Shown here one piece after another: positions 1 through 64,000 of a DNA stretch of 64,000 nucleotides (within the stretch, counting starts at the first letter, position 1; every line of letters begins with the position of its first letter). The stretch is from positions 9,001-73,000 of the forward strand of contig CAMBUD010000004.1 in the NCBI GenBank assembly GCA_945871035.1, given 5' to 3'. This DNA is from Planctomicrobium piriforme. GTDB taxonomy: Bacteria > Planctomycetota > Planctomycetia > Pirellulales > UBA1268. Position numbers and translations under genes: made by a program. The notes below the pieces were generated by a model. That model was not told the origin of the DNA. It was given only the letters and a program-made list of their open reading frames with translations, and did no database searches.

Positions 1-193
1 GGATGGGTCGTGCCGGTGACGGTTGGATCGACCGTTCTCCGGCTGACGCTCGAATCGGTGGCTGCATTCCACCGCGGTCGCTGGAGCGAGCAATGGATGG
101 TTGCGCACTTACAAGAGAGTAAGCCAGGCCAAGTGAGCAAGTAGCGCATCGTCTTGCTCGTACTGTTCTGCGAAGACTGACATCTGCTTGGCG

Positions 194-1207
194 TCAAGCA
201 TTGCGCGAGTTGTAGCAGCGAACAGCATCGATGGAAGCGGCACCGGCAGCCAGCATCAGCAGTCGATCAAATCCCAGAGCCACACCCGTGCCCTCGGGCA
301 TGCCTGCGCCTGTGGGCAGACGCGCGAAAGACTCGCATCCACGATCCTCTCGATCGGCATCTTCCCGGTGTGCATGCAGCAACTGCTGTGGCAGCGGCAG
401 CACACCTCGGCCGTCGGTTGCCCGCAGATGGTTGGCTGCAGCGATCCGAGAGTGAAGCACGCGGCGGCTTGTGTCCTCCTCCCATCCGTTGGCCACTTCC
501 ACACCCTCGACAAAGAGTTCACAGCGCAGGGCCGAAGGCGGGTTGTCGGTACTCAGCTTTGCAAACGCTGCCTGCGAGACCGGCCAGGCTTCTAGCATGG
601 TCGGTCGTCCGCGACCTAGCTGTGGTGCCACGACATCGCTGAGCAGTATTTCAAACCACCGATCCCACGCGACGGCCTCCGGTAGATCGGCATCACTTTC
701 CGGCAGTTGGAGGCCCGCACGATGACCTGCCGCCTGCAAGGCGGGCAGGGAAGCCAGCAGCGGATCGACACCGGCGTGCTCACGAAAAGCTTGCGAACAC
801 AGCACGCGGTCGATGCCGCTGGTGCCGAGAAATTCCCGGCAGATGCGTTCCAGTAAGCGTGCAGTATCACTCAGCGTTGACCCCGGCGCATACCATTCCA
901 GCAACACAAACTCCTCGTCGTGCTGTGCGCCTCTTTCGCCGGCGCGAAACGCATGGGCAAACTGATAAATCGCCCCCGAGCCATGAGCCAGCAATCGTTT
1001 CATCAACGCTTCTGGGCTGGCCTGCAGGTAGTGCGGTGGTTGCTGGACACCCTCCAAGAAAACTGCAATGGGATCGATGTGGGCTTCCGGCAGCACTTCC
1101 GTGGAGAGCACAGGCGTGTCGACCTCCAGAAATCCGTCCGCGTCAAACAGTGCGCGCAGGCCGGAGCGAACGCGGGCACGGAGTTCAAGAGTTGTTCGAG
1201 TTGGCAT
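194..1207 (-). CDS. epmA: Elongation factor P--(R)-beta-lysine ligase (EpmA/PoxA/GenX, class II LysRS catalytic-core paralog)
   Basis: 337-aa ORF with a class II aaRS core and no anticodon-binding domain: 'FLEVDTPVLS', 'IYQFAHAFRAGERGAQHDEEFVLLEWY', 'ELFVEGVEVANGWEE', 'GVALGFDRLLMLAAG'. Collinear with E. coli EpmA as I recall it, apart from a ~20-aa insertion. Confidence 0.8.
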   Translation of the reverse strand: MPTRTTLELRARVRSGLRALFDADGFLEVDTPVLSTEVLPEAHIDPIAVFLEGVQQPPHYLQASPEALMKRLLAHGSGAIYQFAHAFRAGERGAQHDEEFVLLEWYAPGSTLSDTARLLERICREFLGTSGIDRVLCSQAFREHAGVDPLLASLPALQAAGHRAGLQLPESDADLPEAVAWDRWFEILLSDVVAPQLGRGRPTMLEAWPVSQAAFAKLSTDNPPSALRCELFVEGVEVANGWEEDTSRRVLHSRIAAANHLRATDGRGVLPLPQQLLHAHREDADREDRGCESFARLPTGAGMPEGTGVALGFDRLLMLAAGAASIDAVRCYNSRNA

Positions 1208-1250
1208 GAAAAGTTTTTACAACAGGCTGCCGCCGCAATCGGTCTCCCAA

Positions 1251-3347
1251 TCAATGCAACCGCATGCCAGGGAGGGCACCGCTGTCAGGAGAGAGAAGAT
1301 AGACACCCGGTGAACCCGGGCCGCTGGCCGCCACCACCATCCCTGAACTCAGACCAAACTTCATCTGCCGTGGAGCCAGATTGGCGACCACAACCACTAG
1401 TCTGCCGACAAGTGAGTCTGGCGTGTAAACCCCTTTGATTCCGGCAAAAACGGTGCGGACGGTGTCGTCTCCGAGGCTGAGAGTGAGCCGCAGCAATTTT
1501 TTAGCGTCCGGCACTTCTTCGGCCGCGATCACTCGCGCCACGCGCAGGTCGATTTTTGCAAAATCGTCGATGGTGCATTCGGCGGCTAACGGTTCGGTGG
1601 TAAGGCTGTTGCCAGCATCGACTGCAGCGGCTTGTGAAAGGTCCACGTGTTTTACTCCGGGGGGTTGTGCGGGTGAGTCTTGCGACGAGTGGGCCAGCAT
1701 GGTCGCCACGTCCGCTGCCTCCACTCGTCGCATCAGAGGCGTAAACAATCCAATGGGAATACCTGCCAGCGGCGTACGGGATTCCTTCCAAGACTCGATT
1801 GGACCGCCGATAAGAGCGCCAACCTGTTCGGCAAAAACTGGCAGAACGGGGGCTAGATAGACAGCAATCTGCCTAAATAAGTTGATCGCCACCGTAGCCA
1901 CATTCTGCAATTGCACCGCTGAATCGGCACCGGCCTTGGCGAGTTTCCAAGGCTGTTGGGTATCGACGTAGAGATTGGCACGATCGGCTGCCAGCATGAT
2001 GATTCGCATGGCCCGCGCAGAGTCGCACGCCTCAAAGGCTTCGGCAATTGAGTCGCCATCCGCTGCTGCCTGCGCGAAAAGTCCACCATCGGCCGGATAG
2101 CTTGGCGACAGACCGGTTGGCTCTAACCAGCGAGCAGTGCGGCTGGCCAAATTGACGACCTTGCCAACCAGATCGGCATTCACCTTTGCGGTAAACTCTT
2201 CCAGATTCAAATCGATGTCGTCGATGTTACCGGAGAGTTTAGCGGCGTAGTAATAGCGCAGCATTCCCGGGTCGAGATGCTCGCGATAGGTGCTGGCTAA
2301 TAAAAATGTCCCCCTACTCTTGGACATTTTCTGGCCGTTGACGGTCAGGAAGCCATGCACGTGCACCCGCGTGGGAAGCGAGAGGCCGGCTGCCTGCAGC
2401 ATCGCCGGCCAGAAAAGCGTGTGGAAGTAGACGATGTCTTTGCCAATGAAGTGGTGGATTTCTGCGGTCGCCCCAGCAGGCGCACTTGTCTGCCACCACG
2501 ATTCGAACGACTCACCACTGACTGCACACCATTCGCTGGTGGCTGCCAGATAGCCGATTGGTGCGTCAAACCAGACATACCAGTAGTGGCCAGGTGCATC
2601 GGGAATCTCGAAGCCGAAGTAGGGCGCGGGCCGCGAAATATCCCAGTCTCGAAGCGGCTCGCCCAAGAAGTGCCCGCTGAGATAGTTGGCAATGGGAGGA
2701 TCGAGTGCACCAGACGTTTGAGTCCATTGTGTGAGAAAGGGCCGCATTGTCTCGAGCATCACAAACAGATGATCCGCCGAGCGAACATCAGGCTTTGCAC
2801 CCGAGAGCGTGCTCAGTGGGTCGATCAGATCAGCCGGGCTGTAGGTGGCACCGCACTGTTCACAGGCATCACCGTATTGGTCGATCGCACGACAACGCGG
2901 GCAGGTTCCACGCACAAAGCGGTCGGCCAGAAAAACACCCGCTACTGGGTCGTAGAGTTGCTGCACCGATCGCGATGTGATGAGGCCTCGGCTGCGTAGC
3001 GACTGCCAGACGTCGCCACAGCACCGCTTGTTGGCCGGGCTATCGGTAGAACCGTAATGATCGAAGGCAATTTGAAAACCACTGAAATCGGCCAGATGGG
3101 CAGATCGCATGGCGGCGATTAAATCCCGCTCGCTGCGACCCTCGGCCTGCGCACGGATCATAATCGCTGTGCCGTGCGTGTCGTCTGCACAGAGATAAAT
3201 TGCGCGATGACCGCACAGTTTCTGAAAACGCACAAAGATATCGGTCTGGATGTATTCGACCAAGTGCCCGAGATGGATGTGACCATTGGCGTAGGGCAGG
3301 GCGGAGGTGACGAGGATTCGGCGGTTGGGTTGATTGGGAGGATTCAC
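1251..3347 (-). CDS. metG: Methionine--tRNA ligase with C-terminal tRNA-binding (Trbp111/EMAP-like) domain
   Basis: HIGH region '[13 protein letters not shown]', KMSKS loop 'KMSKSRG', zinc knuckle '[18 protein letters not shown]', C-terminal '[29 protein letters not shown]'. Start set at GTG 3347, 10 aa before '[12 protein letters not shown]'. The longest ORF runs to 3527, but the extra 60 aa look non-coding. Confidence 0.93.
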
Positions 3348-3607
3348 TGCGTGCTTGGGTGTGGGTTGGGATGAAATGGGGCCTAGCTGAGGAAAGCGGA
3401 TTGTAAGAAGCTGAGTTGAAACGGGGAAACAGCACAGGAAATGGTCGACTAGGAAGGCTTTGTCCAGGCAGATGGTCGAGAAAATGGTCTTGTCGCAACC
3501 GCACGCCATCGACAGTATCCCGCCCACTCAAGGGACGGTGCTTGCACCGCCGCAATACGCTGGCGGATATCGGTCAAAACCAACGCTACCCACGGACGGA
3601 GTTACGG

Positions 3608-5341
3608 ATGAGTTTGTGTTGTCGAGCATTCATTGGAACGTTGATCGTATGCGCTGGACCGCTGCTTGTGTTGCCAGCGTTGGCGAACCCGCTGGGTGGC
3701 CCCGGCACGCGTCCCGCCGTGGCGATTTCAGCAGCGGATGTTGTGCTGCTCGATTTTTCAGCCTCTTGGTGCGGCCCTTGTCGTTCGATGGCGCCACTGA
3801 TCGGCGAAATCTCTGCGGCTGGTTGGACAGTGCGGCACGTTGACGTCGATCGCGAAGGCGATCTGGTGCGACGGTTTGGGGTCAGTGGAGTGCCCTGTTA
3901 TGTGTTGCTTGTACACGGCCAGGAAACCGGTCGCATCAATGGCGCAACCACGCGAAGTGAATTAGAAAATCTCCTCACGCAAAGCCGGCCACCCGCACCT
4001 GCCAGCACGGCCGTTGCGTCTGCCGCGATCAATCAGACGGTCATACCCGGCATCCCATTGCCAGTCACAGCTCTTGAGTCACCGCTATCGATTGAACCAC
4101 CGGCCAAGTTGCGCGCATCCGTTGCCGCGCTTGTGCCAAGCCCTTCAGCAAAAACCCCCGTCAAGGACTCTTTCCCAAAGCCTGAGCAACTGCCGGCCCC
4201 AGCGACGCCGATTGGATCAGCAGTGGGCGTTGTGCCCGCGCAGCCAGCGGGGCTCTCCAGCCACCAGACGCTTGAGCCTGCGGCACGGGCTGCTCTTGAA
4301 AGCAAGCTCATGCATGCCACAGCCCGGCTGAGAGTTGAGGACGCCGCAGGGGTGTCGTGGGGCACAGGCACCGTGATCGATTGCCGGCAGGGCGAAGCGC
4401 TGATTCTAACGTGCGGCCATATTTTTCGTGACTCTCAAGGGAAGGGACGGATCGAAGTCGATCTGTTTGGTCCGAGTGGTTCGCGCGGCGTTGCGGGGCA
4501 GGTTGTGTCGTGGGATTTAAAGCGCGATCTAGCACTCGTCAGTATTTTTACAGAACAAAAAATCGAGCCGGTGCGTGTGGGTGGCGAAAACCGCGCAGCA
4601 GTTGCAGGCGAACCTGTTGTCACGGTCGGCTGCAATGGCGGTAAAGATCCGACTGTGCACCACAGTCGGGTGACGGCGGTCGATAAATATCTCGGACCTG
4701 CCAACGTGCAGGTAGCAGGCCAGCCCGTACAGGGTCGTAGTGGCGGCGGACTTTTTGGCATCGACGGCACTCTGATCGGGGTTTGCAACGCCGCAGACCC
4801 AACTGACAACGAAGGTCTTTTTGCCGCCTTGCCTACGATCCATGAACAGCTCGATGAGATGGGGCTGTCTTTCGTCTACCGCGCCGCCTACCCCAGTGGT
4901 GCAGTCGCCAGCACAGGCAGCGCTCCAGGGGCAGGCATGTCGGTGCCCAATATGCCCGCCGAGATGCCACCGGTATCGTTTGCGCGACGGGATCGATCTG
5001 CCGCGGTCCCGACGGCTTCCACGGGATCAACACCCACCGACTCTGCGCCGGTTGCCGAGTCACTTTCCCCCGGTGAACTGGCGCTGTTGGATCATGTGCG
5101 ACAGCATGAGGGCAAAGCCGATGTGATCTGCATCGTACGCCCGCACAACGCCCCGCACAAAAATGCCAGTGAGGTTTTTGTCTTGCAGGGAGCTGATCGC
5201 GATTTTGTCGACCAGCTTTCCATGGCTCACCTCGGCCACGCCGCGCCCCCGCAGGGGCTTACCCCGCCTGTCAAACGCGCAGACATTGCACTGCTACCAG
5301 AGCCACAGCGACTGCACGAGCCAACCGGAATCAAGCAGTGA
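3608..5341 (+). CDS. Secreted thioredoxin-domain / trypsin-like serine peptidase fusion protein
   Basis: ATG 3608 gives signal peptide 'MSLCCRAFIGTLIVCAGPLLVLPALA'. Trx active site 'FSASWCGPCRSM'. Downstream S1-type triad contexts 'LTCGHIF', 'DLALVSI', 'GRSGGGLF'. Pro/Ala/Ser-rich linker between the domains. Confidence 0.8.
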   Translation: MSLCCRAFIGTLIVCAGPLLVLPALANPLGGPGTRPAVAISAADVVLLDFSASWCGPCRSMAPLIGEISAAGWTVRHVDVDREGDLVRRFGVSGVPCYVLLVHGQETGRINGATTRSELENLLTQSRPPAPASTAVASAAINQTVIPGIPLPVTALESPLSIEPPAKLRASVAALVPSPSAKTPVKDSFPKPEQLPAPATPIGSAVGVVPAQPAGLSSHQTLEPAARAALESKLMHATARLRVEDAAGVSWGTGTVIDCRQGEALILTCGHIFRDSQGKGRIEVDLFGPSGSRGVAGQVVSWDLKRDLALVSIFTEQKIEPVRVGGENRAAVAGEPVVTVGCNGGKDPTVHHSRVTAVDKYLGPANVQVAGQPVQGRSGGGLFGIDGTLIGVCNAADPTDNEGLFAALPTIHEQLDEMGLSFVYRAAYPSGAVASTGSAPGAGMSVPNMPAEMPPVSFARRDRSAAVPTASTGSTPTDSAPVAESLSPGELALLDHVRQHEGKADVICIVRPHNAPHKNASEVFVLQGADRDFVDQLSMAHLGHAAPPQGLTPPVKRADIALLPEPQRLHEPTGIKQ

Positions 5342-5357
5342 GCCTCAGCCGCTTCTG

Positions 5358-7100
5358 CTACCGAGCAGCATCCGTCACCTCAATCGTTACCGGCTGAGCA
5401 TTGACGCTGTTAGCAGCACCGCTTCCCGAACGGCCCGTGGCACGGATGGTTACGCTCCCTCGTCCGAGTAATTCCGCGGGCACCTCGATTGTGGCATCGG
5501 TGCCGACGGTGCGGCCGAGGACGCGGCCCATCGAAAAAACGACTACATTTTCGAGTCCTTTGCCGAGCACACTGACGCGAATCGTCCCAGATGACTTAAC
5601 ACGTGTGGGTTCAACCTTGAGCGTGAGCGACCGGCTGCGATTGGAAAAAAAGACGGGCATGATCCAGCGTCCTTGCGTTTCGATCGGCGACGATTCAATG
5701 GCCACTACCCGCAACTCGTGGTAGCCATCGGACATCAATAATGTATCGAGCGAGAAATGCTCACCCAGGCCGCACTGCTCCAAGCGCATGCCGTCCACGA
5801 ATAACTCAAAGCGATCGACGGTTCCGCCGCCCGGCACGTGAGCCCGTGGCTCCAGTTCAACCAAACCAGAGAGCTGTTGATCGGGCTCCAAGTTGCTCGA
5901 ATCGGAAGCAACCACCACCTCGACCACCGGCACCTTTGCCCACGGCTGGCAGAGCGGGTCGCCCACCACAAGCAATTGGTATGGCGACCGCACCGACTGG
6001 TAAAACGCCTCAGCCAGACTCGCGCCGCGCGCGTAGTGGACCTGAATAGAAGCGTGCGGGAACTTCGACCCAATCGCAAAGGGTTCGATGACGGTGCCAC
6101 TGGAACCGGCCGCACCAGCCCGGAGAAACTCCGAAAGAGGCGTCTGGCTGACTGTCGGCGTAAAAATAGCGCCGTAACTGGTGAGATTTTCACAGATCGC
6201 TCCGGGCACAATCGTGCTCCCGCTCTTGGCCCAGTCGAAGTCGGCTGCGCCGGTCATCAGACCGGCCACATCGCGTTTGCCAACGGGAAGCGTACCGACA
6301 ACGACTTCGCTAGCCACTCCGAGAAGTTTGAGTTCGGCCACGGCTGCGGGGAAGGCGCTGCTGCGAGTGGTTGTGCGCACGTCTGAGTTCGTCATGAAGT
6401 AGATTGTTCCCTTTGGGTGGGTGCCATCGGCGGCAGCCGCTGAAACGAGCGAGGCAACAACCTCTGGAACGGTGTTGCCTCGACCGGCCGTCACGCCGAG
6501 CATCACTGACAGCAGGTAACGCGACCCACCGGACTCCATCAATTCACCCTGCGGTCCCCAGCCATACCAACCGCGAAAGCCATTTGTTACCGTTGGAACG
6601 CCATCTTGATTGAGCGGCCTCCAATAACGATTACTGGCCGGATCGAGATAGCCCGGGGTCGATTGTTGGACGGCGGCGTAGAGCATCGTCATGCCCGTCA
6701 GTGAGCCGGAGGGAAACTTATCATTGCCAGCAATTTCTTTGGGCAGTTCCGCCGCAAAGTCTATGCGCCAAGGAAAATCACTGGAGTACACGATGGCATC
6801 GATGTGTGGTGACAGTTTGCGACCATCGATTGCCCGCAGGATCGGAGTCAGCAAGTCGGTCCGAAACGCGGCGATCGTTGCACTCTCGGTGCCCGCCGTC
6901 CAAGGCAGCATCAACACGTTGATTGGTGGCACCCCGCGCAGTGCCACAAATGCATTGGCCACGGCCAAGCTGTCAGGGCTGTTGGAGTTGACGACAAGGA
7001 ACAGATTTTCTGGCCCGCCACCCGCACGGGCAGGCGCACTGCTCACAGCGGCGAGCAACAGTATCGCCAACCCAATAAAGATTCTGGAATGTGCAATCAT
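5358..7100 (-). CDS. Secreted protein, TIGR03790-like N-terminal region with C-terminal Ig-like/beta-rich region
   Basis: 580-aa ORF with signal peptide 'MIAHSRIFIGLAILLLAAVSSAPARA'. N-terminal 'LFLVVNSNSPDSLAVANAFVALRGVPPINVLML' resembles the TIGR03790 family signature as I remember it. The function assignment is by recollection only. Confidence 0.55.
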   Translation of the reverse strand: MIAHSRIFIGLAILLLAAVSSAPARAGGGPENLFLVVNSNSPDSLAVANAFVALRGVPPINVLMLPWTAGTESATIAAFRTDLLTPILRAIDGRKLSPHIDAIVYSSDFPWRIDFAAELPKEIAGNDKFPSGSLTGMTMLYAAVQQSTPGYLDPASNRYWRPLNQDGVPTVTNGFRGWYGWGPQGELMESGGSRYLLSVMLGVTAGRGNTVPEVVASLVSAAAADGTHPKGTIYFMTNSDVRTTTRSSAFPAAVAELKLLGVASEVVVGTLPVGKRDVAGLMTGAADFDWAKSGSTIVPGAICENLTSYGAIFTPTVSQTPLSEFLRAGAAGSSGTVIEPFAIGSKFPHASIQVHYARGASLAEAFYQSVRSPYQLLVVGDPLCQPWAKVPVVEVVVASDSSNLEPDQQLSGLVELEPRAHVPGGGTVDRFELFVDGMRLEQCGLGEHFSLDTLLMSDGYHELRVVAIESSPIETQGRWIMPVFFSNRSRSLTLKVEPTRVKSSGTIRVSVLGKGLENVVVFSMGRVLGRTVGTDATIEVPAELLGRGSVTIRATGRSGSGAANSVNAQPVTIEVTDAAR

Positions 7101-7285
7101 ACGAAAGGTCCCAGCACAGATGATTTGCGGCCATTTAGTCTGCAGCGTAACCGTTTTTCGTGCGGTGCTCCACTCCCCGGTTCTCTGCCACGGCGATCGG
7201 AAAGCAACTGCCGGCCTGTCGGGGTTGGTTGGCCAATCGGTAAACTGTCGTGGACGTCAGACATGCGATGATTTCAGGAACAAAC

Positions 7286-8275
7286 ATGATACGGTTGCCT
7301 AGGAAAATACTGCTGTTGGCTTGGCGAAAAAGGCTGGCAGGCGTGGCAGTGGCCGCTCTGCTGTTGGTCGGAATGGAGTCGATTTGTCCGGCCGCAGAGC
7401 CACCGTCGTTTTCTGGGCAGCAGGCGTTCGCTCATTTGGCGGCCATCTGCAAACTGGGGCCACGGCCGAGCGGATCGCCGGCCATGGAAAAACAGCGCGC
7501 AATGCTGGTGGAATATTTTCGAGCAGCGGGCGGCACCGTGACAGGACAAGCATTTCAGATTCGTCAACGCCACAGCGGTGCGGTGGTGCGCATGGAAAAC
7601 CTGATCATCGAATGGCATCCCGAACGCCGCGACCGGGTGCTCATCGGAGCCCATTACGACACGCGCCCCTTTCCCGATCGCGACAGCGTTGACCCGAAGG
7701 GCATGTTCATTGGCGCAAACGATGGCGCAAGCGGGGTTGCGCTCTTGATGGAACTGGCCCCCGCAATGCCAGCGATCAAAGGCGAGGTCGGGGTCGATTT
7801 CGTGCTCTTTGATGGGGAAGAATATGTTTTTGCGCCTCGGGATCCTTACTGTTTGGGATCCACTTTTTTTGCGCGGCAGTACAGTGACAAACAGCAAAGC
7901 GCCGCCAAGTCTTCGGCGGGCCGGCCGTCGCAGCGTTACCGCTGCGGTGTGATCGTAGACATGGTTGCCGACAGCAATCTTGAAATCTGGCAGGAGCAGC
8001 ACAGCGTGTCTTGGCCTGACACGCTGCCGGTCGTGGAGGCCATTTGGGATGTGGCTGCACGCATGAAAGTGCAGCAGTTTGTGGCGCGTCCCAAGCACAC
8101 CATCCAGGACGATCACGTGCCCCTGCGGATGATCGCACGCATTCCCACCTGTGATATCATCGATTTTGACTATCCGCATTGGCACACCAGCGACGACACG
8201 CCGGCACACTGCTCTGCAGAATCGCTTGAGGCCGTGGGCCGCGTGTTGCTGCAATGGCTGCGAGAGCAACCCTAA
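7286..8275 (+). CDS. M28-family zinc peptidase / glutaminyl-cyclase-like protein
   Basis: 'LIGAHYDTRPFPD', 'GANDGASGVALLMELA', 'DFVLFDGEEYVF', 'DDHVPL'. N-terminal signal anchor 'MIRLPRKILLLAWRKRLAGVAVAALLLVG'. In-frame alternative starts at 7250 and 7268. Confidence 0.8.
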   Translation: MIRLPRKILLLAWRKRLAGVAVAALLLVGMESICPAAEPPSFSGQQAFAHLAAICKLGPRPSGSPAMEKQRAMLVEYFRAAGGTVTGQAFQIRQRHSGAVVRMENLIIEWHPERRDRVLIGAHYDTRPFPDRDSVDPKGMFIGANDGASGVALLMELAPAMPAIKGEVGVDFVLFDGEEYVFAPRDPYCLGSTFFARQYSDKQQSAAKSSAGRPSQRYRCGVIVDMVADSNLEIWQEQHSVSWPDTLPVVEAIWDVAARMKVQQFVARPKHTIQDDHVPLRMIARIPTCDIIDFDYPHWHTSDDTPAHCSAESLEAVGRVLLQWLREQP

Positions 8276-8294
8276 CTTGAATACTGTTAGAAAA

Positions 8295-8588
8295 ATGGAT
8301 GCGAATCAGAATCGAGCAGCGGCTGTTCGACAGCCATTGGTTGTGCCCCAACTGGGCATTGGTGGCGTGCCGCTCACATTGTCGCTCTGGCTTGTGCCGC
8401 AAGGCGCAGCGGTGATCGAAGGCGATCGCGTGGTGGAGCTTGTCGCCGGCGGTGCGATCATCGATCTGGAATCGCCGGTTTCAGGTCGGCTCGTCAGCCA
8501 ATGCGTTGACGAAGACGCAACGGTGACAGCCGGTACCGTGATCGCGGAGTTTGAGGCAGACAGCGAAACACCAAGCGAACAGCTTTGA
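8295..8588 (+). CDS. Biotinyl/lipoyl-domain-like small protein lacking the modifiable lysine
   Basis: 97 aa from ATG 8295. 'LVVPQLGIGGVPLTLSLWLVPQGAAVIEGDRVVELVAGGAIIDLESPVSGRLV...GTVIAEFE' follows the lipoyl-domain pattern, but the E-T-D-K position reads 'VAGGA'. The longest ORF, from 8151, overlaps the M28 gene. Confidence 0.6.
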   Translation: MDANQNRAAAVRQPLVVPQLGIGGVPLTLSLWLVPQGAAVIEGDRVVELVAGGAIIDLESPVSGRLVSQCVDEDATVTAGTVIAEFEADSETPSEQL

Positions 8589-8597
8589 GAATCCCCG

Positions 8598-10325
8598 ATG
8601 CTTTGCAGCGCTGATCGTCGCGTCTGGTGCCTGTCGCTCTTGGGCGCACTGACGATGTTTCTGGTGCAACCCCCAGCTGATTTGTGGAGGCTTGCCTGGC
8701 TGGCTCCGCTCCCGTGGCTGTGGCTGATCCAAGCCGACACCCTAGGAACCGCCCAGCCGTGGCGGGTGCTGTGGGTGGGCGGGTTGTGCTACTGGCTCAG
8801 CGCCATCCATTGGCTGCGACTGCCCCATCCGGCCACGTCGATTGGCTGGATAGCGTTGTCGGCCTATCTGGCCATCTTCGTACCACTGTTCATCTGGACT
8901 TCACGACGCCTCGTGCACCGTTGGCGGTGGCCGCTGGTGGTAGCTGCACCGCTGGCATGGATGGCACTCGAACAACTTCGCGGCTGGCTGTTGGGGGGCT
9001 TCACGCTTGCGGCACTGGGGCACACGCAGTGGCGATGGACTGAGCTCATCCAGTGTGCCGACTGCTTCAGCGCCTGCGGTGTGAGTGGGATTGTGATGGC
9101 TGTGGCCGCCGGCATATGCCAAATGCTTCCCGAGCGCGGGGTGCGGTATCGCATGGGCCATGCACTGTGTGGCGCAGCCCTTGGCACAGGCGTCTTGGCA
9201 GCCGCGCTTTGCTACGGCATGTGGCGCATGGCGGGTGAGCCGTTGCCGCATGGAGTGCCGCTGGAGGTGCTGCTCGTGCAGGGATCGATCGACACAGAAC
9301 TCAAACACGATCCCGCGGCAGCCGAACAGGTGGTGCGACAGTACGATCGGCTGACGGTTGCCGCACTGGAGGCTTACTCCGCAGGCCTGCCAACTCCTGC
9401 GTGTCCGGATCTGATTGTTTGGCCGGAGACCATGTGGCGCTATGGGCTGCTGGAAATAGACGCGGCCCACGTGCTACCCGAAAGCGTTGTGGAGCAGATG
9501 CTTGGTCCGGCTGTCGGTAGCGATTTGGCTGCGGCGGCCGACGCTCGGCAGTTGCGTTGCCAGCGGGCGCTGGAGCAGGAGCGACTCGATGGAGTGGGAG
9601 CCTTCGCGCGGCGGTATGCCACCACTTGGCTGGTCGGCCTCGACAAGCAGATCTTCACTCCGCTGGTGCCGGCCGGCGTACAGAATTTCAACTGCGCGCT
9701 CTTTTTAGATGCCACGGGCAAAGTCCTCGATTGCTACGAAAAAATGCACCCCGTTGTGTTTGGTGAGTATCTGCCGCTGGCGGAGCGATTTCCTTGGCTC
9801 TACCGGCTCACGCCGCTGCCCGCCGGACTCACAGCGGGAACCGAACCGGTGGCAGTGCGCATCGCAGACCGCTGCGTGGCGACGAATATCTGCTACGAAA
9901 CAACGCTACCCGAAGCAGTGCGGTCGCTGGTTCTGACATTAGAAAAACAGGACCGCCGCCCAGACCTCCTGGTAAACCTCACCAACGATGGCTGGTTTTG
10001 GGGTTCCAGTGAACTCGACATGCACCTGACAAGTGCGATTTTTAGAGCCGTTGAAGTGCGGACGCCGCTGGTGATTGCCGCCAACACTGGGCTTTCTGCC
10101 TCAATTGATGGCAGCGGACGCCTGCTGAAACGCGGCCCGCGACGGGAAACGGCTACTATTTTAGCCCGTGTTTACCCGGACGGTCGCCGCAGTCCGTGGC
10201 TGGTCTGGGGGTCTTGGCCGACAGGGATGTGCGTGGCAATCGTAGCGGTTGTCATGCTGGAAGGATGGCTGTTTGCGTCAGCCTTGAGAATTGTTGACCG
10301 ACCTGCCGATCAACATCTAGGCTAA
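8598..10325 (+). CDS. lnt: Apolipoprotein N-acyltransferase
   Basis: 575 aa. Multi-TM N-terminal half, then a nitrilase-type domain with 'IVWPETMW', 'KMHPVVFGEYLP', 'ATNICYETTLPE', 'NLTNDGWF'. Confidence 0.9.
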   Translation: MLCSADRRVWCLSLLGALTMFLVQPPADLWRLAWLAPLPWLWLIQADTLGTAQPWRVLWVGGLCYWLSAIHWLRLPHPATSIGWIALSAYLAIFVPLFIWTSRRLVHRWRWPLVVAAPLAWMALEQLRGWLLGGFTLAALGHTQWRWTELIQCADCFSACGVSGIVMAVAAGICQMLPERGVRYRMGHALCGAALGTGVLAAALCYGMWRMAGEPLPHGVPLEVLLVQGSIDTELKHDPAAAEQVVRQYDRLTVAALEAYSAGLPTPACPDLIVWPETMWRYGLLEIDAAHVLPESVVEQMLGPAVGSDLAAAADARQLRCQRALEQERLDGVGAFARRYATTWLVGLDKQIFTPLVPAGVQNFNCALFLDATGKVLDCYEKMHPVVFGEYLPLAERFPWLYRLTPLPAGLTAGTEPVAVRIADRCVATNICYETTLPEAVRSLVLTLEKQDRRPDLLVNLTNDGWFWGSSELDMHLTSAIFRAVEVRTPLVIAANTGLSASIDGSGRLLKRGPRRETATILARVYPDGRRSPWLVWGSWPTGMCVAIVAVVMLEGWLFASALRIVDRPADQHLG

Positions 10326-10429
10326 GGGGTCTAGAGGGCTCAACGGTTTTTATTGCGAGCAGGTCTAGCAGCCGTCAACCGGCGCTGGTCGAGCCGTTGA
10401 GAGCCGTTGGTTGAGAGTGGAGCAGTCGC

Positions 10430-11290
10430 ATGAGCATCATTGGCAAGATTTTTGTGTTTGCCGTGTTTGTTATGAGCCTTGTGTTCATGGCGTTCTCCGT
10501 TGCAATCTACTCATCCCACACCAACTATAAGGCAGATATCGAGCGCAGCAGTGACGAAGTGACGTTCGAAAAGCCGCTCGGCTGGAAGGCGAAACTCGAG
10601 GAGGAGATAAAAACCCGCGAGACGCTCACCCAAGAGATTGAACGCCTGATAAAAGATGCCGCTGCCTCCGAGGCTTCCCGCGATCAGATTGTTGCCAAGC
10701 TGCAGTCGGCGCTCGTTGAAAAAAATGGAGAATTGGTTGGGCTGCGAGAAGAAAAAATTGAGTGGGATAAAAAACAGCAGCAGGCAATCAACGAAGTTGA
10801 GAAAGCACGTGAGGAATTGACGCTTGCCACCACGGCAGTCCAAAAGTTGCGTGAGGAAGTCAAGCAGCAGCAAACGCAAGTCGATGGGCAGGTCGATCGG
10901 GTCGCCAAATTAGCAGCCGAGCTGCACGAAAAAGAATCGTTCCTCGTGATTGCCAATGAACGCAAGGCCCAACTTGAAAAACAGGTGGCCAATGCCCGAC
11001 TTCTTCTCAAGCAAAGCGGGCTGTCGATCGACAGTCAGCCAAAGGATCGCGTGCCCTCCATCGACGGCGTTGTCGTGGCTGTTGCAGACGATGCTGTTGA
11101 AGTTTCCCTCGGCGGCGATGACGGCGTGCAGATGGGCCACGAACTAGAGGTGTATCGCAACGACCAATATCTTGGTCGCGTGCGCGTGGTAAGCGTCAAG
11201 CCTGATAAGTCAATCGCCATTGTGATCAAGGCATTCTCGCGGGGTGCCATTCAGCAAGGCGATAGGGTGGCGACGCGGTTGAAGGCCTAA
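10430..11290 (+). CDS. Membrane-anchored coiled-coil protein with C-terminal beta-barrel-like domain (function unknown)
   Basis: N-terminal TM 'IIGKIFVFAVFVMSLVFMAFSVAIY', then ~180 aa of heptad-like E/K/Q-rich sequence, then C-terminal 'GVVVAVADDAVEVSLGGDDGVQMGHELEVYRNDQYLGRVRVVSV'. GC is lower than in the neighbours. Confidence 0.7.
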   Translation: MSIIGKIFVFAVFVMSLVFMAFSVAIYSSHTNYKADIERSSDEVTFEKPLGWKAKLEEEIKTRETLTQEIERLIKDAAASEASRDQIVAKLQSALVEKNGELVGLREEKIEWDKKQQQAINEVEKAREELTLATTAVQKLREEVKQQQTQVDGQVDRVAKLAAELHEKESFLVIANERKAQLEKQVANARLLLKQSGLSIDSQPKDRVPSIDGVVVAVADDAVEVSLGGDDGVQMGHELEVYRNDQYLGRVRVVSVKPDKSIAIVIKAFSRGAIQQGDRVATRLKA

Positions 11291-11308
11291 GACAAAGGAA
11301 ACCCACCC

Positions 11309-11458
11309 ATGGCCGACAACAATCCGCTGCCGCGACCGCCGATGAATGTGTATACCGCCATGTTGCTCCTCTCATTCGTTGCCATTTCCATAGGCTGCTT
11401 GATTTTGTCTCTGGAACTGTATTCCAGAGATTTACCATTGCAGCCGCTGCGTGAGTGA
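11309..11458 (+). CDS. Small single-pass membrane protein (49 aa), below the ORF-track cutoff
   Basis: Hand-translated: 'MADNNPLPRPPMNVYTAMLLLSFVAISIGCLILSLELYSRDLPLQPLRE'. ATG lies 18 nt after the stop of the coiled-coil gene, preceded by 'AAAGGAA'. An intrinsic-terminator-like hairpin follows 30 nt later. Confidence 0.5.
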   Translation: MADNNPLPRPPMNVYTAMLLLSFVAISIGCLILSLELYSRDLPLQPLRE

Positions 11459-11487
11459 GCGCCGTCGAAGCCGTCGCTCCTCCAGCC

Positions 11488-11523
11488 AACCTGTTTCCGC
11501 ATCCAAACACAGGTTCTTTTTTT
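11488..11523 (+). terminator. Rho-independent terminator candidate
   Basis: 7-bp stem AACCTGT/ACAGGTT with a 14-nt loop, followed by C and seven T residues. It sits downstream of the 10430-11458 gene pair. Confidence 0.5.
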
Positions 11524-11622
11524 AGGCTTCACACACAACAGCAACGGACGATCACCCAGGCTCTTTTTCAGACTCTTTGTGTCAGGTTCTTAATCAGGCT
11601 CTTTTTCAGGCTTGTGGCCGAA

Positions 11623-12969
11623 TTATTTCGCGGGGGCAGGCCGCGGAGCCTGGGCAGGAGCGATGCGACGGGGTGCCAGCGAGACAAGCACTCCATCGGG
11701 TGATGCCAGCATAAGCCTGTCGGACGTTGCATTGACAACCGGCAGGGAGAAAATGCCCAGATTGGCTCGGTGTTTGCGGGAGCCGTCGGCGAGATCAAGG
11801 CTCGCGAGCCGACCAGTGCGGTCGATGCACCAGACATCCTCAACGTTGGCAGCGAGGATCTGTCCGGCCAAGGGACTGTGCCAAAGAAATTTGCCTGTCT
11901 CTGTGGAAAAGGCCTCGATCCCCGCATCACCCAGAGAAACCACCAACGTGTCAGCGGAGAGAAAGACGCCGGGATCGCTTTGTGCACGGAGCGACACTTG
12001 CCAGTTCAATTGCAGGCCACTGCCGCCGGACTCCAGCAGATCAATCCGCACCAGAGTCTTTTCGACGGTGGTGGCAAAAATGGCATTGCCTCTCACGCGC
12101 GGTGGACCGGCAGGTGGGCTGCCTAATAAAAACTGATGCCGCTGCCATTCATTCTCTTTGCGTTCGAGTGCAACCAGCGTTCCATTGGTTGTGCACCAGA
12201 GAATGCCATCTGCCAGCGGAATGGGGGCCTGCTCGAGTAAACCACCGGCATCAATCAGGAAGGGAGCGAGGCTCTCGGGAGTTTTTTGTTCGACAGCCTT
12301 CTTTTTTGGTTTCGGAGGCAGTTTCTGTTTTTTGTCAACCGGCTTATTGTCGGTTACCGCAGACTTTCTTTTGACAGTGTTGTGCTTATGCGGATCGACT
12401 GGGAGGCGTAAGACGCCGTCAGAGTGAAGTGGCACGTAGACCCAGTTTCCCGAAGGCATTGCACCGGCAGCTGGGATCCGGCCGAAACGGTCGTGCCAGC
12501 GTGTCTGGCCGGTGTCGCTATCGAGCCCATACAGATCGAGATCGCGGGCCACGGCTATCAGGGTTGGACCCACGCCGGCAATCTCCACAGACCCACCGAC
12601 CTTGCCAATCCGCTGCGACCACAGGAGCGTGCCCACTTGCGGCTGGCCGTGTGTGTCACCATCTGCTGGGTGGCTGGCAGGATCGAGTGCCGCCGCGCGC
12701 ACAGCATGCACGCCGCCGTCGCCGGACTGCGCAATCACCATGCCGTCGGCAACAACAATATGCTGGAGGCGATAGCCGGCTGAATCGAAAGGAATCTGAA
12801 CGATCCACTCTCGAACGAGCCCAACGCGATCGGCCAAAAGTTCATCGGCCAGCGTGCCAGCGATAGCGTCATTTTCACGGGCGGTCGCCAGCGTTGCCAG
12901 TCCTGCCGCAAGCGCAAGGCCTGCGAGAAACCGGCGGATCAAGCAAGGCATGAAAGGCATGAAAGGCAT
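11623..12969 (-). CDS. PQQ-like beta-propeller repeat protein (BamB-like fold), secreted
   Basis: Repeated 'G..V.A.D...G...W' blades, for example 'GMVIAQSGDGGVHAVRAA', 'LIAVARDLDLYGLDSDTGQTRW', 'LVALERKENEWQ', 'VEDVWCIDRTGRLASLDLADGS'. Signal peptide 'MPCLIRRFLAGLALAAGLATLATA'. Three in-frame ATGs at 12969, 12960 and 12951. Confidence 0.7.
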   Translation of the reverse strand: MPFMPFMPCLIRRFLAGLALAAGLATLATARENDAIAGTLADELLADRVGLVREWIVQIPFDSAGYRLQHIVVADGMVIAQSGDGGVHAVRAAALDPASHPADGDTHGQPQVGTLLWSQRIGKVGGSVEIAGVGPTLIAVARDLDLYGLDSDTGQTRWHDRFGRIPAAGAMPSGNWVYVPLHSDGVLRLPVDPHKHNTVKRKSAVTDNKPVDKKQKLPPKPKKKAVEQKTPESLAPFLIDAGGLLEQAPIPLADGILWCTTNGTLVALERKENEWQRHQFLLGSPPAGPPRVRGNAIFATTVEKTLVRIDLLESGGSGLQLNWQVSLRAQSDPGVFLSADTLVVSLGDAGIEAFSTETGKFLWHSPLAGQILAANVEDVWCIDRTGRLASLDLADGSRKHRANLGIFSLPVVNATSDRLMLASPDGVLVSLAPRRIAPAQAPRPAPAK

Positions 12970-12973
12970 GACG
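12947..12973. repeat. 9-nt tandem repeat (GGCATGAAA x2 + GGCATGACG) carrying three in-frame start codons
   Basis: Read directly. On the minus strand it encodes 'MPFMPFMP' at the N-terminus of the beta-propeller gene. Confidence 0.9.
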
Positions 12974-13286
12974 GACTCCACGGATCGGCTGCCGAGGGCC
13001 AACACGGCGACTCTCAGAAGAATACCCTCTAAAAAGCGGTATCCAAACAAAAATAATGACCGGGCAGAGCGTCAGGGACGAGCACAAAAGACAGCAGAAA
13101 GCCAACGATTGCACGAAAAACTTGCCCAACTGGCCCAACAGTCCCTCGCCCGCCCCCAACCGGCCGCTTTCCCGTTATTCATAGCAGAGGGGGAAATCGC
13201 TGGCACGCTTGAGCGATCTGGGCCGCGCCCCTACGATTCGGTCTGATAGCCCGGTGGACGCAGTGTGATTCAAAGGCCCTGCATTG

Positions 13287-16200
13287 ATGCAGCAACAATC
13301 GAAGCCTTCTCGTCCAACCGATGCCGCTGCGCTCGTGCTGGGCTACTGCAACTTTTCATCAGGTGCGTTTGATCCGACTGTTTGGCGAGCGATGAGCGAT
13401 CTGTTTGCCGCAATCGAGCCAGCCAGCGGGGCTGGGAGCGCTGGCAACACAGGCGGTACCAACGTCGAACAATCTGTCACCGAATGCCCCACCTCGTCTG
13501 AGCAAGTGGCAGCAGTGCTCGGCACGCGACTGGACATTCTGGCGGCCAGCGAACCGGCATTCCGCGATTCCACGCAGGCCCGAGCCATTCTAGAGATTGT
13601 TTTTTCCCGGCTCTTACCGGCGTACCGCGAGTACCATGCCGATCTGTTGGAGCATCAACCGCCCGGCGCTATCGAACGCCCATTTTTTGTGATGGCTGCA
13701 GCACAGGCGGTACTGGCGGCGGGAGGGCCGTGGGACGAACCGGAACGGTATGCGGCACTCGTTCAATCGTCAATTCTGCAGCTGAATGATTACGTCGGCT
13801 GGCGGCCGATGGCCGTGCTCGAAAATGGTCGGCTCTCAGAACCCTACGGACACGAGCGCGTGCGGCCGATTCCGCTCTTCATCGCCGGCGTCGGTGCGGC
13901 GCATGGCCGCTACAAAAACTTGGTCGCTGGTGCCATCGAAATACTGGCGTCAGCCCCCCCTCGGCTCTTGCAGCAGGCCGATTTCGATGCGAGCGCTCTC
14001 GAAGAATTGGCAATCGATCCCCGCGCCTTTGACTTTCTTCATCCAGCGGCCAGCCGGCCAAACTATCTCTTTGGGCTTTGGGATCCGTCGCACATCGACG
14101 AACAAGGACTCTACCGGCGGATGGTTGTGCAGCAGGCCACTCTGGACGGCATTCTTTCTTGGGCAGAGGCTGCCGAGCCCGTGTCTGCGGAGCATGCCGA
14201 CCGCCGACAGGCAGAATTGCGTCGCGAATCGTCAGCTGTTTTGGCCGGCGTAATCCTGATGGCATCTGGTCTTTGCGGCCACGGGCCCGGTGCGCATCAG
14301 GCGAGCTTGCCGCTCTCTGAGTTGCTCCCGCGGATCGCAGGGTATCGCGATGAATTCTACAGTTGGTTGATGACGCAACTCCCGGCGGAACACGGGCAAC
14401 GTCTGGCTGAGGAAACGCAGAAATTGCGTCAGCCGTTTGGTGGCGTGCGGCGGCACATCAATTCCTTGTTGGCCAGCCGACGCGCTCGGCAGGTGGAGAG
14501 CGTGGCCTTAGCATCGGTGCTTGCACGGTTAGGAAGAGCGGAGGGCGCCGAGCGGATGGCTGGCATTGTGCCCGCCGCATCGGCGCGCATGCTCTCGCGG
14601 ATAGCCAGTTGCGTTGTGGCCGCACAGCAGGGGCTTTCGCACCCCGATCCACTCACTGCCACGGCTGCAACCGCGGAACCACTGGACCAACTCGAAGCGG
14701 CCACGGATCTGCTTTTTCGCGCTGTGGGCTGCGGCGCCGCTGTCGATCCATGGAATATTTTGGGGCTTGCCGGGCAGTTTCCGCTTCACGAACCGGGGGG
14801 CGAAAGCCTTGCCGATCCGCGCGTAGACGATCTGATCGCAATCACCGGATCGATTCTGGATAGCTACGCTTCGGTTTGGCAACACAGTAGCCTCGACGGC
14901 CCGCCGACCGTTGCCCGGCGGGCGGCAGCAGCGCTTGAACGACTTGCCGTTTGGTGGGATCGCCATGCCACGACAACCGTTTCGGGAGTCCAGCATCTCT
15001 CCGGCCGCGAGGTGCTCGAGTCTGCCCGCGAGGTGATCGGGTCGCTCCAGCGCCGCCGCGAGACAGCCCCCTTGCCGCCCCCACCCGGTTTTTGGCGCAA
15101 GGAAGTGGCCGCATACTCCTCACCGCGTAGCCATTCGCAGGCAGCCGATGCCTTGCTGAGCGAGGGGGATCTGGATGGGGCGATGGGGCTGCTGGTTCAC
15201 TGGGCTTCACTCTTAGAAGGGACGGCGATCGAGCGATCCGGTCCGATCTGGCTGGGCGCAGCTGCACGCTGGACAGCGAAAGCCTTCGCTGATCGCTCGG
15301 AGAAGGGTCGCTCGCGGGTGCGGCGATTTCTGGAACTGGTCGAAGCCAATACCAGCGCCATTGCCGACTGCATTGAGCTTGCCGCAGCCGGCCGCGAGCC
15401 GTTTGCAGAGCAGCGTGCTGGTTTTCCCGGCAGTGATGAAGATGAAGAACCGGGCGACGATGCCGACGACGATCCTGCCGAGGCTGAAGAGAGCGTGGCC
15501 TCAGCCTACGATTCGATGGTGTGGCGAGACTCGACTGATGACGGTGTGGATGGTGGCATGCTTGACATGGACGTACCCGGAGCCTCGTCCGCCGTAGGCG
15601 TAGCGGCTGTTGAGCAGGCAGCTGAATTCTTTTCAAGCATCTGTCAGTTGCTGCGGCATGCCGTTACCGCATGGTGCGCCATGGATGTCGCCGACGGCAC
15701 GCATCCCTCACGGGCCGAAACGGACTCCGTCATTGGCTGGCGGCATTTTCTCAGACGCATGCGTCGCGCGATGGTGCGGGCAGCAGCCAGCATTGCTGCC
15801 CGGGATACAAAACCTTCCCCCGGCATGTCCCCCGCAGAGTACGACCGCTTACGATGGCATCGAGAAAGTGCTGCCGAACGGTTGATCGATGCGGCCGTGC
15901 AGTCAACCGAAACACTCTGGCTCCTGTCCGCGCACTTGCACATGAGCCAACCGACGGCAGCCGCAGAGGAACAGGCACTTGCTGCGGACGCTTCATCCCC
16001 AGCACTGCCAGCGAAAAAATCCAAGGGAGCAGTGGGCAGACTTTTTGCCGGGCTTCTTCGCGGTGATGCACCTGCTGCCCGTCAGGCTCTTGGAATCGTG
16101 AGCGGTCGGCTGGCTGGCAAGGCGGTGCTCTACGTGCCACTGTCGCGCGGTGGCAAACCCAGCCGCATAGTCATGGCTCGCTGTCGCGAGCGACTGCTGG

Positions 16201-17429
16201 AGCGTCTGGTCTGCTGTCTACCGAGGCTGGGTATGGTGGCTGAAACATCGACTGTTGTTCAACTCGCCAAGAGCCTGGAGAGCAAGCGGCCCAAGGGAGC
16301 CGCTAGCGTGAGCGAGTTTGATCGTGTATTTGAGGCCGCCACCATCGCGCTTGTGGAGCGGATCGTTGAAAGCGCTTCAACACCTGGGGAAGACGGACAA
16401 GCCGCCAGCCAAACCCTCATGACCCAACGGATTTTAGAGGGACTTTCCTTGCTGGTGCCGAGGCTTCTGGAAACATGGATGACACACGCGCGGCAGTTGA
16501 GGCTCTCCGTTTTAGAACGGGTGCGCGACGACAAGACATTTGCCTCGATTCAGGAATTCATCGAACGCTACGGCTCTGGATTGTTTACACAACACACACT
16601 GGCGCCGCCATCGCTGCGGGGGATTTTGCGTGGGGGTGTGAGGCACTTTCTAGAGCAACTCGTTGAGCGGCAGATGGTCGATCCTGCCGACTCTTCAACC
16701 ACTGCCGCCACCCGTGTACCGGTGCGGCTCATCGAGGAATTGGTGTCGGGTGTGCTGCCGATCAAGCAAGCTTCGGCCCGGCTGCGGCTTGTGCTTGAGA
16801 GCATCGCCGAGAATCATGCCGAGTACCGCGATTGGAACTCCACTACCACGCAATCGGATCGTGGCGAATACCTGCACATCTTGCTCAACTTTTTGCGCAT
16901 CAAAGCAGAGTACGATCGCATTGCCTGGACATTGAGGCCTGTCAACATGGCCCATCGAGTGCTTGCGCGACGCGGTGTTACCGAGGCGGCTGAGGCTTGG
17001 CGCGGACGCATGCGAGATGAGACTCGCGGAACGGCTGACGCACTCGTCAGCAGGCTTTCACAACTGGAAGCGCAGTGGGGCATGCGCTTGGCGAGCATCA
17101 GCGATCGGGTGCGACGATCCTTTACGGCAACGCTGGAGCAGGACGAATTGGAGGCCCTTGTGGAGCCTGCCGTTGGCGAACTGTTTACGGGCAGTCCGGC
17201 GGGGGCCGGTGACTCGTTGGAGCGGCGTGCAGACTCGTTTTTAGGTGTTGCCAGCGGTTCGGGCGTGGAGGTTCCAGATTGGCTGGAGCGACTGAGCGGT
17301 ACGGTGGACCGAGCGATTGAGCACGCCGATATTGGCCTGAGCGAGTTCTCGACAACCGGCCAACTGCCCGAGGCCGTGCGCTGGACACCCATTCCGTGGG
17401 ACGTGATTCACGCTGCGCTGAAAGCGTGA
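13287..17429 (+). CDS. Very large (about 1380 aa) predominantly alpha-helical protein of unknown function
   Basis: Single uninterrupted ORF (TTG 13284 / ATG 13287) with Ala/Leu/Arg-rich helical composition and an acidic insert 'GSDEDEEPGDDADDDPAEAEE'. I found no catalytic motif. The stop lies 16 nt before lipB. Confidence 0.75.
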   Translation: MQQQSKPSRPTDAAALVLGYCNFSSGAFDPTVWRAMSDLFAAIEPASGAGSAGNTGGTNVEQSVTECPTSSEQVAAVLGTRLDILAASEPAFRDSTQARAILEIVFSRLLPAYREYHADLLEHQPPGAIERPFFVMAAAQAVLAAGGPWDEPERYAALVQSSILQLNDYVGWRPMAVLENGRLSEPYGHERVRPIPLFIAGVGAAHGRYKNLVAGAIEILASAPPRLLQQADFDASALEELAIDPRAFDFLHPAASRPNYLFGLWDPSHIDEQGLYRRMVVQQATLDGILSWAEAAEPVSAEHADRRQAELRRESSAVLAGVILMASGLCGHGPGAHQASLPLSELLPRIAGYRDEFYSWLMTQLPAEHGQRLAEETQKLRQPFGGVRRHINSLLASRRARQVESVALASVLARLGRAEGAERMAGIVPAASARMLSRIASCVVAAQQGLSHPDPLTATAATAEPLDQLEAATDLLFRAVGCGAAVDPWNILGLAGQFPLHEPGGESLADPRVDDLIAITGSILDSYASVWQHSSLDGPPTVARRAAAALERLAVWWDRHATTTVSGVQHLSGREVLESAREVIGSLQRRRETAPLPPPPGFWRKEVAAYSSPRSHSQAADALLSEGDLDGAMGLLVHWASLLEGTAIERSGPIWLGAAARWTAKAFADRSEKGRSRVRRFLELVEANTSAIADCIELAAAGREPFAEQRAGFPGSDEDEEPGDDADDDPAEAEESVASAYDSMVWRDSTDDGVDGGMLDMDVPGASSAVGVAAVEQAAEFFSSICQLLRHAVTAWCAMDVADGTHPSRAETDSVIGWRHFLRRMRRAMVRAAASIAARDTKPSPGMSPAEYDRLRWHRESAAERLIDAAVQSTETLWLLSAHLHMSQPTAAAEEQALAADASSPALPAKKSKGAVGRLFAGLLRGDAPAARQALGIVSGRLAGKAVLYVPLSRGGKPSRIVMARCRERLLERLVCCLPRLGMVAETSTVVQLAKSLESKRPKGAASVSEFDRVFEAATIALVERIVESASTPGEDGQAASQTLMTQRILEGLSLLVPRLLETWMTHARQLRLSVLERVRDDKTFASIQEFIERYGSGLFTQHTLAPPSLRGILRGGVRHFLEQLVERQMVDPADSSTTAATRVPVRLIEELVSGVLPIKQASARLRLVLESIAENHAEYRDWNSTTTQSDRGEYLHILLNFLRIKAEYDRIAWTLRPVNMAHRVLARRGVTEAAEAWRGRMRDETRGTADALVSRLSQLEAQWGMRLASISDRVRRSFTATLEQDELEALVEPAVGELFTGSPAGAGDSLERRADSFLGVASGSGVEVPDWLERLSGTVDRAIEHADIGLSEFSTTGQLPEAVRWTPIPWDVIHAALKA

Positions 17430-17445
17430 AAAAACCGTCTCAGTT

Positions 17446-18276
17446 GTGCAAAAAATGGTAAAACTGATCGGTATGAAACCGAATCCGAAAATCGTGCCGC
17501 TTGGCAAGAATCGCCCAGAGCATGAAAATCTGCGGCGACCACTGGCCATCTGGCTGGCGGGTCGGATTGGTTTTGCGGCCTATACCGCTATGGCCGAACG
17601 CTTGGCTTGGGAGGTTTCAGAACCCAACGCGCGGCCGCCCACGCTGGTGCTCTGTGAGTTTGCGCCGTCGATCACTATCGGCAGGCTTGGCATGCGCAGC
17701 GACATCGATTTTTCAGACGAAGAATTGCGTTTGCAGGGGCTTGAAGTGCGGTACGTTGGCCGTGGTGGTGGCACGGTGCTGCACGGGCCAGGGCAGGTTT
17801 GCGTGGCTTTTTTCTCCACCCTTGAGGATCTTGGATTTGGCCGGTACGACGTTGGCCATTTTCTGGAACGCTTTGAGGCCGGTTTAGAAGATGCTGTTCG
17901 ATCGCTGCGCTGTGGGTCGACTCGCGATTCCCAAGGCCACGGAATCTTTGGACGCACAGGCTTGCTCGCCGCCGTCGGCATCACCGTGCGTCGGGGAGTT
18001 GTCTGCCACGGCGCGTTTGTCAACGTACAACCGGCGCTCGAACTCTTTCACCGCGTGCAAACCGCAACTGTTGCCTCGGCAGGCGGAAGCCGAACCATGA
18101 GTTCGCTGGAAGCAGATTTGCAGCGCAAGGTGCGATTGCAGGATGCGCGGTCGGCGCTGGTGCAGCATCTGTCTGAGGCCTTCGCTTTTCCACGCACGCA
18201 CATTCAGGCAGGCTTTCCTCTGCCGATTCGCGAAACCAGCCTTAGCCAAACGGAGCACATCAGCCGTGTCGGATAG
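17446..18276 (+). CDS. lipB: Lipoyl(octanoyl) transferase
   Basis: 'LVLCEFAPSITIGRLG', 'VRYVGRGGGTVLHGPGQVCVAFF', 'GLLAAVGITVRRGVVCHGAFVNV' (BPL/LPL catalytic domain, LipB pattern). Start uncertain: GTG 17446 or ATG 17455. Confidence 0.85.
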   Translation: MQKMVKLIGMKPNPKIVPLGKNRPEHENLRRPLAIWLAGRIGFAAYTAMAERLAWEVSEPNARPPTLVLCEFAPSITIGRLGMRSDIDFSDEELRLQGLEVRYVGRGGGTVLHGPGQVCVAFFSTLEDLGFGRYDVGHFLERFEAGLEDAVRSLRCGSTRDSQGHGIFGRTGLLAAVGITVRRGVVCHGAFVNVQPALELFHRVQTATVASAGGSRTMSSLEADLQRKVRLQDARSALVQHLSEAFAFPRTHIQAGFPLPIRETSLSQTEHISRVG

Positions 18277-19225
18277 CAAGCTCTTTCAAACGACTGTTTC
18301 TGCCAACGTCTTGCCGATTATCAGCGCGCCGGCTGCGCAAACCGAACAGGTGTTACCAGCGCGACGCCTGCCGCCGTGGCTGCGACGCAATCTCGATCCG
18401 GGCGGCGGTCATGGTGAAACGGCCAGCTTGATTGCGGAGTTGGGCTTAGAAACGGTCTGCTCGTCAGCCAAATGCCCAAACCGTCTGGAATGTTGGTCGG
18501 CCCGCACTGCCACGTTCATGATTCTGGGGAATGTCTGCACGCGACCCTGTGGTTTTTGCTCTGTGCCGAAAGGAAAAACGGAAGAACTCGAAGCCGATGA
18601 ACCCGAACGCGTTGCCGAGGCCGCCCGTCGGCTTGGCCTGCAGCACGTGGTGATTACGAGCGTGACGCGAGACGATCTTCCCGACGGGGGTGCCGATCAC
18701 TTCCGCCGCACGGTCTTGGCCGTCCGGCAGGCAACCGGCGCTACCGTTGAAGTGCTTGTCCCAGACTTCATCGGCAAGACCGACGCCCTGTCCAGGTTGT
18801 GTGAGTCGAAGCCCGATATTTTTAACCACAACACAGAGACCGTGCCGCGGCTCTATCGGCATGTGCGTGGACGCAAGAGCCATTATCCTTGGACGCTGCA
18901 ACTGTTGGCCGATGCAAAGAAGATGCTGCCGAGCGTGCGTACCAAGAGCGGACTGATGCTGGGTCTCGGTGAAACACAAGACGAGTTGCTCGATGTCTTT
19001 GCCGATCTGCTCGAGAGCGGTGTCGATTTTCTCACGCTCGGTCAATATCTGCAGCCAACCCTCGAATCGCTCCCCGTCGATCGGTATGTGCCGCCGGAGG
19101 AATTTGATTATCTGGGCACGCTGGCGCGGAGCATGGGATTCAAGCAAGTGGCTGCGGGGCCGCTGGTGCGTTCGAGCTACCACGCCCGCGAAATGGCCAC
19201 CGCAGCCGTCGTGGCCACACCGTAG
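18266..19225 (+). CDS. lipA: Lipoyl synthase (radical SAM)
   Basis: 'CSSAKCPNRLECW' auxiliary cluster motif, radical-SAM 'CTRPCGFCSV', 'TSVTRDDLPDGGA', 'SGLMLGLGET'. Start placed at GTG 18266, an 11-nt overlap with the lipB stop. The longest ORF (18143) reads through the lipB 3-prime end out of frame. Confidence 0.9.
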   Translation: MSDSKLFQTTVSANVLPIISAPAAQTEQVLPARRLPPWLRRNLDPGGGHGETASLIAELGLETVCSSAKCPNRLECWSARTATFMILGNVCTRPCGFCSVPKGKTEELEADEPERVAEAARRLGLQHVVITSVTRDDLPDGGADHFRRTVLAVRQATGATVEVLVPDFIGKTDALSRLCESKPDIFNHNTETVPRLYRHVRGRKSHYPWTLQLLADAKKMLPSVRTKSGLMLGLGETQDELLDVFADLLESGVDFLTLGQYLQPTLESLPVDRYVPPEEFDYLGTLARSMGFKQVAAGPLVRSSYHAREMATAAVVATP

Positions 19226-19244
19226 GGCAAGACAGGCATCCGAT

Positions 19245-20306
19245 TCACTGTTCCTCGAGCCCATGTTCGAGCAGCTTTTTACGCAGCGTATTGCGATTGA
19301 TGCCGAGACGAACGGCGGCCTTCAGTTGCACGCCATTGCAGGCGGCAAGCATCTGTGAAATAAGTTCGCGTTCGACACGGCTGACAATGCGTTCAAATAA
19401 GTTGTCATCTGCCGGATCACAGGTCGTCATACCCTGCTCGACTAAGTCGCGGGCCAAGCTGTCGAGATCGCCGCCGCGGCCTGGCATGGAGACAGTCGCC
19501 TTGTGGCCACTGATAGTCGCCGGCAGTAAGTCGAGCGTAATCTCATCGCTCGTGGCCATGACAACGCAACGCTCGACAACGTTTTGCAACTCGCGCACGT
19601 TTCCCGGCCAATGGTATTTGAGCAACGACTCCAACGAGTCTTTCTGAATGTGGACAACATAGCGGTCGTTCTCTTCGTTGTAGTATTCAAGAAAATGGCT
19701 GAGGAGTAGAGGAATATCTTCGCGTCGGGCGCGCAAGGGAGGCAAATAAATCGGCACGACATTGAGCCGGTAGTAAAGATCCTCGCGAAAGTTTTCTTTT
19801 GCCACTTCGTCGAGAAGTTCGCGGTTGCTAGCTGCAATCACCCGGGTGTCGACGCTGATTGTTTCGGTGTCGCCTACCCGCTCAAACTCACGTTCCTGAA
19901 GCACTCGCAATAATTTCACTTGCAGTTGCGGCGTCGTGGAATTGATTTCATCCAAAAAGATCGTGCCGGTGTGGGCTGCCTCAAAGCGACCGGTGCGATT
20001 GGCGACTGCGCCGGTGAACGCCCCGCGTACATGGCCAAAAAGTTCGCTTTCTAAGAGGCTCTCAGAAAGAGCCCCGCAGTTCACGCGTACAAATGGGCCG
20101 CTGCTGCGCGACGAGAGTTGATGAATGGCCTTGGCAACGAGCTCCTTGCCCGTGCCCGTTTCTCCGATCAGGAGCACCGAGGCGTTGGATGCGGCCACGC
20201 GTCGCGTCATGGCGTAGACGCCCATCATCGCTGGACCCGAACCGATCAGGCCTTGAATGGGCGATGCGGTCTGATCGTCACCGAATTGGGCGTGAGTGCG
20301 GAGCAT
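19245..20306 (-). CDS. Sigma-54-dependent transcriptional activator (AAA+ EBP with Fis-type HTH) lacking an N-terminal sensory domain
   Basis: Walker A 'GETGTGKE', 'ESELFGH', sigma-54 contact loop 'GAFTGA', Walker B 'GTIFLDEI', 'RVIAASN', '[10 protein letters not shown]', C-terminal HTH '[22 protein letters not shown]'. Only ~20 aa precede 'LIGSGPAM'. Confidence 0.9.
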
Positions 20307-22686
20307 CAGCGGTGCTGGGGGTAAGTTGTGTACGCGGCGTTTCGAGCACGTCCAAAATGGCGCCGATCACTTCGCGGCTTTCCCGATTGGTGGCTCGATT
20401 GTACCGCGTGTAAGTGGCCAGCAGCGGCCCACTTTCGAGCAGGACGCCAAAATGCTGCACGCTGGTGCGAAAGGCTGTCAGAGCAATTGTTTTGCGGTCG
20501 AGCGACAGATCGCTCCGGTCCAACTCTGCCACGATTGCTTGCTGCGCTGCGCCACTGCCGAGCGTTGAGAGCAGCGCAATTGCTGGGGCAAACAGCTCTT
20601 CTTGGGTGAGCGCGAGCGTGGCGATGGGTGTGGCTGCTGACAGATCCCATCCCCGGCGGGACAATTTATTGAGGAGCCAGAGCGACTTTCTGGCTCGTTC
20701 GAGGCGGGCCATCAAACAGGTTTGACGCATGGCCGGCACAACGGCTTGGGGGCCGGCTACCCGCAATAAAGCATCGGGGAAACGGGCCTTTGCAAGCACC
20801 GCACCGGTTTGCGGATGGCGTGTGGGTTGGAAAAAGCTATCGAGTCGATCAACGATCTCCACAGCTGGTCGTTCCGAAAACTTCATGATTTGTCGCGTTA
20901 AGAACGCCCCATTCTGATCGTCGTCCAGTGGATCCACCACGAGCATCACCGGCGGAATGTCGCCCGCCGGTTGCCGGCGAAGCAACTGCACGGTTTCATA
21001 TGCCGTGGGGGTGGTGATGCGCGCTGACAGCAGCACAAGCACGGTATCGCTGCTTTGGCGTGCCGCAAAAATAGCGTCACGACCAGTCGAGACACGCACC
21101 GTTTGGTAGCCAAACCGAGACACTCCCGTTGCCAGCAGTTGCGCAATCGCCGGATCGGAATGTGCCACAACAGCCCGGTCGATACCAGTGGCGGTGGCGG
21201 CAGATAAGAGCGTTAAAACAACGCGACTGGTCCCTGGATAAGACGCATCACCGGCAGCCAGAACCAGTGCCCGCGCTGCCTCAAATTGCAGCCCGCTATC
21301 GGGCTGATCCAAAGCCCGCACCAAAGCCTTGCGAACGACAGGGGGCAGCGGTGCGGTCTGGTCGGTGCCGGTCGCAGCCGTTTGCCCCAGCGCGCGTGCC
21401 GCGGCGGCAGCCGCTTGAACCATGCCGCGGGCCACGGCCATATCGAGCACATCGGCTACGGTTTCAACATCAAAACCGACGGGGCCTGTCAGCACGTCTC
21501 GCAGCTGTGCAGGCTTGAGCTGTTCCAGTGCCGTCAGCGGATTGGGGGTCAGCGTGAGCGTTGCTTCTAGCTGTGCCAGCAATACGAGCCTGACGGTGGC
21601 GGAATCATCAGCCTGCAAAGCGGAGAGATCGCGGGCTAAATGCAGCGCTTCCAAGGCCCGTGCGGCCGCCAGCGGCAGGGCGCGCCGCTGGATGCTTTTG
21701 GTTTTCCCATCCCAGAGAAAGCGATCCACGGTCGGTTCAATGAGCGTCCTGTCTGCCCCGTCAGCAGCGGCAAAACTGCTGCCGGATTGCAGAAGTTGAT
21801 CGGCGGATAACCGGCCGGTTGGCAGGAGCAGTTGGTCGAGGCGTTGCCGCAGACTGTCGATCGCAGCTGCCGGGGATTGGTCAGCAGCACGGCGCTTGAG
21901 CAGCGCGGTCGCCTGCTGCTGGGCCAGTGGCGGCGTACCGGCCACCAACGATGGAGCGACCAAAAAAATAGCAATATCTTGAGCCTCGCAGGCATCGAGG
22001 GCCGCAATCACGCCGCTCCAATGTGCGAGATCATCCGAGCCCAGCCACGCAAGCAGCGGTTGCCGGGCGCTGTTGCCGAGATTCTGCAGGAGCCCCACAG
22101 CGATGCTACGTGCCGGTTCTTTCACGCCCTCGTCGGTTTGTAAAAGATCGACCAGCACGGGAATCGCATCGACGCCTGCTCGGCTCAGTTGATTGGCTGC
22201 ATTCAGCCGCAGACTGCGATCACCACCACCAAGCGCAGCGCCCGCCTGAGCCAATCGCTTGGGATCGCGCCGCCGCACCTGCGCTGCCTCACGCATCGCG
22301 TCGAGCAGCGGACTCACGCGGGGATCGAGAGCTCCAAGCTCGCGATTCAATTGGTTAAGGGTTGCAGAGTTTGTGGTGTCGCCCAGATCCGCTAGCAGCC
22401 GCAAGCGGTCGTCGCCAGCCTTATCGAGTAGATTGAAAAGGAGCTTGAAATAGTCGAGCGCAGTCGCGAGAGCGTCCACCTCAGTGGCCCGGATCACGGC
22501 ATCGAGCAGTTGGGGTGCTGTGGTGCGTTGGGGCTCGGCGAGCGAATCAACAACCGCTTGAGAAAGCGAGTCGAGTGGTTGATCGACGAAAGGCTCAGCG
22601 CATGCGGGTTGGGCAGTCAAAACGATCGCCGCACAGATACAGACAACCGCTAGACATTTTTTTTGCGTGGCCCGCGTTGCCGCCAT
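20278..22686 (-). CDS. Signal-peptide protein with HEAT-like repeats and a receiver-like (pseudo-receiver) domain
   Basis: 802 aa from ATG 22686 ('[30 protein letters not shown]'). HEAT/PBS-lyase-like '[42 protein letters not shown]'. Receiver-like '[68 protein letters not shown]', with Ser where the phospho-Asp is expected. The 3-prime end overlaps the EBP start by 29 nt. Confidence 0.6.
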
Positions 22687-22763
22687 GCCTAACTGGCCAA
22701 CGGGAAAAACGGAGCATTTTTTTTTGGTTGGAACCGTCGGCAACACGCGCACGCCCCCCGGCA

Positions 22764-24194
22764 TTAGGCATCGGCAGACGAAAACAAACGCTGCTGCCAC
22801 AGAGCCATTTGGTCGGCTACACGGGCGGGTGCAGTGGAGCCGAAACTGTCCATCCGCTCAACCGCCCTGAATGCCCCAAGTGCACTGCGCAGGGTGCCGT
22901 CCCAGCCTGCGCATTCTCGCGAAAACTCCTGATCGGTAAGCTCTGTCAGCGAAACGTTTCTGGTCATTGCCTGCCGCACAAGGTGGCCGACCGTCTCGTG
23001 TGCAGTGCGTTGTGGCATGCCTTGGGCGATCAGCGCTTCCATCAAACTCGTGGCATCGAGATGACCGCGACCGAGGGTCGCCACCACGCGGGCGTGGTCA
23101 AACTTCGTGCCCGCCACCAGCGGCGCTGCCACGCCCAGCATCGCTTGCAGCGTATCGATCGAATCGAAGATCGATTCCTTGTCCTCCTGCAGATCGCGGT
23201 TGTAGGCGGTCGGCAACCCTTTGAGCAGCACCAGCAGCGACTGCACGTTGCCGATCATGCGGGCCGATTTGCCACGTATCAACTCCAGCACATCCGGATT
23301 GATTTTCTGCGGCATGATCGAGCTGCCGGTGCAGAAGCCCTCGGGCAGCTGCAAAAACCCAAACTCTTCTGTGCTCCAGAGAATCCATTCCTCGGCCCAC
23401 TGCGAGAGGTGTACCGCAGCGAGCGACAAGACAAACGCCAGTTCGCAAACGAAGTCGCGGTCGCTTGCCGCATCGAGGCTATTCGCCGCAACAGCAGTGA
23501 AACCGAGTGCATGTTTCACATGCTCACGATCGATTGGCAGACTGGTTCCAGCCAACGCACCAGAACCGAGCGGGAGCACGTTGGTACGGCCTCGGCAATC
23601 GGCCAACCGTTCACGATCGCGGGCAAACTTCTCGCACCATGACAGCAGTTGGTGTGATGCCAGCACCGGTTGCGCGCGTCTCAGATGCGTGTAGCCGGGG
23701 ATCACGAGCCCCTGTTCACGCATTGCAAAACCGAGGAAGGAGCGTTGCAGTTCTAAAAGCCCGCCATCGATGCGATCCATTGCGTGCCGGCAATAGAGCC
23801 TGAGATCAGTGGCAACCTGATCGTTGCGGCTGCGCGCTGTATGCAACTTGCGACCGATGTCGCCGAGTTTTGTTGTCAGTGCCGATTCGATGTGAAGGTG
23901 GATGTCTTCCTTGGCAGCCGTAAACTCGAAGCGACCAGCAGTGATCTCGCCGCGAATCTCTTCGAGGCCATCGACAATGGCAGTGGCTTCCTCAGCCGTG
24001 ATGATTTCACAGGCGGCCAGCATTCTTGCGTGAGCAATGGAACCGTCGATGTCGTGATCGGCTAGACGCTTGTCAAACGACACGCTTTCCGAGAACGACT
24101 CGACGCGTTTGTCGGTCGGCTCACGAAAGACACCGCCCCATACTTTTTGCGGCCCATTGGCCGACGCCTGCTGTGAATCGTTCGACTGTGGCAC
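22764..24194 (-). CDS. argH: Argininosuccinate lyase
   Basis: 'VWGGVFREPTDKRVESFSESVSFDKRLADHDIDGSIAHARML', 'HTARSRNDQVATD', 'PGYTHLRRAQP', fumarate-lyase signature 'GSSIMPQKINPD'. Confidence 0.93.
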   Translation of the reverse strand: MPQSNDSQQASANGPQKVWGGVFREPTDKRVESFSESVSFDKRLADHDIDGSIAHARMLAACEIITAEEATAIVDGLEEIRGEITAGRFEFTAAKEDIHLHIESALTTKLGDIGRKLHTARSRNDQVATDLRLYCRHAMDRIDGGLLELQRSFLGFAMREQGLVIPGYTHLRRAQPVLASHQLLSWCEKFARDRERLADCRGRTNVLPLGSGALAGTSLPIDREHVKHALGFTAVAANSLDAASDRDFVCELAFVLSLAAVHLSQWAEEWILWSTEEFGFLQLPEGFCTGSSIMPQKINPDVLELIRGKSARMIGNVQSLLVLLKGLPTAYNRDLQEDKESIFDSIDTLQAMLGVAAPLVAGTKFDHARVVATLGRGHLDATSLMEALIAQGMPQRTAHETVGHLVRQAMTRNVSLTELTDQEFSRECAGWDGTLRSALGAFRAVERMDSFGSTAPARVADQMALWQQRLFSSADA

Positions 24195-24355
24195 GGATAA
24201 TTCCTAGGGAAACCGGCGGGAAAGAAAACCGCTGTCCAGCCTACTTGTAAATTGGTGACGAATGGAAATCCACCCAACGAGCGCCGATCCCTCTGCCAGG
24301 CCCTTTGGCTCAGGCCCTAGGTCGGCAATCGTCGCCTTCGGCTACAGTGTTCAGC

Positions 24356-26473
24356 ATGACGCATTCAGATGATTTCCTGAAGCCCGACGGTCGGCTTTCG
24401 GCTCGACTAGCAGGCTGGGAATCGCGGCCGCAGCAGTTGGAGATGGCCAACTTGGTTACTGCGGCGATCGCAGCGCGCGCCCATGCCATTGTGGAAGCTG
24501 GCACTGGGGTTGGCAAAAGCCTTGCCTACCTCGTGCCTGCGGTGCTCGCCGCCACGGCCGATCAGACGGAAGCACCCAGCCCCACCGACTTCGATCACGA
24601 CCTCGATCACGACTTTGACCCAGACTTCGCATCCAACCCCGACTCCGACAACGCTGCGGCTGACGATGCCGAAAAAATCATTGCAACTCGGCCCAGACGC
24701 ATTGTCATTTCAACGCACACCATCGCCTTGCAAGAACAGCTCATCAACAAAGACATCCCGCTGGTTGCCGCCGTTATGCCGCGGGAATTTTCTGCCGTAC
24801 TCGTGAAGGGTCGCGGCAACTATGTGAGCTTGCGGCGACTGGCGCTCGCCTTGGAACGGGGAGGGAGTTTATTTCAAGACCACGCGGAACTGCGCGAACT
24901 GCACGACCTCAGTACCTGGGCCAAGCACACCGCCGACGGCTCGCTCGCTGATCTGCCATTTGTGCCGAGCCATGCCATCTGGGATGAAGTTCAAAGCGAC
25001 TCTGGCAACTGCATGGGTCGCGCCTGTCCCACTCACCAACAGTGCCACTACTATGCTGCCCGTCGGCGGATGGCCCATGCGCAGGTGCTCGTCGTCAATC
25101 ACGCGCTGTTCTTCTCCGACCTCTCCTTGCGGCGTGGCAACGGCAGCCTCTTGCCCAATTATGATGTCGTGATCTTCGATGAGGCGCACATGGTGGAGGG
25201 AGTGGCGGGAGAGCATCTTGGCATCAGTGCATCCAGTGGCGCGGTCGATCGCGTGCTCTCTAAACTCTACAACGAACGCACCCACCGCGGCCTGCTCGTG
25301 CATTATTCGATCAAGGATCTTGAGCTTGAAGTGCTGCGCTGCCGGCGGGCCGCAGACGTTTTCTTCACCGCTATTCGATCGGCATGTGCGTCGCAAGGGG
25401 ACCCGCCGTGGCGTGTTGTGGTGAAGAATCTGGTTGCCGATACGCTTGGAGAATCGTTGCTTATTCTGGCAAGAAAGCTGCGGGCTGCCGCCGATGCAAT
25501 TTCTAATGAAGCTGAGCGACACGATTTCTTTTCACTCTCTGATCGACTGACGGCAATCGCCGGATCTGTGCATGCGTGGCTGGAACAGAGCGAGGCTGGA
25601 AGCGTGTGGTGGGTCGAGTCGCAACGCACGCGGCGGGGCTGGGAACGGATCAAGCTCTCCAGTGCGCCGGTCGACGTAGGCGCAACGCTCAAGCGGGAAC
25701 TCTTCGACCGCGTCGGCACGGTCATTCTGACCAGCGCCACGCTGGCAATTGGTGGCAAAACAGAGAGCGAGGATGCAGAGCAGACAACCGACCCATTCTC
25801 ATTTTTGCGTGGTCGCCTCGGGTTGGGAAAAACTCGCAGTGCGCGACTGGGCAGTCCATTTAACTATAGCGAGCAGGCCGAACTGATCCTCGTCGACAAG
25901 CTCCCGAATCCGTCCGATCGAGCAGCCTACGATGCAGCCGTGGTGCAAATGATCCGCCGCTATGTTACCCGCAGCGCAGGCCGAGCCTTAGTGCTCTTTA
26001 CGAGTATCTCCTCGCTGACACAGGCCTCGGTGGCTCTCGGCGCTTGGTGCACCAAGCAGGGCTACCGATTTGTGAGTCAGGCCGACGGCCTCAACCGCTC
26101 ACAGATGCTCGCCGATTTTCGTGAAGGCCCGGCTAGTGTGCTATTTGGCACGGACGGTTTTTGGCAAGGCATCGACTTAGCTGGCGAGCAACTCGTGAAC
26201 GTGATCATCACGAAGCTTCCATTCGCTGTGCCGGACAGGCCGCTTGTGGCTGCCCGCATCGAAGCGATTAGAGCCGCGGGCGGCAACCCGTTCATGGATT
26301 ACCAACTACCCGATGCGGTACTGAAACTCAAGCAAGGCTTTGGACGACTGGTGCGCACGCACGAAGATTACGGCACAGTAGTGATTCTCGATCCGCGCAT
26401 GCTCACGAAGCCGTATGGGAGGATCTTTTTGGAAAGCTTGCCGCCGGCCCGTCTGACAGTGGAACAATTGTGA
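24356..26473 (+). CDS. dinG: ATP-dependent DNA helicase, DinG/Rad3 (XPD-like) family
   Basis: Walker A '[16 protein letters not shown]', DEAH box '[10 protein letters not shown]', Cys-rich segment '[15 protein letters not shown]', C-terminal '[14 protein letters not shown]', 'QGFGRLVR'. Acidic insert '[14 protein letters not shown]'. ATG 24356 chosen over TTG 24305. Confidence 0.85.
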
Positions 26474-26478
26474 TCGCT

Positions 26479-27228
26479 CTACGAGCGGATCAGTTCGAGC
26501 TCGGCCCACGTGGTGGGATCGCTCTCCCAAGGGAATTCCACCGGAGCACAAAGCGGGATTTGTCCGAGTCGTCGGTCAACAATCGCAGCGAAAAAACCGA
26601 GGTGGGGCAGTTCGACGGGATCCCAGCCGGGCAGTGCAGTCGCAGCGATGCAGGCGTCGATCCGCCAGCCATCTGCCGCTAGCTGGCTCTCAATGGAGAT
26701 GGAGCCAGCCGGCATCTCGGGAGGCATTTCACTGGTGCGCGGAATTGCAACCGCCAGGGCGATAGGTTTATCGGCACGCTGTCCGCCTCCGGTTGGCAGC
26801 AGTGCCAGCCGACGACAGTAGCGGCCAGCCCGATGGCTTTCGCCGGTGGGATGGGTGGCGATCCACAGATGCAGTCCGTCGCTATCCTCTGGTCGTGTTG
26901 GCTGGCACCAAGGGGAGGCACCGCTGCCAGTGAACATTGCCCGCACGCCGAGCCCTTCATCGTTCCACGCCAGCCACAGCGTGAGCAGATCGGGCACGTT
27001 GGACACTGCAGCTAGCGATGGCAGCCGGCAGCGTTCGTCGATGCCCGACAACGGTGGCGGCCAAAGTTTTTTGCGCTGCTGACAGGGAAAACGAAATCTG
27101 AAAAGCGCAGCGGGATTGACGAGTGGGCTCATGGCTTTGGCGGCGACAGTGAGGAGCTTGCTAGCTGGAGAGGGCAGACGGCAAAAGTGAAGAATATCAG
27201 GAAGTGGTTTGGGGTGTGCTTGCCCCAT
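26479..27228 (-). CDS. Hypothetical protein (possibly a carbohydrate-binding/DOMON-like beta-sandwich)
   Basis: 249-aa ORF, convergent with the helicase and divergent from glgA. 'LWLAWNDEGLGVRAMF...SDGLHLWIATH' is reminiscent of CBM9-like proteins, a weak recollection only. Alternative start at ATG 27132. Confidence 0.4.
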   Translation of the reverse strand: MGQAHPKPLPDILHFCRLPSPASKLLTVAAKAMSPLVNPAALFRFRFPCQQRKKLWPPPLSGIDERCRLPSLAAVSNVPDLLTLWLAWNDEGLGVRAMFTGSGASPWCQPTRPEDSDGLHLWIATHPTGESHRAGRYCRRLALLPTGGGQRADKPIALAVAIPRTSEMPPEMPAGSISIESQLAADGWRIDACIAATALPGWDPVELPHLGFFAAIVDRRLGQIPLCAPVEFPWESDPTTWAELELIRS

Positions 27229-27297
27229 TGACAGCCATCAGCCACAACTACAGAGCGTAAACGGGCTTGGAAAGAACCAACCGAAAAAATAGCGGCA

Positions 27298-28779
27298 ATG
27301 CGTGTTTTACAGGTGGCCAGCGAGGCGACTCCCTTTGCCAAGACCGGCGGATTAGCCGACGTCGTCGGGTGCTTGCCGGATGCGCTGTCGCGTTTGGGCT
27401 GCGACGTGACGCTGGTGATCCCAGCCTACCGCGAGGTGTTGTCCAAGGGGTTCGAGATTGAACATACGGGTCTATCATTTGAGGTGCCACTGGGAACGCG
27501 GCGATTGCAGGCGCAAATCCTCCGCGGCCGTCTCCCCGGCTGCTCGGCCATGGTCTTTCTGATTGCCAACGACGAATGTTTCGATCGGCCCACGCTCTAC
27601 GGTGGCGCTGAAGACTATCCCGATAATGCAGAACGCTTTATCTTCTTCTCCCGCGCAGCAATCGAATTGGCAGCCCGCCAAGATCGTCCCTTCGACATCA
27701 TCCATTGCCATGATTGGCAGACAGGCCTCGTATCGGCCTACCAAAAACTGCTCTATCGATCATCGCCCATGCTGAGCCAGTCCCGAACGGTGCTGACGAT
27801 CCACAACATGGCCTATCAAGGTCTGTTCTGGCACTGGGACATGCTGCTCACTGGTCTGGATTGGAAATACTTTAACTGGCAACAGATGGAGTTTTACGGC
27901 CAGTTGAATCTGCTCAAAACGGGGCTCGTTTTTTCCGATGCAATCAGCACGGTGAGCCCCAACTATGCGAGAGAAATTCAGAAGGCGCCCGGTGGCCATG
28001 GCCTCGAAGGCGTGCTGGCTTCGCGCAGCGATGTGCTGAGAGGAATCGTTAACGGCATCGACACAACCGTTTGGAATCCTGGCAGCGACCCACACATTCC
28101 GCGTTTGTACTCGGCGCACGACTTCGATGCGGGCAAGTATGCCGCGCGGGTGGCATTGGCTGCCCGCTTGGGGCATGCGGCGCCCGATGCTCGGCCCTTG
28201 GTGGCTTTTGTGGGCAGATTGGTTGAGCAAAAAGGGGTGGAGTTCATCGTGGAATTGATGAGCCGAATGGCCGGTAGCGGTCGGGCACATTTTATCGTGC
28301 TCGGCACTGGTAGTCGCAGTAGCGAGGAAGCATTGCAGCGAGTGGCCGCTTCGTTTCCTGGCACCATTGATCTGATCATCGGCTTTGATGAGACACTTGC
28401 CCACCTGGTGCAGGCAGCCGCGGACATGATGCTCATGCCGAGCCTCTACGAACCGTGCGGGCTGACACAACTCTATGCCCTGCGCTACGGCACAATCCCG
28501 ATCGTGCGTGCAACAGGAGGCTTGGTCGATACGATTGTCGACACCACCCCAGAAACGCTGCACAACAAAACGGCCAACGGCTTTTCATTTACGGCATTTG
28601 ATTCACTGGCCCTAGAGCATGCTCTCACACGGGCCCTCGATGCGCATCGCAACCGCGAATTGTGGAGCGGCTTGGTGCAACAGGCGATGGGACAGGATTG
28701 GTCGTGGGATGCCAGTGCCCGTGAGTACCTGCAGCTCTTTAGAGAGACGCAAGCTAGGACGCCTGCAACGGTGCGGTAG
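27298..28779 (+). CDS. glgA: Glycogen synthase (ADP-glucose type, GT5)
   Basis: 'MRVLQVASEATPFAKTGGLADVVGCLP', 'IIHCHDWQTGL', 'TIHNMAYQG', 'FVGRLVEQKG', 'MPSLYEPCGLTQLYALRYGTIPIVRATGGLVDT'. Confidence 0.93.
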   Translation: MRVLQVASEATPFAKTGGLADVVGCLPDALSRLGCDVTLVIPAYREVLSKGFEIEHTGLSFEVPLGTRRLQAQILRGRLPGCSAMVFLIANDECFDRPTLYGGAEDYPDNAERFIFFSRAAIELAARQDRPFDIIHCHDWQTGLVSAYQKLLYRSSPMLSQSRTVLTIHNMAYQGLFWHWDMLLTGLDWKYFNWQQMEFYGQLNLLKTGLVFSDAISTVSPNYAREIQKAPGGHGLEGVLASRSDVLRGIVNGIDTTVWNPGSDPHIPRLYSAHDFDAGKYAARVALAARLGHAAPDARPLVAFVGRLVEQKGVEFIVELMSRMAGSGRAHFIVLGTGSRSSEEALQRVAASFPGTIDLIIGFDETLAHLVQAAADMMLMPSLYEPCGLTQLYALRYGTIPIVRATGGLVDTIVDTTPETLHNKTANGFSFTAFDSLALEHALTRALDAHRNRELWSGLVQQAMGQDWSWDASAREYLQLFRETQARTPATVR

Positions 28780-28913
28780 TTTTTAAAAACAGGTAAGCCG
28801 GGGGATTTCGGCGAAGATGCTGGCGCTGCAACCGGCTCTGAGAATGCATCACTCAGTCCAGTGGCTCTATTTTGAGCAATCGATCGCGGTGCTTTCGGCC
28901 GATACCTCTGAGT

Positions 28914-29294
28914 ATGAAAGCGTTCCCAAACCAGACTATTGGCTACCGGCTCACGATGCTGGCAGCGGCTCTTTTCCTGACGAGTTGCATGGGCGGAACG
29001 ATTCTTGCCGATGAGGCCTGTCGGGAGTGTTGTCCAAAAGCGCGGCGGTTGCAAAGCCCTTGTGGAGACACAGGCTGCGGCCCCATGTACCACGGCGCTG
29101 TGCACGAAGAAGCCAACTGTCCTGATCCCTGCGACGGCTGCAACCGCTGGTACGGTTGCAATCAAGCCCGCGAACTGCCGGACCTGTTGGCCCCGTGGCA
29201 ATTGCCCCCGGGTCGCGGATTTCAGTGGCCCAGTCAACTCGGATATGCCAGCGGCCCCTGTCGAGAGTGCCGCCCACGGCTGTGGCCTTGGTGA
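28914..29294 (+). CDS. Small Cys-rich putative lipoprotein
   Basis: 126 aa from ATG 28914. Signal with lipobox-like 'LFLTSC'. 12 Cys in CxxC-type pairs ('CRECC', 'CGDTGC', 'CPDPCDGC', 'CRECR'). Confidence 0.45.
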   Translation: MKAFPNQTIGYRLTMLAAALFLTSCMGGTILADEACRECCPKARRLQSPCGDTGCGPMYHGAVHEEANCPDPCDGCNRWYGCNQARELPDLLAPWQLPPGRGFQWPSQLGYASGPCRECRPRLWPW

Positions 29295-29321
29295 GAAAAG
29301 TCTTTTTTGCGGAGCGATTGT

Positions 29322-30587
29322 TCAACCGTTCGCATGCTCGATGGCGAGCGTTACAGCGAATGTGATTTCGTCTCCACGTGCGCGACAGGCAGCGCGAAGC
29401 ATTTCCCAGTCGGGCCCGATGGCGGCCAATTCAACGAGCGATGGCAGCATGCCGGTGGCCTGCATGCTGCTGGCCATCGACGCATCATTGGGTCGCTCAA
29501 GCGCAGCGTGCAGCGCCTCGGTTGGCCGTCCGATCCTCCAGAGCAGGAGCACGAGCGTGTCGGCGGGCAACGTTCCCGAGTCTTCCAAACGCGCTGTCGC
29601 TGCAGCGGAACGAAAAAAGCGAATCGCCTTTTCCACATCGAATCCCAGTTGTGCGCCGTAGAACAGCTTTGAGGATTCAGCCACATTCGCAAAGGGTGCC
29701 TCCCCCGGGTAGACGGCCTCTGCAGGCAACCGGCAGGCGTAGTGGGCTAACTGCCACGCTTTTTGGATAGAAGCGAGCTTGGTACAGACCCGTGCCAGTC
29801 GGAGCACCGACTGGAGGTGCGACACATCGACGTGGATGGCAGGATCGTCGGCCATGCCTCCGGCCGCCTCCAAGAGTGCAGTAATCGACGTATCGCTAGG
29901 TGTGGATGAGTGAGAAGTGGGTGCAGGTAAAACAGTTCCACGCTGCAGCAGGTCGGCCGCCAGTGCCACAGAGATTTCCCCGTAGAGGTGATCGACAAGC
30001 ACATCGGCCGCCGGTTGCTGTCGCAGCATCGGTAGACGCGAGATGGCCTGCTCGTAGGCGGTGATGCCGTTGCAGGTGCCGTTGTGTGCGAGCAGGAGCG
30101 AAAGTCCTAGGGCCGGATGCACCCCTTCCCACAGTGCAACAGTGATGATTTCCTGTAATGTCTGCGAGGCGGCCTCGTCGTTTTCTGGCTCGGCAGCGCT
30201 TGGCTGTTTGTCCAATCGCGCTGCTAGGGTCGCTAGGGATTGCGCCATCTCTTCTGGCTCAGCGGCAGCACGCAGATACATCCAGCCCGCCGCCACGTGT
30301 CCTTCTTCCACCAGTGGCCACCCCACCTCACGGCAGGCTTCCAGCGATCGCTCGTCCAAGAGCAGGCGTTTAGCTGGATCGATCTGTGCAACATCGCCGA
30401 CCATTGCAATGCCCAGAGCAAAGCGGGCCTGCAGCAGCCGAGTGTCAAAGAGCGCATGCCAACGCTTGCGCTCTTTGAGCATGGTCGCCAGCGTGGTAAA
30501 CATCGCATCGACCCCCGCCGTCGCCGCGATTGTGGTTAGTTGCTCGTAGGCAACAGGCGCGACGGCAGATAGTGGTGTTTCGGTCAT
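29322..30587 (-). CDS. Hypothetical alpha-helical protein
   Basis: 421 aa from ATG 30587, which leaves a 46-nt gap to the upstream methyltransferase gene. The longest ORF (to 30860) would overlap that gene. No motif recognised. Confidence 0.6.
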   Translation of the reverse strand: MTETPLSAVAPVAYEQLTTIAATAGVDAMFTTLATMLKERKRWHALFDTRLLQARFALGIAMVGDVAQIDPAKRLLLDERSLEACREVGWPLVEEGHVAAGWMYLRAAAEPEEMAQSLATLAARLDKQPSAAEPENDEAASQTLQEIITVALWEGVHPALGLSLLLAHNGTCNGITAYEQAISRLPMLRQQPAADVLVDHLYGEISVALAADLLQRGTVLPAPTSHSSTPSDTSITALLEAAGGMADDPAIHVDVSHLQSVLRLARVCTKLASIQKAWQLAHYACRLPAEAVYPGEAPFANVAESSKLFYGAQLGFDVEKAIRFFRSAAATARLEDSGTLPADTLVLLLWRIGRPTEALHAALERPNDASMASSMQATGMLPSLVELAAIGPDWEMLRAACRARGDEITFAVTLAIEHANG

Positions 30588-30633
30588 CAAGTATCTTTCA
30601 AAGTTGCTTGCTTCAAAAGCGGCAACGCGAGCA

Positions 30634-31497
30634 TCAGACTTGCTGCTCGCGTTGCCGCCAGGCCTCGTATGCCAAAACGGCTGCTGTGGCCGAAACATTG
30701 AGGCTATCGGCCCTGCCGACCATCGGCAGTCGCACCGATAGAAAGCGGAGCACTCCGCTGGCAGCGGCCTGTTGCCAGAGGGGTGAGATGCCGTGCGCCT
30801 CGCTGCCCAACAGAATCGCCACATTGTCAACGAGATCCGTTTTGTACCAGAGGCTCTCACCTGCCGGCATGGCCGCCACGATGCGTCTGCCGTTCAAGCG
30901 GCACCAGTCAAGGCCCTGCTGTGTTGAGGCGACCGCTAGCGGCACCGTAAACACCGTGCCTAAGCTGGCGCGGATGACTGCCGGGTTTGCCGGATCGGTG
31001 CGGCCATCGCACACGATCACTCCCCCGATGCCAGAGGCATCCGCCGTGCGGAGAATCGCCCCCAAGTTGCCCGGTTTTTCGACCCCTTCAACGAGCAGCA
31101 CCGGCAGGCATTCCGCCACTTTCAATTGGTCAAGCGTCGGCGCTGAATAGCGGGCCACTCCCACACAGCCTTCGTTGCGCCCGCCAAAAGCGATCCGCTC
31201 GAAGGCTTTCCGCGAGAGGGCTAGAATCTGCGTGCCCCGAGCCACCAATGCTTGAAGCCAGTCGACAAAGGCCTGCTCTTTGAGTGGGTCACTGGCGGGC
31301 AGTGAACTTGCCCGCAACATTTCGGCATCGAGGAACAGCTCTACGATTGCAACGCCCTTGGCAACCGCCATTGCCAACTCGCGTCGCCCGTCGATGAGTG
31401 TGAGCCCCGTTTCGCGTCGCGCATTGGCATCGCGCAGCAGCGATGCTTGACGCACTCGCGGATTGGCAGCGCTACGAATTTCTTCATGGGGAATCAT
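30634..31497 (-). CDS. TrmH/SpoU-family RNA 2-prime-O-methyltransferase (RlmB-like)
   Basis: SPOUT motifs 'LVEGVEKPGNLGAILRTADASG', 'ILLGSEAHGISP', 'RLPMVGRADSLNVSATAAVLAYE'. ATG 31497 chosen; an in-frame ATG at 31533 would overlap the upstream gene. Confidence 0.85.
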   Translation of the reverse strand: MIPHEEIRSAANPRVRQASLLRDANARRETGLTLIDGRRELAMAVAKGVAIVELFLDAEMLRASSLPASDPLKEQAFVDWLQALVARGTQILALSRKAFERIAFGGRNEGCVGVARYSAPTLDQLKVAECLPVLLVEGVEKPGNLGAILRTADASGIGGVIVCDGRTDPANPAVIRASLGTVFTVPLAVASTQQGLDWCRLNGRRIVAAMPAGESLWYKTDLVDNVAILLGSEAHGISPLWQQAAASGVLRFLSVRLPMVGRADSLNVSATAAVLAYEAWRQREQQV

Positions 31498-31507
31498 GCG
31501 GCCTCGA

Positions 31508-32434
31508 TCATACGCTGGGAGCCTGTCGGGCATAGGCGCCTAGCGTGAGCAAGCGGCCAGCGTCGTCTTCGCAGGTGAGCCAACCCGATTCCATGCGCCG
31601 GCATCGCAGAACGCTAGCCAGCGCTTCCCGCAGGCGGCCGGCATGCCAGCCTGGGGAATGACACGTCAACAGGATCAGGGCATTCGTACTCCGTTTACCG
31701 GTATCAGAACTGCCGGTACTATCCAGCAGGGTGGCAATGTCTCCGAGCAGAGGCAAGAGATCTCGATCGATGGAAAAGGCCTGTCCTTTGGGCCCGTGGC
31801 CCCACGAAGGTGGATCGAGAACAACGCCCGCATAGCGAGCCCCCCTCCGCACCTCTCGTGCGATGAAGGTGCGAACATCCTCACAAATCCAGCGAATGGA
31901 GGCGTTTGTGAGTGCGGAAGCTGCAGCGTTGCGACGGGCCAGTGCCAGAGCAGGCCGCGAGGCATCGACGTGCACGACTTCGGCACCGGCCGCCGCCATG
32001 CAGAGTGTCGCGGCTCCGGCATGAGCAAAGAGAGACAGCATGGTGCCGTTGTTGGGAGTGACATGGTCCAGCCAACGACACTGCTCGAGCTGTTCGAGAA
32101 AGACGCCGATCTGTCCCGAGGGGGCCGGTCGCACCTCCAGCGAGAGCGTGAGGCGTGTCAGTGGCACTTCGATTCGCCACGGGTCTGGAGTGGGGCCTGT
32201 GAAGATCCAGCGGCTTTTTTCACCGCTGACTGTCTGGGTGGAATCAGTGCCAGAGATATGCTGCGCGGTGGCTGCTGTCCACAGGTCGGGAAATTGCCGT
32301 AGATTCTGCACGTGCGGGAGTGGCCGATCGACAAGAATGCCGCCGAGCCGTTCGAGTCGACGACCACAGCCAAAATCGACAAGTGCCGGGTCGCGAAACT
32401 TTTGCACGCCTGAATCGTTCATAAGCAGTAGCAT
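31508..32434 (-). CDS. Class I SAM-dependent RNA methyltransferase (RlmI/RlmK-like)
   Basis: 'MLSLFAHAGAATLCMAAAGAEVVHVDAS' (SAM-binding G-rich loop context), 'YAGVVLDPPSWGHGPKG' (DPP-type catalytic motif). Confidence 0.7.
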   Translation of the reverse strand: MLLLMNDSGVQKFRDPALVDFGCGRRLERLGGILVDRPLPHVQNLRQFPDLWTAATAQHISGTDSTQTVSGEKSRWIFTGPTPDPWRIEVPLTRLTLSLEVRPAPSGQIGVFLEQLEQCRWLDHVTPNNGTMLSLFAHAGAATLCMAAAGAEVVHVDASRPALALARRNAAASALTNASIRWICEDVRTFIAREVRRGARYAGVVLDPPSWGHGPKGQAFSIDRDLLPLLGDIATLLDSTGSSDTGKRSTNALILLTCHSPGWHAGRLREALASVLRCRRMESGWLTCEDDAGRLLTLGAYARQAPSV

Positions 32435-32506
32435 ACGCTGGATCTATAGATTGATAAATTGATCATTCAAACAGAGGCCGATTCAAAACCCTGCGGAGCC
32501 ATTTCT

Positions 32507-33211
32507 ATGATCCGTCCATTTTGTTTCTGGCTGGTCGCACCCCTGTGTGTGGCTGTGCTCATCGCGGTATCGGGATTGCCACCGGTGCAAGCAGCTGAAA
32601 CAGGCCCCACCCTTTTTCAAGCCACGGTCAACTCTTGGATGGCAGTCGTGGCCCTCGTTGAAAACGATGCAGACGACGATGCAGACGACGATGAAGACGA
32701 CGATGCTAAGCCGAAGCACCGTCACCCCCACCACAAGCCAATGCACCCCGTTGCCCCGCACGGCTGGCACCACCCAGGGCATGATTCCGAGCAGGGCATG
32801 CAACACGCCCGCGGACAGGATCGTTGGCCCGGCCCACCGGGGCGGCCGCCGCAGATGCCAGACATGAATCGGATGTTGATGGAGCAATTCAACGAAGTGA
32901 TTGCCAGACTGACACGCATCGAGAATCGCCTCGGCGGCGGGTCCAGCAGCGAGCGGAGTTCACCGCCGGACAGGGATCGCAACCAGAATCGAAAGGAAAT
33001 GGATGGCAAGCAGCGCCGTGGTCCTGAAGAAGTGCGGCGTCAACTGCCGGAAGAACAGCAACGCATGATGGAGCAGCGCATGCAGGAAGGGCGGCGGCGG
33101 ATGGAAAATGCCAAGAGCGGCATGGAGGAAGCCCGCCGACAGTTTAAAGAGATGCAGCAACGCATCGAGAGACTGGAAGACGAAATCAAGCGGCTGAAGT
33201 CCCAGAATTAG
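32507..33211 (+). CDS. Secreted Asp-rich/His-rich protein with C-terminal coiled coil (Spy/CpxP/ZraP-like?)
   Basis: Signal peptide 'MIRPFCFWLVAPLCVAVLIAVSGLPPVQA'. 'ENDADDDADDDEDDDAKPKHRHPHHKPMHPVAPHGWHHPGHD'. 'LPEEQQRMMEQRMQE' resembles the LTxxQ motif. Contains a 12-nt x3 tandem repeat at 32666-32701. Confidence 0.55.
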   Translation: MIRPFCFWLVAPLCVAVLIAVSGLPPVQAAETGPTLFQATVNSWMAVVALVENDADDDADDDEDDDAKPKHRHPHHKPMHPVAPHGWHHPGHDSEQGMQHARGQDRWPGPPGRPPQMPDMNRMLMEQFNEVIARLTRIENRLGGGSSSERSSPPDRDRNQNRKEMDGKQRRGPEEVRRQLPEEQQRMMEQRMQEGRRRMENAKSGMEEARRQFKEMQQRIERLEDEIKRLKSQN

Positions 33212-33247
33212 CAGCTGAACTGTCGGGCAGAACCGCCAGCGCCGCCA

Positions 33248-35398
33248 TTACTTGCGGGCCAGCTTTTTTTGCTTGGAACGGACTGGTGCAGCAGAAGATG
33301 CTGCTGCTGGCACCGTCGCTCCTGGAATCATGGTGGGTACGATGATGCAGTTGTCACCCAGATCGAGGTCATCCTCTTCCTCGATGGGGCGACCGCGGTC
33401 ATCTAATTTTGTGTCGGCTTCAGCGGTCTTGCGTTTGGCTACATCGAGTAGGCGTTGGTAGAGTTTTTCCCGGTCGGCACCGTTGATGACCGAAACAGCC
33501 GTGGCGACTTCGCCGAGATACCGCAAGAAGATGCTGCGTCGCTGTCCTTCCTGCGCCACGCGCTGCCGCCGACGCATGTACATGCCAAACTTCCGCCCGA
33601 CAGCCTGCAGGGCCAGGCGGATTTCCTTGGTGATTTCTGGATAGGAGGCAATCGCTTCCTTCGATTCACTCGTAAAGGGAACCCAGACACTCGCCATGTG
33701 CACCATCACCGTCACCGGTCCGCTGGGCAGGCTACCGCGTGACTGCGACAGGCCGTACGACCGCCAATTGGTGGCGAGAATCGTTTGTGTCACCGCGCAG
33801 GCAGCGTACTGAAATTGCAGCGGCACACGGTTGGCATAGCGCAGCACCGTCATGTTTTGTCCTTCGTCGACGTTGACGTGCTGCATCGCCCCATGCAGAG
33901 TGGCGAGCGCATCTTTTTTGAGCTTCGCAGGAGATTGTCGGCTGACTAATTTTGCGGCATCCAAAATTTTGTCCGCCGCCTCGCCTCCCAAGCCGGCAAA
34001 TGTCGTCGTCAGAAATTGCCGCAGGCTTCGCGCATCGCTTTCGCTGACGAGTTCGGACAGCGCCTCAAGCGACACCTTCTGAGCTGCCGGACCGCCACCG
34101 TAGGCAAGCGCCGCTTCGATCACGAAGGGATTGCCACGGTAGACGCTTGGCGGCCGCGTGGCGGCGACAAAAAATTCTCCCGGCACAACTTGCCGGAGTC
34201 CGGCGAGCAATCGCTGTTCACCAATCGGCACAACGCAGTCGGTGGCCGGCGGTGGAATCTTTGTCTCTTGAATGGCCCGGTAGATGGCATCGGCCTCGCC
34301 CCGGCCAATCTTTGCGCAGGTGGCCCGCGTAGAGAGCTTGGCGGTATCACAGATTCGTTTAGCGACCCCGTGAGAAACGCGCGAGAATGAACTGGTGAGA
34401 AACTGTGTCACAGAAATCTTTGGATTGTCTTGCAGCATTGTCACCAGCCTGCCAAGCTCCACACCGTAGGGATGCGGCTTGATCTCGCGTGGCTCCTGCG
34501 GCAGATCGTAAGTCGAACGCTCTAGAATGCGTTCCGGTGCGTCCCCACTTTGAAAATGGATGCGAGCGTGCGGATTGGAAATCGCCGTCTGTTCCAGATA
34601 CTCTTCGACACTGCCACGGCCCCGCTGAAATTTGGCCTCCATCTCAATCGTTACGCGTGTGCCATGATTGATCGGCTCTCCCAGATCATTGGCGGCGATC
34701 CACTCAATGCCATGTTTGGCCATGAAATCGGCACCGCTCTTGCCGGCAGCAATGTCGATACCCGCTCCCTTGCCATTTAAAATCTCCGGGTGGTTTGTTT
34801 TTGTATCGATGCGCAGTTCGTAGTAGTGGGCTGGATCCTTAGCGGATATTTTTGAGATGATCTTCACCGGTTTTCCAGTGGTGAGAACGCCATACATGCC
34901 GGCAGCGGAGATACCGATTCCCTGCTGGCCGCGGCTCATGCGGAGGCGGTGGAATTTTGAACCGTAGAGCAACTTTCCGAAGATCAGCGGAATTTGTTTG
35001 CTGACAATGCCCGGCCCGTTGTCCTGAACACTGACGCGGTAACGGTTGTGGGAATGTTCTTCGATGTGCACCCAGATCTCTGGCAAGATGCCGGCTTCCT
35101 CACAGGCATCCAGCGAGTTATCAACCGCCTCCTTCACGCTGGTGAGCAGCGCTTTTCGCGGTGAGTCGAATCCCAGCAGGTGCCGGTTTTTGGCGAAGAA
35201 TTCGCTGACAGAAATATCCCGCTGACCGGCGGCGAGGGCCTGAGCAGTCGCCCGGCGCTTTGTCGGAGCGGTCGGAGCAGACGATTGACCGGCCAACACA
35301 GGTGGCTGGCTAGCGGCAACCTTTTCTGTTGCCACCGGTGCAGACACAGATGGACGGGCACGCGGCGAAGTTTTTCGCTGTTTTTTTGAGATAGGCAT
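33248..35398 (-). CDS. top6B: DNA topoisomerase VI subunit B (GHKL ATPase)
   Basis: 'ISVSEFFAKNRHLLGFDSPRKALLTSVKEAVDNSLDACEEAGILPEI', 'VQDNGPGIVSKQIPLIFGKLLYGSKF', 'SRGQQGIGISAAGMYG' match the Bergerat-fold motifs of archaeal Top6B as I recall them. Basic ~60-aa N-terminal extension and an acidic/basic C-terminal tail. Confidence 0.88.
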   Translation of the reverse strand: MPISKKQRKTSPRARPSVSAPVATEKVAASQPPVLAGQSSAPTAPTKRRATAQALAAGQRDISVSEFFAKNRHLLGFDSPRKALLTSVKEAVDNSLDACEEAGILPEIWVHIEEHSHNRYRVSVQDNGPGIVSKQIPLIFGKLLYGSKFHRLRMSRGQQGIGISAAGMYGVLTTGKPVKIISKISAKDPAHYYELRIDTKTNHPEILNGKGAGIDIAAGKSGADFMAKHGIEWIAANDLGEPINHGTRVTIEMEAKFQRGRGSVEEYLEQTAISNPHARIHFQSGDAPERILERSTYDLPQEPREIKPHPYGVELGRLVTMLQDNPKISVTQFLTSSFSRVSHGVAKRICDTAKLSTRATCAKIGRGEADAIYRAIQETKIPPPATDCVVPIGEQRLLAGLRQVVPGEFFVAATRPPSVYRGNPFVIEAALAYGGGPAAQKVSLEALSELVSESDARSLRQFLTTTFAGLGGEAADKILDAAKLVSRQSPAKLKKDALATLHGAMQHVNVDEGQNMTVLRYANRVPLQFQYAACAVTQTILATNWRSYGLSQSRGSLPSGPVTVMVHMASVWVPFTSESKEAIASYPEITKEIRLALQAVGRKFGMYMRRRQRVAQEGQRRSIFLRYLGEVATAVSVINGADREKLYQRLLDVAKRKTAEADTKLDDRGRPIEEEDDLDLGDNCIIVPTMIPGATVPAAASSAAPVRSKQKKLARK

Positions 35399-35827
35399 GG
35401 AAGGGTAGATTTATAAAGACTGTGATCAGAGGGAACCGATTTGGCAAGAGGGGCAAAGTGTAGCGGTTGTTTGGGTGTGGTGACACGGCCGGTCAAACGG
35501 CCCGCCTCGTCGAGAGTGACTCGATCGCCTTCGACTTTGGTGTCGCACCGGCAAAGGGGGCGGCAAAAGTCTGCTCGCGTGGGCTGCGGCGGCCCAATGC
35601 TCGTCGAGCGTTCGCCGACCCCCTTGCTCCCTCTGCCGGTTTTCCATGTCGCCGCGACAGCTAGCCGAGATGCGCTCGAGGGCTCGACTGTGCGTGTCGG
35701 GTAGGCGTGTCGGCCTTTTGAAGGTGGAAGTGATGAATGGCATCGGAAACTGCCGAATTTTCCTCTGACTGGGGGTGGCGTTGCCAGGAGTTCTTGGCAG
35801 CCGTCTTGTAAGAACGAGGTGATCGGT

Positions 35828-36178
35828 ATGCTGCTTTGCTCGAGAATCGATTGCCGCGTGGCCAGCGGTATTTCGGCGGCCCTGATGATCGTCTTGGGCA
35901 GCGCGTTAGCAGCCGCCCCAATCAACGGCGGCGTCGAGGCACCGACGCCGGATGTTTTTTATAACTTCTACGCTCCACCAGTTGCGGCTGGCAACTACCC
36001 AGGGTTGGGTGCCCAGCTATACGTCTCGCCCCGTCCGGTGCCGCCGCGCGTCGGCCACACGTGGAATACCTATCCACCCTTTATGCCACATGAATTTCTC
36101 TACAAGCATCACCGGCGGTATATCCGCCCTGCCGGTGTAACAGGCATGCGGACAGTTGTGCATGCACATTGGTGGTAA
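35828..36178 (+). CDS. Small secreted Pro/Tyr/His-rich protein (function unknown)
   Basis: Signal peptide 'MLLCSRIDCRVASGISAALMIVLGSALAAAP'. 'LYVSPRPVPPRVGHTWNTYPPFMPHEFLYKHHRRY'. GAGG lies 8 nt upstream of ATG 35828. Confidence 0.55.
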   Translation: MLLCSRIDCRVASGISAALMIVLGSALAAAPINGGVEAPTPDVFYNFYAPPVAAGNYPGLGAQLYVSPRPVPPRVGHTWNTYPPFMPHEFLYKHHRRYIRPAGVTGMRTVVHAHWW

Positions 36179-36209
36179 TGATCCTGAGCAGCAACGGCTG
36201 GCAGCCCCT

Positions 36210-36626
36210 ATGAATTCTATGAACAATCTTTTTCTTTTTCCCAAGCATCGTTTCTGTGACCGGTCTTTGCTGGTTGTGTTGCTGGCGTTCTGTTGGATCG
36301 GATCGCTGCAGACCGCGCAAGCCGGCGGTCATGACGTGATTGAAAAACGCTATTTTCTGCGCAGTCAGGGGGCGAGTTGGCACAGCGCGTGGTACAGTCC
36401 GTGGGAAGGACGGCCACTCGCGCTGGTTGTGCCGCCCACCGCCGAGTTTACAACAGAATATTCTTGGGGCGTCCCGAGTTCGCGGGTGCTGCCACTGGTG
36501 CACCAGTACCACCGCCCCTATCCCGGGCCGGGTGCTGTTTCAGGCCGATACCGATTCAGACCGACCCCGAATCAGCCGAGCGACACGGTGCAGTTTGGAG
36601 TGCAATCGATTCGCGGACCGTGGTAG
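36210..36626 (+). CDS. Small secreted protein (function unknown), tandem with the preceding gene
   Basis: ATG 36210. Signal peptide 'LLVVLLAFCWIGSLQTAQA'. 'LALVVPPTAEFTTEYSWGVPSSRVLPLVHQYHRPYPGPG'. Begins 31 nt after the previous stop. Confidence 0.5.
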   Translation: MNSMNNLFLFPKHRFCDRSLLVVLLAFCWIGSLQTAQAGGHDVIEKRYFLRSQGASWHSAWYSPWEGRPLALVVPPTAEFTTEYSWGVPSSRVLPLVHQYHRPYPGPGAVSGRYRFRPTPNQPSDTVQFGVQSIRGPW

Positions 36627-36792
36627 GTCTTGCGCCGGTGCCGGTCTTCAAAGTCATCGACACGTTCCGGTGGCCTGTCGGCACTTGCGAGCGCACATTT
36701 GGTTGACGTGTCTCGCCGGCTCCTGCGCCTACCCGCTCTAGCGTTGCTCTAGCGTTGCCACTTTCGACGCTACCCAATCGACCGCATGCGCT

Positions 36793-37842
36793 CTAGCGAC
36801 GCAACTGCTCCCGCGCGAGTGTTGCCCAGGGGCTTTCGGGTGCCAAATTAAGAAAAGCACGCAGGTGGCGGTGGGCATCAGTGGAACGCCCCACTTCTGT
36901 GAGCACGCCGGCCATGTGCCAATGCGCATCGGCATAATCGGGCTGCTGATGCAGCACGCCCTCCAGCGCTGCCAGAGCCAATTCATGTTGGCCTAATTCG
37001 GCGAGTACACAGCCCAAGCTGGAGCGGGCTTCGAGATGGTCTGCATTCAGTTCAACGGCTGCATAGTAGCGTTCGCGCGCTGCGGTGAGATCCCCAGAAC
37101 GGTAGAGCAATTCGGCCAGCATAAACGCCACGTGTGCAGTAGGGCCTTGCGCTTGCAGCACAGCACGCAGCGCATCGGCCGCCTCCACCAGTTCGCCAGC
37201 CGCCTCTAAATCAGCTGCGAGGTCGAGCAGTTCGGCAATGTCCGTGGGCTTGCATTCGTCGGGTCTTTCCGCGGCAACCCACGGGTGTTCAAGAGCCGAC
37301 TCAGCGGGAAAGGCATGCAGACCCGCAGTGTAAAAATGGAACTGCAACTGCCCCCCTGCTCCCACGAGCAAATCTCCCTGACGGATGCTCAAGCGGCAGC
37401 CGTCCGCCACGATTCGCTCAGCGATCCGCGCTGCTGCAACGGCACCGCCGGGGGCCAGTCCGGCCAATTTTCCATCGATCTCACGCAGAGAAAGGCCGGC
37501 CGAAAGCAGTCGCACCAAATGCCGTCCCACCACAAGCTGCTCAAAATCAAACCACTCAATCGATCCCGCGCATTTGACAGGCACCAGCAGGCCGTTGCGT
37601 AGCCAGTAACGTACAGCCGCTAGCGGGGCCGGCAAGACAGCAGCCATCATTGCCACCGTGTAGAGCCGTTGCACGCCAGTGTGATCGCCTACCCCAGAGA
37701 GCGTGTCTGGCTCTTCATCGTCAAAGAGCAGACGATCAATCGGGATTGATGCGGGCTTAAAGTGCAACACACTGCGCGAATCTTTGTGCGCTGCGCGCGT
37801 GAGGTTTGGCTTGGTGGGGTCGTCTGTGACCTTGATTGGCAT
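36793..37842 (-). CDS. MerR-type HTH protein fused to C-terminal TPR repeats
   Basis: 'LYTVAMMAAVLPAPLAAVRYWLRNGLLVPV...FDFEQLVVGRHLVRLLSAGLSLREI' (MerR HTH pattern). C-terminal TPR-like 'AARERYYAAVELNADHLEARSSLGCVLAELGQHELALAALEGVLHQQPDYADAHWHMAGVLTEVG'. ATG 37842 chosen; the longest ORF reaches 37947. Confidence 0.7.
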   Translation of the reverse strand: MPIKVTDDPTKPNLTRAAHKDSRSVLHFKPASIPIDRLLFDDEEPDTLSGVGDHTGVQRLYTVAMMAAVLPAPLAAVRYWLRNGLLVPVKCAGSIEWFDFEQLVVGRHLVRLLSAGLSLREIDGKLAGLAPGGAVAAARIAERIVADGCRLSIRQGDLLVGAGGQLQFHFYTAGLHAFPAESALEHPWVAAERPDECKPTDIAELLDLAADLEAAGELVEAADALRAVLQAQGPTAHVAFMLAELLYRSGDLTAARERYYAAVELNADHLEARSSLGCVLAELGQHELALAALEGVLHQQPDYADAHWHMAGVLTEVGRSTDAHRHLRAFLNLAPESPWATLAREQLRR

Positions 37843-37853
37843 GATGGAGGCCC

Positions 37854-37927
37854 AAAAAACCAGACGAGAAAACAGAAGAAACCAGAGGAAAACAGGAGAA
37901 AACAGACGAGAAACCAGAGGGGAAACC
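37854..37927. repeat. Polypurine (plus strand) low-complexity tract with an imperfect internal duplication
   Basis: Read directly. 'CAGACGAGAAAAC...ACCAGAGG' starts at 37861 and again at 37903. It lies immediately upstream of the MerR-TPR start codon, where it forms a pyrimidine-rich leader on the coding strand. Confidence 0.8.
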
Positions 37928-38081
37928 GGTACCCACCGTCGGCGCAACTCTACTCGACAGCCGTGACGCAGTCCAAGGGGGCAAGCTGTTGGGGCCGACA
38001 GTGACTGCGCACCACCGGTTCGGGACTGCCCCTCACGGATTCAGCGATTTGAAAAGCCAACTTCCATCGTGCTCGTGAGAA

Positions 38082-38966
38082 TTACTTGGCAAACGGCCGA
38101 CTGCTGACCTTATCGGCCGTGGGAAAATCAGTCGGCAGCGGGCTTGTCACCGATCCTGTTGCGGCCCACTCGGTGCCCCGCTGCAGTGATGCAATGAAGC
38201 CGACGCACTCCTGCGAGTCGTTGCCGTGGCCCATTGGCGTGTGAAAAATCCGTCCTTTGCCGTAGCTGAGCGTCATGATCATCGGTTCGTGTCGTTTGGT
38301 GATCGCAGAAAATGCCGTTGCCAGCACCTGCATATTCTCCGCCGGGCCACGCAGCTTGTCATAGAGCTCATCGTTGGCATGCATCCACGTGGCCGGCATC
38401 CCCTTTGTGATTGGATGCTCTGCATCGCGCACAATCAGCGGGAAGGCCCACTGTGGGCCGTGGTTGCCACCAGCCCCTGCAGCAGTGTCACGCACCAATT
38501 TTCCGGCGTCGTTGTAATAGACATACGGTCCGCTCTTCTCGTTGCGTCCACCCCAGCCACCCAAGCCGATCATCTCATTGAAGGCAACCCAATCTGGAAA
38601 TGAGTTGTCGGCGGCATGCACCACAACCAGCCCGCCACCGCTGCGCATAAAGTCTTCGAGTGCAGAACGAGTTTCGGCAGGCCAAGCGGCAGCGCCGTGG
38701 CCAAAGTTACTGACGACAACCGCATAGTTGGCAAATGCTGGCTTGAAGTTGGGATCTTCTCCGTGAGGTGCATGCGTGACAACATCGACGGTGAAGAGAC
38801 CAGAATCCTGCAGATATCTTTTCATCATCTGCGTTGTCTGCGGCCAGTTACCGTGATTGTTTTGGCCATCGACGATGAGGGCTTTGAGCGGCTCGGCGGC
38901 AGCAGCCAGCTTGGCAAGAGTGAGGCCAACAGCCAGAACAAGTGCTAGACGCAGGATCAGACGCAT
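38082..38966 (-). CDS. ThuA-domain protein (secreted)
   Basis: Signal peptide 'MRLILRLALVLAVGLTLAKLAAAA'. 'ALIVDGQNNHGNW', 'VVSNFGHGAAAWP', 'GGGLVVVHAADNSF', 'RIFHTPMGHGND'. Confidence 0.75.
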   Translation of the reverse strand: MRLILRLALVLAVGLTLAKLAAAAEPLKALIVDGQNNHGNWPQTTQMMKRYLQDSGLFTVDVVTHAPHGEDPNFKPAFANYAVVVSNFGHGAAAWPAETRSALEDFMRSGGGLVVVHAADNSFPDWVAFNEMIGLGGWGGRNEKSGPYVYYNDAGKLVRDTAAGAGGNHGPQWAFPLIVRDAEHPITKGMPATWMHANDELYDKLRGPAENMQVLATAFSAITKRHEPMIMTLSYGKGRIFHTPMGHGNDSQECVGFIASLQRGTEWAATGSVTSPLPTDFPTADKVSSRPFAK

Positions 38967-39067
38967 TGATTTCTCCGGTCGATGAAACGGCTTATAGAAA
39001 AGGGGACGCTCCGAATCAGATCCAATCCACTCAAGAAGACAAGAGAAGACAAGAGGGCGAGCGAAGA

Positions 39068-40876
39068 TTACGTGGAACGGTTGTTGTGCGAAACTTCATT
39101 GGTCAAGCCACGACCAAAGTCGGAAGTTTCGGTGGCGGGCACGTCCCGGGTGTCATTTGCTGGCGGGGCTGGCTCCACTGCTGGCCCCAGTGGCGCAACC
39201 GTTGGCTCTTGATCGGGTGCCGCTGGCGGCTGCAACGCCCGACTGGGAGTAGACGTCGGAGCAGAGGTCGGAGCAGACGTCGGAGCAGACGATTGGGCGG
39301 CTGGTGCCGGAATCGTTTCGATAGCACGCAGCTCGCTCGCACGGTCTTTTGTCGAATTTGCACCGGCCTCGAACGGCTTTTCTGCGCGCACAGCACTCCT
39401 GCCATCTGTGCCCGACGACTGCTTTGGATCGACATGATCCAAACTGGATTCCTGCCAGCTTTTCTCAACCCGCGTGTCGGTTGCTGCCGGTTTTTCGCTA
39501 AACGTTTTCGTGGAAGTAGTTTCCGCTGCCCCAAGAGCCGGGGCAGCAGGAGAAGCTGCCTGCATGGGCTGCACTGCGCCTGTGCTGACACCGGAGATGG
39601 ATTGTGAAACGACTGGGTTCCCACAGGAATCCAGCGGCACGCGCATCACGACGGTGCGTGGCGAACGCACGGTGTATGTATAGGGAACCTTTTTCTCAAC
39701 AATGCGTGGCACCTGCGCTGTGCGTTGCTCGGTCACATACTTGCATACCTGCACAGAAACCGGTTCCACGCGATCCTCGCTCACCATTTTGCAGACCTGC
39801 ACGGGAATCTGCCGCACCTGTTCTTCGGCCACCATTCGCATCGTTTGCACCGGCACTTTGTTTTCAATGCGCTCGACAACTTTGCGAACGGTTTGCACCG
39901 GCACCTGCCGCACCTGTTCTTCAGCCACCATTCGCATCGTCTGCACCGGCACCTGCTGCACGACCTGCTCGTCTACATACCGCACTGTCTGCACAGGAAC
40001 CTTTCGCGTGACCACTCGATTCACAACGGTTGTTTCCGGAATCTGCATGGCGACAACATTGGGCTGGTAGACACGAGCGACCTGCTGCGTGACAACGCCC
40101 GGCGTGACGGTCCACACATAGCCACCGCGCTGCCACACCATCAGGCCGGTAGCGGGATTGACAGCCCAGCCGCCGGGCACGAATCCAAGTTGGGTGGCGC
40201 CTGGCGAAACCAGCGGAGTGATCTGATCGACATAGCCTCCTTGGTCGGCGTAGGTTGTGCGCAGAGTGGTGATAGGTTCCGCCACTGTGTAGGCTTCATC
40301 CCGTTCGGAAGTTTCATAAACGGGACGACGCACAACGCTCGTCTGCTGCTGGACGGCCGTCTCGTAGACAGGCTTCATGACGGTAAAGCGTTCTTCACGA
40401 GTGTTTGTCTCAACGACATCACGAGTGACGTTGTAGCTCATGTCGCGCACCTGCGTCTCGTAGACAGGCTTCATGACAGTGGTGCGTTCTTCGCGGGTGC
40501 TTGTCTCCCAAACGGGACGTTGTACGGTGTAGCGACGCTCAGAGGTTTGTGTTTCCCAAACGGGCTTTGTGACGGCATACACCCGCGAGTCGTAAACCGT
40601 TTCGTAGGTGACGCGGTAGGCAGTGACCTGCTGTTCGTCGTAAACGGTTTGAAAATCAAGGCGGTAGGTCTGCGTGGCAGCCGGGGCCGCGACCGCGACT
40701 GACTCCCCGCAACACGACTCCCCGTATTGAGCCAGCGCAACGCTGACCCCGGCGGGCGATAGAGCACCAAGCGCAAGCAGTGCCCACGCGGAAAGACAGT
40801 GGCCAGCAGTAGCGAAACCTGAATGCCTGCAGCGGAAGAAGTTTCCACTCGACGGGCATGCGTTGAAAAGGGTCAT
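39068..40876 (-). CDS. YTV-repeat protein (Rhodopirellula-type repeats), secreted
   Basis: Repeats such as 'RRYTVQRPVWETSTREERTTVMKPVYETQ', 'REERFTVMKPVYETAV', 'EAYTVAEP', 'VPYTYTV', plus a second repeat type 'VPVQTMRMVAEEQVRQVPVQTVRKV'. Low-complexity 'SAPTSAPTSAPTSTPS'. Confidence 0.75.
   Translation of the reverse strand: MTLFNACPSSGNFFRCRHSGFATAGHCLSAWALLALGALSPAGVSVALAQYGESCCGESVAVAAPAATQTYRLDFQTVYDEQQVTAYRVTYETVYDSRVYAVTKPVWETQTSERRYTVQRPVWETSTREERTTVMKPVYETQVRDMSYNVTRDVVETNTREERFTVMKPVYETAVQQQTSVVRRPVYETSERDEAYTVAEPITTLRTTYADQGGYVDQITPLVSPGATQLGFVPGGWAVNPATGLMVWQRGGYVWTVTPGVVTQQVARVYQPNVVAMQIPETTVVNRVVTRKVPVQTVRYVDEQVVQQVPVQTMRMVAEEQVRQVPVQTVRKVVERIENKVPVQTMRMVAEEQVRQIPVQVCKMVSEDRVEPVSVQVCKYVTEQRTAQVPRIVEKKVPYTYTVRSPRTVVMRVPLDSCGNPVVSQSISGVSTGAVQPMQAASPAAPALGAAETTSTKTFSEKPAATDTRVEKSWQESSLDHVDPKQSSGTDGRSAVRAEKPFEAGANSTKDRASELRAIETIPAPAAQSSAPTSAPTSAPTSTPSRALQPPAAPDQEPTVAPLGPAVEPAPPANDTRDVPATETSDFGRGLTNEVSHNNRST
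39809..39951. repeat. Intragenic direct repeat: two 47-nt copies, 2 mismatches, 96-nt period
   Basis: 39809-39855 versus 39905-39951, read directly. Both encode 'MRMVAEEQVRQ(V/I)PVQ'. There is also a 12-nt x3 repeat (GTCGGAGCAGAS) at 39255-39290. Confidence 0.9.
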
Positions 40877-41193
40877 TGGGTTTTTCTCCTCGGAAAGGAC
40901 CTTCTGAGACTAACCACCCTGACGCTGGGTTCAAGCGTTTCGTTCAATAAAAATCTCTTTTTTTGCCAAAACAATGCGGTAGACCCCGCACGAACGGTGT
41001 AAGTGTTCCATTTTACGGCCTCGAACAAGGGGCCCAGACAGTTTGGAAAAAAGAGGCAATCGAGAGCCGAGCAGGCAAGACCAGCAGCGATCCTACTGCT
41101 GCCAGACGTATTCCGACCGCGCAGAACCCGTTGCGCACCGCGAGTGTGTCGGAAGCCGCCAGAGGGACTCGTCGAGGCTGCAACGGGTCGAAG

Positions 41194-41235
41194 CTCGAGG
41201 CTCTTTGCTCGAGGCTCTTTGCTAGAGGCTCTTTT
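41194..41235. repeat. 14-nt tandem repeat x3 (CTCGAGGCTCTTTG, CTCGAGGCTCTTTG, CTAGAGGCTCTTTT) spanning the DUF1854 stop codon
   Basis: Read directly. The third copy encodes the last residues '...EKSL' plus the stop codon on the minus strand. Confidence 0.9.
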
Positions 41236-41755
41236 CAAACAGTCGGCGACTAAGGGCATCTAAGAGTGGAACACTTTTGATGAGATAGCGCACGCCAAAC
41301 ATGTCACTGATCACCGCACTTGCATCGGGCAGACGGATGATGTCGTCACAGTGGGCTACGATAAAACGCCGCTGCCCCCGATCGGTTTCGACCAACCACT
41401 CCGTCGGTTCGCGATCCGAAACAGATTCAATTCGCCTGATCACCGGTAGAAACTCACGCAGTGCAAGTTCCTCAATGAGCAGCGACTGTAGCGACGGTTG
41501 CAGTGCGGCGAGGGAATCGATCCACGCCAACTCCATGCCGTCAGCGGCAACGATTGCGACTGGCCCTTGAGGCGCAGAAATTGGAAAGGCACGTACGGCA
41601 TCGACATTGGTATGGCGCTGTCCTTGGCTGTCAATGCAATCGAGGCGACCATGTTCCTGCCGCTCCAGTTGCCAGTCAGCAATGGCCGCGCTGGTCGGTG
41701 GTGAGCCAGCGACCAGCGCGGGGAGAATCTTTTGTGGCGTGCGTGCGTCCTGCAT
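41222..41755 (-). CDS. DUF1854-family protein (cyanophycin-metabolism-associated type)
   Basis: 177 aa. 'RLDCIDSQGQRHTNVDAVRAFPIS', 'LAWIDSLAALQPSLQSLLIEELALREFLPVIRRIESV', 'EWLVETDRGQRRFIV', 'DMFGVRYLIKSV'. It lies 32 nt downstream of the ABC gene, the usual DUF1854 context as I recall it. Confidence 0.7.
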   Translation of the reverse strand: MQDARTPQKILPALVAGSPPTSAAIADWQLERQEHGRLDCIDSQGQRHTNVDAVRAFPISAPQGPVAIVAADGMELAWIDSLAALQPSLQSLLIEELALREFLPVIRRIESVSDREPTEWLVETDRGQRRFIVAHCDDIIRLPDASAVISDMFGVRYLIKSVPLLDALSRRLFEKSL

Positions 41756-41787
41756 GAGGTTTCGTCTTGAAGTGTTTGGGAGTGTGT

Positions 41788-44136
41788 TTAGGTTCCGGCG
41801 GCGGCGGCCTCGGCGGCCCGCGTTTGGGCGTGGTAGAGCCGTGCATAGGCGCCTTCGGCGGCAAGCAGTGCTTCGTGCGTGCCGCTTTCGACAATCACGC
41901 CCGCATCGAGCACGACGAGCCGATCGGCCCGTCTGAGCGTGGAAAGCCGATGGGCAATGGCGATTGTGGTTCGGCCTGTAACGAGCCTGTCGACAGCCGT
42001 TTGGATGAGCACCTCGGTTTCGGCATCAACGCTTGAGGTGGCTTCGTCCAGTACGAGAATCGCCGGATCGACCAGCAGCGCTCGCGCAATGGAGAGCCGC
42101 TGGCGTTCGCCGCCGGAAAGCGAGCCACCCCGTTCGCCCACACGCGAGTCGTACGCCGCTGGCAGCGCGAGGATGAATTCGTGGGCCCCGGCGGCCCGGG
42201 CAGCCGCCACGATCCGCTCACCCGACGCCTCTGGCCGACCGTAGGCGATATTTTCCGCAACGGTGCCAAAAAAGAGGAAAGGCTCCTGCAACACGCAGCC
42301 AAGATTGCGACGGTAATCGGAAATCGATAGTTCGCGTAGGTCCACACCGTCGACTTTGATCGTACCACTCGACGGATCATAAAATCGGCAAACAAGATTT
42401 GCGAGCGTCGTCTTCCCCGAGCCGCTTGTGCCGACCAATCCAACCATCTCTCCCGGTTCGATCACCAGATCGATGCCGTGCAGCACTTCGCGCGATCCAT
42501 AGCGAAAGTGCACGCCAGAGATTTCGATGCGACCGCGAACCCGTCCGGGCTTGATCGGCTGGAGGGCCTCGGCAACGGTTGGCTGACAGTCGAGCAGCTC
42601 AAAGATTCGCTGGGCGCTGGCCGCTGCACGCTGCGTGGCTGGCACCATGCGAATCATCGACTCGACGCGACCATAAAAACGCGCAATGTAGGCGAGGAAC
42701 GCGGTGAGTGCACCCACTGTTACCGCGCCATTGAAAACCAGCCAAGCGCCGGCACCCCACACCACCAACAGGCCTGCTTCACTAAAGAAGCTGATCAGCG
42801 GACCAAAAAATGACCAGACGATGTTGACGCGGTCGCTCGTCTCAAGCACGCGATCATTGGCCGCGCGGAAGCGATCGATCTCCCGCGATTCCTGCGCAAA
42901 TGCCTTGACAACGCGGATGCCGGGAATGGTATCGGCCAGCGTGCTAGTCATATCCGACCAGGCTACGTTGGAACGAATAAAACCACGACGCAGTCGGGAT
43001 CGCACGCTGTAGATGAGCCAGACAACTAATGGGAATGGGCCGAGGGTGACCACAGCCAAGAGCGGATTGATCCAGAGCAGCACAGTGGCCGTGAGCAGCA
43101 CCAGCATCACGTTGGATGAAAAATCGATCAGATTTGACGAGAGAAACGTGTTGATGCGTTCGGTGTCGCTGCCGACACGCGACATCAGATCACCGGTGCG
43201 CTTGCCGGAAAAGAAGTCGAGTGAAAGCGTTTGCATGTGGGAGTACGTGCGCACACGCAGATCGGCCGCCACTCGCTCGCTCACCCACGCCAGCGTCCAC
43301 GCCTGCGCCCAGGAAAGCAGCCAGGCGGCAACGGCTGCAGCTGTCAGTCCAGCGAGATACCACCACACAAGCGCAAACGGCACGGACTCCCCGAGTTGTC
43401 GAGGGATCAGCACCTTGTCCACCAGCGGCATCGTGAGGTAGGGGGGGATCAGCGAGACGGCGGTGCAAATGAGTGAGAGCATTCCGCCGAACAGCGCCAC
43501 GGCGGCGTGCGGCCTTGCAAAGGAAATAACGCGCACCAAGCTCCGCCAAGACGCAGTGGTTGTCCCGGCAGGCAGCCCCGACTCTTCATCGCTCAGCGTG
43601 AGCGTTGGATCAGTTGGCGTAGCATCTTCACGCAGATGCGTGCTCGTGCGGGTGGCTGCCTCATTTGCGCCCAGGGCATCGGCCCGGCTGTCGGCGAGGC
43701 GCTGGCCGTGCACCTGATTGTCAAAGGCGTCTTCGAGTGCCAGCACACCTTTCGCACGGGCCGGTGTAAACATCCAGCGTGCGATCACCCGATCGTGATG
43801 CGTCAACTCGAGTCGACCAACCGCTGCACGCATCGATACATGGATGTGCGTTTGAGAATCGAGTAACCACGACCACTGGGCAAGGCTTGTGGCTGGCTGT
43901 CGGGAGTCTGCTTTTTCATCGGCAGAGGCCGGTGTGTCGGCTAGGAGTCGGCGATCGGTGAGCACCATCCAGCCGTCGCTAAAGTGCAGGCTGGCATTCA
44001 GATCGAATCGACAGCTAGCCACGACAGATTCGCCCGGCTCCAACACAAAACGATCAACGCCAGGCGGTCCGCCCGCTGTGGAAATGCCAGCACTTGCCAG
44101 TGGAAAGGGGGATGGGCTGGGTATGGGAATGAGCAT
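41788..44136 (-). CDS. Fused ABC transporter permease/ATPase (exporter type) with ~195-aa N-terminal cytoplasmic extension
   Basis: Six-TM exporter region, Walker A 'GTSGSGKTT', signature 'LSGGERQRLSIARAL', Walker B 'ILVLDEATS'. The N-terminal 'FVLEPGESVVASCRFDLNASLHFSDGWMVLTDRRLLAD...GRLELTHHDRVIARWMF' looks like a bacterial PH (bPH) domain. Confidence 0.85.
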   Translation of the reverse strand: MLIPIPSPSPFPLASAGISTAGGPPGVDRFVLEPGESVVASCRFDLNASLHFSDGWMVLTDRRLLADTPASADEKADSRQPATSLAQWSWLLDSQTHIHVSMRAAVGRLELTHHDRVIARWMFTPARAKGVLALEDAFDNQVHGQRLADSRADALGANEAATRTSTHLREDATPTDPTLTLSDEESGLPAGTTTASWRSLVRVISFARPHAAVALFGGMLSLICTAVSLIPPYLTMPLVDKVLIPRQLGESVPFALVWWYLAGLTAAAVAAWLLSWAQAWTLAWVSERVAADLRVRTYSHMQTLSLDFFSGKRTGDLMSRVGSDTERINTFLSSNLIDFSSNVMLVLLTATVLLWINPLLAVVTLGPFPLVVWLIYSVRSRLRRGFIRSNVAWSDMTSTLADTIPGIRVVKAFAQESREIDRFRAANDRVLETSDRVNIVWSFFGPLISFFSEAGLLVVWGAGAWLVFNGAVTVGALTAFLAYIARFYGRVESMIRMVPATQRAAASAQRIFELLDCQPTVAEALQPIKPGRVRGRIEISGVHFRYGSREVLHGIDLVIEPGEMVGLVGTSGSGKTTLANLVCRFYDPSSGTIKVDGVDLRELSISDYRRNLGCVLQEPFLFFGTVAENIAYGRPEASGERIVAAARAAGAHEFILALPAAYDSRVGERGGSLSGGERQRLSIARALLVDPAILVLDEATSSVDAETEVLIQTAVDRLVTGRTTIAIAHRLSTLRRADRLVVLDAGVIVESGTHEALLAAEGAYARLYHAQTRAAEAAAAGT

Positions 44137-44520
44137 TGTAACAGGAGCAGCAAAGGAGCTTGAGATGCTTGAAATGACAAAAACAGACGTTTTTTACCGG
44201 CAGAGACCGTATAAATGGCCTTCCAAAGTCCGACCAACAGAATAGCATCTATCTTTCCGAATATCCCTAAATTAACCTTTTGTCTCAGGGCCTCTTTGCC
44301 GGTAATCGCCGGTAAGGAATGCCAGTAGCCCGTAATCGCTTTTCAAAAACGTCCAGCCCGAGCAGTAAAAAATACCCACCGACCCTCCAGTTTGCCTACC
44401 CAGTCGCGCATACGAATCATTAGCCATTCTATGAATTGCCCCTTGTGCGCTCCGCGTTACGTGCGTCTGCCAATGCCTTTGGACGCCTTAGAAAAAAATC
44501 GGATAGGGACGATCTTGTGT

Positions 44521-44537
44521 TGGCACGAAACGTGCAA
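44521..44537 (+). promoter_or_regulatory. Sigma-54 (-24/-12) promoter candidate facing cphA
   Basis: TGGCACGAAACGTGCAA versus consensus TGGCACG-N4-TTGCW. The GG and GC dinucleotides are at the canonical spacing, with a single mismatch (G for the first T of TTGC). It lies in a ~1 kb non-coding region. Confidence 0.5.
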
Positions 44538-45175
44538 GACTTTTATTTTGTCTGCCAGCGATTCGCAATCCCAAAAAGAAAGCGTAAGATTTGAATCGTG
44601 TTCTGCGAAGCGTTCGGTGCACGGGATCGACTCTTCGCAAGAGCAAGAGAATGAGAATGAGCAAGCGATCGCCATGGCCCCGAGGGCAGGCAGTCGATTG
44701 TTGAGTCGGTGTTTGATTGGTGACGGTGATGCAGCAGCGATGATTGGTTGGATTCATGGTGCCGCGAGAAACGCGCACCGCAAGCGAACGTGCGTCCGCG
44801 TGGCGTGCGGCGGTGCAAAGCGATCTTTCGGTGAGGGAAATTATTCGTCCCATGGCCCACTTGGCCGGTTTCTTGTCAGTAGGGATTCGTTCCCCCGCGT
44901 TGTGCTTTTGCCTGCCTGCAAAGGTCTTCCTTGCCAGAGGCATTTCCCCCGCAGCTCCCGACTGCTGGCCGCCCTGACGCCCCTACAGCTCAGCGTTGGT
45001 CGGTTGTCGATTTCTATAAAAATGGCTTCTCGGGCGACGCGCCCGGTCGGCCAGCCTGCGATTGGTGCAATCTTCCGCAAACAGTCCACCGGAATGTCCG
45101 CTGGCTGGAAGAGATGCACCCCACCAAAACCCACGCCCGCGTCTGCGTTTGGGTAAGAGAGTACGTTTTCCTTCC

Positions 45176-48100
45176 ATGGAGATTCAAACGCTCAAGGTTC
45201 TTCGCGGTCCCAACCAGTGGGCTTCGTTTCCGGTTCTTGAGGCGTGGGTAGACCTCGGTCGCCTCGAGGATTACCCCTCAGACACGATTCCCGGTTTCAA
45301 TGATCGGCTCATAGAATGGCTGCCGAGCCTCATCGAGCACCGCTGTTCAATCGGTGAGCGTGGCGGTTTCTTGCAACGTCTCCGCACCGGCACGTGGATG
45401 GGACACATCCTCGAGCACGTCACCCTTGAGTTGCAATCCATCGCCGGTCAGCCAGTCAGCTTTGGCAAAGCCCGGGAAACAGCAACACGCGGCGTCTACA
45501 AGGTAGTGATTCAGTTTAAAGAAGAATCGTTTGCCATCGAATGCCTCCACACAGCGCAGCGCTTGCTGATGGCCGCCATAGCCGGTGAAACGTTCGACGT
45601 GGCTTGCGAGATCAAGCGATTAAAAAAGGTGCTGCTCGACGTGCAACTGGGCCCGAGTACGCGATCGATTGTTGAAGCTGCAGCGGCGCGGGGTATTCCA
45701 ACGCGACGGCTCAACGATGGGTCGTTGGTTCGGCTGGGGCATGGAGCCAAACAGCGACGCATCATCGCTGCCGAAACCGACCGCACCGGCGCGGTCGCTG
45801 AATCGATTGCGCAGGACAAAGAACTCACGCGCACGCTCCTCCTCGAGGCCGGTATTCCGGTGTCCGAGGGGCGGCCGGTTGTGGATGCAGCCGATGCATG
45901 GTTGGCGGCTGAGGAAATCGGTGTGCCAGTTGTGGTCAAGCCCCGCTACGGCAATCAAGGGCGGGGCGTATCGGTTAGCCTTTTCACCCGCGCTGAGGTG
46001 GAAAAGGCTTGGCACGTTGCCCGTGAACAGGATTCAGCGGTTGTTGTCGAACGGTTTGTAAGCGGGAGCGATTATCGGCTGCTGGTTGTGGGCGGTGCGG
46101 TTGTGGCTGTGGCTCGGCGGCATCCCCCCACGGTCATGGGCACCGGTCAATTAACAGTGCAGCAACTCGTCGACCGCATCAATGAGGATCCGCGCCGCTG
46201 TGGCGACCATGCCGGGGCGTTGAGCCCGGTTGTCATCGATGAAGTGGCCTTAGCCGTTCTGGCTGAACAGGGCTTGGCATTGGAGAGCATTCCCGCGGCA
46301 GAGCGTCTTGTTTTTCTGCGTCAAAACGCCAATTTGAGCACCGGAGGGAGTGCCGAGGATGTCACCGACACCGTGCACCCAGCCGTTGCATCGCTGGCGG
46401 TTGAGGCGGCACGCATTATCGGATTGGATGTGGCTGGCGTTGATGTTGTCGCACTCGATATCACCCAACCGCTCGAGTTGCAACGCGGCGTTGTGATTGA
46501 AGTCAATGCTGGGCCAGGTCTGCGCATGCACATCGAGCCGACAGTGGGGACTCCACGTGCCGTTGGTGCCGCAATCGTCGACACGCTTTTCGCGCCCGGA
46601 GAAGACGGCCGCATTCCGGTCGCCGCCGTGACGGGTACCAATGGCAAGACGACCGTGGTGCGGCTGTTGGCCCATTTGGCCGCAGCGGGTGGCGCAACCG
46701 TTGGCACCACCTGCACCGAAGGGATTTGGGTGGGCAACCGACAGATCGACAGCGGCGACTGCAGCGGCCCCGCAAGCGCACGTCGCGTGCTTGCCAATCC
46801 ATTGGTGACAACAGCGGTTCTGGAAACGGCACGCGGTGGCATTCTTCGTGAGGGTTGTGGATTTGATCACTGTGATGTGGCGGTGGTGACAAATATTTCC
46901 TCAGGCGATCACTTAGGCCTCAACGAAATTGATACCCCCGAGCAATTGGCATGGGTCAAGGGGGCGATCGTCACGGCTGTGCAGACGAAAGGATCAGCCG
47001 TGCTCAATGCAGCCGATCCGCTCGTTGTTGCCATGAAACAATGGTGCAAGGGACAAGTTGTGTACTTCGCCTTAGATCCCAACAACCCAGTCCTCGTTGC
47101 GCACCTTGCTCAGGGAGGGCTGACGGCCACGGTGCGGGATGGTTGGATCGTACTCTGCGACGGTCCACGCGAAACCCGACTGGCGAATCTCGATCGCGTG
47201 CCACTTGTGCACCGCGGCATGATCGGCTTCCAAGTGGAAAACGTACTGGCGAGTGCCGCTGCGGCATGGTGCCTCGGAGTGCCACTGGAACTGGTGCGAT
47301 TGGGTTTGGAAAGTTTTTCATCTGGCTTAGCCGGTTCACCAGGGCGTTTCAATCTGCTCGATCTGGAAGGAACGTCGATTGTGGTGGACTACGGTCACAA
47401 CATCCCGGCACTCGAGCAAATTTGCGGAGCGATCCAGAAGATGTCACACGGCCGTCGCACTGCCGTTTATTCGGCCGCTGGTGACCGTCGCGACGAGGAT
47501 CTGATTGCCCAAGGCCGCTTGCTCGGGGCGACTTTTGATCGGGTCGTGATTTATGAAGATGCCTATGTTCGCGGTCGGCAACCGGGAGAAATCACCCGGA
47601 TGATCTCCGAGGGCATTGCGCAGGCATCGCGGCCGGGGCATCCCACCACGATCGAAGCGGGCGGCAACTGGTCTGACTCGGCAGCGCACGTACTCGATGC
47701 CGTGCAGCCCGGCGAGCTTGTGCTGCTGCAAGCTGATTCTGTGGAGCAGTCCATCCCCTGGTTGGAAGCGCACTACGGTAAGCGACTGCGGGAAACAAAC
47801 CTCGAGGAGATGGCGGGGCTGTCGGCGTACAGCCAACAGGAACGCGTGCCCGGACAGAGCGAACCAGTTGAGATCAAGAACGGCCATCTTGGCCGTGCCG
47901 CCTGTGCCGCTCGAGACTTGGCTGCCGGTGAAACGATCCTGAAGGCCTGGGGGCCGCAGTTGCCCAAACGCACGCGACACTCGATGCAGGTGGATGTTGA
48001 CACCCACATCCTGCCCGATGGAGTGGTCGTGCTTCTCAACCACTCCTGCACGCCTAATTGTGGTCTCATTATTCGCTCGGGCACCAAGGAGATCGAGGCC

Positions 48101-48331
48101 AGATCGCTGCGACCGATTCGGGCCGGTGAAGAACTCACATTCGACTACGAGACTTTTGAATACGAGATCGAGTACCTCAAAGGTCCGTGTCTGTGCGGAT
48201 CGGCTCAGTGCCGAGGACACCTTCGCGGCTACAAATATTTACCGGCAGATGTCAAGGCACGCTACGGCGAGTTCATTGCCGAATATCTGCGGGCACTGGA
48301 AGGCGAGATAACGGTTCCCATCGGGGCCTAG
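45176..48331 (+). CDS. cphA: Cyanophycin synthetase fused in frame to a C-terminal SET-domain methyltransferase module
   Basis: N-domain 'MEIQTLKVLRGPNQWASFPVLEAWVDLG', ATP-grasp 'VVVKPRYGNQGRGVSV', Mur-ligase-type P-loop 'VTGTNGKTT'. Residues ~898-1051 carry 'NHSCTPNC', 'ELTFDY' and 'CLCGSAQCRGH' (SET/post-SET). ATG 45176 chosen; the longest ORF starts at 45062. Confidence 0.9.
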   Translation: MEIQTLKVLRGPNQWASFPVLEAWVDLGRLEDYPSDTIPGFNDRLIEWLPSLIEHRCSIGERGGFLQRLRTGTWMGHILEHVTLELQSIAGQPVSFGKARETATRGVYKVVIQFKEESFAIECLHTAQRLLMAAIAGETFDVACEIKRLKKVLLDVQLGPSTRSIVEAAAARGIPTRRLNDGSLVRLGHGAKQRRIIAAETDRTGAVAESIAQDKELTRTLLLEAGIPVSEGRPVVDAADAWLAAEEIGVPVVVKPRYGNQGRGVSVSLFTRAEVEKAWHVAREQDSAVVVERFVSGSDYRLLVVGGAVVAVARRHPPTVMGTGQLTVQQLVDRINEDPRRCGDHAGALSPVVIDEVALAVLAEQGLALESIPAAERLVFLRQNANLSTGGSAEDVTDTVHPAVASLAVEAARIIGLDVAGVDVVALDITQPLELQRGVVIEVNAGPGLRMHIEPTVGTPRAVGAAIVDTLFAPGEDGRIPVAAVTGTNGKTTVVRLLAHLAAAGGATVGTTCTEGIWVGNRQIDSGDCSGPASARRVLANPLVTTAVLETARGGILREGCGFDHCDVAVVTNISSGDHLGLNEIDTPEQLAWVKGAIVTAVQTKGSAVLNAADPLVVAMKQWCKGQVVYFALDPNNPVLVAHLAQGGLTATVRDGWIVLCDGPRETRLANLDRVPLVHRGMIGFQVENVLASAAAAWCLGVPLELVRLGLESFSSGLAGSPGRFNLLDLEGTSIVVDYGHNIPALEQICGAIQKMSHGRRTAVYSAAGDRRDEDLIAQGRLLGATFDRVVIYEDAYVRGRQPGEITRMISEGIAQASRPGHPTTIEAGGNWSDSAAHVLDAVQPGELVLLQADSVEQSIPWLEAHYGKRLRETNLEEMAGLSAYSQQERVPGQSEPVEIKNGHLGRAACAARDLAAGETILKAWGPQLPKRTRHSMQVDVDTHILPDGVVVLLNHSCTPNCGLIIRSGTKEIEARSLRPIRAGEELTFDYETFEYEIEYLKGPCLCGSAQCRGHLRGYKYLPADVKARYGEFIAEYLRALEGEITVPIGA

Positions 48332-48345
48332 GGCCGGCCAAGCCG

Positions 48346-48370
48346 GGCCTCCAAGCCACCAGCGGAGGCC
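48346..48370. terminator. Hairpin between convergent cphA and mlaD (possible bidirectional terminator)
   Basis: GGCCTCC - 11 nt - GGAGGCC, a 7-bp GC-rich stem. It lacks a clear U-tract. Confidence 0.3.
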
Positions 48371-48375
48371 TCGAT

Positions 48376-49446
48376 TTACTTGAGCCCCGGGCGGCGGTCC
48401 AGCGCGCCGCGAACGCCTAGTTGCTCGGGGTGGCGTGCGATCTTGTCGGTGAAGACGCGCACGTCGTCCACGATCGGTCGCAGTTCTTTCGTGATCGAAT
48501 TCACATTGGCAGCCGCTTGGGCAAGATCGTCGTAGACCTTTGGATCGCGTACGAGTTTGCCGAGCGTACCATCGGATTGGTTGAGCGCCTTGGTAAACAT
48601 GGCGGCTTGCTGCAGGACATCATCGAGGCGACCGATTGTGCGATCAACCTGAGCCACCATTTCCTCGCCGCGTTCGCCCAGTGGCCGTGTGAGTCCTTCA
48701 AGATTGCGCAAATTACGATCAGCAGTGTCGACTGTTGTGCTGATCCCCTTCACGGTGGATCGCAGATCGGCGAGCACTTCGGGCAGTGCTTCGATTGCCG
48801 CCTTCATCTTATCGCGGGCATTTGGATCGCCCATGACGTCATTGATGTTGTTCATGGCGAGGCTGAAGGACTCGAGCGCAATCTCAGTTTTATCTACCAT
48901 TTGTTTAAATTTGTCATCCTCACCCAGGAATAATTTGTCGAGATTTGTGGAGAGTTTGCTGACGGATTCGCTGGCAATTGTCAGTGAATCGAGGGCCAAG
49001 GCCAGCTTTGGTTCGAGCGACGCAAACGCTTCAAAGGGATCGCGACTGATCCCCCCAACAAGCACCTCATCTTTCCCGACGCGTTGGCGAGGCGGCACGA
49101 TCCGACCAGATACCAGAGAAATTTCCGCATCTCCCAGGAGAGAGCCGCTGATTTTCGGCTGCTCGTCACGATAGATCGGCACATAGGAATCGATGTCGGC
49201 AACCACACTCACTCCCCCGCGCTCATCGAGGACAATGCTGCCAACCCGTCCTACCAAGATGCCATTTTTACGAACAGGCGTTCCGGCTGACACGCCACGG
49301 GCATCTGCGAAGCTCATCCGTAAGGGGTAGCTGGCTTGCACCAGCGATGGCAGATCGCCAAACAACACGATCAAGATGCCCGCAATGATTGCCGTAGCAA
49401 GCACAAGGACCCCCACGCGAAATTGCATGACTCGCTCGTTCATCAT
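48376..49446 (-). CDS. mlaD: MlaD/MCE-domain protein
   Basis: N-terminal TM 'FRVGVLVLATAIIAGILIVLF'. MCE core 'GVSAGTPVRKNGILVGRVGSIVLDERGGVSVVADI'. Long helical C-terminal region. Confidence 0.8.
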   Translation of the reverse strand: MMNERVMQFRVGVLVLATAIIAGILIVLFGDLPSLVQASYPLRMSFADARGVSAGTPVRKNGILVGRVGSIVLDERGGVSVVADIDSYVPIYRDEQPKISGSLLGDAEISLVSGRIVPPRQRVGKDEVLVGGISRDPFEAFASLEPKLALALDSLTIASESVSKLSTNLDKLFLGEDDKFKQMVDKTEIALESFSLAMNNINDVMGDPNARDKMKAAIEALPEVLADLRSTVKGISTTVDTADRNLRNLEGLTRPLGERGEEMVAQVDRTIGRLDDVLQQAAMFTKALNQSDGTLGKLVRDPKVYDDLAQAAANVNSITKELRPIVDDVRVFTDKIARHPEQLGVRGALDRRPGLK

Positions 49447-49473
49447 ATCGAAGACCTCTCCGGAGTGCTCATT

Positions 49474-50343
49474 TTAAGGGTTGCCAGTGGCCGCTGGTGC
49501 GGCGTCGGCCCGCGCTTGTTCATCGCGCATTTCGGTGAGCCGAGCGCCGGCCTTGCCTTCAATGAATTGGCAGATTCTAGGGTCGGTGGAGCGGTCAAGT
49601 TCTGCCGGAGTGCCGTCAAAAACAAGTTGCTCCTCATCCTCGCCAAGCCTAGTGAGCGGATAGAGCATGATGATCCGGTCCGCCACCTTACGAGCTGAAA
49701 TCATGTCATGCGTGACGATAACGCTCGTCACGTGCTCGCGCGATCGCACGCGCATCATCAACTCATTGATGACATCGCTCATGATCGGATCGAGTCCTGT
49801 GGTTGGCTCGTCGTACAGCACCAGATGCGGATCGAGGGCAAGGGCACGAGCTAGGCCGACTCGCTTGCGCATGCCCCCGGAGAGTTGCACAGGCTTTTTT
49901 TGTCCCACGGAACCGGGGAGGCCCACCTCGGTGAGCAGCGCACTGACGATCTCCCGGATTTCAGGCTCTTTCAGGAGGGTGTGTTCGCGCAGCGGAAAGG
50001 CAACGTTATCGGCAATCGTCAGGCTGTCAAAAAGAGCCGCCCCTTGAAAGACAAATCCATATCGGGTGCGCATGTGGCCCAGATCAGCCTCACTCATGTG
50101 TGCTAAGGAGGAGCCTTCCAATCGCACCCCACCCTCCGAAGGTCGTACCAAGCCGATCATAGTTTTTAGCAGCACTGTTTTACCGCAACCGCTCTCGCCC
50201 AGAATAACCAGCGTTTGACCCGTTGGGATATCGATAGAAATCCGTCGCAGCACGTCTTGCTTACCAAAACTCACGGAGAGCGCAGCGATCTCAAGCAGCA
50301 TCGGCTTGGTTGCATCTAGGCGATTGGTGTTGGTGGTTGGCAT
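49474..50343 (-). CDS. mlaF: ABC transporter ATP-binding protein (MlaF-like)
   Basis: Walker A 'GESGCGKTV', signature 'LSGGMRKRVGLARAL', Walker B 'LVLYDEPTTGLDP'. ATG 50343 chosen so that it does not overlap mlaE. Confidence 0.85.
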   Translation of the reverse strand: MPTTNTNRLDATKPMLLEIAALSVSFGKQDVLRRISIDIPTGQTLVILGESGCGKTVLLKTMIGLVRPSEGGVRLEGSSLAHMSEADLGHMRTRYGFVFQGAALFDSLTIADNVAFPLREHTLLKEPEIREIVSALLTEVGLPGSVGQKKPVQLSGGMRKRVGLARALALDPHLVLYDEPTTGLDPIMSDVINELMMRVRSREHVTSVIVTHDMISARKVADRIIMLYPLTRLGEDEEQLVFDGTPAELDRSTDPRICQFIEGKAGARLTEMRDEQARADAAPAATGNP

Positions 50344-50396
50344 ATGGCAGTGTTGTGGATCAAGCTCAGTAGAGAGTCGGCGGAGTGCGTCAGTTT

Positions 50397-51290
50397 TTAG
50401 AGCAGCCTGCGGGGACCTTCGGGACGGAAAAAGTCGTGGACATTGTCGAGCCCAATTCCTAGAAATAAGTCGAGCACAAGGATCAGAACAAACGAATGCA
50501 CGAAGGCATTGGTCGCTGCTCGCCCCACGCCTTCGGCGCCAGGAGTGCAGTTGAATCCACGGTGACAACTCACCAGGGCAATGGCGGCCCCAAAAAAGAA
50601 GCTCTTGAAGATGCCCATCAGGAAATCAAAGGCGTCGACGTATTCGCGCGAATTATTCCAGTAATGGTGGTAGTCGATGCCCAGCAGCAGGTGCGAATAG
50701 AGATAACCCCCCAGCACACCCATAAAATCAGCCATAACGGTGAGCGTCGGGATCAGAATGAGGCAGCCAAGAAACCGAGGCACAACCAGATAATAAATAG
50801 GATTTGCCCCCATGCTCTCCATCGCATCGATCTGTTCAGTCACACGCATGGTGCCCAGCTCGGCAGCCATTGCGCTGCCCACGCGTCCTGCCAACATAGT
50901 GGCTGCCAGCACCGGACCGAGTTCGCGCACAAGCGAGAGGTTGATCACCGCTCCGAGTCGCGTCTGCAGACCGAGGGCCTTGAATTGGGCAAAACTTTGC
51001 ACAGCCAGCACCATGCCGATAAACAATCCCGTCAGCGCCACAACCGGCAGGGAGAGCACGCCAATCTGGTAGAAACTCGGCAGCAGAACATCTCGTCGCT
51101 GCCGCCGCGAGAAAATCCAGCCCAGCGTCTTGAGGGAGAAGATCGTCACATCTCCGATCCCAGCCACGCGACTCAGTGCAAACGAGCCGAGATTTGCAAT
51201 CTGGACTGCAAACCAAGCAGTCAGTCCACCGGCAGCAGCAGGCGCGTTTGCCCGAGTCGTTTCCGCCGGTGCTGTGGGTGTGGATGCCAT
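50397..51290 (-). CDS. mlaE: ABC transporter permease (MlaE-like)
   Basis: 297 aa, multi-TM. 'FYQIGVLSLPVVALTGLFIGMVLAVQ', 'LVRELGPVLAATMLAGRVGSAMAAELGTMRVTEQIDAMESMG'. Confidence 0.85.
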   Translation of the reverse strand: MASTPTAPAETTRANAPAAAGGLTAWFAVQIANLGSFALSRVAGIGDVTIFSLKTLGWIFSRRQRRDVLLPSFYQIGVLSLPVVALTGLFIGMVLAVQSFAQFKALGLQTRLGAVINLSLVRELGPVLAATMLAGRVGSAMAAELGTMRVTEQIDAMESMGANPIYYLVVPRFLGCLILIPTLTVMADFMGVLGGYLYSHLLLGIDYHHYWNNSREYVDAFDFLMGIFKSFFFGAAIALVSCHRGFNCTPGAEGVGRAATNAFVHSFVLILVLDLFLGIGLDNVHDFFRPEGPRRLL

Positions 51291-51500
51291 TGATCATCAA
51301 AGGACGCAACTGCGCACTTCGCTCCTTACCGCTGGGATCGGATGCACGGGTCAGGTAACTTGAACCGGCTCTGCAGGCAGCGCGGAATTGAGGCAGACTG
51401 CGGACTTCGAGCAGACTGGAGGAGAAGCAAATATCCAGCAGGTTACCGGCGCACTTCCTAGGCGAGACTTCCGCGGCAGATTTTTTACCGCTGCTTCTCG

Positions 51501-54056
51501 TTAGTCTGCGGCGGGAACGTCTTCATGGCCAGTGGCAGCGGCCACTGGTTCGGCAGTGACGATGCCCTTGAAGACTAGTTGCTTCTTGTCGGCCACCTCA
51601 ATGCAGTCCACCATGATCGTGTCCTTGCCCTCAAACTCCCCCTTGAGGAGTTCCTCGGATACCGGATCTTCGATGTAGTTTTCCAGCGCCCGACGCAGCG
51701 GGCGGGCTCCGAAGTCGGTGTCGGACCCCTTCTTGATCAGGAAATTCTTCGCCTCTTCGGTGAGCTCGAGCTTGAGCCCTCGGTCTTCCAGCCGTTCGCG
51801 AACCTTTGACAACTCAATGTCGATGACCTGTTTGAGGTCTTCAATCGTCAGATGATGGAACACAATGACATCGTCGAGGCGATTGAGAAACTCGGGCCGA
51901 AAGACTTTCTCGATTCGTTCGTTGACGCGACTCTTCATGCTGTCGTAGCTGGCGTCACCGTCCGGTTTTTGAAAACCAAAAGACGATTCATTCTTGATCG
52001 CATCGGCACCGGCGTTGGTGGTCATGATCAGGATCGCATTTCGGAAGTCCACATTGCGACCAAAGCTGTCAGTCAGACGCCCTTCTTCCATCACTTGCAG
52101 CAGCATGTTGAAAACATCGGGGTGCGCTTTTTCAATCTCATCGAGCAGCACCACAGAATAGGGCCGACGTCGGATCTTCTCCGTGAGTTGTCCGCCCTCT
52201 TCGAAGCCGACGTAGCCCGGCGGCGCACCGATCAAGCGGCTAACGTTGTGCTTTTCCATGTATTCGCTCATGTCGATCTGAATCAGTGCTTCGGCGTCAC
52301 CAAACATGAACTGCGCAAGTGCCTTGGCCAACAGCGTCTTGCCGACGCCCGTTGGGCCGGCAAACACAAAGCAACCGATGGGACGCTTGGGATCTTTCAA
52401 GCCGGAACGGCTGCGGCGCACTGCCTTAGAGATGCTTTTCAAAGCCTCGTTTTGTCCAATCACCCGGTTGTGGAGTTCGCCTTCCATCTCCATCAGTCGC
52501 TTGGTGTCCTCAGTGCTCATTCGCGTCAGTGGAATGCCGGTCATCTTTGATACCACTTCAGCCACCACCTCTTCGTCGACAACACCGTCGGCCTCTCGCG
52601 ACTTATCGCGCCAGTCGCGGGTCATGGACTGTTTCTTTTTCTTGAGTTTGTCGGCTTGGTCGCGGAGCGCCGCCGCCTTCTCAAAATCCTGATTGGCAAC
52701 GGCCTCTTCCTTTTCTTTGTTGAGCCGCTCAACCTCGTCGTCGATCTCCTTGAGATCCGGCGGTTTTGTCATCGCCTTGAGTCGCACGCGGGCGCCGGCT
52801 TCGTCAATCACGTCTATCGCCTTGTCGGGGAGGCAGCGGCCGGTGATGTAGCGACTGGAAAGCTCGACCGCCGAGAGGAGGGCCCCATCAGTGATCTGGA
52901 CACGGTGGTGGGATTCGTAGCGATCGCGAAGCCCCTTCAAGATCTCGACAGCCTCGGCCTTCGTCGCCGGTTCGACCATGATGATCTGAAACCGTCGATC
53001 GAGCGCCGAATCCTTTTCAATATACTTGCGGTATTCGTCGAGGGTTGTGGCTCCAATGCACTGGATCTCGCCGCGGGCCAAGGCCGGCTTCAGAACGTTG
53101 GAGGCGTCGATCGCCCCCTCGGCACCACCGGCGCCAACGAGCGTGTGCAACTCGTCGATGAAAAGAATCGTGTTTTTTGCGCGGCGCACCTCGTTCATGA
53201 CCGCCTTGATGCGTTCTTCGAACTGGCCCCGGTATTTTGTGCCAGCGACCATCATGGCTAGGTCGAGCACGACGATGCGACGATCGGCCAACAACTCCGG
53301 CACATTGCCGTCGATAACCCGCTGGGCAAAGCCTTCGACAATTGCTGTTTTGCCGACCCCCGCCTCACCGAGAAGCACAGGATTATTTTTTGTGCGCCTG
53401 CACAGAATCTGGATCGCACGTTCGATCTCTTTTTCACGGCCGATGACCGGATCGAGCTTGCCCTGTCGGGCCAATTCCGTCAGATCGCGACCGAAGCTGT
53501 CCAGCGCCGGGGTCTTACTTTTCCCCCCCTTTGTTGCCGATTCGGCACCGGCACCGGCACCGGCACCGGCAGTGGCACGACCCCCCATTCCAGCCCGCTC
53601 ACCACCTTCGTTTTCCATGCCATGACCGAGCAAATTCAGCACCTCTTCACGCACGTCTTCCAGCTTGAGACCCAGATTGAGGAGCACCTGCGCGGCCACG
53701 CCCTCTTGCTCGCGAAGCAAACCCAAGAGAATGTGCTCTGTGCCGACGTAGTTGTGATTGAGATTGCGCGCCTCCTCCATCGAATACTCAATCACCTTTT
53801 TGGCGCGAGGTGTTTGCGGCAGCTTGCCCATGGTTACCATGTCGGGCCCGCTCTGCACGAGTTTTTCGACTTCCATGCGAATCTTCCGCAGGTCGATGTC
53901 AAGGTTTTTGAGAACGTTGGCCGCCACGCCGCTGCCCTCTTTGATCAGTCCCAAGAGCACGTGCTCGGTGCCGATGTATTCATGGTTAAAGCGTTGGGCC
54001 TCTTGATTGGCCAACTGCATGACTTTGCGAGCACGGTCAGTAAAACGCTCATACAT
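51501..54056 (-). CDS. clpC: ATP-dependent Clp protease ATP-binding subunit ClpC
   Basis: Clp_N repeats '[37 protein letters not shown]', two AAA+ modules ('GEAGVGKTA', 'GPTGVGKTL'), UVR-like '[17 protein letters not shown]'. ATG 54056 chosen over the longest ORF (54185). Confidence 0.93.
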
Positions 54057-54275
54057 AGAGTGATTCCTTGATAATTCTAAGCTCATCGGCGGCGTGCCAA
54101 TTCGGCAGTCATCCGCTCGTCCATTCAAACCTGCAAACCTTACGCCAAACGCTGCATTTGCAAACACACCGAAAAATTCTGCCAAGCCTATCGCCTAGGC
54201 GCAGCATTCAATTATAGAAGTGTTGGTGCCGATTGTCTGCCGGAGAAGTCTCAGAATAGCCTGTCACAGCCAGCT

Positions 54276-54890
54276 TTATGCAGCCACCTCTCCGGCGGCG
54301 GCATTTTTTGACACTTTTGCGGGCGAATCGATGGTCAGAATTGTGGCAGCTTCGGCTGCTGTTTCCGTGGGACTGGCGTTGGCGATCATTTGTAAATCCC
54401 GGGCAATTGCCGACCGCCAGGGCGTGCCAGAATCGCTCCGCGCAAGTTTTTCAAGCGCCGCGCGTGACTCGCGGACGCGGCCAACGCGGCGCAGCAGGCT
54501 GGCCAGCAAAAGCTGGGCTTCACCGTCGAGTGGCGACAGTTCCAAAAGTGCACAGAGTCTGGTTTCGGCCAACAGCCAGTCTCGTGCCAAATAGGCATCG
54601 CGGGCCTTCACAAATAGTGCCGCCATGGCCTCCTCGTGGGCCACTGGCAAGGCTGGAGGAAAAGCCGATAGTGCCGATACCGTGGCCAGGATCCAAACGG
54701 CCGCCGTGGCAGTCCAGAGTCCGAGTGAGACTTGCAGATCCACCACCTCCGACCATATCCAACTGGAAAGCACGGCGGCATCCAGCACGACGGCAAATGC
54801 CAGTGCCAGAATCAAACCAGCCAGACTGCCGCGCAGCCACAGCCACGGCATGCCGGGCCAGAGGAGCGTCAGGTAACGTGCAGGGCCCAC
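54276..54890 (-). CDS. Membrane protein with C-terminal TPR-like helical region
   Basis: Three predicted TM segments ('LAGLILALAFAVVLDAAVL', 'LGLWTATAAVWILATVSAL'), followed by 'ARDAYLARDWLLAETRLCALLELSPLDGEAQLLLASLLRRVGRVRESRAALEKL'. Confidence 0.55.
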   Translation of the reverse strand: MGPARYLTLLWPGMPWLWLRGSLAGLILALAFAVVLDAAVLSSWIWSEVVDLQVSLGLWTATAAVWILATVSALSAFPPALPVAHEEAMAALFVKARDAYLARDWLLAETRLCALLELSPLDGEAQLLLASLLRRVGRVRESRAALEKLARSDSGTPWRSAIARDLQMIANASPTETAAEAATILTIDSPAKVSKNAAAGEVAA

Positions 54891-55022
54891 GATCGCAACT
54901 CCAGGAACCAGAGGGTTGAGAGTTTGGCGACGGCTCGCTGTCGGCTCTCTATTTCAGCAGGCGGCGAAGTGTAGAGACGCCACCATATTTTTCCAAGACG
55001 TCTGGAGGCTACAACAGGAGAG

Positions 55023-56144
55023 ATGAAAAACAGTATGAAAACAGCCGGTGTCGCACAATCTGGGGAAGAGGCGGGAGTCTGGCGACTGCTGGATGCTTCC
55101 GCCAACCGGGCCGCAGAGGCATTGCGCGTGGTCGAGGATGTTGTGCGTTTTGTTTTGAACGACGCCCAACTCACGCAACTCGCCAAGGATCTGCGGCACG
55201 ATCTGGCAACTCTGCTGGCCCACAACGGCTTAGCGTCGCGAGTTTTTGTGCGCGATGTAGCGGGCGATGTGGGCGTGGAGATCGTGGCCGCTGCGGCCCT
55301 GCCGCGAGGCTCGGTGGACGGTGTGCTAGCGGCGAATGCGGCGCGAGCTGCGCAGGCCCTGCGCAGTTTGCAGGAATGCGCGCCGCTGGTTGCTTTAGCC
55401 ACGGGCGCAGAGTTTGAAAATCTTCGCTACCGGCTCTATGCGATGGAGCGAGCAGCCCGGGGCGTTTGGCGTGCGCAGGAATATTTCCACGAGATCAGGC
55501 TCTGCGTGCTGGTGGACGGCCAGGCCACACTCGCAGCCTTTGACCATCTGATCGAGTCGCTCCTCGCTGCGAACGTGCGCATGATTCAAATTCGGGACAA
55601 GCACCTATCCGTTCCGGCGATTGTGCAGAGAACCCAGCATGCCTTGGCAATCGCCCAGCGGCACGACCCCAGCGGTGGTGTCATCGTGGTCGTCAATAAT
55701 TACGCCGACGTGGCTGCCGCTACCGGTGCCGCCGGCGTCCACGTTGGCTCTGACGATCTTCCAGCTCAGTTGGTGCGACGGGTGATTGGCCCACGCTGTT
55801 TGCTCGGCCGTACCGTTCACAGCATGGCCGAGGCGCAGACGGCCGTTCGTGACGGCGCCGACTATCTCGGGGTCGGTCCCTGTTTTCCCTCCCCCACAAA
55901 ATCCTTTGCTACGTTTGCAACGCCCGAACTATTGAAGGCCATCTCTCGGGAAAATGGACTCCCACAATTTGCCATCGGCGGCATCACGCTGGATCACCTC
56001 GATGCATTGGCCGAATGCGGCTACAGTCGCGTCGCCGTGGCCTCGGCCGTCACCCGTGCAGCCAACCCTGGCAAAGCAGCAGCGGCAATCATTCAGCGGC
56101 TCAATCGGCTGGGGAGCGTTCCTGAGCCGTCCACTTCTTCTTGA
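55023..56144 (+). CDS. thiE: Thiamine-phosphate synthase with ~150-aa N-terminal helical extension
   Basis: C-terminal TMP-synthase barrel: 'MIQIRDKH', 'VVVNNYADVAAATGAAGVHVGSDD', 'GRTVHSMAEAQTAVRDGADYLGVGPCFPSPTK', 'FAIGGIT'. Confidence 0.8.
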   Translation: MKNSMKTAGVAQSGEEAGVWRLLDASANRAAEALRVVEDVVRFVLNDAQLTQLAKDLRHDLATLLAHNGLASRVFVRDVAGDVGVEIVAAAALPRGSVDGVLAANAARAAQALRSLQECAPLVALATGAEFENLRYRLYAMERAARGVWRAQEYFHEIRLCVLVDGQATLAAFDHLIESLLAANVRMIQIRDKHLSVPAIVQRTQHALAIAQRHDPSGGVIVVVNNYADVAAATGAAGVHVGSDDLPAQLVRRVIGPRCLLGRTVHSMAEAQTAVRDGADYLGVGPCFPSPTKSFATFATPELLKAISRENGLPQFAIGGITLDHLDALAECGYSRVAVASAVTRAANPGKAAAAIIQRLNRLGSVPEPSTSS

Positions 56145-56761
56145 GCCGTCGACTGCTTGAGGGCCGTCAGACTGTTGAGAGCCGCGAGAATGCTGCGGGC
56201 TATGTCGGCTTCATCGCGGGAGCGGTAGCCAACCCACACTGCCTGCACCCGCGCATCGGGGCCGATCAGGTAGGTGGTTGGATAGGCCTCCAATCCAAGG
56301 GACTCGCTAAAGAGCATGCGCACCACACCATCGGGATCAGCCCAGACGTTGAGCGCGAGGCGTTGATGGGTAAGAAAATCGCTTGTGCTCGCGGCAATTT
56401 CTGCAAGGTCATCGGGGCCGCCGCTGCCGCAGGAGATGGCCAAGAGCTGAAAATCTGGCTCCGATTCCAGACGCTTGGCCAAGCGTGCCAACCCCGGCAA
56501 CTCGCGGCGGCATGGCATGCACCACGTGCCCCAAAAATTGAGCAGCGTCACCTTGCCGGTGAACGTGGGTTCTGCCGTTCCCACCTGTGGCAACGACGGA
56601 TCAGTCAACGCCACCAACGGCAGTCTTCCCACTCGGCGGCCTATGGCCGGGTGGGACGGTAAGTCGCTGCGACAACCGGCACCGGTGACGCTCGCCAGCA
56701 CCAGCCACAGAGCAGCCCACTTTGAAAAAGGCAAACGCTTGCGGGTGGAGAGTCTCAGCAT
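56093..56761 (-). CDS. TlpA-family thiol:disulfide oxidoreductase lipoprotein
   Basis: Lipobox-like 'LASVTGAGC'. Trx-fold active site 'LLNFWGTWCMPCRRELP'. The 3-prime end overlaps the convergent thiE by 52 nt. Confidence 0.8.
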   Translation of the reverse strand: MLRLSTRKRLPFSKWAALWLVLASVTGAGCRSDLPSHPAIGRRVGRLPLVALTDPSLPQVGTAEPTFTGKVTLLNFWGTWCMPCRRELPGLARLAKRLESEPDFQLLAISCGSGGPDDLAEIAASTSDFLTHQRLALNVWADPDGVVRMLFSESLGLEAYPTTYLIGPDARVQAVWVGYRSRDEADIARSILAALNSLTALKQSTAQEEVDGSGTLPSRLSR

Positions 56762-56792
56762 CTGTTCACGAGAGTCGCACGGCCCATTGCCA

Positions 56793-57149
56793 TCAATCCA
56801 CGCGGACAATTGTATTGTCGGCACCGAGCACGATGATGGCAGGCTTGTGTCGCTCGGCTTCCTCCCCAGAATACCAGCCAAAAGACATGATTGTGAGCCG
56901 ATCGCCGGGCTTGCCGAGATGGGCCGTGGCGCCGTTGAGTTCGATGGTGCCCGAGCCGCGCAGGCCGTAGATCACGTACGTTTCAAAGCGTTCACCGTTG
57001 GAAAGATTGCCGATCAATATTCTCTCATAGGTTCGGAGCCCAACGCGTTCAGCCAAGTCGGCAGCAATCGTGAGGCTCCCCTCGTAATCCACGCTGGCGC
57101 CGGTAACGGCCGCGCGGTGGATCTTCGACTTCAGCAGGCAGATGTTCAT
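56793..57149 (-). CDS. panD: Aspartate 1-decarboxylase
   Basis: 'LLKSKIHRAAVTGASVDYEGSLTIAADL' (self-processing G-S site in 'YEGS'), 'NGERFETYVI', 'GSGTIELNGATAHLGKPGDRLTIMSF'. Confidence 0.92.
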   Translation of the reverse strand: MNICLLKSKIHRAAVTGASVDYEGSLTIAADLAERVGLRTYERILIGNLSNGERFETYVIYGLRGSGTIELNGATAHLGKPGDRLTIMSFGWYSGEEAERHKPAIIVLGADNTIVRVD

Positions 57150-57177
57150 CGGCAACTCAGAAGAATCCAAGGGATGG

Positions 57178-58374
57178 TCAAGGGGATGGATAGAAGCAGA
57201 TGCAAACGGGTGTTGGAACCTTTAGAACTGGACCGGTAAAAACCAGTCCGCCGGTAGCTTGATCGATCTTAAACAGGCTGATTGTGTCCGATGTTTGACC
57301 GGCTGCCAGGAGGAATGCACCGCTGGGGTCGATCACAAAATGACGTGGCGACTTGCCGTGGATGGGCTCGACGCCAACAAACGTCAGTTTGCCGGATGTT
57401 TTGTCAATCGTATAGATCGCGATCGAATCATGCCCGCGGTTTGAGGCGTAGAGGTATTTTCCTGCTGGATGGACGACAATTTCAGCCGTGGAAAAGCCGG
57501 TGCGGTCGGCGACGTGCGCCGGTAGCGTTGAGAGCGTTTGCAGGTGTGCAAGCGTACCAGCCTGCGCATCCCATGCGAATGCCGTCACGGTGAGATCGAG
57601 TTCATTGATCGCGTAGCCAAACCGACTGTTTGGGTGCAGGGCGAAGTGCCGCGGGCCGGCGCCGGGTTGCACAGCAACCGCTCGATGGAGCTTGAGTGTT
57701 GCCGCCGCTGGGTCGAGCGCATGAATCAATATTTGGTCGAGTCCTAGGTCGCAGGCGACTGCAAAGCGGCCCTCGCTAGCGGCATCAATGGAGTGGGCGT
57801 GCGGCCCCGCTTGCCGCTGCTTATGCAGGCTGCTTCCAGCGTGCTGTAGAAAACCACCTGGTGATCCTGGCACAACTGGCCGCAGGCTGCCATCATTGTT
57901 CAGCCCCAAACAGACCACGCTGCCGCTGCCGTAATTTGCTGCCAGCACCACGCGGCCGCTGCGATCGACCGAGAGATAACAGGGACCAGCGCCGGCGGAA
58001 GACTGCTGATTTGCTAATGCCAACTGGCCGGTTGCCTCATCGATCCTCCAGGCCAGAATCTGGCTTTTGTTGGCGGCCATTTCCGAAACGGCATATAAAA
58101 CCGGTAGCGTCGGATGCAGCGCAAGAAACGATGGGTTTTCTGTGGTTGCGGCCAACTTCGGCGCGGTCAACTGGCCGGTGATCGGATCAAACCGCGACAC
58201 ATAAATGCCTCCCGCACCAGTGCCTTCATTGGTGTAGGTGCCAAACCACACCAGCCGACTGCGGGGCACCTGTGCGGCGCAGGTCTCGGCTGTGTACGGC
58301 AACAGCCAAGCACTCACGCCTAGGCAGGCGATGGCCAACGACCGCCAATGAGAAACGGCGATGGACGTCTGCAA
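57178..58374 (-). CDS. Lactonase-family beta-propeller protein (6-phosphogluconolactonase-like), secreted
   Basis: Signal peptide, then 'WFGTYTNEGTGAGGIYVSRFDPITGQL', 'NPSFLALHP', 'GAGPCYLSVDRSGRVVLAANYGSGSV', 'GPRHFALHPN', 'SPRHFVIDPSGAFLLAAGQTSDTISLFKID'. Confidence 0.8.
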   Translation of the reverse strand: MQTSIAVSHWRSLAIACLGVSAWLLPYTAETCAAQVPRSRLVWFGTYTNEGTGAGGIYVSRFDPITGQLTAPKLAATTENPSFLALHPTLPVLYAVSEMAANKSQILAWRIDEATGQLALANQQSSAGAGPCYLSVDRSGRVVLAANYGSGSVVCLGLNNDGSLRPVVPGSPGGFLQHAGSSLHKQRQAGPHAHSIDAASEGRFAVACDLGLDQILIHALDPAAATLKLHRAVAVQPGAGPRHFALHPNSRFGYAINELDLTVTAFAWDAQAGTLAHLQTLSTLPAHVADRTGFSTAEIVVHPAGKYLYASNRGHDSIAIYTIDKTSGKLTFVGVEPIHGKSPRHFVIDPSGAFLLAAGQTSDTISLFKIDQATGGLVFTGPVLKVPTPVCICFYPSP

Positions 58375-58404
58375 CGGTAAGCCTCATGCTGCCAAGTATA
58401 GTGA

Positions 58405-59793
58405 ATGATCAACCTCAGGAACGAGATCGGAAATCGTAATCGCATGCCCAACGGTTGCAACGAGCACAACGCACAGGCGGGTAACGCGGCCGGTCGCCAG
58501 ACCCGCAACACTTTTTGGCTGGAGACGTACCAAGTCATCGTGCGTGTTGGCTGGATTTTCAAAACCGAGACGATCATCATGCCGGCGGTGCTCGATGCGG
58601 TCGTTGATTCGGGCTTGCTGCGCGGACTGCTTCCCGTGCTCAACCGCGGCGGACAGAGCGTGCCGCCGCTGTTTGTCTCAGGAAGCGTGGCGCGGCGGCC
58701 GGTAAAAAAATGGATGCTGGTGCAAACGAGTTTGGCGATGGCGATCTGCTTTGGTCTGCTGGCAGTGGCGTGGTCGCCCCTCGAGGCAAGTCGCCCGGAT
58801 CTGCTCGCACTCTTGTTTCTTGTGCTTTATGGACTCTTCTCTGCGTCCAACGGACTCAACCAACTGGTGCTGGCATCTCTGCAAGGAAAACTCATTCCCG
58901 CTGGCTCCCGCGGTCGGGCGATGGTGGTGAGCGTGGCACTGGGGAGCGTGCTGGCGATTGTGGCAGCGCTGGCGTTATTGGGCCGCTGGCTGGGGACGCC
59001 CGGAGGATTTCCAAAAATCTTTGCGATGACGAGCTTCTTTTTTGCGCTGGCTGGAATCGCACCGGTTTTTTTGGATGAGCCTGCGGACAACGTGCCGCCC
59101 ACAGGGACTGTCCGGCAGCCGCGCACAGACGGCCTGCAACAGCCCGCGCTTTGGCGCTGGCTCACGGGCCTGCTCACGGGCCTGCGCACGGGGATCGAAT
59201 GTTGGCGGCAAACACTTGCCGCCGATCGTTCGCTGCTGCGACTCTCGTTGGTCGCGGCCTGCTTCTCGGCCGTGCTCATGCTCTTTCCACACTATCAGGC
59301 GTTTGCGCGCGATCGTTTAGGCAGTCAGATTGGCACTTTGCTGCTCTGGGTTGTCGTGCAGAATGCGGCCACAGGTGTTGTCAGTCTGGTGGCTGGTCCG
59401 TTCTCTGATCATCGCGGCACACGCATTGTGCTGATCTGGCTGGTAGCCCTTTCTGCCACCACACCGCTGGTGGTGACACTCCTGTCGTTGCTGCCTCAAT
59501 CGGTGGCCGTGGAATGGTTTTGGATCGTCTATATTCCACTGGGACTGAATCCGATTTCACTCAAAATCTTTACAAACTATGCACTGGAACTAGCGCCGCA
59601 GGCCGCAGAGCATCCGCGCTACGTGAGCATCGTAGGTGCTGCGCTGGCAGCGCCATTTGTGCTCTCGCCGCTGGTGGGAATGTCCGTCGACCTGTTCGGA
59701 TTCAGGCACGTTTTTCTCAGCGGATCAGCGATTATTGCCTGCGGGGCAAGCATTGCCATTGGCCTCCCCGAGCCGCGCAGTGCAAGTCGGTAA
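58405..59793 (+). CDS. MFS-type transporter
   Basis: About 12 hydrophobic segments. 'LYGLFSASNGLNQLVLASLQGKLIPAGSRGRAM' resembles an MFS loop 2-3 motif. Start uncertain (ATG 58405 or 58444). Confidence 0.65.
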   Translation: MINLRNEIGNRNRMPNGCNEHNAQAGNAAGRQTRNTFWLETYQVIVRVGWIFKTETIIMPAVLDAVVDSGLLRGLLPVLNRGGQSVPPLFVSGSVARRPVKKWMLVQTSLAMAICFGLLAVAWSPLEASRPDLLALLFLVLYGLFSASNGLNQLVLASLQGKLIPAGSRGRAMVVSVALGSVLAIVAALALLGRWLGTPGGFPKIFAMTSFFFALAGIAPVFLDEPADNVPPTGTVRQPRTDGLQQPALWRWLTGLLTGLRTGIECWRQTLAADRSLLRLSLVAACFSAVLMLFPHYQAFARDRLGSQIGTLLLWVVVQNAATGVVSLVAGPFSDHRGTRIVLIWLVALSATTPLVVTLLSLLPQSVAVEWFWIVYIPLGLNPISLKIFTNYALELAPQAAEHPRYVSIVGAALAAPFVLSPLVGMSVDLFGFRHVFLSGSAIIACGASIAIGLPEPRSASR

Positions 59794-59967
59794 TCCTGCC
59801 CGCAGGGCTCTGAAAACGAGAAAACTTTCAACCAGAGATTGCAATCACCGTTGCCACGGGCCTATGCTTCGAGCACTCTGATGGGTTGATCCCGTCAGAT
59901 GCAACGGGTGCCTGCGTGGACAAAAAGTCGTTGCCTTCCATGAATTTAACGAGGAGTTTTTTACGAC

Positions 59968-60405
59968 ATGAAATTTTCATTGCTTACCGGTGTTGTTGGA
60001 GCGATCTTGTTCTGTTCGGCTCTGATTGTCTCGGCTGCCGTCACGGAGCCAAAGGACGCCAAGTGCCCGGTCTCGGGCAAGGGGTGCGATCCTGACGTGA
60101 GTGCTGCCTTTGCTGGCGGTAAAGTTTGGTTTTGCTGCGGCAAATGCGAAGCGGCTTTCAAGGCTGACTCTGCCAAGTTTGCCGCAAAGTCTCACCAGCA
60201 GATGGTTTCAACCGGACAGCTCAAGCAAATAGGCTGCCCCTACAGCGGCAAGGCAGTGGATCCGACCACAATGCTTGACATCGGCGGTGCGAGCGTCGGT
60301 TTTTGCTGCAATGGCTGCAAGGGCAAAACAGAGAAGGCCAGCCCCGAAGAGCAGGTGCAGATGGTGTTTGGCAATATCGCCAAAGGCTTTGCACCAGCAA
60401 AATAG
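59968..60405 (+). CDS. Secreted protein with two YHS/TRASH-like Cys motifs
   Basis: Signal peptide 'MKFSLLTGVVGAILFCSALIVSAA'. 'CPVSGKGCDPDVSAAFAGGKVWFCCGKCEAAF' and 'CPYSGKAVDPTTMLDIGGASVGFCCNGCKG'. Confidence 0.6.
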   Translation: MKFSLLTGVVGAILFCSALIVSAAVTEPKDAKCPVSGKGCDPDVSAAFAGGKVWFCCGKCEAAFKADSAKFAAKSHQQMVSTGQLKQIGCPYSGKAVDPTTMLDIGGASVGFCCNGCKGKTEKASPEEQVQMVFGNIAKGFAPAK

Positions 60406-60483
60406 GCTCAGAACTGGCCTAGGGCCACTCCTGACCACATGGAATACTCCGGAGGGAAAATCCCCTGCGGAGTATTTTTTTTG

Positions 60484-61734
60484 ATGCGAGTGTTTCTTTC
60501 TGCCGGCGAGCCATCGGGCGATCATCACGCAGCGCTCTTAATGCGTGCGATGAAGCAGCGGCAGCCAGACGTGGAATGCGTCGGGCTGGGTGGTCCGTGC
60601 ATGGCAGCTCAGGGCTGCCCACTGCTGGCCGATCTCACACAACTTGCTGTGATGTGGTTTGTGCGAGTGGTGCTCAACATCCATCGCTTTGTGGAGTTGG
60701 TGCGACGAGCTGAACGCAGTTTCCTCGACAACAAACCCGATGTGTGCGTGCTGGTCGACTTCCCTGGGTTTCATTGGTGGCTGGCATGGCGAGCCAAACG
60801 CCACGGCATTCCCGTCGTCTTTTATTGCCCGCCTCAGATTTGGGCGTGGGCGAGTTGGCGGATTGGTAAGCTGCGGCGGCTCGTCGACCACGTGCTCTCA
60901 GCGCTGCCTTTTGAACACGATTGGTTTGTCTCCCGTGGGGTGAGCAGTACGCTTGTTGGCCACCCATTTTTCGATGAGCTCCACGCCTACCGCCAGGGCC
61001 AGCCGCCCACGCTTACGCCGCTCGTGCTGCTGCTGCCTGGCTCGCGCAGTCAAGAGATCGAGGCGAATCTGGCATCGATGCTGCAAAGCGTCGCCGAGGT
61101 GCATGCGCATGTACCGCAGGCGAGATTTATCGTGGCGGCGTTGCATGAACGCCATGCCATTGCGGCACGTGCCAAGATCCATTCTGCCGCCGGTGTGCTC
61201 GGCAGCGCAAGCGTGCAGGTGGCCGTGGGTCGCACGCGCAGCCTGATCGGTGAGGCATGCTGTGCGATTGCCGTGAGTGGATCGGTGTCGCTTGAGCTCC
61301 TTGCCGCCCGGGTGCCTGCTGTGATCATCTACCGGATTAGCAGGTGGGGATTTATCGTGCAGAGCTGGTTTCGTCACGCCCGCTTTATCACGCTGGTCAA
61401 CCTGCTGGCAATCTGCGATCCCATCGGCCCGGTGCGGGGTGTGTGGCGGGCCCCGCGGCATGTTGCCCCGGCTGATCCTGCCGCCATCTACCCCGAATAC
61501 CTCTCGGTTCAAGATCCAGCCGCAGCCGTAGCCGAGCATGTAATCCAATGGCTTCAGCAGCCCGCTCAACGCCACCGGGTTGTCGCACGACTCGAAGCCG
61601 TGGCCGCTGCTGTGGCACAGGGCGGTTCCGCGAATCGTGCAGCCGAAGCGGTGCTGAAAATAGCCGCTGGCGTAGAGGCCAGGCAGCACCACCAGCACAA
61701 AGAGTTGTTGGTGGGGGCCACAAATGCAGCATAA
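60484..61734 (+). CDS. lpxB: Lipid-A-disaccharide synthase
   Basis: 'MRVFLSAGEPSGDHHAALLMRAMK', 'VLVDFPGFHWWLAWRAKRHGIPVVFYCPPQIWAW', 'LLPGSRSQEI', 'AIAVSGSVSLELL'. ATG 60484 chosen. Confidence 0.88.
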   Translation: MRVFLSAGEPSGDHHAALLMRAMKQRQPDVECVGLGGPCMAAQGCPLLADLTQLAVMWFVRVVLNIHRFVELVRRAERSFLDNKPDVCVLVDFPGFHWWLAWRAKRHGIPVVFYCPPQIWAWASWRIGKLRRLVDHVLSALPFEHDWFVSRGVSSTLVGHPFFDELHAYRQGQPPTLTPLVLLLPGSRSQEIEANLASMLQSVAEVHAHVPQARFIVAALHERHAIAARAKIHSAAGVLGSASVQVAVGRTRSLIGEACCAIAVSGSVSLELLAARVPAVIIYRISRWGFIVQSWFRHARFITLVNLLAICDPIGPVRGVWRAPRHVAPADPAAIYPEYLSVQDPAAAVAEHVIQWLQQPAQRHRVVARLEAVAAAVAQGGSANRAAEAVLKIAAGVEARQHHQHKELLVGATNAA

Positions 61735-61743
61735 TGTCAGCCC

Positions 61744-62514
61744 ATGTTTTTAGCAGAACCCCAACCGACGTCTGCCGATCTGCACTTTACCGTGCGGGGG
61801 ATCCCCGTCCGCGTGTCGGCTTGGTTTTGGGTGGCTGCAGCGCTGCTGGGCTGGAGCGTTTGCCAGAGCATGGCCCAAGGCGATCAACGCGAACTGCTGC
61901 GCTATCTGCTGGTGTGGGTGGGCGTGGTATTTGTGTCGCTTTTGGTTCATGAAATGGGACACGCCTTGGCCTACGCCGCATTTGGGCAATCGGCCCGCGT
62001 TGTGCTCTATCACTTTGGCGGCTTGGCTATTCCTGATTACCGGCGCGCAAGCACGTTGCGCAGGCCCATTGAGCGACTGATTGTGTCGGCAGCCGGTCCG
62101 CTGTCACAGCTGATACTGGCGGCTGCAATCGTGGTGATTTTAAAAACCAGCGGCTACCAAGTGCCATTTCCGATTGCTGCCGTCGACGAGTGGCTGGGAC
62201 TGCATGCCGGCCGACCACTCCCCTCGCCACTGAGCTTTGCACTGGTGTGGTTTGTGCTGCAGGTCAATATTTTTTGGCCCCTATTAAATCTGGCCCCGGT
62301 ACCACCGCTGGACGGCGGACAGATCGTGCGCGAGGGGCTGTTGAGTTTGGGCGTTAGCAATGCGGTGCAAATCGCGGGGATGCTCGGTGTGGCCACCGGG
62401 GCTGCTGTAAGCTACTGGGCAGTCACGCACGGTCAGCCCTATCTGGGGATCATGTTTGCCATGCTTGCCGTGACGTGCTTCCAGAGCTTGTCGGGCACCT
62501 CGTGGAATCGGTGA
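61744..62514 (+). CDS. M50-family (site-2 protease-like) membrane metalloprotease
   Basis: HExxH in a TM helix ('LLVHEMGHALAYAAFG'), second motif 'NLAPVPPLDGGQIV', multi-TM. Confidence 0.8.
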   Translation: MFLAEPQPTSADLHFTVRGIPVRVSAWFWVAAALLGWSVCQSMAQGDQRELLRYLLVWVGVVFVSLLVHEMGHALAYAAFGQSARVVLYHFGGLAIPDYRRASTLRRPIERLIVSAAGPLSQLILAAAIVVILKTSGYQVPFPIAAVDEWLGLHAGRPLPSPLSFALVWFVLQVNIFWPLLNLAPVPPLDGGQIVREGLLSLGVSNAVQIAGMLGVATGAAVSYWAVTHGQPYLGIMFAMLAVTCFQSLSGTSWNR

Positions 62515-62565
62515 GCGAGACCGAGCCAGCCGCCGGCCAGACCACGGGTTGAGCGGCAGCCAGTT

Positions 62566-62604
62566 GGGCAGAGAACTCGGGCAGAAAACTTGGGCAGAAA
62601 ACTC
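62566..62604. repeat. 13-nt tandem repeat x3 (GGGCAGARAACTY)
   Basis: Read directly, in the intergenic region downstream of the M50 gene. Confidence 0.9.
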
Positions 62605-62655
62605 GGCCTTGCCCGTTTTTACAGCCAGAATTGCCCAAAATATCCGGTTTGCAAC

Positions 62656-62738
62656 TGGGGTGATTCGCCCCACATCGGCCTTGGGCGCTGGGGCGATTCG
62701 CCCCACATCGGCCCTGGGCGCTGGGGCGATTCGCCCCA
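62656..62738. promoter_or_regulatory. Array of three 17-bp dyads (TGGGGCGA-T-TCGCCCCA) at exact 33-bp spacing; candidate upstream activator sites
   Basis: 62656-62672 has one mismatch (TGGGGTGA). 62689-62705 and 62722-62738 are perfect palindromes. They are embedded in 33-nt tandem units and centred about 154, 187 and 220 nt upstream of the predicted sigma-54 transcription start. Confidence 0.55.
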
Positions 62739-62857
62739 GCGCTCAAACAAAACCTCCCAGACGGTTAGGCAGAAATAAAAAAGTTTCCCCCAAGAAACAC
62801 TAAAAACAAGCGTTTTTAAAGGTTTTAGGGGAGTGCGAGCTGTCCCGTAGCAGACTT

Positions 62858-62874
62858 TGGCACACAGAATGCAT
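62858..62874 (+). promoter_or_regulatory. Sigma-54 (-24/-12) promoter candidate
   Basis: TGGCACACAGAATGCAT. TGGCAC is perfect and the GC of the -12 element is at the canonical spacing (ATGCA versus TTGCA). An A/T-rich tract at 62760-62830 separates it from the dyad array. Confidence 0.5.
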
Positions 62875-62949
62875 TGCTTACTGATCAGCAAGGGCTTGCC
62901 TCAACAGGCTGGCCTGGCCCGATCTGAATCATTTGTAAGGAGAGCAGTT

Positions 62950-63081
62950 GTGAAATCGTTCATGCCCAATCCGTTGTCGTCTGTTTGCCCAGTGGCCCAC
63001 CACTGGTCTTTAACGCGCATTGATGTGCTGCTGTGCATCGTGCCAATCGCCCTGTTTCTTTCTATTGTTTCGCTTGTATAG
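62950..63081 (+). CDS. Membrane micro-protein (43 codons)
   Basis: GTG 62950 lies 7 nt after a strong AAGGAG (62937-62942). Translation '(M)KSFMPNPLSSVCPVAHHWSLTRIDVLLCIVPIALFLSIVSLV' has one C-terminal TM helix. It is the 3-prime part of track ORF 62857-63081. Confidence 0.45.
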   Translation: MKSFMPNPLSSVCPVAHHWSLTRIDVLLCIVPIALFLSIVSLV

Positions 63082-63126
63082 CTCTTGATTTAAACGCCCC
63101 CCACCGTCTTTTTGGAGAACAGTGTC

Positions 63127-63597
63127 ATGGCTTCCTTTGACGAAACAAGCCTGCGAGAAGTGGTGATTGTCGATCCAGCATGCGATCGCTACGCCGATTT
63201 TGTCCAAGCAGCGCAGGCCAGTCAGATTGGCCTCCACTTTTGTTCCGATGGCCGTGCGGCCGTGCGAATGTCGCGACGCTTTCGCGCCGACATCTGGCTC
63301 GTGAATTCCGACTTACCCGATATGTCCGGCTTTGACCTCCTAGACCTACTCTCAATGCACGTTTCGCAAGGGGCGGTTGATCCCATGCGGTCGGGCACGC
63401 GGGTTTCCTTGGATCAGGTTGGCCGGGGAATGCAATCCGGCATCTTCATCGTCTCGGATGCCTATCGACTATTTGAAGAGCAGCAAGCACTTGCCTCGGG
63501 CATTGCGGGTTATCTGGTCCACCCAATCAATTTGGATGTGATTCGTGCCGCCCGTGAACCAATTGTTCCCCTGTTTGGTAGTCAACTGATTGGCTAA
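63127..63597 (+). CDS. Single-domain response-regulator receiver-like protein (atypical acceptor site)
   Basis: 'VVIVDPACDRYADFVQAAQASQIGLHFCSDGRAAVRMSRRFRADIWLVNSDLPDMSGFDLLDLL'. GGAG lies 9 nt upstream of ATG 63127. The position 4 residues before the conserved Pro is Asn rather than Asp. Confidence 0.65.
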   Translation: MASFDETSLREVVIVDPACDRYADFVQAAQASQIGLHFCSDGRAAVRMSRRFRADIWLVNSDLPDMSGFDLLDLLSMHVSQGAVDPMRSGTRVSLDQVGRGMQSGIFIVSDAYRLFEEQQALASGIAGYLVHPINLDVIRAAREPIVPLFGSQLIG

Positions 63598-63648
63598 CAG
63601 GAAGTCTAAAAGCAGTTTGTGTTCAAACGATTGAAAGAAGCCACTATC

Positions 63649-64000
63649 ATGAAAACGCCAGAGAAAACAACAGAATCTTTGAGCGCCGCAAGCCGCAACC
63701 AACTTGACGGCCCGTGGGTTCCAAACGTTGTGGTTGTCGACCCACGATTTGATGCCTACAAATCTCTGGCTGCCAGCGCTCGCCTCGGCAAACTCAACCT
63801 CCACTTTCGCTCCAGTGGTGCTGACGCGATCAAATTGTCTCGCAAGCAACCTGTCGATGCGTGGCTGATTGCAACCGATCTGGACGACATGTCCGGTCAC
63901 GATTTGGTGGAATTATTGCGATCGTTCAACCGATCGTTCAACGCTGGCCAAGAAGTTGGCCAAGCCGATGAAGCCCAAGCCCAAGATAGTCAGCCGGTTA
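63649..64000 (+). CDS. Second receiver-like paralog (partial, runs off the right edge)
   Basis: Hand-translated from ATG 63649: 'MKTPEKTTESLSAASRNQLDGPWVPNVVVVDPRFDAYKSLAASARLGKLNLHFRSSGADAIKLSRKQPVDAWLIATDLDDMSGHDLVELL...'. Collinear with the preceding gene and open to the window end. Confidence 0.6.
   Translation, partial: MKTPEKTTESLSAASRNQLDGPWVPNVVVVDPRFDAYKSLAASARLGKLNLHFRSSGADAIKLSRKQPVDAWLIATDLDDMSGHDLVELLRSFNRSFNAGQEVGQADEAQAQDSQPV

Follow-up and report, generated by a model that had tools for sequence, protein, structure and literature searches.

What occupies the long gap ahead of cphA, the cyanophycin synthetase gene of an uncultured freshwater planctomycete, and does it control that gene? 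In the window, the 64,000-nt stretch of DNA that was analysed, the ORF map and Pfam matches delimit a gap of 1039 nt (44137-45175), in agreement with the approximately 1 kb spacer originally predicted. It is flanked by a divergent ABC exporter gene on the minus strand (41788-44136) and by cphA, whose ATG is at 45176. This synteny recurs in 10 related genomes, with spacers of 756-1051 nt. Bins of close relatives come from Lake Mendota, Lake Zurich and Lac Pavin. We consider it probable that cphA is the gene regulated by the spacer, and that the spacer is the cphA control region.

44137..45175, plus strand: probable intergenic control region between the ABC exporter gene and cphA (ORF map, Pfam, synteny in relatives)
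45176..48331, plus strand: cphA, cyanophycin synthetase with a C-terminal SET domain (Pfam: Cyanophycin_syn, ATP-grasp, Mur_ligase_M/C and SET)

The control of cyanophycin synthesis is poorly understood beyond the cyanobacteria, and the promoters, leaders and regulatory peptides of Planctomycetes are almost uncharted. A literature search for a cphA leader, for sigma-54 control of cphA and for planctomycete transcription start maps found nothing relevant. The original prediction described the spacer as non-coding, with no credible ORF. This description does not stand: a 41-codon ORF (44852-44977) is under purifying selection and a 241-codon frame (44431-45156) is open in relatives, so that the spacer contains a mini-ORF in the leader, conserved in relatives, and a long ORF conserved in its frame, an outcome that the original prediction had named as refuting its non-coding reading. 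By contrast, minus-strand ORFs of 151, 105 and 97 aa were rejected as genes, being without Pfam hits and closed in relatives. A scan of both strands of 43900-45400 against Rfam 15 yielded no covariance-model match at E ≤ 1.

The sigma-54-type element and the sequence upstream

44521..44536, plus strand (toward cphA): sigma-54-type −24/−12 element TGGCACGAAACGTGCA (motif match and conservation)
44235..44275, no strand assigned: conserved block A (CAACAGAAT..TTTCCGAATATCCCTAAATTAAC), candidate upstream sigma-70-type promoter or regulator site
44417..44437, plus strand: conserved block B, candidate activator site and/or start codon

As the original prediction had it, a sigma-54-like motif, TGGCACGAAACGTGCA, faces cphA on the plus strand. 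Its GG (44522-23) and GC (44534-35) doublets have a spacing of exactly 10 nt, and 11 of the 12 specified positions of TGGCACG-N4-TTGCW agree. Transcription is predicted from this element to start at about 44546-44548. The rarity claimed for the 10-base pattern was not confirmed: the window contains two matches versus 0.41 expected, a count reached in 7 of 100 shuffles, and a genome-wide scan with the family pattern, YGGCAYR-N5-TGCW, gave 61 matches versus 45-56 in Markov simulations, which is chance level. Since the match in a single genome is not significant, the weight of TGGCACGAAACGTGCA comes from conservation.

GGCA-N8-TGC-W occupies an equivalent position in about 39 of 41 related loci and 15 of 16 further loci, with variable neighbouring bases. 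In 30 loci, the logo reads Y, GGCA (invariant), C (28/30), G (26/30), N5, TGC (invariant) and W, and the usual T at −15 is missing in all 30. In six of seven genera, GG, CA, TGC and W do not vary, in contrast to the N5 spacer and the flanks; all seven loci of genus g7 carry the element. Two genera have an altered or absent motif, and g11, which keeps the leader, is the only genus without it. Over the element, the codon for Arg is always CGG and that for Cys always TGC, whereas W and R alternate and the N5 spacer varies (30 loci), a pattern of a DNA signal and not of a protein signal. Judged from these alignments, the family has kept the −24/−12 element in place, and with it precisely those bases that are critical for sigma-54; TGGCACGAAACGTGCA is probably a sigma-54 promoter. 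The genome encodes RpoN (Sigma54_DBD match, 204.7 bits) and enhancer-binding proteins (nine strong Sigma54_activat matches). Sigma-54-like motifs (at least 10 of 12 positions) also occur at −75 to −333 in leaderless planctomycete cphA loci (L071/L074, L073, L080, L083/L118, L090 and L096).

Elsewhere in the same window, a conserved sigma-54 promoter with the same GG-N10-GC geometry lies at 62858-62873. Like sigma-54 promoters served by NtrC-family activators, such as glnAp2, the cphA element has the GG-N10-GC spacing, TGGCAC/TGCA and a nitrogen-related target. Unlike these and the promoter at 62858-62873, it has G for T at −15 and no clear tandem activator dyads; it also differs from glnAp2-type promoters in the unusually long leader that follows and in its position inside a frame that is probably translated.

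Further upstream, the columns AGAA..CGA..A..CC of block A are invariant in 10 genomes. This block contains a −10-like TAAATT at 44268-44273, and its −35 is poor in the window. In relatives, block B reads TTGTCATCCCTTC(C/A)ATGA, a TCAT-N7-ATGA dyad approximately 100 nt upstream of the sigma-54 motif that doubles as the start of the long frame; in the window it is degenerate. The block holds ATG 44431, where the 3n constraint on the long frame begins; 4 of 30 loci have GTG, GAG or GTA instead of this ATG. The window's own sequence contains no convincing activator site, and the cphA spacer lacks the GGGGCGATTCGCCCC dyad found at the 62.6-kb promoter. Two further candidate control sites were rejected, as neither is conserved. 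The 12-nt direct repeat of the original prediction is present at 44298 and 44328, but relatives lack that stretch; similarly, the GCGATTCGC dyad core is present at 44558-44566, but it has four occurrences versus 2.0 expected and relatives do not preserve its left half.

The folded leader and its mini-ORF

44562..44590, plus strand: block C2, UU-CGC-(variable stem)-GCG-UA(A/G)ACU, with the 5'-proximal RNA hairpin 44564-44584 (covariation)
44754..44977, plus strand: structured leader domain, block D (RNAalifold on 34 sequences, covariation)
44852..44977, plus strand: leader mini-ORF of 41 codons plus TGA, encoding MAHLAGFLSVGIRSPALCFCLPAKVFLARGISPAAPDCWPP (conservation, dN/dS)
45023..45152, plus strand: structured 3' leader, block E (RNAalifold on 22 sequences, covariation)

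The suggestion that the leader could hold RNA structure was confirmed by a covariation test across relatives, positive from about 15 nt past the predicted start. Compensatory base changes were found in three parts, the 5' hairpin (44564-44584), the domain at 44754-44977 and the hairpins at 45023-45152. These comparisons show the approximately 630-nt sequence downstream of the sigma-54 element to be a conserved, folded RNA. Block C2 is a fixed 29-nt block (25 distinct sequences) in which 74.5% of cells pair, versus 23-48% with slid partners; it has 13 double-change cells versus 7.5 in shuffles, 2 of 500 of which reach 13. The C2 sequence of the window forms a weak fold (−1.9 kcal/mol). In its geometry, TTCGCA-N17-TAAGAT, the block also fits a sigma-70 promoter.

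Of 176 genomes of the family, 94 contain block D, each in one copy, and two species with flanks that are approximately 65% identical have 3 differences over about 150 nt of it. Its closing helix pairs UCAUGGU (44754-60) with GCCCUGA (44971-77), the latter containing the stop codon of the mini-ORF, and encloses the long hairpin P1 (44761-44832), a GGCC/GGCC hairpin right past the mini-ORF AUG and P3 (44911-44940). Pairing is 96.6% versus 92.6% in shuffles, with slid controls at no more than 45%, and the 69 double-change cells (22.9 in shuffles) were reached by none of 500 shuffles. In block E, the hairpin E1 (45023-45053) has an invariant apex, GGCGACGCGCC, and 9 of its 13 pairs covary; it is followed by the multi-stem E2 (45065-45119), which contains CCGGAAUGUCCGG, and the hairpin E3 (45130-45152). 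Block E pairing is 92.5% versus 83.8%, and its 64 double-change cells (versus 22) were likewise reached by 0 of 500 shuffles. E1 was rejected as an intrinsic terminator because no U-tract follows it. A 17-nt inverted repeat (44964-80/45039-55), considered as an attenuator-style alternative pairing, proved to be window-specific. Between the mini-ORF and cphA, we found no terminator, clear rut site (the C-over-G skew is weak, +0.12) or conserved alternative pairing that would link the two; the sole terminator-like match, where the mini-ORF begins, is a hairpin of 5 bp. Rho is encoded in the genome.

The mini-ORF is intact in 29 of 29 loci, with 41-50 codons, and also in further loci; its stop lies 198-246 nt ahead of cphA. 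In the window, the peptide ends SPAAPDCWPP, followed by TGA. Where the window has DCWPP, relatives have DCQPP(P), DCRPP or DHGPP, and in genus g7 the ending is D(R/H)GPP. All 34 of the 34 loci compared end in PP(P)-TGA, without a single TAA or TAG, and the next base is mostly C. Over the last 13 codons, dN/dS is 0.19 and the differences by codon position are 392/318/1035; over the first 7 codons, dN/dS is 1.12. At the level of sequence, these data show that the C-terminal approximately 13 residues (..G-x-S-P-A-A-P-D-C-W/Q/R-P-P) and the UGA stop are under purifying selection. The peptide contains two Arg and one Asp, with no run of regulatory codons. Outside the family, its pattern gave one match, probably by chance, in 343 other Pirellulales genomes. 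A 73-codon version starting at ATG 44756 at first looked conserved, in 8 of 10 genomes. It was rejected as not conserved: of 35 loci, 10 have the frame truncated at codon 27, two have it truncated at codon 4 and five have AAG instead of the ATG. The conservation of ATG 44756 is explained by its pairing with the mini-ORF stop region.

By analogy, the mini-ORF looks like a stalling peptide of the TnaC, SpeFL or RAPP type. TnaC of the E. coli tna operon and SpeFL of the speF operon are leader peptides that sense metabolites, arrest the ribosome translating them at the stop codon and block Rho (PMC8429421; bioRxiv 10.1101/604074). Like these, the cphA mini-ORF is a short uORF approximately 200 nt upstream of the presumed regulated gene; only its C-terminal residues and stop are conserved (here PP-UGA, always UGA, cf. 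TnaC Pro24-UGA); the genome encodes Rho; and the enzyme in question consumes amino acids. The tnaC-tnaA spacing is similar to the distance between the mini-ORF stop and cphA. Unlike TnaC and SpeFL, to which it has no sequence similarity, the cphA uORF lies inside a large covarying RNA domain with its stop in the closing helix, and its leader has no clear rut site, a promoter of the sigma-54 type and a second, overlapping open frame.

The RAPP/RGPP-type arrest peptides include ApdA, ApdP, ApcA and CruR (PMC10951233, PMC7897499, PMC12992588). RGPP has been validated as an arrest motif, and small uORFs often carry motifs of this type at their C-terminus (PMC12992588). The cphA peptides share with this group a Pro-Pro at the extreme C-terminus of a small uORF, a same-strand gene downstream and a variable N-terminal part, and that of G009, a relative in genus g7, ends in the canonical RGPP. 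They differ in that the window's DCWPP has no Arg at −4. CWPP is not among the validated arrest motifs; the canonical RAPP/RGPP/RAGP core does not occur in the window, and the G009 locus (L008) is the only one with RGPP, the other g7 loci having HGPP. Known RAPP/RGPP examples are mostly secretion or metal-uptake monitors with localisation signals, whereas the cphA peptide has neither. Finally, the locus resembles the trp, leu and his attenuators in having a leader peptide and conserved hairpins before an amino-acid-related gene, but differs in having no regulatory-codon run, U-tract terminator or conserved alternative pairing, and in that selection on the peptide acts on the C-terminus rather than on codon identity. 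In our model, leader peptides ending in D-x-x-P-P-UGA within a covarying RNA may constitute a new family of the stalling type.

The long frame f0

44431..45156, plus strand: long frame f0, 241 codons from ATG 44431, open from stop to stop over 44329-45156 (open-frame conservation)

Over 29 loci, f0 contains no stop in 5,524 codons, while the other two plus-strand frames contain 140 and 72. Its indels are exclusively 3n, as are the linker lengths (69-165 nt). Between block B and the sigma-54 motif, the distances (78-138 nt) are again all 3n, with 0 stops in f0 versus 45 and 9. In an independent set of loci, f0 is 3n throughout except in L070, where the frame is closed; f0 is also broken in genera g7 and g11, and the leader persists in all of these. 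Outside the nucleotide-constrained blocks, the dN/dS of f0 is 0.55-1.27. Its composition is the same as that of the other frames, GC1/2/3 is flat, its product has no Pfam match, and AlphaFold gave a pLDDT of 31 and a pTM of 0.14. Together, the alignments show that f0 is kept free of stops and frameshifts without constraint on its product; it is probably translated, its product being of no importance. The f0 stop, TAA at 45154-45156, lies 19 nt ahead of the cphA AUG.

The 3n and no-stop constraint starts approximately 90 nt upstream of the sigma-54 motif, which lies inside f0. This implies a second, upstream promoter. The proposal of sigma-54 control is supported by phylogenetic footprinting, rpoN and the nine enhancer-binding proteins, but does not hold for the motif as the only promoter.

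Several other causes of the open frame were rejected. The shadow of an antisense gene fails because the minus-strand frames are all closed. Selection on the composition of the product, for example as a polycationic protein, is at odds with an Arg content and net charge equal to those of the other frames. An f0-cphA fusion through frameshifting or readthrough does not fit the frame relations 0, 1 and 2, which are about equally frequent, and a +1/−1 frameshift from the mini-ORF into f0 leaves the constraint upstream of the mini-ORF unexplained.

A model for cphA control and its alternatives

Taken as a whole, the locus is probably best explained by a sigma-54 promoter, a folded leader, a stalling mini-ORF and a spacer ORF that control cphA. 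An enhancer-binding protein would activate sigma-54 RNA polymerase, with a start near 44547 and a leader of approximately 630 nt. Ribosomes on the mini-ORF would be held up at Pro-Pro-UGA, in a pause or an arrest, by the nascent peptide and by slow release through RF2, as with TnaC, SpeFL and RAPP-type peptides. As a ribosome at the stop codon is incompatible with the closing helix UCAUGGU/GCCCUGA, it would exclude that helix and the leader would refold. Refolding would then decide whether transcription, with Rho present, and/or translation crosses the last approximately 200 nt into cphA. In its simplest form, f0 would be a sequence-indifferent 'spacer ORF', translated from transcripts starting near block A; it would bring ribosomes across the leader to within approximately 20 nt of the cphA AUG and so provide a second, sigma-54-independent mode of expression.

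A more tentative reading, possible though somewhat doubtful, has two overlapping frames and two promoters, with f0 (approximately 240 codons) as a 'ribosome conveyor' set against sigma-54 transcripts gated by the PP-UGA stall. Here, f0 would be translated from the upstream promoter through the sigma-54 element, the RNA domains and the arrest-peptide ORF; its translation would melt the leader, shield it from Rho and hand ribosomes to the cphA start. Sigma-54 transcripts, being without the f0 start, would fold, and a nascent-peptide stall responding to an amino-acid or translation-status signal would gate them. We found no description of a leader in which a frame selected for openness only overlaps a sensor uORF.

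The locus offers a testable model in three parts: sigma-54 control of a nitrogen-storage enzyme, a peptide embedded in RNA and a frame-only ORF. Cyanophycin accumulates upon slowed protein synthesis. Should the peptide respond to arginine, aspartate or translation stress in general, this would provide a molecular reason for the accumulation, and the few nascent peptides known to sense metabolites would be joined by one with a new ligand or signal.

We consider it unlikely that only sigma-70-type promoters operate, namely C2 (start about 44597) and/or block A, and that the sigma-54-like block owes its conservation to something else, such as a role as a small RNA hairpin, GCACG-N3-CGUGC, or as f0 codons. 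All 10 of the 10 genomes compared indeed share the C2 columns TTC..(23 nt)..GTA...T, among them those of the two genera whose sigma-54 motif is altered or absent; an A-tract lies just upstream of the C2 −35, and −10 hexamers of the TAGACT/TAAACT kind precede the tRNA genes of this genome; f0, moreover, needs an mRNA starting upstream of 44431. However, the 17-nt 'spacer' of C2 keeps its hairpin through compensatory changes, which a promoter spacer would not need. In the window and in several relatives GCACG/CGTGC forms a palindrome, but this is lost in L003, L017, L019 and G011 while GG..GC is retained, and the alternation of W and R beside a fixed CGG speaks against selection at the codon level. 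An accidental conserved block agreeing at 11 of 12 sigma-54 positions is improbable, and the leaderless cphA loci have sigma-54-like motifs of their own. A chance sigma-54 match in an ordinary long planctomycete intergenic region without special regulation would accord with the motif counts, both in the window and genome-wide (61 versus about 50). It is nonetheless extremely improbable, given that the motif, the RNA structures and the mini-ORF are conserved across 94 genomes and seven genera; the related loci are 65-80% identical and are thus not assembly duplicates of one sequence.

That f0 is an ordinary, fast-evolving protein gene whose conserved blocks are conserved residues appears quite improbable, even though it is open in all loci of the main set, has 3n indels and is called as a hypothetical protein in public annotations (P0001-P0011, 221-277 aa). 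Its dN/dS, flat GC, composition, low pLDDT and lack of a Pfam match all argue against a protein gene, and the third-position signal in block D belongs to the other frame. In addition, the blocks are near-identical at all codon positions and covary as RNA, and the leader outlasts f0 in g7, g11 and L070. The deposited f0 entries call for caution in annotation, as a frame-only ORF has been recorded as a hypothetical protein.

Conserved blocks in the cphA spacer

The genome carrying the window comprises 2.79 Mb in 162 contigs; closest to it are MAGs of uncultured freshwater Pirellulales/Planctomycetia recovered from Lake Mendota, Lac Pavin, Lake Zurich and similar sites. The divergent arrangement of an ABC exporter gene and cphA, with a spacer of 756-1051 nt, is shared by ten related genomes spanning seven genera. 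An alignment of ten spacers (A1) revealed discrete conserved blocks amid weakly conserved sequence.

Features of the cphA locus and its spacer
41788-44136, minus strand: ABC exporter gene
44137-45175: spacer
44235-44275: block A
about 44357-44370: short AAAAATACC block
44417-44437: block B, holding the ATG (44431) of a long open frame
44521-44536, plus strand: sigma-54-like block
44562-44590: block C2
44741-44986: block D, 250 nt
about 45023-45165: block E
45176, plus strand: ATG of cphA; Pfam domains Cyanophycin_syn, ATP-grasp, Mur-ligase and C-terminal SET

Of the 176 genomes of the family, 94 carried block D, each as a single copy. Between two congeneric species, it differed at only 3 positions over about 150 nt while its flanks were about 65% identical, more conservation than protein coding alone would explain. 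The spacer is a real control region, as originally predicted. By contrast, two sequence elements noted in that prediction fared less well: the 12-nt direct repeat at 44298/44328 is present in the window but sits in a stretch absent from relatives, and GCGATTCGC occurs four times in the window (2.0 expected) but only its TTCGC half is kept in relatives.

Block A places 40 nt in the divergent promoter zone, with AGAA-N15-CCGA-N2-A-N2-CC-TAAATT invariant across genera; as promoter or operator, it could serve the ABC exporter operon, the long frame or both. The SET (methyltransferase) domain of cphA is in-frame at 47867-48328 (PF00856, E=3.5e-11). Seven public MAG contigs (L058, L066, L069, L070, L073, L074 and L080) encoding cphA 67-81% identical are titled 'Candidatus Kuenenia' or 'Chitinophagaceae', and some contigs so titled carry the same leader. 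It looks as though Pirellulales bins were given the wrong taxonomy in these titles.

A probable sigma-54 promoter and its rival

The predicted motif, TGGCACGAAACGTGCA, lies at 44521-44536 on the plus strand, but its rarity had been overstated. The 10-base pattern matched twice in the window (0.41 expected), and the family pattern YGGCAYR-N5-TGCW matched 61 times genome-wide versus 45-56 in Markov simulations; a match in a single genome thus proves nothing. Across 30 loci, the logo reads Y, GGCA (30/30), C (28), G (26), a variable N5, TGC (30/30) and W, and position −15 is G or another base, never T. The motif recurred in all seven loci of the genus g7 (e.g., TGGCACGGGAAATGCT) and in 15 of 16 additional loci found by an independent search; genus g11 alone lacks it. 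Read as codons, the block alternates between Trp and Arg, with Arg always CGG and Cys always TGC, a pattern that fits selection on a signal in the DNA and not on a protein. The genome encodes RpoN and nine strong enhancer-binding proteins; no convincing activator dyads for the element were found within the window. Although the one-genome match is near chance, the conserved element, RpoN and the enhancer-binding proteins indicate that 44521-44536 is a probable sigma-54 promoter; the missing T at −15, the want of convincing dyads and the element's place within the long open frame count against it.

The competing candidate is C2, which remains a rival promoter because it also has sigma-70 geometry, TTCGCA-N17-TA(A/G)ACT, with −10 hexamers of the kind found upstream of this genome's tRNA genes. 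C2 is, at the same time, a fixed 29-nt unit, UU-CGC-[stem]-GCG-UA(A/G)ACU, beginning about 15 nt past the predicted sigma-54 start. Its inner stem varies by compensation (e.g., CUCG/CGAG, UUUCG/CGGAA, UCCC/GGGA); pairing was 74.5%, versus 23-48% with slid partners, and double-change cells numbered 13, versus 7.5 in shuffles.

Sigma-54-like motifs matching at least 10 of 12 positions also occur 75-333 nt upstream of cphA in planctomycete loci without the leader (L071, L074, L073, L080, L083, L118, L090 and L096; e.g., TGGCATGGATCGTGCT at −75). These represent about six independent groups, with an estimated 0.5 or so expected by chance, which suggests that sigma-54 control of cphA is older than the leader.

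The folded leader and its mini-ORF

The structured leader anticipated in the original prediction was borne out by pairing and double changes in C2, D and E.

Folds of blocks D and E
44754-60 with 44971-77: closing helix of block D
44761-44832: long hairpin P1
44911-44940: hairpin P3
45023-45053: E1, 9 of 13 pairs covarying; block E also contains E2 and E3

In 34 block D sequences, 96.6% of cells were paired versus 92.6% in shuffles, and 69 double-change cells compared with 22.9; none of 500 shuffles reached these values, and slid controls gave at most 45%. The corresponding values for block E were 92.5% versus 83.8% and 64 versus 22, again reached by 0 of 500 shuffles. The leader had no match in Rfam. 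The searchable literature yielded no description of a cphA sigma-54 promoter, folded leader, mini-ORF or frame-only ORF, and no account of the C2 5' hairpin, g7 RGPP/HGPP variants, g7 leader reuse or sigma-54 motifs at leaderless cphA.

A self-complementary box, (C)CAUGG, occurs in three conserved copies: at the start of block D (44755-44760), the mini-ORF AUG (44850-44856) and the cphA AUG (45174-45180). Any two could pair and may have a role in alternative folds; as the copies are invariant, covariation is impossible. An inverted repeat linking the mini-ORF end to the E1 3' arm (44964-44980/45039-45055; 17 nt, 82% complementary) was rejected as an attenuator-type alternative pairing because the E1 arm sequence is not conserved in relatives.

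The spacer had been considered non-coding, which is refuted by a conserved mini-ORF and a second frame kept open. The mini-ORF (44852-44977, 41 codons) is unbroken in all leader-bearing relatives; the 73-codon ORF from ATG 44756 in which it is nested is not conserved and was rejected. The last 13 codons had a dN/dS of 0.19 (differences by codon position, 392/318/1035). The first seven had a dN/dS of 1.12 and are under RNA constraint instead. The stop was TGA in 34 of 34 loci, mostly followed by C, within a conserved core A-x-D-x-x-P-P-UGA. Most genera have DCWPP, DCQPP(P) or DCRPP; g7 mini-ORFs end in DRGPP or DHGPP, to be compared with RGPP/RAPP, validated arrest motifs at the C-terminus of small uORFs (PMC12992588; PMC10951233). 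Small-molecule-controlled stalling at a stop codon is the mechanism of TnaC and SpeFL (PMC8429421; bioRxiv 10.1101/604074).

The mini-ORF stop codon forms part of the block D closing helix, so a ribosome held there would have to remodel the fold. Such stalling might sense a signal, with output via Rho or translation. Rho is encoded in the genome, and C-over-G skew downstream of the mini-ORF is weak.

In g7 (L008 = G009:C26, ORF 1903-3132; L133-L138), the leader, with sigma-54 motif, block D and mini-ORF, precedes a different ATP-grasp enzyme (Pfam ATP-grasp_3) rather than cphA. The leader thus looks like a module that can be carried from one amino-acid ligase gene to another. In variant leaders L059, L063 and L070, the mini-ORF ends in APVSAPP*, APVCAPP* or PGCWAPP*, and the long frame seems interrupted too; in L070 the interruption is direct. 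Such leaders may be decaying or diverging forms, usable as natural mutants.

A long frame kept open

The second frame, shifted one base upstream relative to that of the mini-ORF, is open from stop to stop between 44329 and 45156. It contained no stops in 5,524 codons from 29 loci, versus 140 and 72 in the other plus-strand frames, and its few indels were all multiples of three. The hypervariable C2-to-D linker had eleven lengths (69-165 nt), every one 3n, as were all distances from block B to the sigma-54 motif (78-138 nt; stops, 0 versus 45 and 9); spacing upstream of block B changes by single bases. Independent loci followed the same rule except where the long frame was closed.

Yet nothing pointed to selection on the product itself, which had a dN/dS of 0.55-1.27, GC flat over codon positions, the composition of the other frames, an AlphaFold pLDDT of 31 and no match in a Pfam search. 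The frame is quite probably translated, its product being irrelevant. The sigma-54 element is located inside this frame, whose start upstream of the motif would imply a second promoter, perhaps block A. In most loci, 16-22 nt separate the end of the frame from the cphA AUG. Public gene callers enter it as a hypothetical protein.

Follow-up and report, generated by a model that had tools for sequence, protein, structure and literature searches.

Cyanophycin is seen as a simple polymer of Asp and Arg (or Asp and Lys) that is made by one enzyme without tailoring steps, and it attracts interest both as a source of dipeptides and as a bio-based polyamide. The side chain added by cyanophycin synthetase 1 (CphA1) is usually Arg, and to our knowledge a methyltransferase domain is absent from every characterised CphA1. 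SET enzymes methylate the N-epsilon of lysine with few exceptions, such as BurB, which acts on the sulfur of Met. We know of no SET domain that methylates arginine, so the canonical Asp-Arg form of cyanophycin is not an evident SET substrate. The N/G/M domain scheme that we use for CphA1 has been described previously, and the Lys of the M-domain P-loop is essential in TeCphA1 (PMC9427784). In addition, cofitness led Price et al. to propose export of an amino-acid polymer with DUF1854 as a transporter subunit, and according to the same study the polymer may differ for some of the CphAs that are linked to ABC/DUF1854 (bioRxiv 10.1101/072470).

The cphA-SET gene and its locus

The gene described here lies in a 64-kb window (the whole stretch of DNA that was analysed) and joins a full cyanophycin synthetase to a SET module in one reading frame. 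The features of the gene and its neighbors are as follows:

41222..41755, minus strand: cyanophycin metabolism-associated DUF1854 protein (NF052234, 153.3 bits, cutoff 150)
41788..44136, minus strand: cyanophycin metabolism-associated ABC transporter, an MsbA-like exporter with an N-terminal extension (NF052233, 1012.6 bits, cutoff 880)
45176..48331, plus strand: cphA-SET fusion gene, 1051 codons and TAG (ORF list, 100% identical protein P0121, 74 fusion clusters)
45176..45655, plus strand: CphA N domain, residues 1-160 (PF18921 Cyanophycin_syn, 134.8 bits, residues 24-134)
45656..46585, plus strand: CphA G domain (ATP-grasp), residues ~161-470 (RimK, ATP-grasp and CPSase_L_D2 matches)
46586..47770, plus strand: CphA M domain (Mur-ligase-like), residues ~471-865 (Mur_ligase_M 485-697, Mur_ligase_C 723-851)
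47771..47869, plus strand: variable linker, residues 866-898, its first part being the C-terminal tail common to SET-less CphAs
47870..48328, plus strand: complete compact SET methyltransferase module, residues 899-1051 (PF00856, PDB sequence matches, AF2 model, Foldseek, dN/dS)

The ORF listing of the window contains a single uninterrupted open frame at 45062-48331 on the plus strand, in which translation from the ATG at 45176 yields a product of 1051 aa beginning with MEIQTLKV and the TAG stop occupies 48329-48331. All homologs agree with this product in both N-terminus and length, and the original prediction of one 1051-aa ORF at 45176-48331 is borne out. Matches above the curated Pfam cutoffs were obtained for Cyanophycin_syn (N domain), RimK/ATP-grasp, Mur_ligase_M, Mur_ligase_C, and SET, and the resulting layout is a full cyanophycin synthetase (residues 1-865), a variable linker (866-898), and a compact SET domain (899-1051). 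The synthetase part is an equivalog match to CphA1 (TIGR02068, 1055.4 bits, cutoff 850, residues 3-864), scores 1188.4 bits against the CphA1 family model NF010623 (cutoff 877), and has the domain order N, G (ATP-grasp), and M (Mur-ligase-like), as given by PF18921, RimK/ATP-grasp, Mur_ligase_M, and Mur_ligase_C. It contains the G-domain motifs VVVKPRYGNQGRGV (residues 252-265, positions 45929-45970) and NANLSTGG (46325-46348), the ATP-binding motif KPRYGNQGRGV, and the M-domain P-loop VTGTNGKTT (residues 485-493, positions 46628-46654). The same prediction held that the SET domain is joined in frame to a full-length CphA1, which is confirmed by the continuous ORF together with the TIGR02068 and PF00856 matches; there is no in-frame stop between the two parts in the region 47700-47900, and all the motifs that it quoted were found, each where expected.

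The linker between the two parts does exist, but it is longer than the ~25 aa originally proposed: ~33 aa separate the end of the CphA model (~residue 865) from the SET start (899), and ~40 aa separate it from the first quoted SET motif. Position 47867, formerly taken as the start of the SET feature, corresponds to residue 898, and standalone homologs align from residue 899. Mean identity is 46% in the linker vs 79% in the CphA part and 66% in the SET part. The linker bears indels between clades and includes a stretch with pLDDT <50 (residues 883-890), and GC content is unbroken across the CphA/SET junction.

The ABC transporter gene is transcribed divergently from cphA-SET and is syntenic in loci L001, L002, L005, and L009-L018. 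It is adjacent to the DUF1854 gene and both products score above the cutoffs of their models (NF052233 and NF052234), which places the locus with the cphA-associated ABC/DUF1854 clusters of proposed export type. No S51 cyanophycinase was detected among the 33 window ORFs scanned (a subset of the ORFs of the 64-kb window), although its absence from a stretch of this size carries little information; no riboswitch or other known RNA was found in the 1-kb upstream intergenic region, and promoter and terminator scans gave background levels.

The SET module and its conservation

Profile, predicted fold, motifs, and purifying selection all identify the C-terminal tail as a real SET domain. The PF00856 score is 43.9 bits for the full-length protein and 49.0 bits when the tail is searched by itself (cutoff 22.4), so that profile searches place the tail in the SET family, as had been expected. 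From its N-terminal side, the module carries GHLGR at 47882 (the GxG-type strand motif of SET), GRAACAARDLAAGETI (residues 906-921), NHSCTPNC (residues 955-962, positions 48038-48061), ELTFDY (residues 986-991, positions 48131-48148), a family-specific acidic loop TFEYEIE (48152-48172), the post-SET motif CLCGSAQCRGH (residues 1005-1015; CLCGSAQC at 48188-48211), and a C-terminal two-helix extension that begins at 48227. In an alignment of 36 subfamily members (A1), no variation occurs at H58, C60, N63, or D92, and Y93 is conserved in at least 90%; the four Cys residues of the predicted Zn site (C958, C1005, C1007, and C1012) are present and likewise invariant. Considering these conserved residues and the purifying selection described below, the SET module would be expected to bind SAM and transfer methyl groups.

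The AF2 model of the SET tail has a pLDDT of 92.4 and a pTM of 0.85, and its secondary structure includes a minimal SET-I region, as in BurB. Foldseek searches with this model gave a probability of 1.00 and query-normalised TM-scores (TMq) of 0.58-0.69 to BurB, MLL1/4, SETD2, ASH1L, and NSD, of which BurB was the highest (0.69). BurB is also the best PDB sequence match (E 9.6e-12, ~30% identity), with an alignment that spans 119 of 183 query residues and includes the post-SET C-terminal extension; similarity to SET1/MLL (E ~1e-10) is about equal to that to BurB (1e-11), which leaves some likelihood for a protein substrate. Docking of the SET module on CphA was also considered, and the full-length AF2 model is uninformative in this respect (pLDDT 59.6, pTM 0.39).

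The CphA-SET architecture is shared by at least 74 protein clusters (1044-1079 aa, 65-100% identity, PF00856 in all), and the fusion is thus conserved in a clade, which was one of the checks originally suggested. The cluster of the window protein has 60 members, identical or near-identical copies, on >40 independent contigs of up to 169 kb; an intact 1051-aa ORF is also present in an independent MAG, and five GTDB species representatives carry the fusion. Because the same or nearly the same 1051-aa protein recurs on so many independent contigs with a continuous ORF, a chimeric assembly or frameshift artefact can be ruled out for practical purposes. The residues that mark an active enzyme are kept throughout, namely the DY pair of ELTFDY (Y nearly invariant, at least 90%), the His and the Cys of NHSC, and the post-SET CxCx4C, and dN/dS values (0.04-0.15 for the SET tail vs 0.04-0.09 for CphA) indicate that the tail is under purifying selection. 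A 115-aa 'SET protein' annotated in GCA_026400965.1 was considered as a sign of two separate genes and rejected: there the 1051-aa ORF is intact at the DNA level, and an internal Met serves as the start of the 115-aa call, which would lose the N-terminal SAM-binding strands found in all standalone homologs. A search of a representative library could not be used for counting fusions because the 1051-aa clade is missing from it, probably merged with SET-less CphAs by clustering at 50%. CphA-SET sequences are already public and labelled only as 'cyanophycin synthetase'. Our literature searches for a link between CphA and methyltransferases found no paper on such a fusion and, as far as they show, it is not an already described class, in line with the original prediction.

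Genetic association with cphA in Planctomycetota

In Planctomycetota, members of this SET subfamily are fused to CphA in two clades. The second clade (P0249, L019, and L020) has a divergent CphA-like protein with a degenerate G domain and an intact M P-loop, which implies that SET travels there with the side-chain-adding activity. Standalone SET genes of 152-153 aa lie directly downstream of cphA in three of the six sampled cases (L002, L005, and L097), and the other three do not adjoin cphA. Outside Planctomycetota, SET homologs (at most 45% identity) have no cphA within 10 kb. Since SET is fused in a second clade and adjacent elsewhere, the functional link is genetic and not a one-off, and this compact bacterial SET subfamily, whose nearest characterised relative is BurB, is a genetic partner of cphA in Planctomycetota, either fused to it or immediately downstream.

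SET-less relatives with 77% identical CphA and identical synteny also exist, showing that the SET module is dispensable; it was apparently lost by deletion in some of these close relatives. SET-bearing and SET-less CphAs differ at only 5 of 905 alignment columns, all conservatively. Thus, the M domain gives no sign of an altered substrate, and a re-tooled M-domain pocket in the SET-bearing enzymes is unsupported. Elsewhere, subfamily members are fused or adjacent to Lys/Orn decarboxylase and DDL-type ATP-grasp ligases, and a short-chain dehydrogenase is also among their partners. In P0295, which joins a decarboxylase to SET, identity to the window tail is 44%, and the decarboxylase half is most similar to Lys/Orn decarboxylases. 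We had taken this type of fusion to prove that Lys or Orn is N-methylated, a reading that we withdrew: because the BurB pathway uses a decarboxylase too, such a fusion cannot separate N- from S-methylation.

Possible functions and comparison with known systems

We consider it moderately likely that CphA-SET is a bifunctional enzyme in which SET serves as a tailoring methyltransferase for the cationic side-chain unit of the polymer, either before or after ligation. A complete CphA (N, G, and M domains) is connected through a flexible linker of ~33 aa to a complete SAM-dependent SET module that is predicted to be catalytically competent. This module would tailor the cationic unit with which the M domain decorates the poly-Asp backbone (the methyl acceptor may be the N of Lys or Arg, or the S of Met), acting either on the amino acid while it is still free, immediately before ligation, or on the newly ligated side chain, and a cyanophycin-like polymer with methyl groups would result. 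Because BurB uses a free amino acid and relatives of the module are fused to a decarboxylase or ATP-grasp ligases, the free building block is as likely to be methylated before ligation as the polymer is during its synthesis. The polymer may be exported instead of stored, since an ABC exporter and a DUF1854 protein of the cphA-associated kind are encoded at the locus. These observations suggest that the freshwater planctomycete CphA-SET makes a methylated, possibly exported, and so far undescribed form of cyanophycin. It is also possible, as a more tentative proposal, that the product is a new polymer: poly-aspartate with methylated and perhaps permanently cationic side chains (N-epsilon-(tri)methyl-lysine, methyl-arginine, and sulfonium S-methylmethionine are among the candidates), exported to the cell envelope by the ABC/DUF1854 pair. 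In that case the methyltransferase would feed or follow the M-domain active site, and the product would not be an internal nitrogen store.

Other explanations should be weighed against the tailoring of a polymer building block. The SET module could instead methylate protein lysines, in CphA (in cis or across the oligomer) or in the ABC transporter or DUF1854 protein, and leave the polymer unmodified. The module does carry the canonical lysine-methyltransferase signature (NHSCxPN, ELTFDY, and post-SET Zn cluster) and is strongly similar to SET1, MLL, and SETD2 (E 1e-10 to 1e-8, Foldseek probability 1.00); moreover, fusions often serve to hold an enzyme close to the protein on which it acts, and the standalone genes away from cphA (3/6) fit a more general protein target. 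However, no CphA Lys or other non-conservative position co-varies with the presence of SET (a weak negative), the SET-I region, which forms the peptide groove in histone methyltransferases, is predicted to be minimal as in BurB, and the partners of the subfamily elsewhere (decarboxylase, ATP-grasp ligases, and short-chain dehydrogenase) are small-molecule enzymes. We therefore regard protein methylation as unlikely, and likewise the regulation of activity, assembly, or localisation that would be its effect.

BurB-like conversion of free Met to S-methylmethionine (SMM), either as a separate function co-regulated with cphA or with the sulfonium ligated by the M domain, would agree with the position of BurB as best PDB sequence match and highest query-normalised TM-score, and with the 44% identity of the tail to P0295, considering that BurB works with an SMM decarboxylase. 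Yet identity to BurB is only ~30%, the Met-contact segment is swapped for the acidic TFEYEIE loop, P0295 has a decarboxylase half that most resembles Lys/Orn decarboxylases, and no BurI-, BurD-, or BurE-type genes (SMM decarboxylase, aminotransferase, and aldehyde dehydrogenase) were found among the window neighbors or at syntenic loci, which makes this reading improbable. An inert or decaying passenger tail, or an assembly or annotation artefact with no functional link to CphA, might be invoked because close relatives do without SET and one public annotation splits off the 115-aa 'gene'. This is close to refuted, and we give it very little credence: the ORF is continuous in every assembly examined, the catalytic and predicted Zn-binding residues are invariant (Tyr at least 90%) with dN/dS far below 1, the module occurs in two independent fusion clades and in conserved adjacency to cphA, and the 115-aa call begins at an internal Met and misses the N-terminal SAM-binding strands.

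A conserved and selected methyltransferase module on the synthetase implies that modified cyanophycins may occur naturally. If polymer tailoring is correct, SET would be the first tailoring domain in a cyanophycin synthetase and would give enzymatic access to polymers that are methylated or that differ in charge or solubility. The substrates of SET domains would then reach beyond protein lysines and the methionine of BurB to a new class, a non-ribosomal polyamide or its monomer. The co-occurrence of CphA-SET with the ABC/DUF1854 pair further bears on the question of whether some CphA products are exported envelope polymers and not nitrogen stores.

The module resembles BurB (the Met S-methyltransferase of Burkholderia thailandensis, PDB 9L4T/9L4V) in being a compact bacterial SET domain (~150-170 aa) in which SET-I is minimal, a post-SET CxCx4C is present, and helices extend the C-terminus; the two also have in common the His of NHSC/LHSC that contacts SAM and the His of 'RxH[ST]'. 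BurB contacts its substrate, free methionine, through R70-T73 and V130-R133; 'RxH[ST]' is kept here, whereas 'DVLMR' (DVLMRQF) of the second segment is replaced by the acidic, family-conserved TFEYEIE. Because BurB holds its substrate through main-chain atoms, specificity is unpredictable by sequence comparison. BurB is also a free-standing tetramer whose partners are the DMSP enzymes BurI, BurD, and BurE, in contrast to the fused module here, whose partner is CphA. The lysine methyltransferases SET1/MLL and SETD2 share NHSCxPN, ELTFDY with its Tyr, the PCLCG..C.G post-SET zinc motif, and the predicted fold (TM 0.58-0.66). However, the module described here comes without pre-SET or chromatin-reader domains, has a minimal SET-I, and occurs in a bacterial host fused to a non-ribosomal amino-acid polymerase with no evident protein substrate.

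Residues 1-865 are collinear with CphA1 of Synechocystis (SuCphA1) and Trichodesmium (TeCphA1), with intact G and M motifs, whereas the window protein adds a complete SET domain of ~150 aa after the linker and its locus carries an ABC exporter and DUF1854, with no cyanophycinase gene among the 33 ORFs scanned. No SET domain or gene is reported in the beta-proteobacterial cphA/cphA' clusters with ABC and DUF1854 genes (bioRxiv 10.1101/072470), which belong to another phylum, but these clusters show the same partnership of CphA, MsbA-like ABC transporter, and DUF1854, and they are also matched by the Gemmatales locus L019 with its tandem degenerate and intact cphA genes.

The fused gene and its recurrence

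In the ORF listing of the window, cphA-SET lies in a single open frame spanning 45062-48331 (+). Its 1051-aa product is read from the ATG at 45176, and this start (MEIQTLKVLRGPNQW...) and the length agree with all homologs. The stop codon and the domains of the protein are as follows:

48329-48331, + strand: TAG stop codon of cphA-SET
residues 24-134: Cyanophycin_syn N domain (Pfam)
residues 212-316: RimK/ATP-grasp (Pfam)
residues 485-697: Mur_ligase_M (Pfam)
residues 723-851: Mur_ligase_C (Pfam)
residues 910-991: SET (Pfam PF00856; 43.9 bits for the whole protein and 49.0 for the tail alone, cutoff 22.4)

Residues 3-864 match TIGR02068, the NCBIfam cyanophycin synthetase equivalog, with 1055 bits against a cutoff of 850, and there is no GC break at the CphA/SET junction. 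All of the motifs cited in the original prediction were found at their expected positions; the linker, which had been put at about 25 aa, measures about 33 aa from the end of the CphA model to the SET module. The full-length AF2 model (pLDDT 59.6, pTM 0.39), built from 27 close sequences, shows a low-confidence linker at residues 883-890 and is otherwise uninformative on domain docking.

The predicted fusion proved to be recurrent: a whole-protein search returned an identical sequence (P0121) and 74 clusters of 1044-1079 aa with 65-100% identity, all 74 carrying PF00856. The 90% cluster of the window protein has 60 members, and 1051-aa copies are found on more than 40 contigs (the longest 169 kb) from NCBI, JGI, ENA, and Logan. 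The fusion is also present in five GTDB species representatives (L014-L018), freshwater-lake MAGs assigned to Pirellulales and Planctomycetaceae, two of them with bin labels that look unreliable. Short "SET proteins" at the top of the hit list for the tail alone, among them P0002, P0004, P0006, and P0008, are C-terminal pieces of the same fusion, in which CphA sequence (VVIYEDAYIRGRQPGEIT...) continues directly into SET. At a syntenic MAG locus (L001; GCA_026400965.1, JAPLNT010000036.1), the public annotation of a lone 115-aa SET gene was rejected, since the DNA there carries an intact 1051-aa cphA-SET ORF (7193-10348) 87% identical to that of the window. The 115-aa call ("SET domain-containing protein-lysine N-methyltransferase") begins at an internal Met, and the preceding 3.8 kb are without an annotated gene. 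Annotation pipelines may systematically hide the fusion.

Conservation and distribution of the SET module

The closest solved-structure sequence to the tail (residues 899-1051) is BurB, the Met S-methyltransferase of Burkholderia thailandensis (PDB 9L4T; E 9.6e-12, alignment spanning 119 of 183 query residues), followed by SET1, MLL, SETD2, ASH1L, and NSD. The AF2 model of these residues (pLDDT 92.4, pTM 0.85) matches SET structures with a Foldseek probability of 1.00, and its query-normalised TM-score is highest for BurB (0.69 over 150 columns), with MLL, SETD2, ASH1L, and NSD at 0.58-0.66. H58, C60, and N63 (NHSCxPN), D92, and the post-SET C107, C109, and C114 are invariant in 36 subfamily members, and Y93 is nearly so. 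Over 74 fusions, the CphA domains average about 79% identity to the window, the tail 66%, and the linker 46%. Pairwise dN/dS is 0.04-0.15 for the tail and 0.04-0.09 for CphA, which is only qualitative evidence of purifying selection because dS is saturated. Judged from alignments and the model, the tail is a genuine SET domain under purifying selection, and an artefactual or inert tail is essentially excluded.

SET-less CphAs of 908-914 aa, 77% identical to the CphA part of the window protein, occur in identical synteny (L009-L013), with DUF1854 and ABC genes divergent upstream and MlaD, ABC, MlaE, and ClpB convergent downstream, and no SET was found within 6 kb of these cphA loci. Their C-termini retain traces of the linker and the first SET residues (e.g., PTPEPVAVP vs SEPVEIKNG). 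The neighbour-joining tree built on the CphA part has the fusions at its base as a paraphyletic group, with SET-less forms nested among them at three points or more. This is consistent with an ancestral fusion followed by repeated SET deletion; the number of losses is tentative because internal branches are short and only a neighbour-joining tree is available. SET-bearing and SET-less proteins differ at five of 905 CphA and linker columns, all five being conservative changes, and these columns show no sign of a re-tooled M pocket or of a dedicated target lysine. The SET module is accessory.

Standalone homologs of about 153 aa, 43-55% identical, align with the same start and end points as the fused module. 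Among six sampled genes, three (L002, L005, and L097) lie directly 3' of a SET-less cphA on the same strand, one (L095) keeps the downstream synteny with an amine-oxidase gene and IS110 in the expected cphA position, and two (L006 and L096) are located elsewhere, away from cphA. A second, distant clade of CphA-like-SET fusions comprises P0249 (980 aa), L019 (978 aa, Gemmatales), and L020/P0255 (954 aa).

L095:4328-6462: downstream Fer4_13, glyoxalase, and KARI as in L005 and L097; FAD amine-oxidase, HD-domain gene, and IS110 transposase at the cphA place
L019:7559-13168 (Gemmatales MAG JBBQPM010000073.1): second fusion clade
L020:5671-8535: second fusion clade

Members of this clade have a degenerate G domain (a deletion of about 70 residues includes NANLSTGG, and the KPRYGNQGRGV motif has decayed) but an intact M-domain P-loop, so that SET accompanies the M domain's function of adding side chains. 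The degenerate-G fusion of L019 is followed in tandem by an intact 846-aa cphA, an arrangement reminiscent of the beta-proteobacterial cphA/cphA' pairs. No cphA was found within 10 kb of SET homologs that are at most 45% identical (from groups including Actinomycetota, Erythrobacter, Burkholderiales, and archaea).

Genomic context

33248-35398, - strand: DNA topoisomerase VI subunit B (NF003218, 651 bits)
41222-44136, - strand: cyanophycin metabolism-associated ABC transporter and DUF1854 pair (NCBIfam equivalogs), divergently upstream of cphA-SET
44137-45175: intergenic region between ABC and cphA-SET, 1 kb, relatively AT-rich (GC ~0.50)
48376-51290: Mla-type system, with MlaD (48376-49446), ABC ATPase ORF (49474-50568, - strand), and MlaE ORF (50397-51290, - strand)

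The upstream pair scores 1012.6 (cutoff 880) against the NCBIfam "cyanophycin metabolism-associated ABC transporter" and 153.3 (cutoff 150) against the "cyanophycin metabolism-associated DUF1854 family protein". The transporter is MsbA-like with an N-terminal extension of about 200 aa. DUF1854, the ABC transporter, and cphA/cphA' are cofit in two beta-proteobacteria, for which export of the polymer to the envelope rather than storage was proposed (Price et al., bioRxiv 10.1101/072470). No S51 cyanophycinase was detected in the 33 window ORFs scanned, and neither an Rfam match nor a convincing sigma-70 promoter turned up in the 1 kb upstream of cphA-SET; L001 has an intergenic region of comparable length. 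MlaD and cphA-SET are convergent, their 3' ends 44 nt apart. The ABC ATPase and MlaE ORFs overlap by about 170 nt as listed, and the true ATPase start is probably an internal codon. The remaining window is ordinary planctomycete chromosome (YTV-repeat protein, ClpB, Mla system, ThiD2/ThiE, LpxB, glycogen synthase, and Topo VI-B). Among bacteria Topo VI is uncommon; archaea and plants are its typical hosts.

Candidate substrates and relation to known enzymes

A profile search over 1.84 billion representatives yielded 97 relatives of the tail at E <=1e-30, and several fusion partners were found in this subfamily:

P0295 (551 aa, L094:8001-9656): Lys/Orn-type PLP decarboxylase joined at its C-terminus to a SET that shares 44% identity with the window tail
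P0243, P0363, P0382: SET fused to a DDL-type ATP-grasp ligase
other partners: short-chain dehydrogenase; M29-like peptidase domain

Decarboxylase or ATP-grasp genes also adjoin further family members (L042, L057, and L064). Seven proteins of 600-1480 aa (P0241, P0242, P0243, P0245-P0247, and P0254) contain 5-9 tandem SET-like stretches of the same subfamily.

SET domains methylate lysine, with rare exceptions, and we know of no precedent for arginine methylation by SET. The Arg of canonical cyanophycin would therefore be a less natural acceptor than a Lys-containing polymer or a free amino acid. From the observed architecture, conservation, selection, and gene linkage, we infer, with somewhat better than even confidence, that SET serves as a tailoring methyltransferase whose target is the cationic side-chain unit handled by the M domain, methylating either the amino acid while still free or the side chain once ligated and yielding a methylated cyanophycin-like, possibly exported polymer. 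Conventional lysine methylation of CphA or a partner protein, the main rival, would be the usual chemistry of the fold, but the enzymes fused or adjacent to other subfamily members favour tailoring of amino acids or peptides over methylation of proteins in the histone manner, and we regard it as unlikely. The affinity to BurB raises a minor and improbable rival, conversion of Met to S-methylmethionine (SMM). BurB S-methylates free L-methionine in a pocket sealed around it, with mainly main-chain contacts (R70, T73, V130, and M132) (PMC12542666). Like BurB, the tail keeps the RxH[ST]xQ segment (RTRHSMQ); unlike BurB, it has an acidic loop, TFEYEI, conserved within the family, in place of the 130-133 loop, and this acidic loop would suit a cationic substrate. 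P0295 may represent a sulfonium pathway of BurI/BurB type in fused form, or else an N-methyl-diamine pathway; its decarboxylase cannot separate N- from S-methylation because BurB itself partners an SMM decarboxylase.

Full-text literature searches found no paper that ties cyanophycin synthetase to SET or any methyltransferase domain, and the Schmeing-lab survey of cyanophycin genes does not mention a methyltransferase domain on the synthetase. In public records, fusion proteins are labelled only "cyanophycin synthetase" (e.g., NDC53975.1, MCE9629399.1, and MFM8734022.1). The protein is new as a CphA1 with a built-in tailoring domain, and it joins two already known families rather than founding a new category.

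What the first reader, a model, noticed from the sequence alone, without database searches (positions are those of the whole stretch)
62566..62874. Textbook-like sigma-54 control region: three 17-bp dyads at 33-bp phasing, an A/T-rich spacer and a -24/-12 element
Three copies of the palindrome TGGGGCGA-T-TCGCCCCA (two perfect, one with a single mismatch) sit with centres exactly 33 bp apart, about three helical turns. An A/T-rich tract follows at 62760-62830, then TGGCACACAGAATGCA with canonical GG/GC spacing at 62858-62873. The dyads fall about 154-220 nt upstream of the predicted start. This is the classic geometry of enhancer-binding-protein upstream activator sites plus a bend site. A further 13-nt x3 tandem repeat (GGGCAGARAACTY) lies at 62566-62604. 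The window encodes one sigma-54 EBP with a Fis-type HTH (19245-20306) that could be the cognate binder, though that link is only inference.
Basis: partly seen in the sequence, partly recalled or inferred. Interest (0 to 1): 0.72.

Follow-up and report, generated by a model that had tools for sequence, protein, structure and literature searches.

The report
Conserved sigma-54 enhancer-promoter of Pirellulales
This stretch is a real, evolutionarily conserved sigma-54 promoter with three upstream activator-binding dyads; the same dyad also sits in front of PEP-CTERM surface-protein genes in related uncultured freshwater planctomycetes, so it marks a regulon that I could not find described.

Summary
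The interpretation, a sigma-54 promoter with upstream activator sites, is strongly supported by comparative and transcript data.

- **Conservation.** In 76 of 84 loci (83 related Pirellulales/Planctomycetia loci plus the window) a TGGCAC-N5-NTGCA element is preceded by 2-3 dyads TGGRGCGAWTCGCYCCA. It lies upstream of a conserved operon: a small membrane peptide, then two atypical receiver proteins.
- **Geometry.** Dyad spacings are quantised at 22, 31-34 and 43-45 bp. The dyad-to-promoter distance has an ~11.25 bp periodicity.
- **Not dispersed.** In 1.05 Mb of related DNA, 83 of 85 dyad clusters lie beside a -24/-12 element. The dyads are therefore not REP-like.
- **Not the M50 terminator.** The element stays with the operon while the upstream gene changes.
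- **Transcripts.** RNA contigs from twelve lake metatranscriptomes start at 62900-62923 or later. That is just downstream of the predicted +1 (~62884), with almost nothing upstream.
- **Regulon.** A scan ascertained by dyad pairs alone shows the same enhancer in front of PEP-CTERM protein genes. It is a planctomycete counterpart of the proteobacterial PrsR "PEP-CTERM box", with a different motif.

The activator is unidentified, and the window's EBP remains only a candidate. The 13-nt repeat is a strain-variable VNTR and is not conserved.

The parts
62566..62606 (+). 13-nt tandem repeat (GGGCAGARAACTY x3.2). It is a strain-variable VNTR and not a conserved part of the control region. Its last copy plus GGCCTTGCCC-GTTTTT (to ~62620) forms a weak terminator-like hairpin after the M50 gene.
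   Evidence: TRF. Two versus three copies among same-species contigs and a 13-bp deletion allele in a DNA run. Absent from 83 distant loci and from the rest of the window. The fold is not better than shuffles, z=0.09.
62655..62738 (.). 33-bp tandem repeat (2.5 copies) that carries the three dyads. This is the enhancer (UAS) array.
   Evidence: TRF score 154, 96% matches. Equivalent arrays with 31-34 bp periods occur in L009, L019, L045, L038.
62656..62672 (.). Dyad 1, TGGGGTGATTCGCCCCA. Its centre is 195 bp upstream of the first G of the -24 GG.
   Evidence: It matches the family consensus TGGRGCGAWTCGCYCCA with 1 mismatch.
62689..62705 (.). Dyad 2, TGGGGCGATTCGCCCCA. Its centre is 162 bp upstream of the GG.
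62722..62738 (.). Dyad 3 (proximal), TGGGGCGATTCGCCCCA. Its centre is 129 bp upstream of the GG, inside the family's 128-133 bp distance class.
62760..62830 (.). A/T-rich spacer with A- and T-tracts, including the A5-N6-T5 word AAAAACAAGCGTTTTT (62803-62818). It is a presumed bend or flexibility element.
   Evidence: 63.4% A+T. In relatives A+T rises to 0.46-0.53 at -90..-30 and T4/A4 tracts peak at fixed positions. There are zero canonical IHF sites.
62858..62873 (+). Sigma-54 -24/-12 element TGGCACACAGAATGCA (GG 62859-60, GC 62871-72). The predicted +1 is ~62884.
   Evidence: The element is kept in 76 of 84 loci, with GG, GC, and the TGGCAC and TGCA cores near-invariant.
62900..62923 (+). 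Zone where the most upstream RNA contigs of the operon begin in lake metatranscriptomes. It is an upper bound for the transcript's 5' end.
   Evidence: Contig starts at 62900, 62903, 62906, 62917 (x3), 62919 and 62923. Depth is 10-60 downstream and ~0 upstream.
62950..63081 (+). First gene of the operon: a 43-aa small membrane peptide. It has a GTG start, an AAGGAG Shine-Dalgarno sequence at 62937-62942, and a conserved C-terminus ..LTRxDVLLCxxPIALFLSIVSLV.
   Evidence: It is conserved at protein level with synonymous DNA changes. No Pfam or NCBIfam family matches.
63127..63597 (+). RR1: a 156-aa stand-alone atypical receiver-domain protein. The conserved Lys is replaced by His or Arg.
   Evidence: Pfam REC 29.6 bits, just below the cut-off. 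About 430 homologs at 56-74% identity.
63649..63999 (+). RR2: a second receiver-like protein, cut by the window end. It is 208 aa in L001.
19245..20306 (-). The only EBP in the window: AAA+ sigma-54 domain, GAFTGA motif and Fis-type HTH, with no sensor domain. It is a candidate binder, but the link is not shown.

Best explanation
The region 62655-62873 is an enhancer-dependent sigma-54 promoter. It drives an operon of a 43-aa membrane peptide and two atypical receiver-domain proteins.

Proposed mechanism (inferred, not shown):
- Dimers of a bacterial enhancer-binding protein bind the three TGGRGCGAWTCGCYCCA dyads. All three lie on one face of the helix, 33 bp or three turns apart.
- The bound dimers assemble into the active AAA+ ring.
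- The A/T-tract-rich spacer lets the DNA loop, so the ring contacts sigma-54 holoenzyme held in a closed complex at TGGCAC-N5-ATGCA.
- ATP hydrolysis opens the promoter, and transcription starts near 62884.

The same dyad-plus-promoter cassette precedes paralogous operons and many PEP-CTERM protein genes in related Pirellulales. This promoter is therefore one member of a regulon tied to the PEP-CTERM/exosortase surface-protein system.

Shown here: the sequence anatomy, its conservation, the helical phasing, the exclusive association of dyads with -24/-12 elements, the regulon content, and a transcript boundary just downstream.

Inferred: binding by an EBP, its identity, looping, and sigma-54 dependence.
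For: - Anatomy confirmed.
- Three distant loci with different upstream genes share the dyads, A/T tract, -24/-12 element and small ORF.
- 76 of 84 loci have the promoter plus 2-3 dyads, and the consensus is near-invariant.
- 166 dyad hits fall in 85 clusters in 1.05 Mb, and 83 clusters lie within 300 bp of a -24/-12 element. My estimate of the chance expectation is ~0.02.
- Dyad spacings peak at 22-23, 31-34 and 43-45 bp. The proximal-dyad-to-GG distance is periodic at ~11.25 bp, R=0.68 against a null maximum of 0.39.
- The same pattern appears in an independently ascertained set, R=0.59-0.72 against a 99.9% null of 0.40.
- A dyad-pair scan of metagenomes gave 120 loci, 96 with a strict -24/-12 element downstream. 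Of those, 44 have PEP-CTERM genes and 36 have the RR operon, with 7 having both.
- RNA contigs in 12 metatranscriptomes cover the operon at depth 10-60. They begin at 62900-62923 or later, with ~0 depth over the M50 3' half and the dyads.
- An EBP with GAFTGA in the window shows this genome uses sigma-54. Planctomycetia are reported to have sigma-54 regulons (PMC12316311).
- There is precedent for sigma-54 plus an activator motif upstream of PEP-CTERM genes in Proteobacteria (PMC1569441).
Against: - There is no direct binding, rpoN-dependence or mapped 5' end.
- RNA evidence comes from assembled contigs. Their ends are 16-39 nt downstream of the predicted +1, so a processed end or another promoter in 62874-62900 is not excluded.
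- No rpoN gene lies in the window.
- The -12 region has ATGCA rather than TTGCA.
- The single -24/-12 match alone would occur by chance in 22% of shuffles.
- No EBP is linked to the dyads in 1.7 Mb of related loci, apart from two non-adjacent cases.
- No canonical IHF site is present.
Confidence: 0.85

Rival explanations
1. The activator that binds the dyads is specifically the sensor-less EBP encoded at 19245-20306.
For: - It is the only EBP in the window and has a Fis-type HTH.
- Orthologs are 81-87% identical across more than 100 Planctomycetia protein clusters. The HTH is 96% conserved, as expected for a protein that reads an invariant site.
- One ortholog lies 6.3 kb from a dyad-bearing RR1 paralog in L074.
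Against: - It lies 42 kb away.
- There are no dyads near it in the window or in five orthologous neighbourhoods. Those neighbourhoods show housekeeping synteny: argH, a ~800-aa protein, the EBP, lipA, lipB.
- Only 1 of 83 RR1 loci has it within 10 kb, which by my estimate is roughly what chance gives.
- A different EBP is the one near the dyads in L095.
- It scores below the PrsR cut-off, 325 against 502.6 bits.
- From my own knowledge, planctomycete genomes typically hold several EBPs.
Confidence: 0.2
2. The dyads are a dispersed REP-like palindrome, or hairpins that terminate the upstream M50 gene. On this reading they are unrelated to the promoter.
For: - The array folds strongly as a single strand, -64.9 kcal/mol, z=-6.5.
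- It lies downstream of the M50 stop codon.
- The dyads do occur at many loci per genome.
Against: - 83 of 85 clusters sit next to a -24/-12 element, at phased distances.
- The upstream gene differs between loci (M50, DHQS-like, acyltransferase, HEAT protein), while the element stays with the operon.
- No T-run follows the dyads.
- Half-sites vary semi-independently. A/C and G/T combinations are common, which breaks pairing.
- RNA depth over the dyads is ~0.
- No Rfam family matches.
Confidence: 0.03
3. The dyads bind a conventional dimeric repressor or sigma-70-type activator, and the transcript starts from a non-sigma-54 promoter. On this reading the -24/-12 match is incidental.
For: - RNA contig ends cluster at 62900-62923, not at 62884.
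- Some relatives carry an extra dyad 38-49 bp downstream of the GG. That is a repressor-like position.
Against: - The -24/-12 element is the most conserved feature of the region. GG, GC, TGGCAC and TGCA are invariant or nearly so in 76 loci.
- No sigma-70-like hexamers are found upstream of 62917.
- Sites 95-200 bp upstream with helical phasing are the hallmark of enhancer-type activation.
Confidence: 0.07
4. The 33-bp and 13-nt tandem repeats are neutral slippage products (VNTRs) without function.
For: - Copy number of the 13-nt repeat varies between strains.
- The 33-bp array breaks assemblies, giving scaffold gaps in L002 and L003 and fragmented unitigs.
Against: This is true for the 13-nt repeat, which is absent from relatives. 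For the 33-bp units, however, the dyad core is conserved across species at 56-73% protein identity while the inter-dyad filler is not.
Confidence: 0.05

Closest known systems
Proteobacterial PEP-CTERM cis-regulatory site with the PrsR/PrsK/PrsT system (Haft et al. 2006, PMC1569441)
   Same: An activator-binding motif, sometimes repeated, is followed by a spacer and then a sigma-54 -24/-12 element. It lies in large intergenic regions in front of PEP-CTERM protein genes, forming a multi-promoter regulon.
   Different: - The motif is different: here a 17-bp dyad TGGRGCGAWTCGCYCCA, there a 17-nt motif ending TTTACA.
- The spacer is longer: 64-286 bp from dyad centre to GG, 129 bp in the window, against ~63 nt.
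- There are 2-4 phased copies.
- The lineage is Pirellulales, and Haft et al. state that only Proteobacteria share their motif.
- The regulon also includes an operon of a small peptide and two receiver-like proteins.
- The regulator is unidentified, and the window's EBP lacks a receiver domain and fails the PrsR cut-off.
Classical NtrC-type enhancers (glnAp2; my own knowledge)
   Same: Multiple dyad-symmetric sites lie more than 100 bp upstream of a -24/-12 promoter on the same helical face. They nucleate an AAA+ oligomer that acts by DNA looping.
   Different: The site sequence is different (NtrC: TGCACC-N5-GGTGCA). The target genes are unrelated to nitrogen assimilation. There is no adjacent two-component pair.
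IHF-assisted sigma-54 promoters (nifH, Pu, pspA; my own knowledge)
   Same: An A/T-rich element lies between the UAS and the promoter, in a position suited to bending.
   Different: No WATCAANNNNTTR site occurs in any of 75 spacers. Instead there are positioned T4-7 and A4-7 tracts and an A5-N4-8-T5 word. This points to an intrinsic bend or an unknown architectural protein.
Predicted sigma-54 regulon of Pirellula sp. strain 1 / Planctomycetia (Studholme & Dixon 2004, as cited in PMC12316311)
   Same: The -24/-12 consensus is the same and the phylum is the same. CheY-like receivers are noted among predicted sigma-54 targets.
   Different: In the paper I read (PMC12316311), a term search found no mention of PEP-CTERM or exosortase. 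No paper in the searchable library holds the dyad sequence.

Membership tests
Sigma-54 (-24/-12) promoter | GG and GC doublets exactly 10 nt apart within a TGGCAC-N5-TTGCW-like sequence | tested here: met
   TGGCACACAGAATGCA at 62858-62873 matches 10 of 12 specified positions of TGGCACG-N4-TTGCW.
Sigma-54 (-24/-12) promoter | Intergenic position, correctly oriented upstream of a gene, and conserved in orthologous loci | tested here: met
   It lies 77 nt upstream of the small-ORF start. The element is kept in 76 of 84 loci while surrounding DNA diverges.
Sigma-54 (-24/-12) promoter | Transcript 5' end ~11-13 nt downstream of the GC | tested here: inconclusive
   RNA contigs start at 62900-62923 against a predicted ~62884, with ~0 depth upstream. 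Contig ends only bound the 5' end.
Sigma-54 (-24/-12) promoter | Organism encodes sigma-54 (rpoN), and expression depends on it | not testable with these tools
   No RpoN box is in the window. Indirect support comes from a GAFTGA EBP in the window and from reports that Planctomycetia have sigma-54.
Bacterial enhancer (EBP upstream activator sequences) | Two or more dyad-symmetric sites ~70-250 bp upstream of the promoter | tested here: met
   Three 8-1-8 dyads have centres 129, 162 and 195 bp from the GG. The family shows 2-4 dyads.
Bacterial enhancer (EBP upstream activator sequences) | Face-of-helix phasing among the sites, and between the sites and the promoter | tested here: met
   Spacings are 22, 31-34 and 43-45 bp. 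Periodicity is ~11.25 bp, R=0.68 against a null maximum of 0.39, and this is replicated in a second set.
Bacterial enhancer (EBP upstream activator sequences) | Bound by an AAA+ EBP with an HTH | not testable with these tools
   There are no binding data. The window's EBP is only a candidate.
PrsR 'PEP-CTERM box' regulon (Haft 2006) | Motif 1 (17 nt ending TTTACA), ~63 nt upstream of the sigma-54 motif | tested here: not met
   The dyad is a different sequence. The window's spacer from the end of the proximal dyad to the promoter is 119 nt.
PrsR 'PEP-CTERM box' regulon (Haft 2006) | The downstream gene encodes a PEP-CTERM protein | tested here: not met
   The window's operon encodes a small peptide and two receiver-like proteins, and no PEP-CTERM motif occurs in the window. 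However, 44 of 96 sister promoters with the same dyad do precede PEP-CTERM genes.
PrsR 'PEP-CTERM box' regulon (Haft 2006) | A PrsR (REC-AAA-HTH, TIGR02915) regulator is present | tested here: not met
   The window's EBP scores 325 bits against a cut-off of 502.6, and it has no REC domain. The rest of the genome was not available.
REP-like dispersed palindromes | Many copies at unrelated intergenic sites with no consistent partner element | tested here: not met
   83 of 85 clusters are paired with a -24/-12 element. There are no other copies in 64 kb.
Intrinsic terminator | A G+C-rich hairpin followed by a T-run, at the 3' end of a gene | tested here: not met
   The scan finds none at the dyads. 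No T-run follows them, and the element is independent of the upstream gene.
IHF-binding site | WATCAANNNNTTR between the UAS and the promoter | tested here: not met
   There are 0 hits in 75 spacers, against a null mean of 0.11.

The most novel reading that the evidence does not exclude
The dyad is the operator of a planctomycete-specific circuit that controls PEP-CTERM/exosortase cargo. In this reading the sensor-less, highly conserved EBP, possibly the one at 19245-20306 together with its ~800-aa partner, is regulated in trans. The regulators would be the stand-alone, Lys-less receiver proteins RR1 and RR2 and the 43-aa membrane peptide that the same enhancer drives. That would make a split-EBP feedback loop with no described counterpart.
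Probability: 0.1. Interest if true: 0.7.

Novelty: new member of a known kind. Interest (0 to 1): 0.5.

Why it matters
- **A defined operator.** It gives a precise, testable operator sequence (TGGRGCGAWTCGCYCCA), with geometry rules, for a sigma-54 regulon in an abundant and mostly uncultured freshwater group.
- **An open point from 2006.** Haft et al. 2006 (PMC1569441) noted that PEP-CTERM genes outside Proteobacteria have large upstream regions whose regulatory motifs remained to be found. This motif addresses that for Pirellulales.
- **A functional link.** It connects a conserved operon of unknown function, a small membrane peptide plus two atypical receiver proteins, to the PEP-CTERM/exosortase surface-protein system.
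- **Natural evidence for looping.** The ~11.25 bp phasing across well over a hundred natural promoters fits DNA looping at the helical repeat that has been measured in vivo (that figure is from my own knowledge).
- **Annotation.** The motif can be used to annotate regulon members in metagenome-assembled genomes.

Tried and rejected
- **Rfam.** A scan of 62400-63200 gave only sub-threshold miRNA-like hits caused by the palindromes.
- **Sigma-70 promoters and terminators.** The scan found nothing at the element.
- **IHF.** No canonical site was found.
- **rpoN.** None is in the window.
- **EBP linkage.** tblastn of the window's EBP against 1.7 Mb of dyad-bearing loci gave only L074 (6.3 kb away) and a different EBP in L095 (2.6 kb away, not adjacent). 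Five EBP-ortholog neighbourhoods hold no dyads. The link therefore stays unproven.
- **Protein families.** NCBIfam and Pfam gave no family for the small ORF, for the 'QNDWQYPDPYFG' protein or for the ~150-aa secreted protein; for RR2 NCBIfam gave nothing and Pfam only a sub-threshold Response_reg hit (17.9 bits against a cut-off of 30.2).
- **Literature.** No paper in the searchable library contains the dyad sequence.
- **Hairpin hypothesis.** Half-site covariation is only weak (odds ratio 3.3) and there are many non-pairing combinations.
- **The 13-nt repeat as a regulatory element.** Rejected, because it is not conserved and varies in copy number.
- **No DNA returned.** Two encoding-contig look-ups (P0096, P0138) returned gene tables but no DNA.

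Full report
**1. The observation**

- The three dyads are at 62656-62672 (TGGGGTGATTCGCCCCA), 62689-62705 and 62722-62738 (both TGGGGCGATTCGCCCCA).
- Within 64 kb the 17-mer has 8 strand-wise matches at up to 3 mismatches, against 0.38 expected. No shuffle reaches 8.
- Tandem Repeats Finder shows the dyads are embedded in a 33-bp tandem repeat of 2.5 copies with 96% matches, at 62655-62738. A separate 13-nt repeat of 3.2 copies lies at 62566-62606. The exact 33-bp spacing is therefore a by-product of a tandem duplication.
- TGGCACACAGAATGCA (62858-62873, + strand) is the only match in the window to TGGCACN5WTGCW. On its own such a match appears in 22% of shuffles.
- The tract 62760-62830 is 63.4% A+T in a 41.1% A+T window, in the top 0.04% of all 71-nt windows.
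- The ORF at 19245-20306(-) has Sigma54_activat, AAA_lid_14 and HTH_8 domains. It carries the only GAFTGA motif in the window.

**2. Context**

- Upstream lie lpxB (60439-61734) and an M50 peptidase gene (61744-62514).
- Next comes a 156-aa receiver-like protein, RR1 (63127-63597), then a second one, RR2, from 63649 to the window end.
- The window comes from an uncultured freshwater planctomycete. The nearest named protein is from a 'Planctomycetaceae bacterium' MAG.

**3. Same-species contigs**

Six contigs encode an identical M50 protein.
- The 13-nt repeat varies between 2 and 3 copies.
- The 33-bp array coincides with scaffold gaps.
- Everything from the A/T tract to RR1 is nearly invariant.

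These contigs are too close to be informative about selection.

**4. Distant relatives**

RR1 has about 430 homologs at 56-74% identity, all from Planctomycetia or Pirellulales.

In three loci the upstream neighbour is different: a DHQS-like gene, an acyltransferase and a HEAT protein. The same order of elements still recurs there:
- 2-3 dyads;
- an A/T tract;
- TGGCAC-N5-NTGCA;
- a small ORF ending ..LTRxDVLLCxLPIALFLSIVSLV;
- RR1 and RR2.

A scan of one genome per species with an RR1 alignment returned 80 further loci. Across these loci plus the window:
- 76 of 84 have a -24/-12 element preceded by dyads within 90-330 bp. Most of the remaining loci are cut by contig ends.
- In those 76 loci the GG, GC and TGC bases are invariant (selection required them), and the free positions of the TGGCAC and TGCA cores are nearly invariant. 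The dyad consensus is TGGRGCGAWTCGCYCCA.
- Several genomes hold 2-3 paralogous copies of the cassette.

**5. Geometry**

- Dyad centre-to-centre spacings cluster at 22-23, 31-34 and 43-45 bp, which is two, three and four turns.
- The distance from the proximal dyad centre to the GG falls into classes about 11 bp apart. The window's 129 bp lies in the 128-133 class.
- A periodogram gives R=0.68 at 11.25 bp, against a maximum of 0.39 in 2000 random sets.
- A+T content rises from ~0.3 to ~0.5 between -90 and -30 of the element.
- T4 tracts peak at fixed positions: 74% of loci have one at -25..-21. An A5-N4-8-T5 word is common, and in the window it is AAAAACAAGCGTTTTT at 62803-62818.
- No spacer has a canonical IHF site.

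**6. Not dispersed, not a terminator, not an RNA**

- In 1.05 Mb of these loci there are 166 dyad hits in 85 clusters. 83 clusters lie within 300 bp of a -24/-12 element.
- The element follows the operon and not the M50 gene.
- No T-run follows the dyads.
- The variable half-site position shows only weak symmetry: A/T 63, G/C 38, A/C 26, G/T 28. This fits two protein half-sites better than an obligate hairpin.
- Rfam finds nothing real.

**7. Transcripts**

Twelve lake metatranscriptomes hold the operon.
- Their RNA contigs cover it at word depth 10-60.
- The contigs begin at 62900, 62903, 62906, 62917 (three runs), 62919 and 62923, or further downstream.
- The M50 3' half and the dyad region have essentially no coverage.

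The operon is therefore transcribed in nature from a start between the -24/-12 element and 62900, not by read-through. The predicted +1 (~62884) is 16 nt upstream of the most 5' RNA evidence. Contig ends give only a bound, not a mapped start.

**8. Unbiased ascertainment**

I scanned JGI metagenomes for pairs of dyads only. The pattern was GCGAWTCGCYCCA-N5-28-TGGRGCGAWTCGC, with a chance expectation far below 1 by my estimate.
- 96 loci have a strict -24/-12 element within 340 bp downstream of the pair.
- Of those 96, 36 lead into the RR operon.
- 44 lead into genes whose products end in VPEP, a hydrophobic helix and an Arg-rich tail; 7 of these 44 are loci that also lead into the RR operon.
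- That C-terminus is confirmed as PEP-CTERM by Pfam PF07589 and TIGR02595.
- This set shows the same quantised spacings and phasing.

The dyad is therefore the enhancer of a regulon that joins PEP-CTERM proteins with the small-peptide/RR1/RR2 operon.

**9. Comparison with what is known**

- Haft et al. 2006 (PMC1569441) described, for Proteobacteria only, a 17-nt motif ending TTTACA, ~63 nt upstream of a sigma-54 motif, in front of PEP-CTERM genes. They proposed PrsR/PrsK/PrsT as the regulators.
- They stated that only Proteobacteria share that motif. They also said further motifs remain to be discovered, and they listed Rhodopirellula among PEP-CTERM-positive genomes.
- The present element works like that system but fails its defining features: the motif and spacer differ, and no PrsR is in the window.
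- No paper in the searchable library contains the dyad.
- A 2025 survey of sigma-54 regulons reports sigma-54 in Planctomycetia and notes CheY-like receivers among targets. It does not mention PEP-CTERM.

**10. The EBP link**

- The window's EBP is a 353-aa protein without a sensor domain. Its orthologs are 81-87% identical across more than 100 protein clusters, and the HTH is nearly invariant.
- It sits in a conserved housekeeping neighbourhood: argH, a ~800-aa protein, the EBP, lipA, lipB. No dyads lie nearby.
- Among 203 dyad-bearing loci it occurs once within 10 kb (L074). A different EBP occurs once (L095).

The link is possible but rests on nothing specific. I put it at about 0.2.

**11. 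The 13-nt repeat**

- It is absent from all distant loci and from the rest of the window.
- Its copy number varies between strains.
- With the following GGCCTTGCCC-GTTTTT it makes a weak terminator-like hairpin that is no better than shuffles.

It is best treated as a VNTR next to a possible M50 terminator, and not as part of the enhancer.

**12. Verdict**

It is a new member of a known kind: an enhancer-dependent sigma-54 promoter. Its added value is a defined operator and regulon that I could not find described. Sigma-54 dependence, the identity of the activator and the exact start site remain unproven.

Noticed in passing
window 44300-44540 (+), upstream of 45062-48331: A second sigma-54-like element, TGGCACGAAACGTGCA, lies at 44521, about 540 nt upstream of a 1089-aa ORF that I read as a cyanophycin-synthetase-like gene (not checked against any family library). 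Direct repeats CGGTAATCGC occur at ~44300 and ~44330. It has no TGGRGCGAWTCGCYCCA dyads, so it would need a different activator.
   Followed up: partly
window 19245-22800 (-); L074, L210-L214: The sensor-less EBP overlaps the end of a ~800-840-aa protein that has only weak Arm and receiver-like hits. The pair is conserved within argH / X / EBP / lipA / lipB synteny across many Planctomycetia. The large protein may be the EBP's trans-acting regulator.
   Followed up: partly
L017, L023, L025, L031, L035, L073, L077, L082 and several metagenome loci: An extra dyad sits downstream of the promoter, with its centre 38-49 bp after the GG, roughly +13 to +24 of the transcript. It is absent in the window. 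It may be a site for autoregulation or for a second loop anchor.
   Followed up: partly
window 62950-63081 (+): A conserved 43-aa membrane-peptide gene is the first gene of the operon. Gene callers missed it on the six same-species contigs, but a small ORF at the corresponding position was called in all four distant loci looked up (38, 44, 51 and 41 aa).
   Followed up: yes
window 63127-63597 and 63649-63999; alignment A2: RR1 and RR2 are receiver-like proteins that score below Pfam's cut-off. In RR1 the conserved Lys is replaced by Arg (His in the window) in the motif LV(R/H)P, and a conserved ~30-aa insertion is present. They are probably not ordinary phospho-receivers.
   Followed up: partly
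window 63650 and 63982; TRF rows at 63651-63674 and 63919-63942: Tandem 12-nt repeats (a multiple of three) lie inside the RR2 coding region. 12-nt insertion alleles are seen in RNA contigs of different lakes, at 63650 (X25) and 63982 (X36).
   Followed up: no
relatives L009, L012, L014, L021, L024, L026, L072, L084 (downstream of RR2): A conserved ~95-130-aa protein with the motif QNDWQ(Y/F)PDPYFG follows RR2 in many loci. A ~140-190-aa secreted protein often sits between the small ORF and RR1. Neither has a Pfam family; NCBIfam was not run on these two. Both are absent from the window's version of the operon.
   Followed up: partly
window 62687-62742, DNA runs X1, X4, X6: DNA contigs from lake metagenomes match one dyad and then diverge into unrelated sequence, or join dyads through a different 8-11-nt filler. 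These are presumably other regulon promoters or array variants in the population.
   Followed up: no
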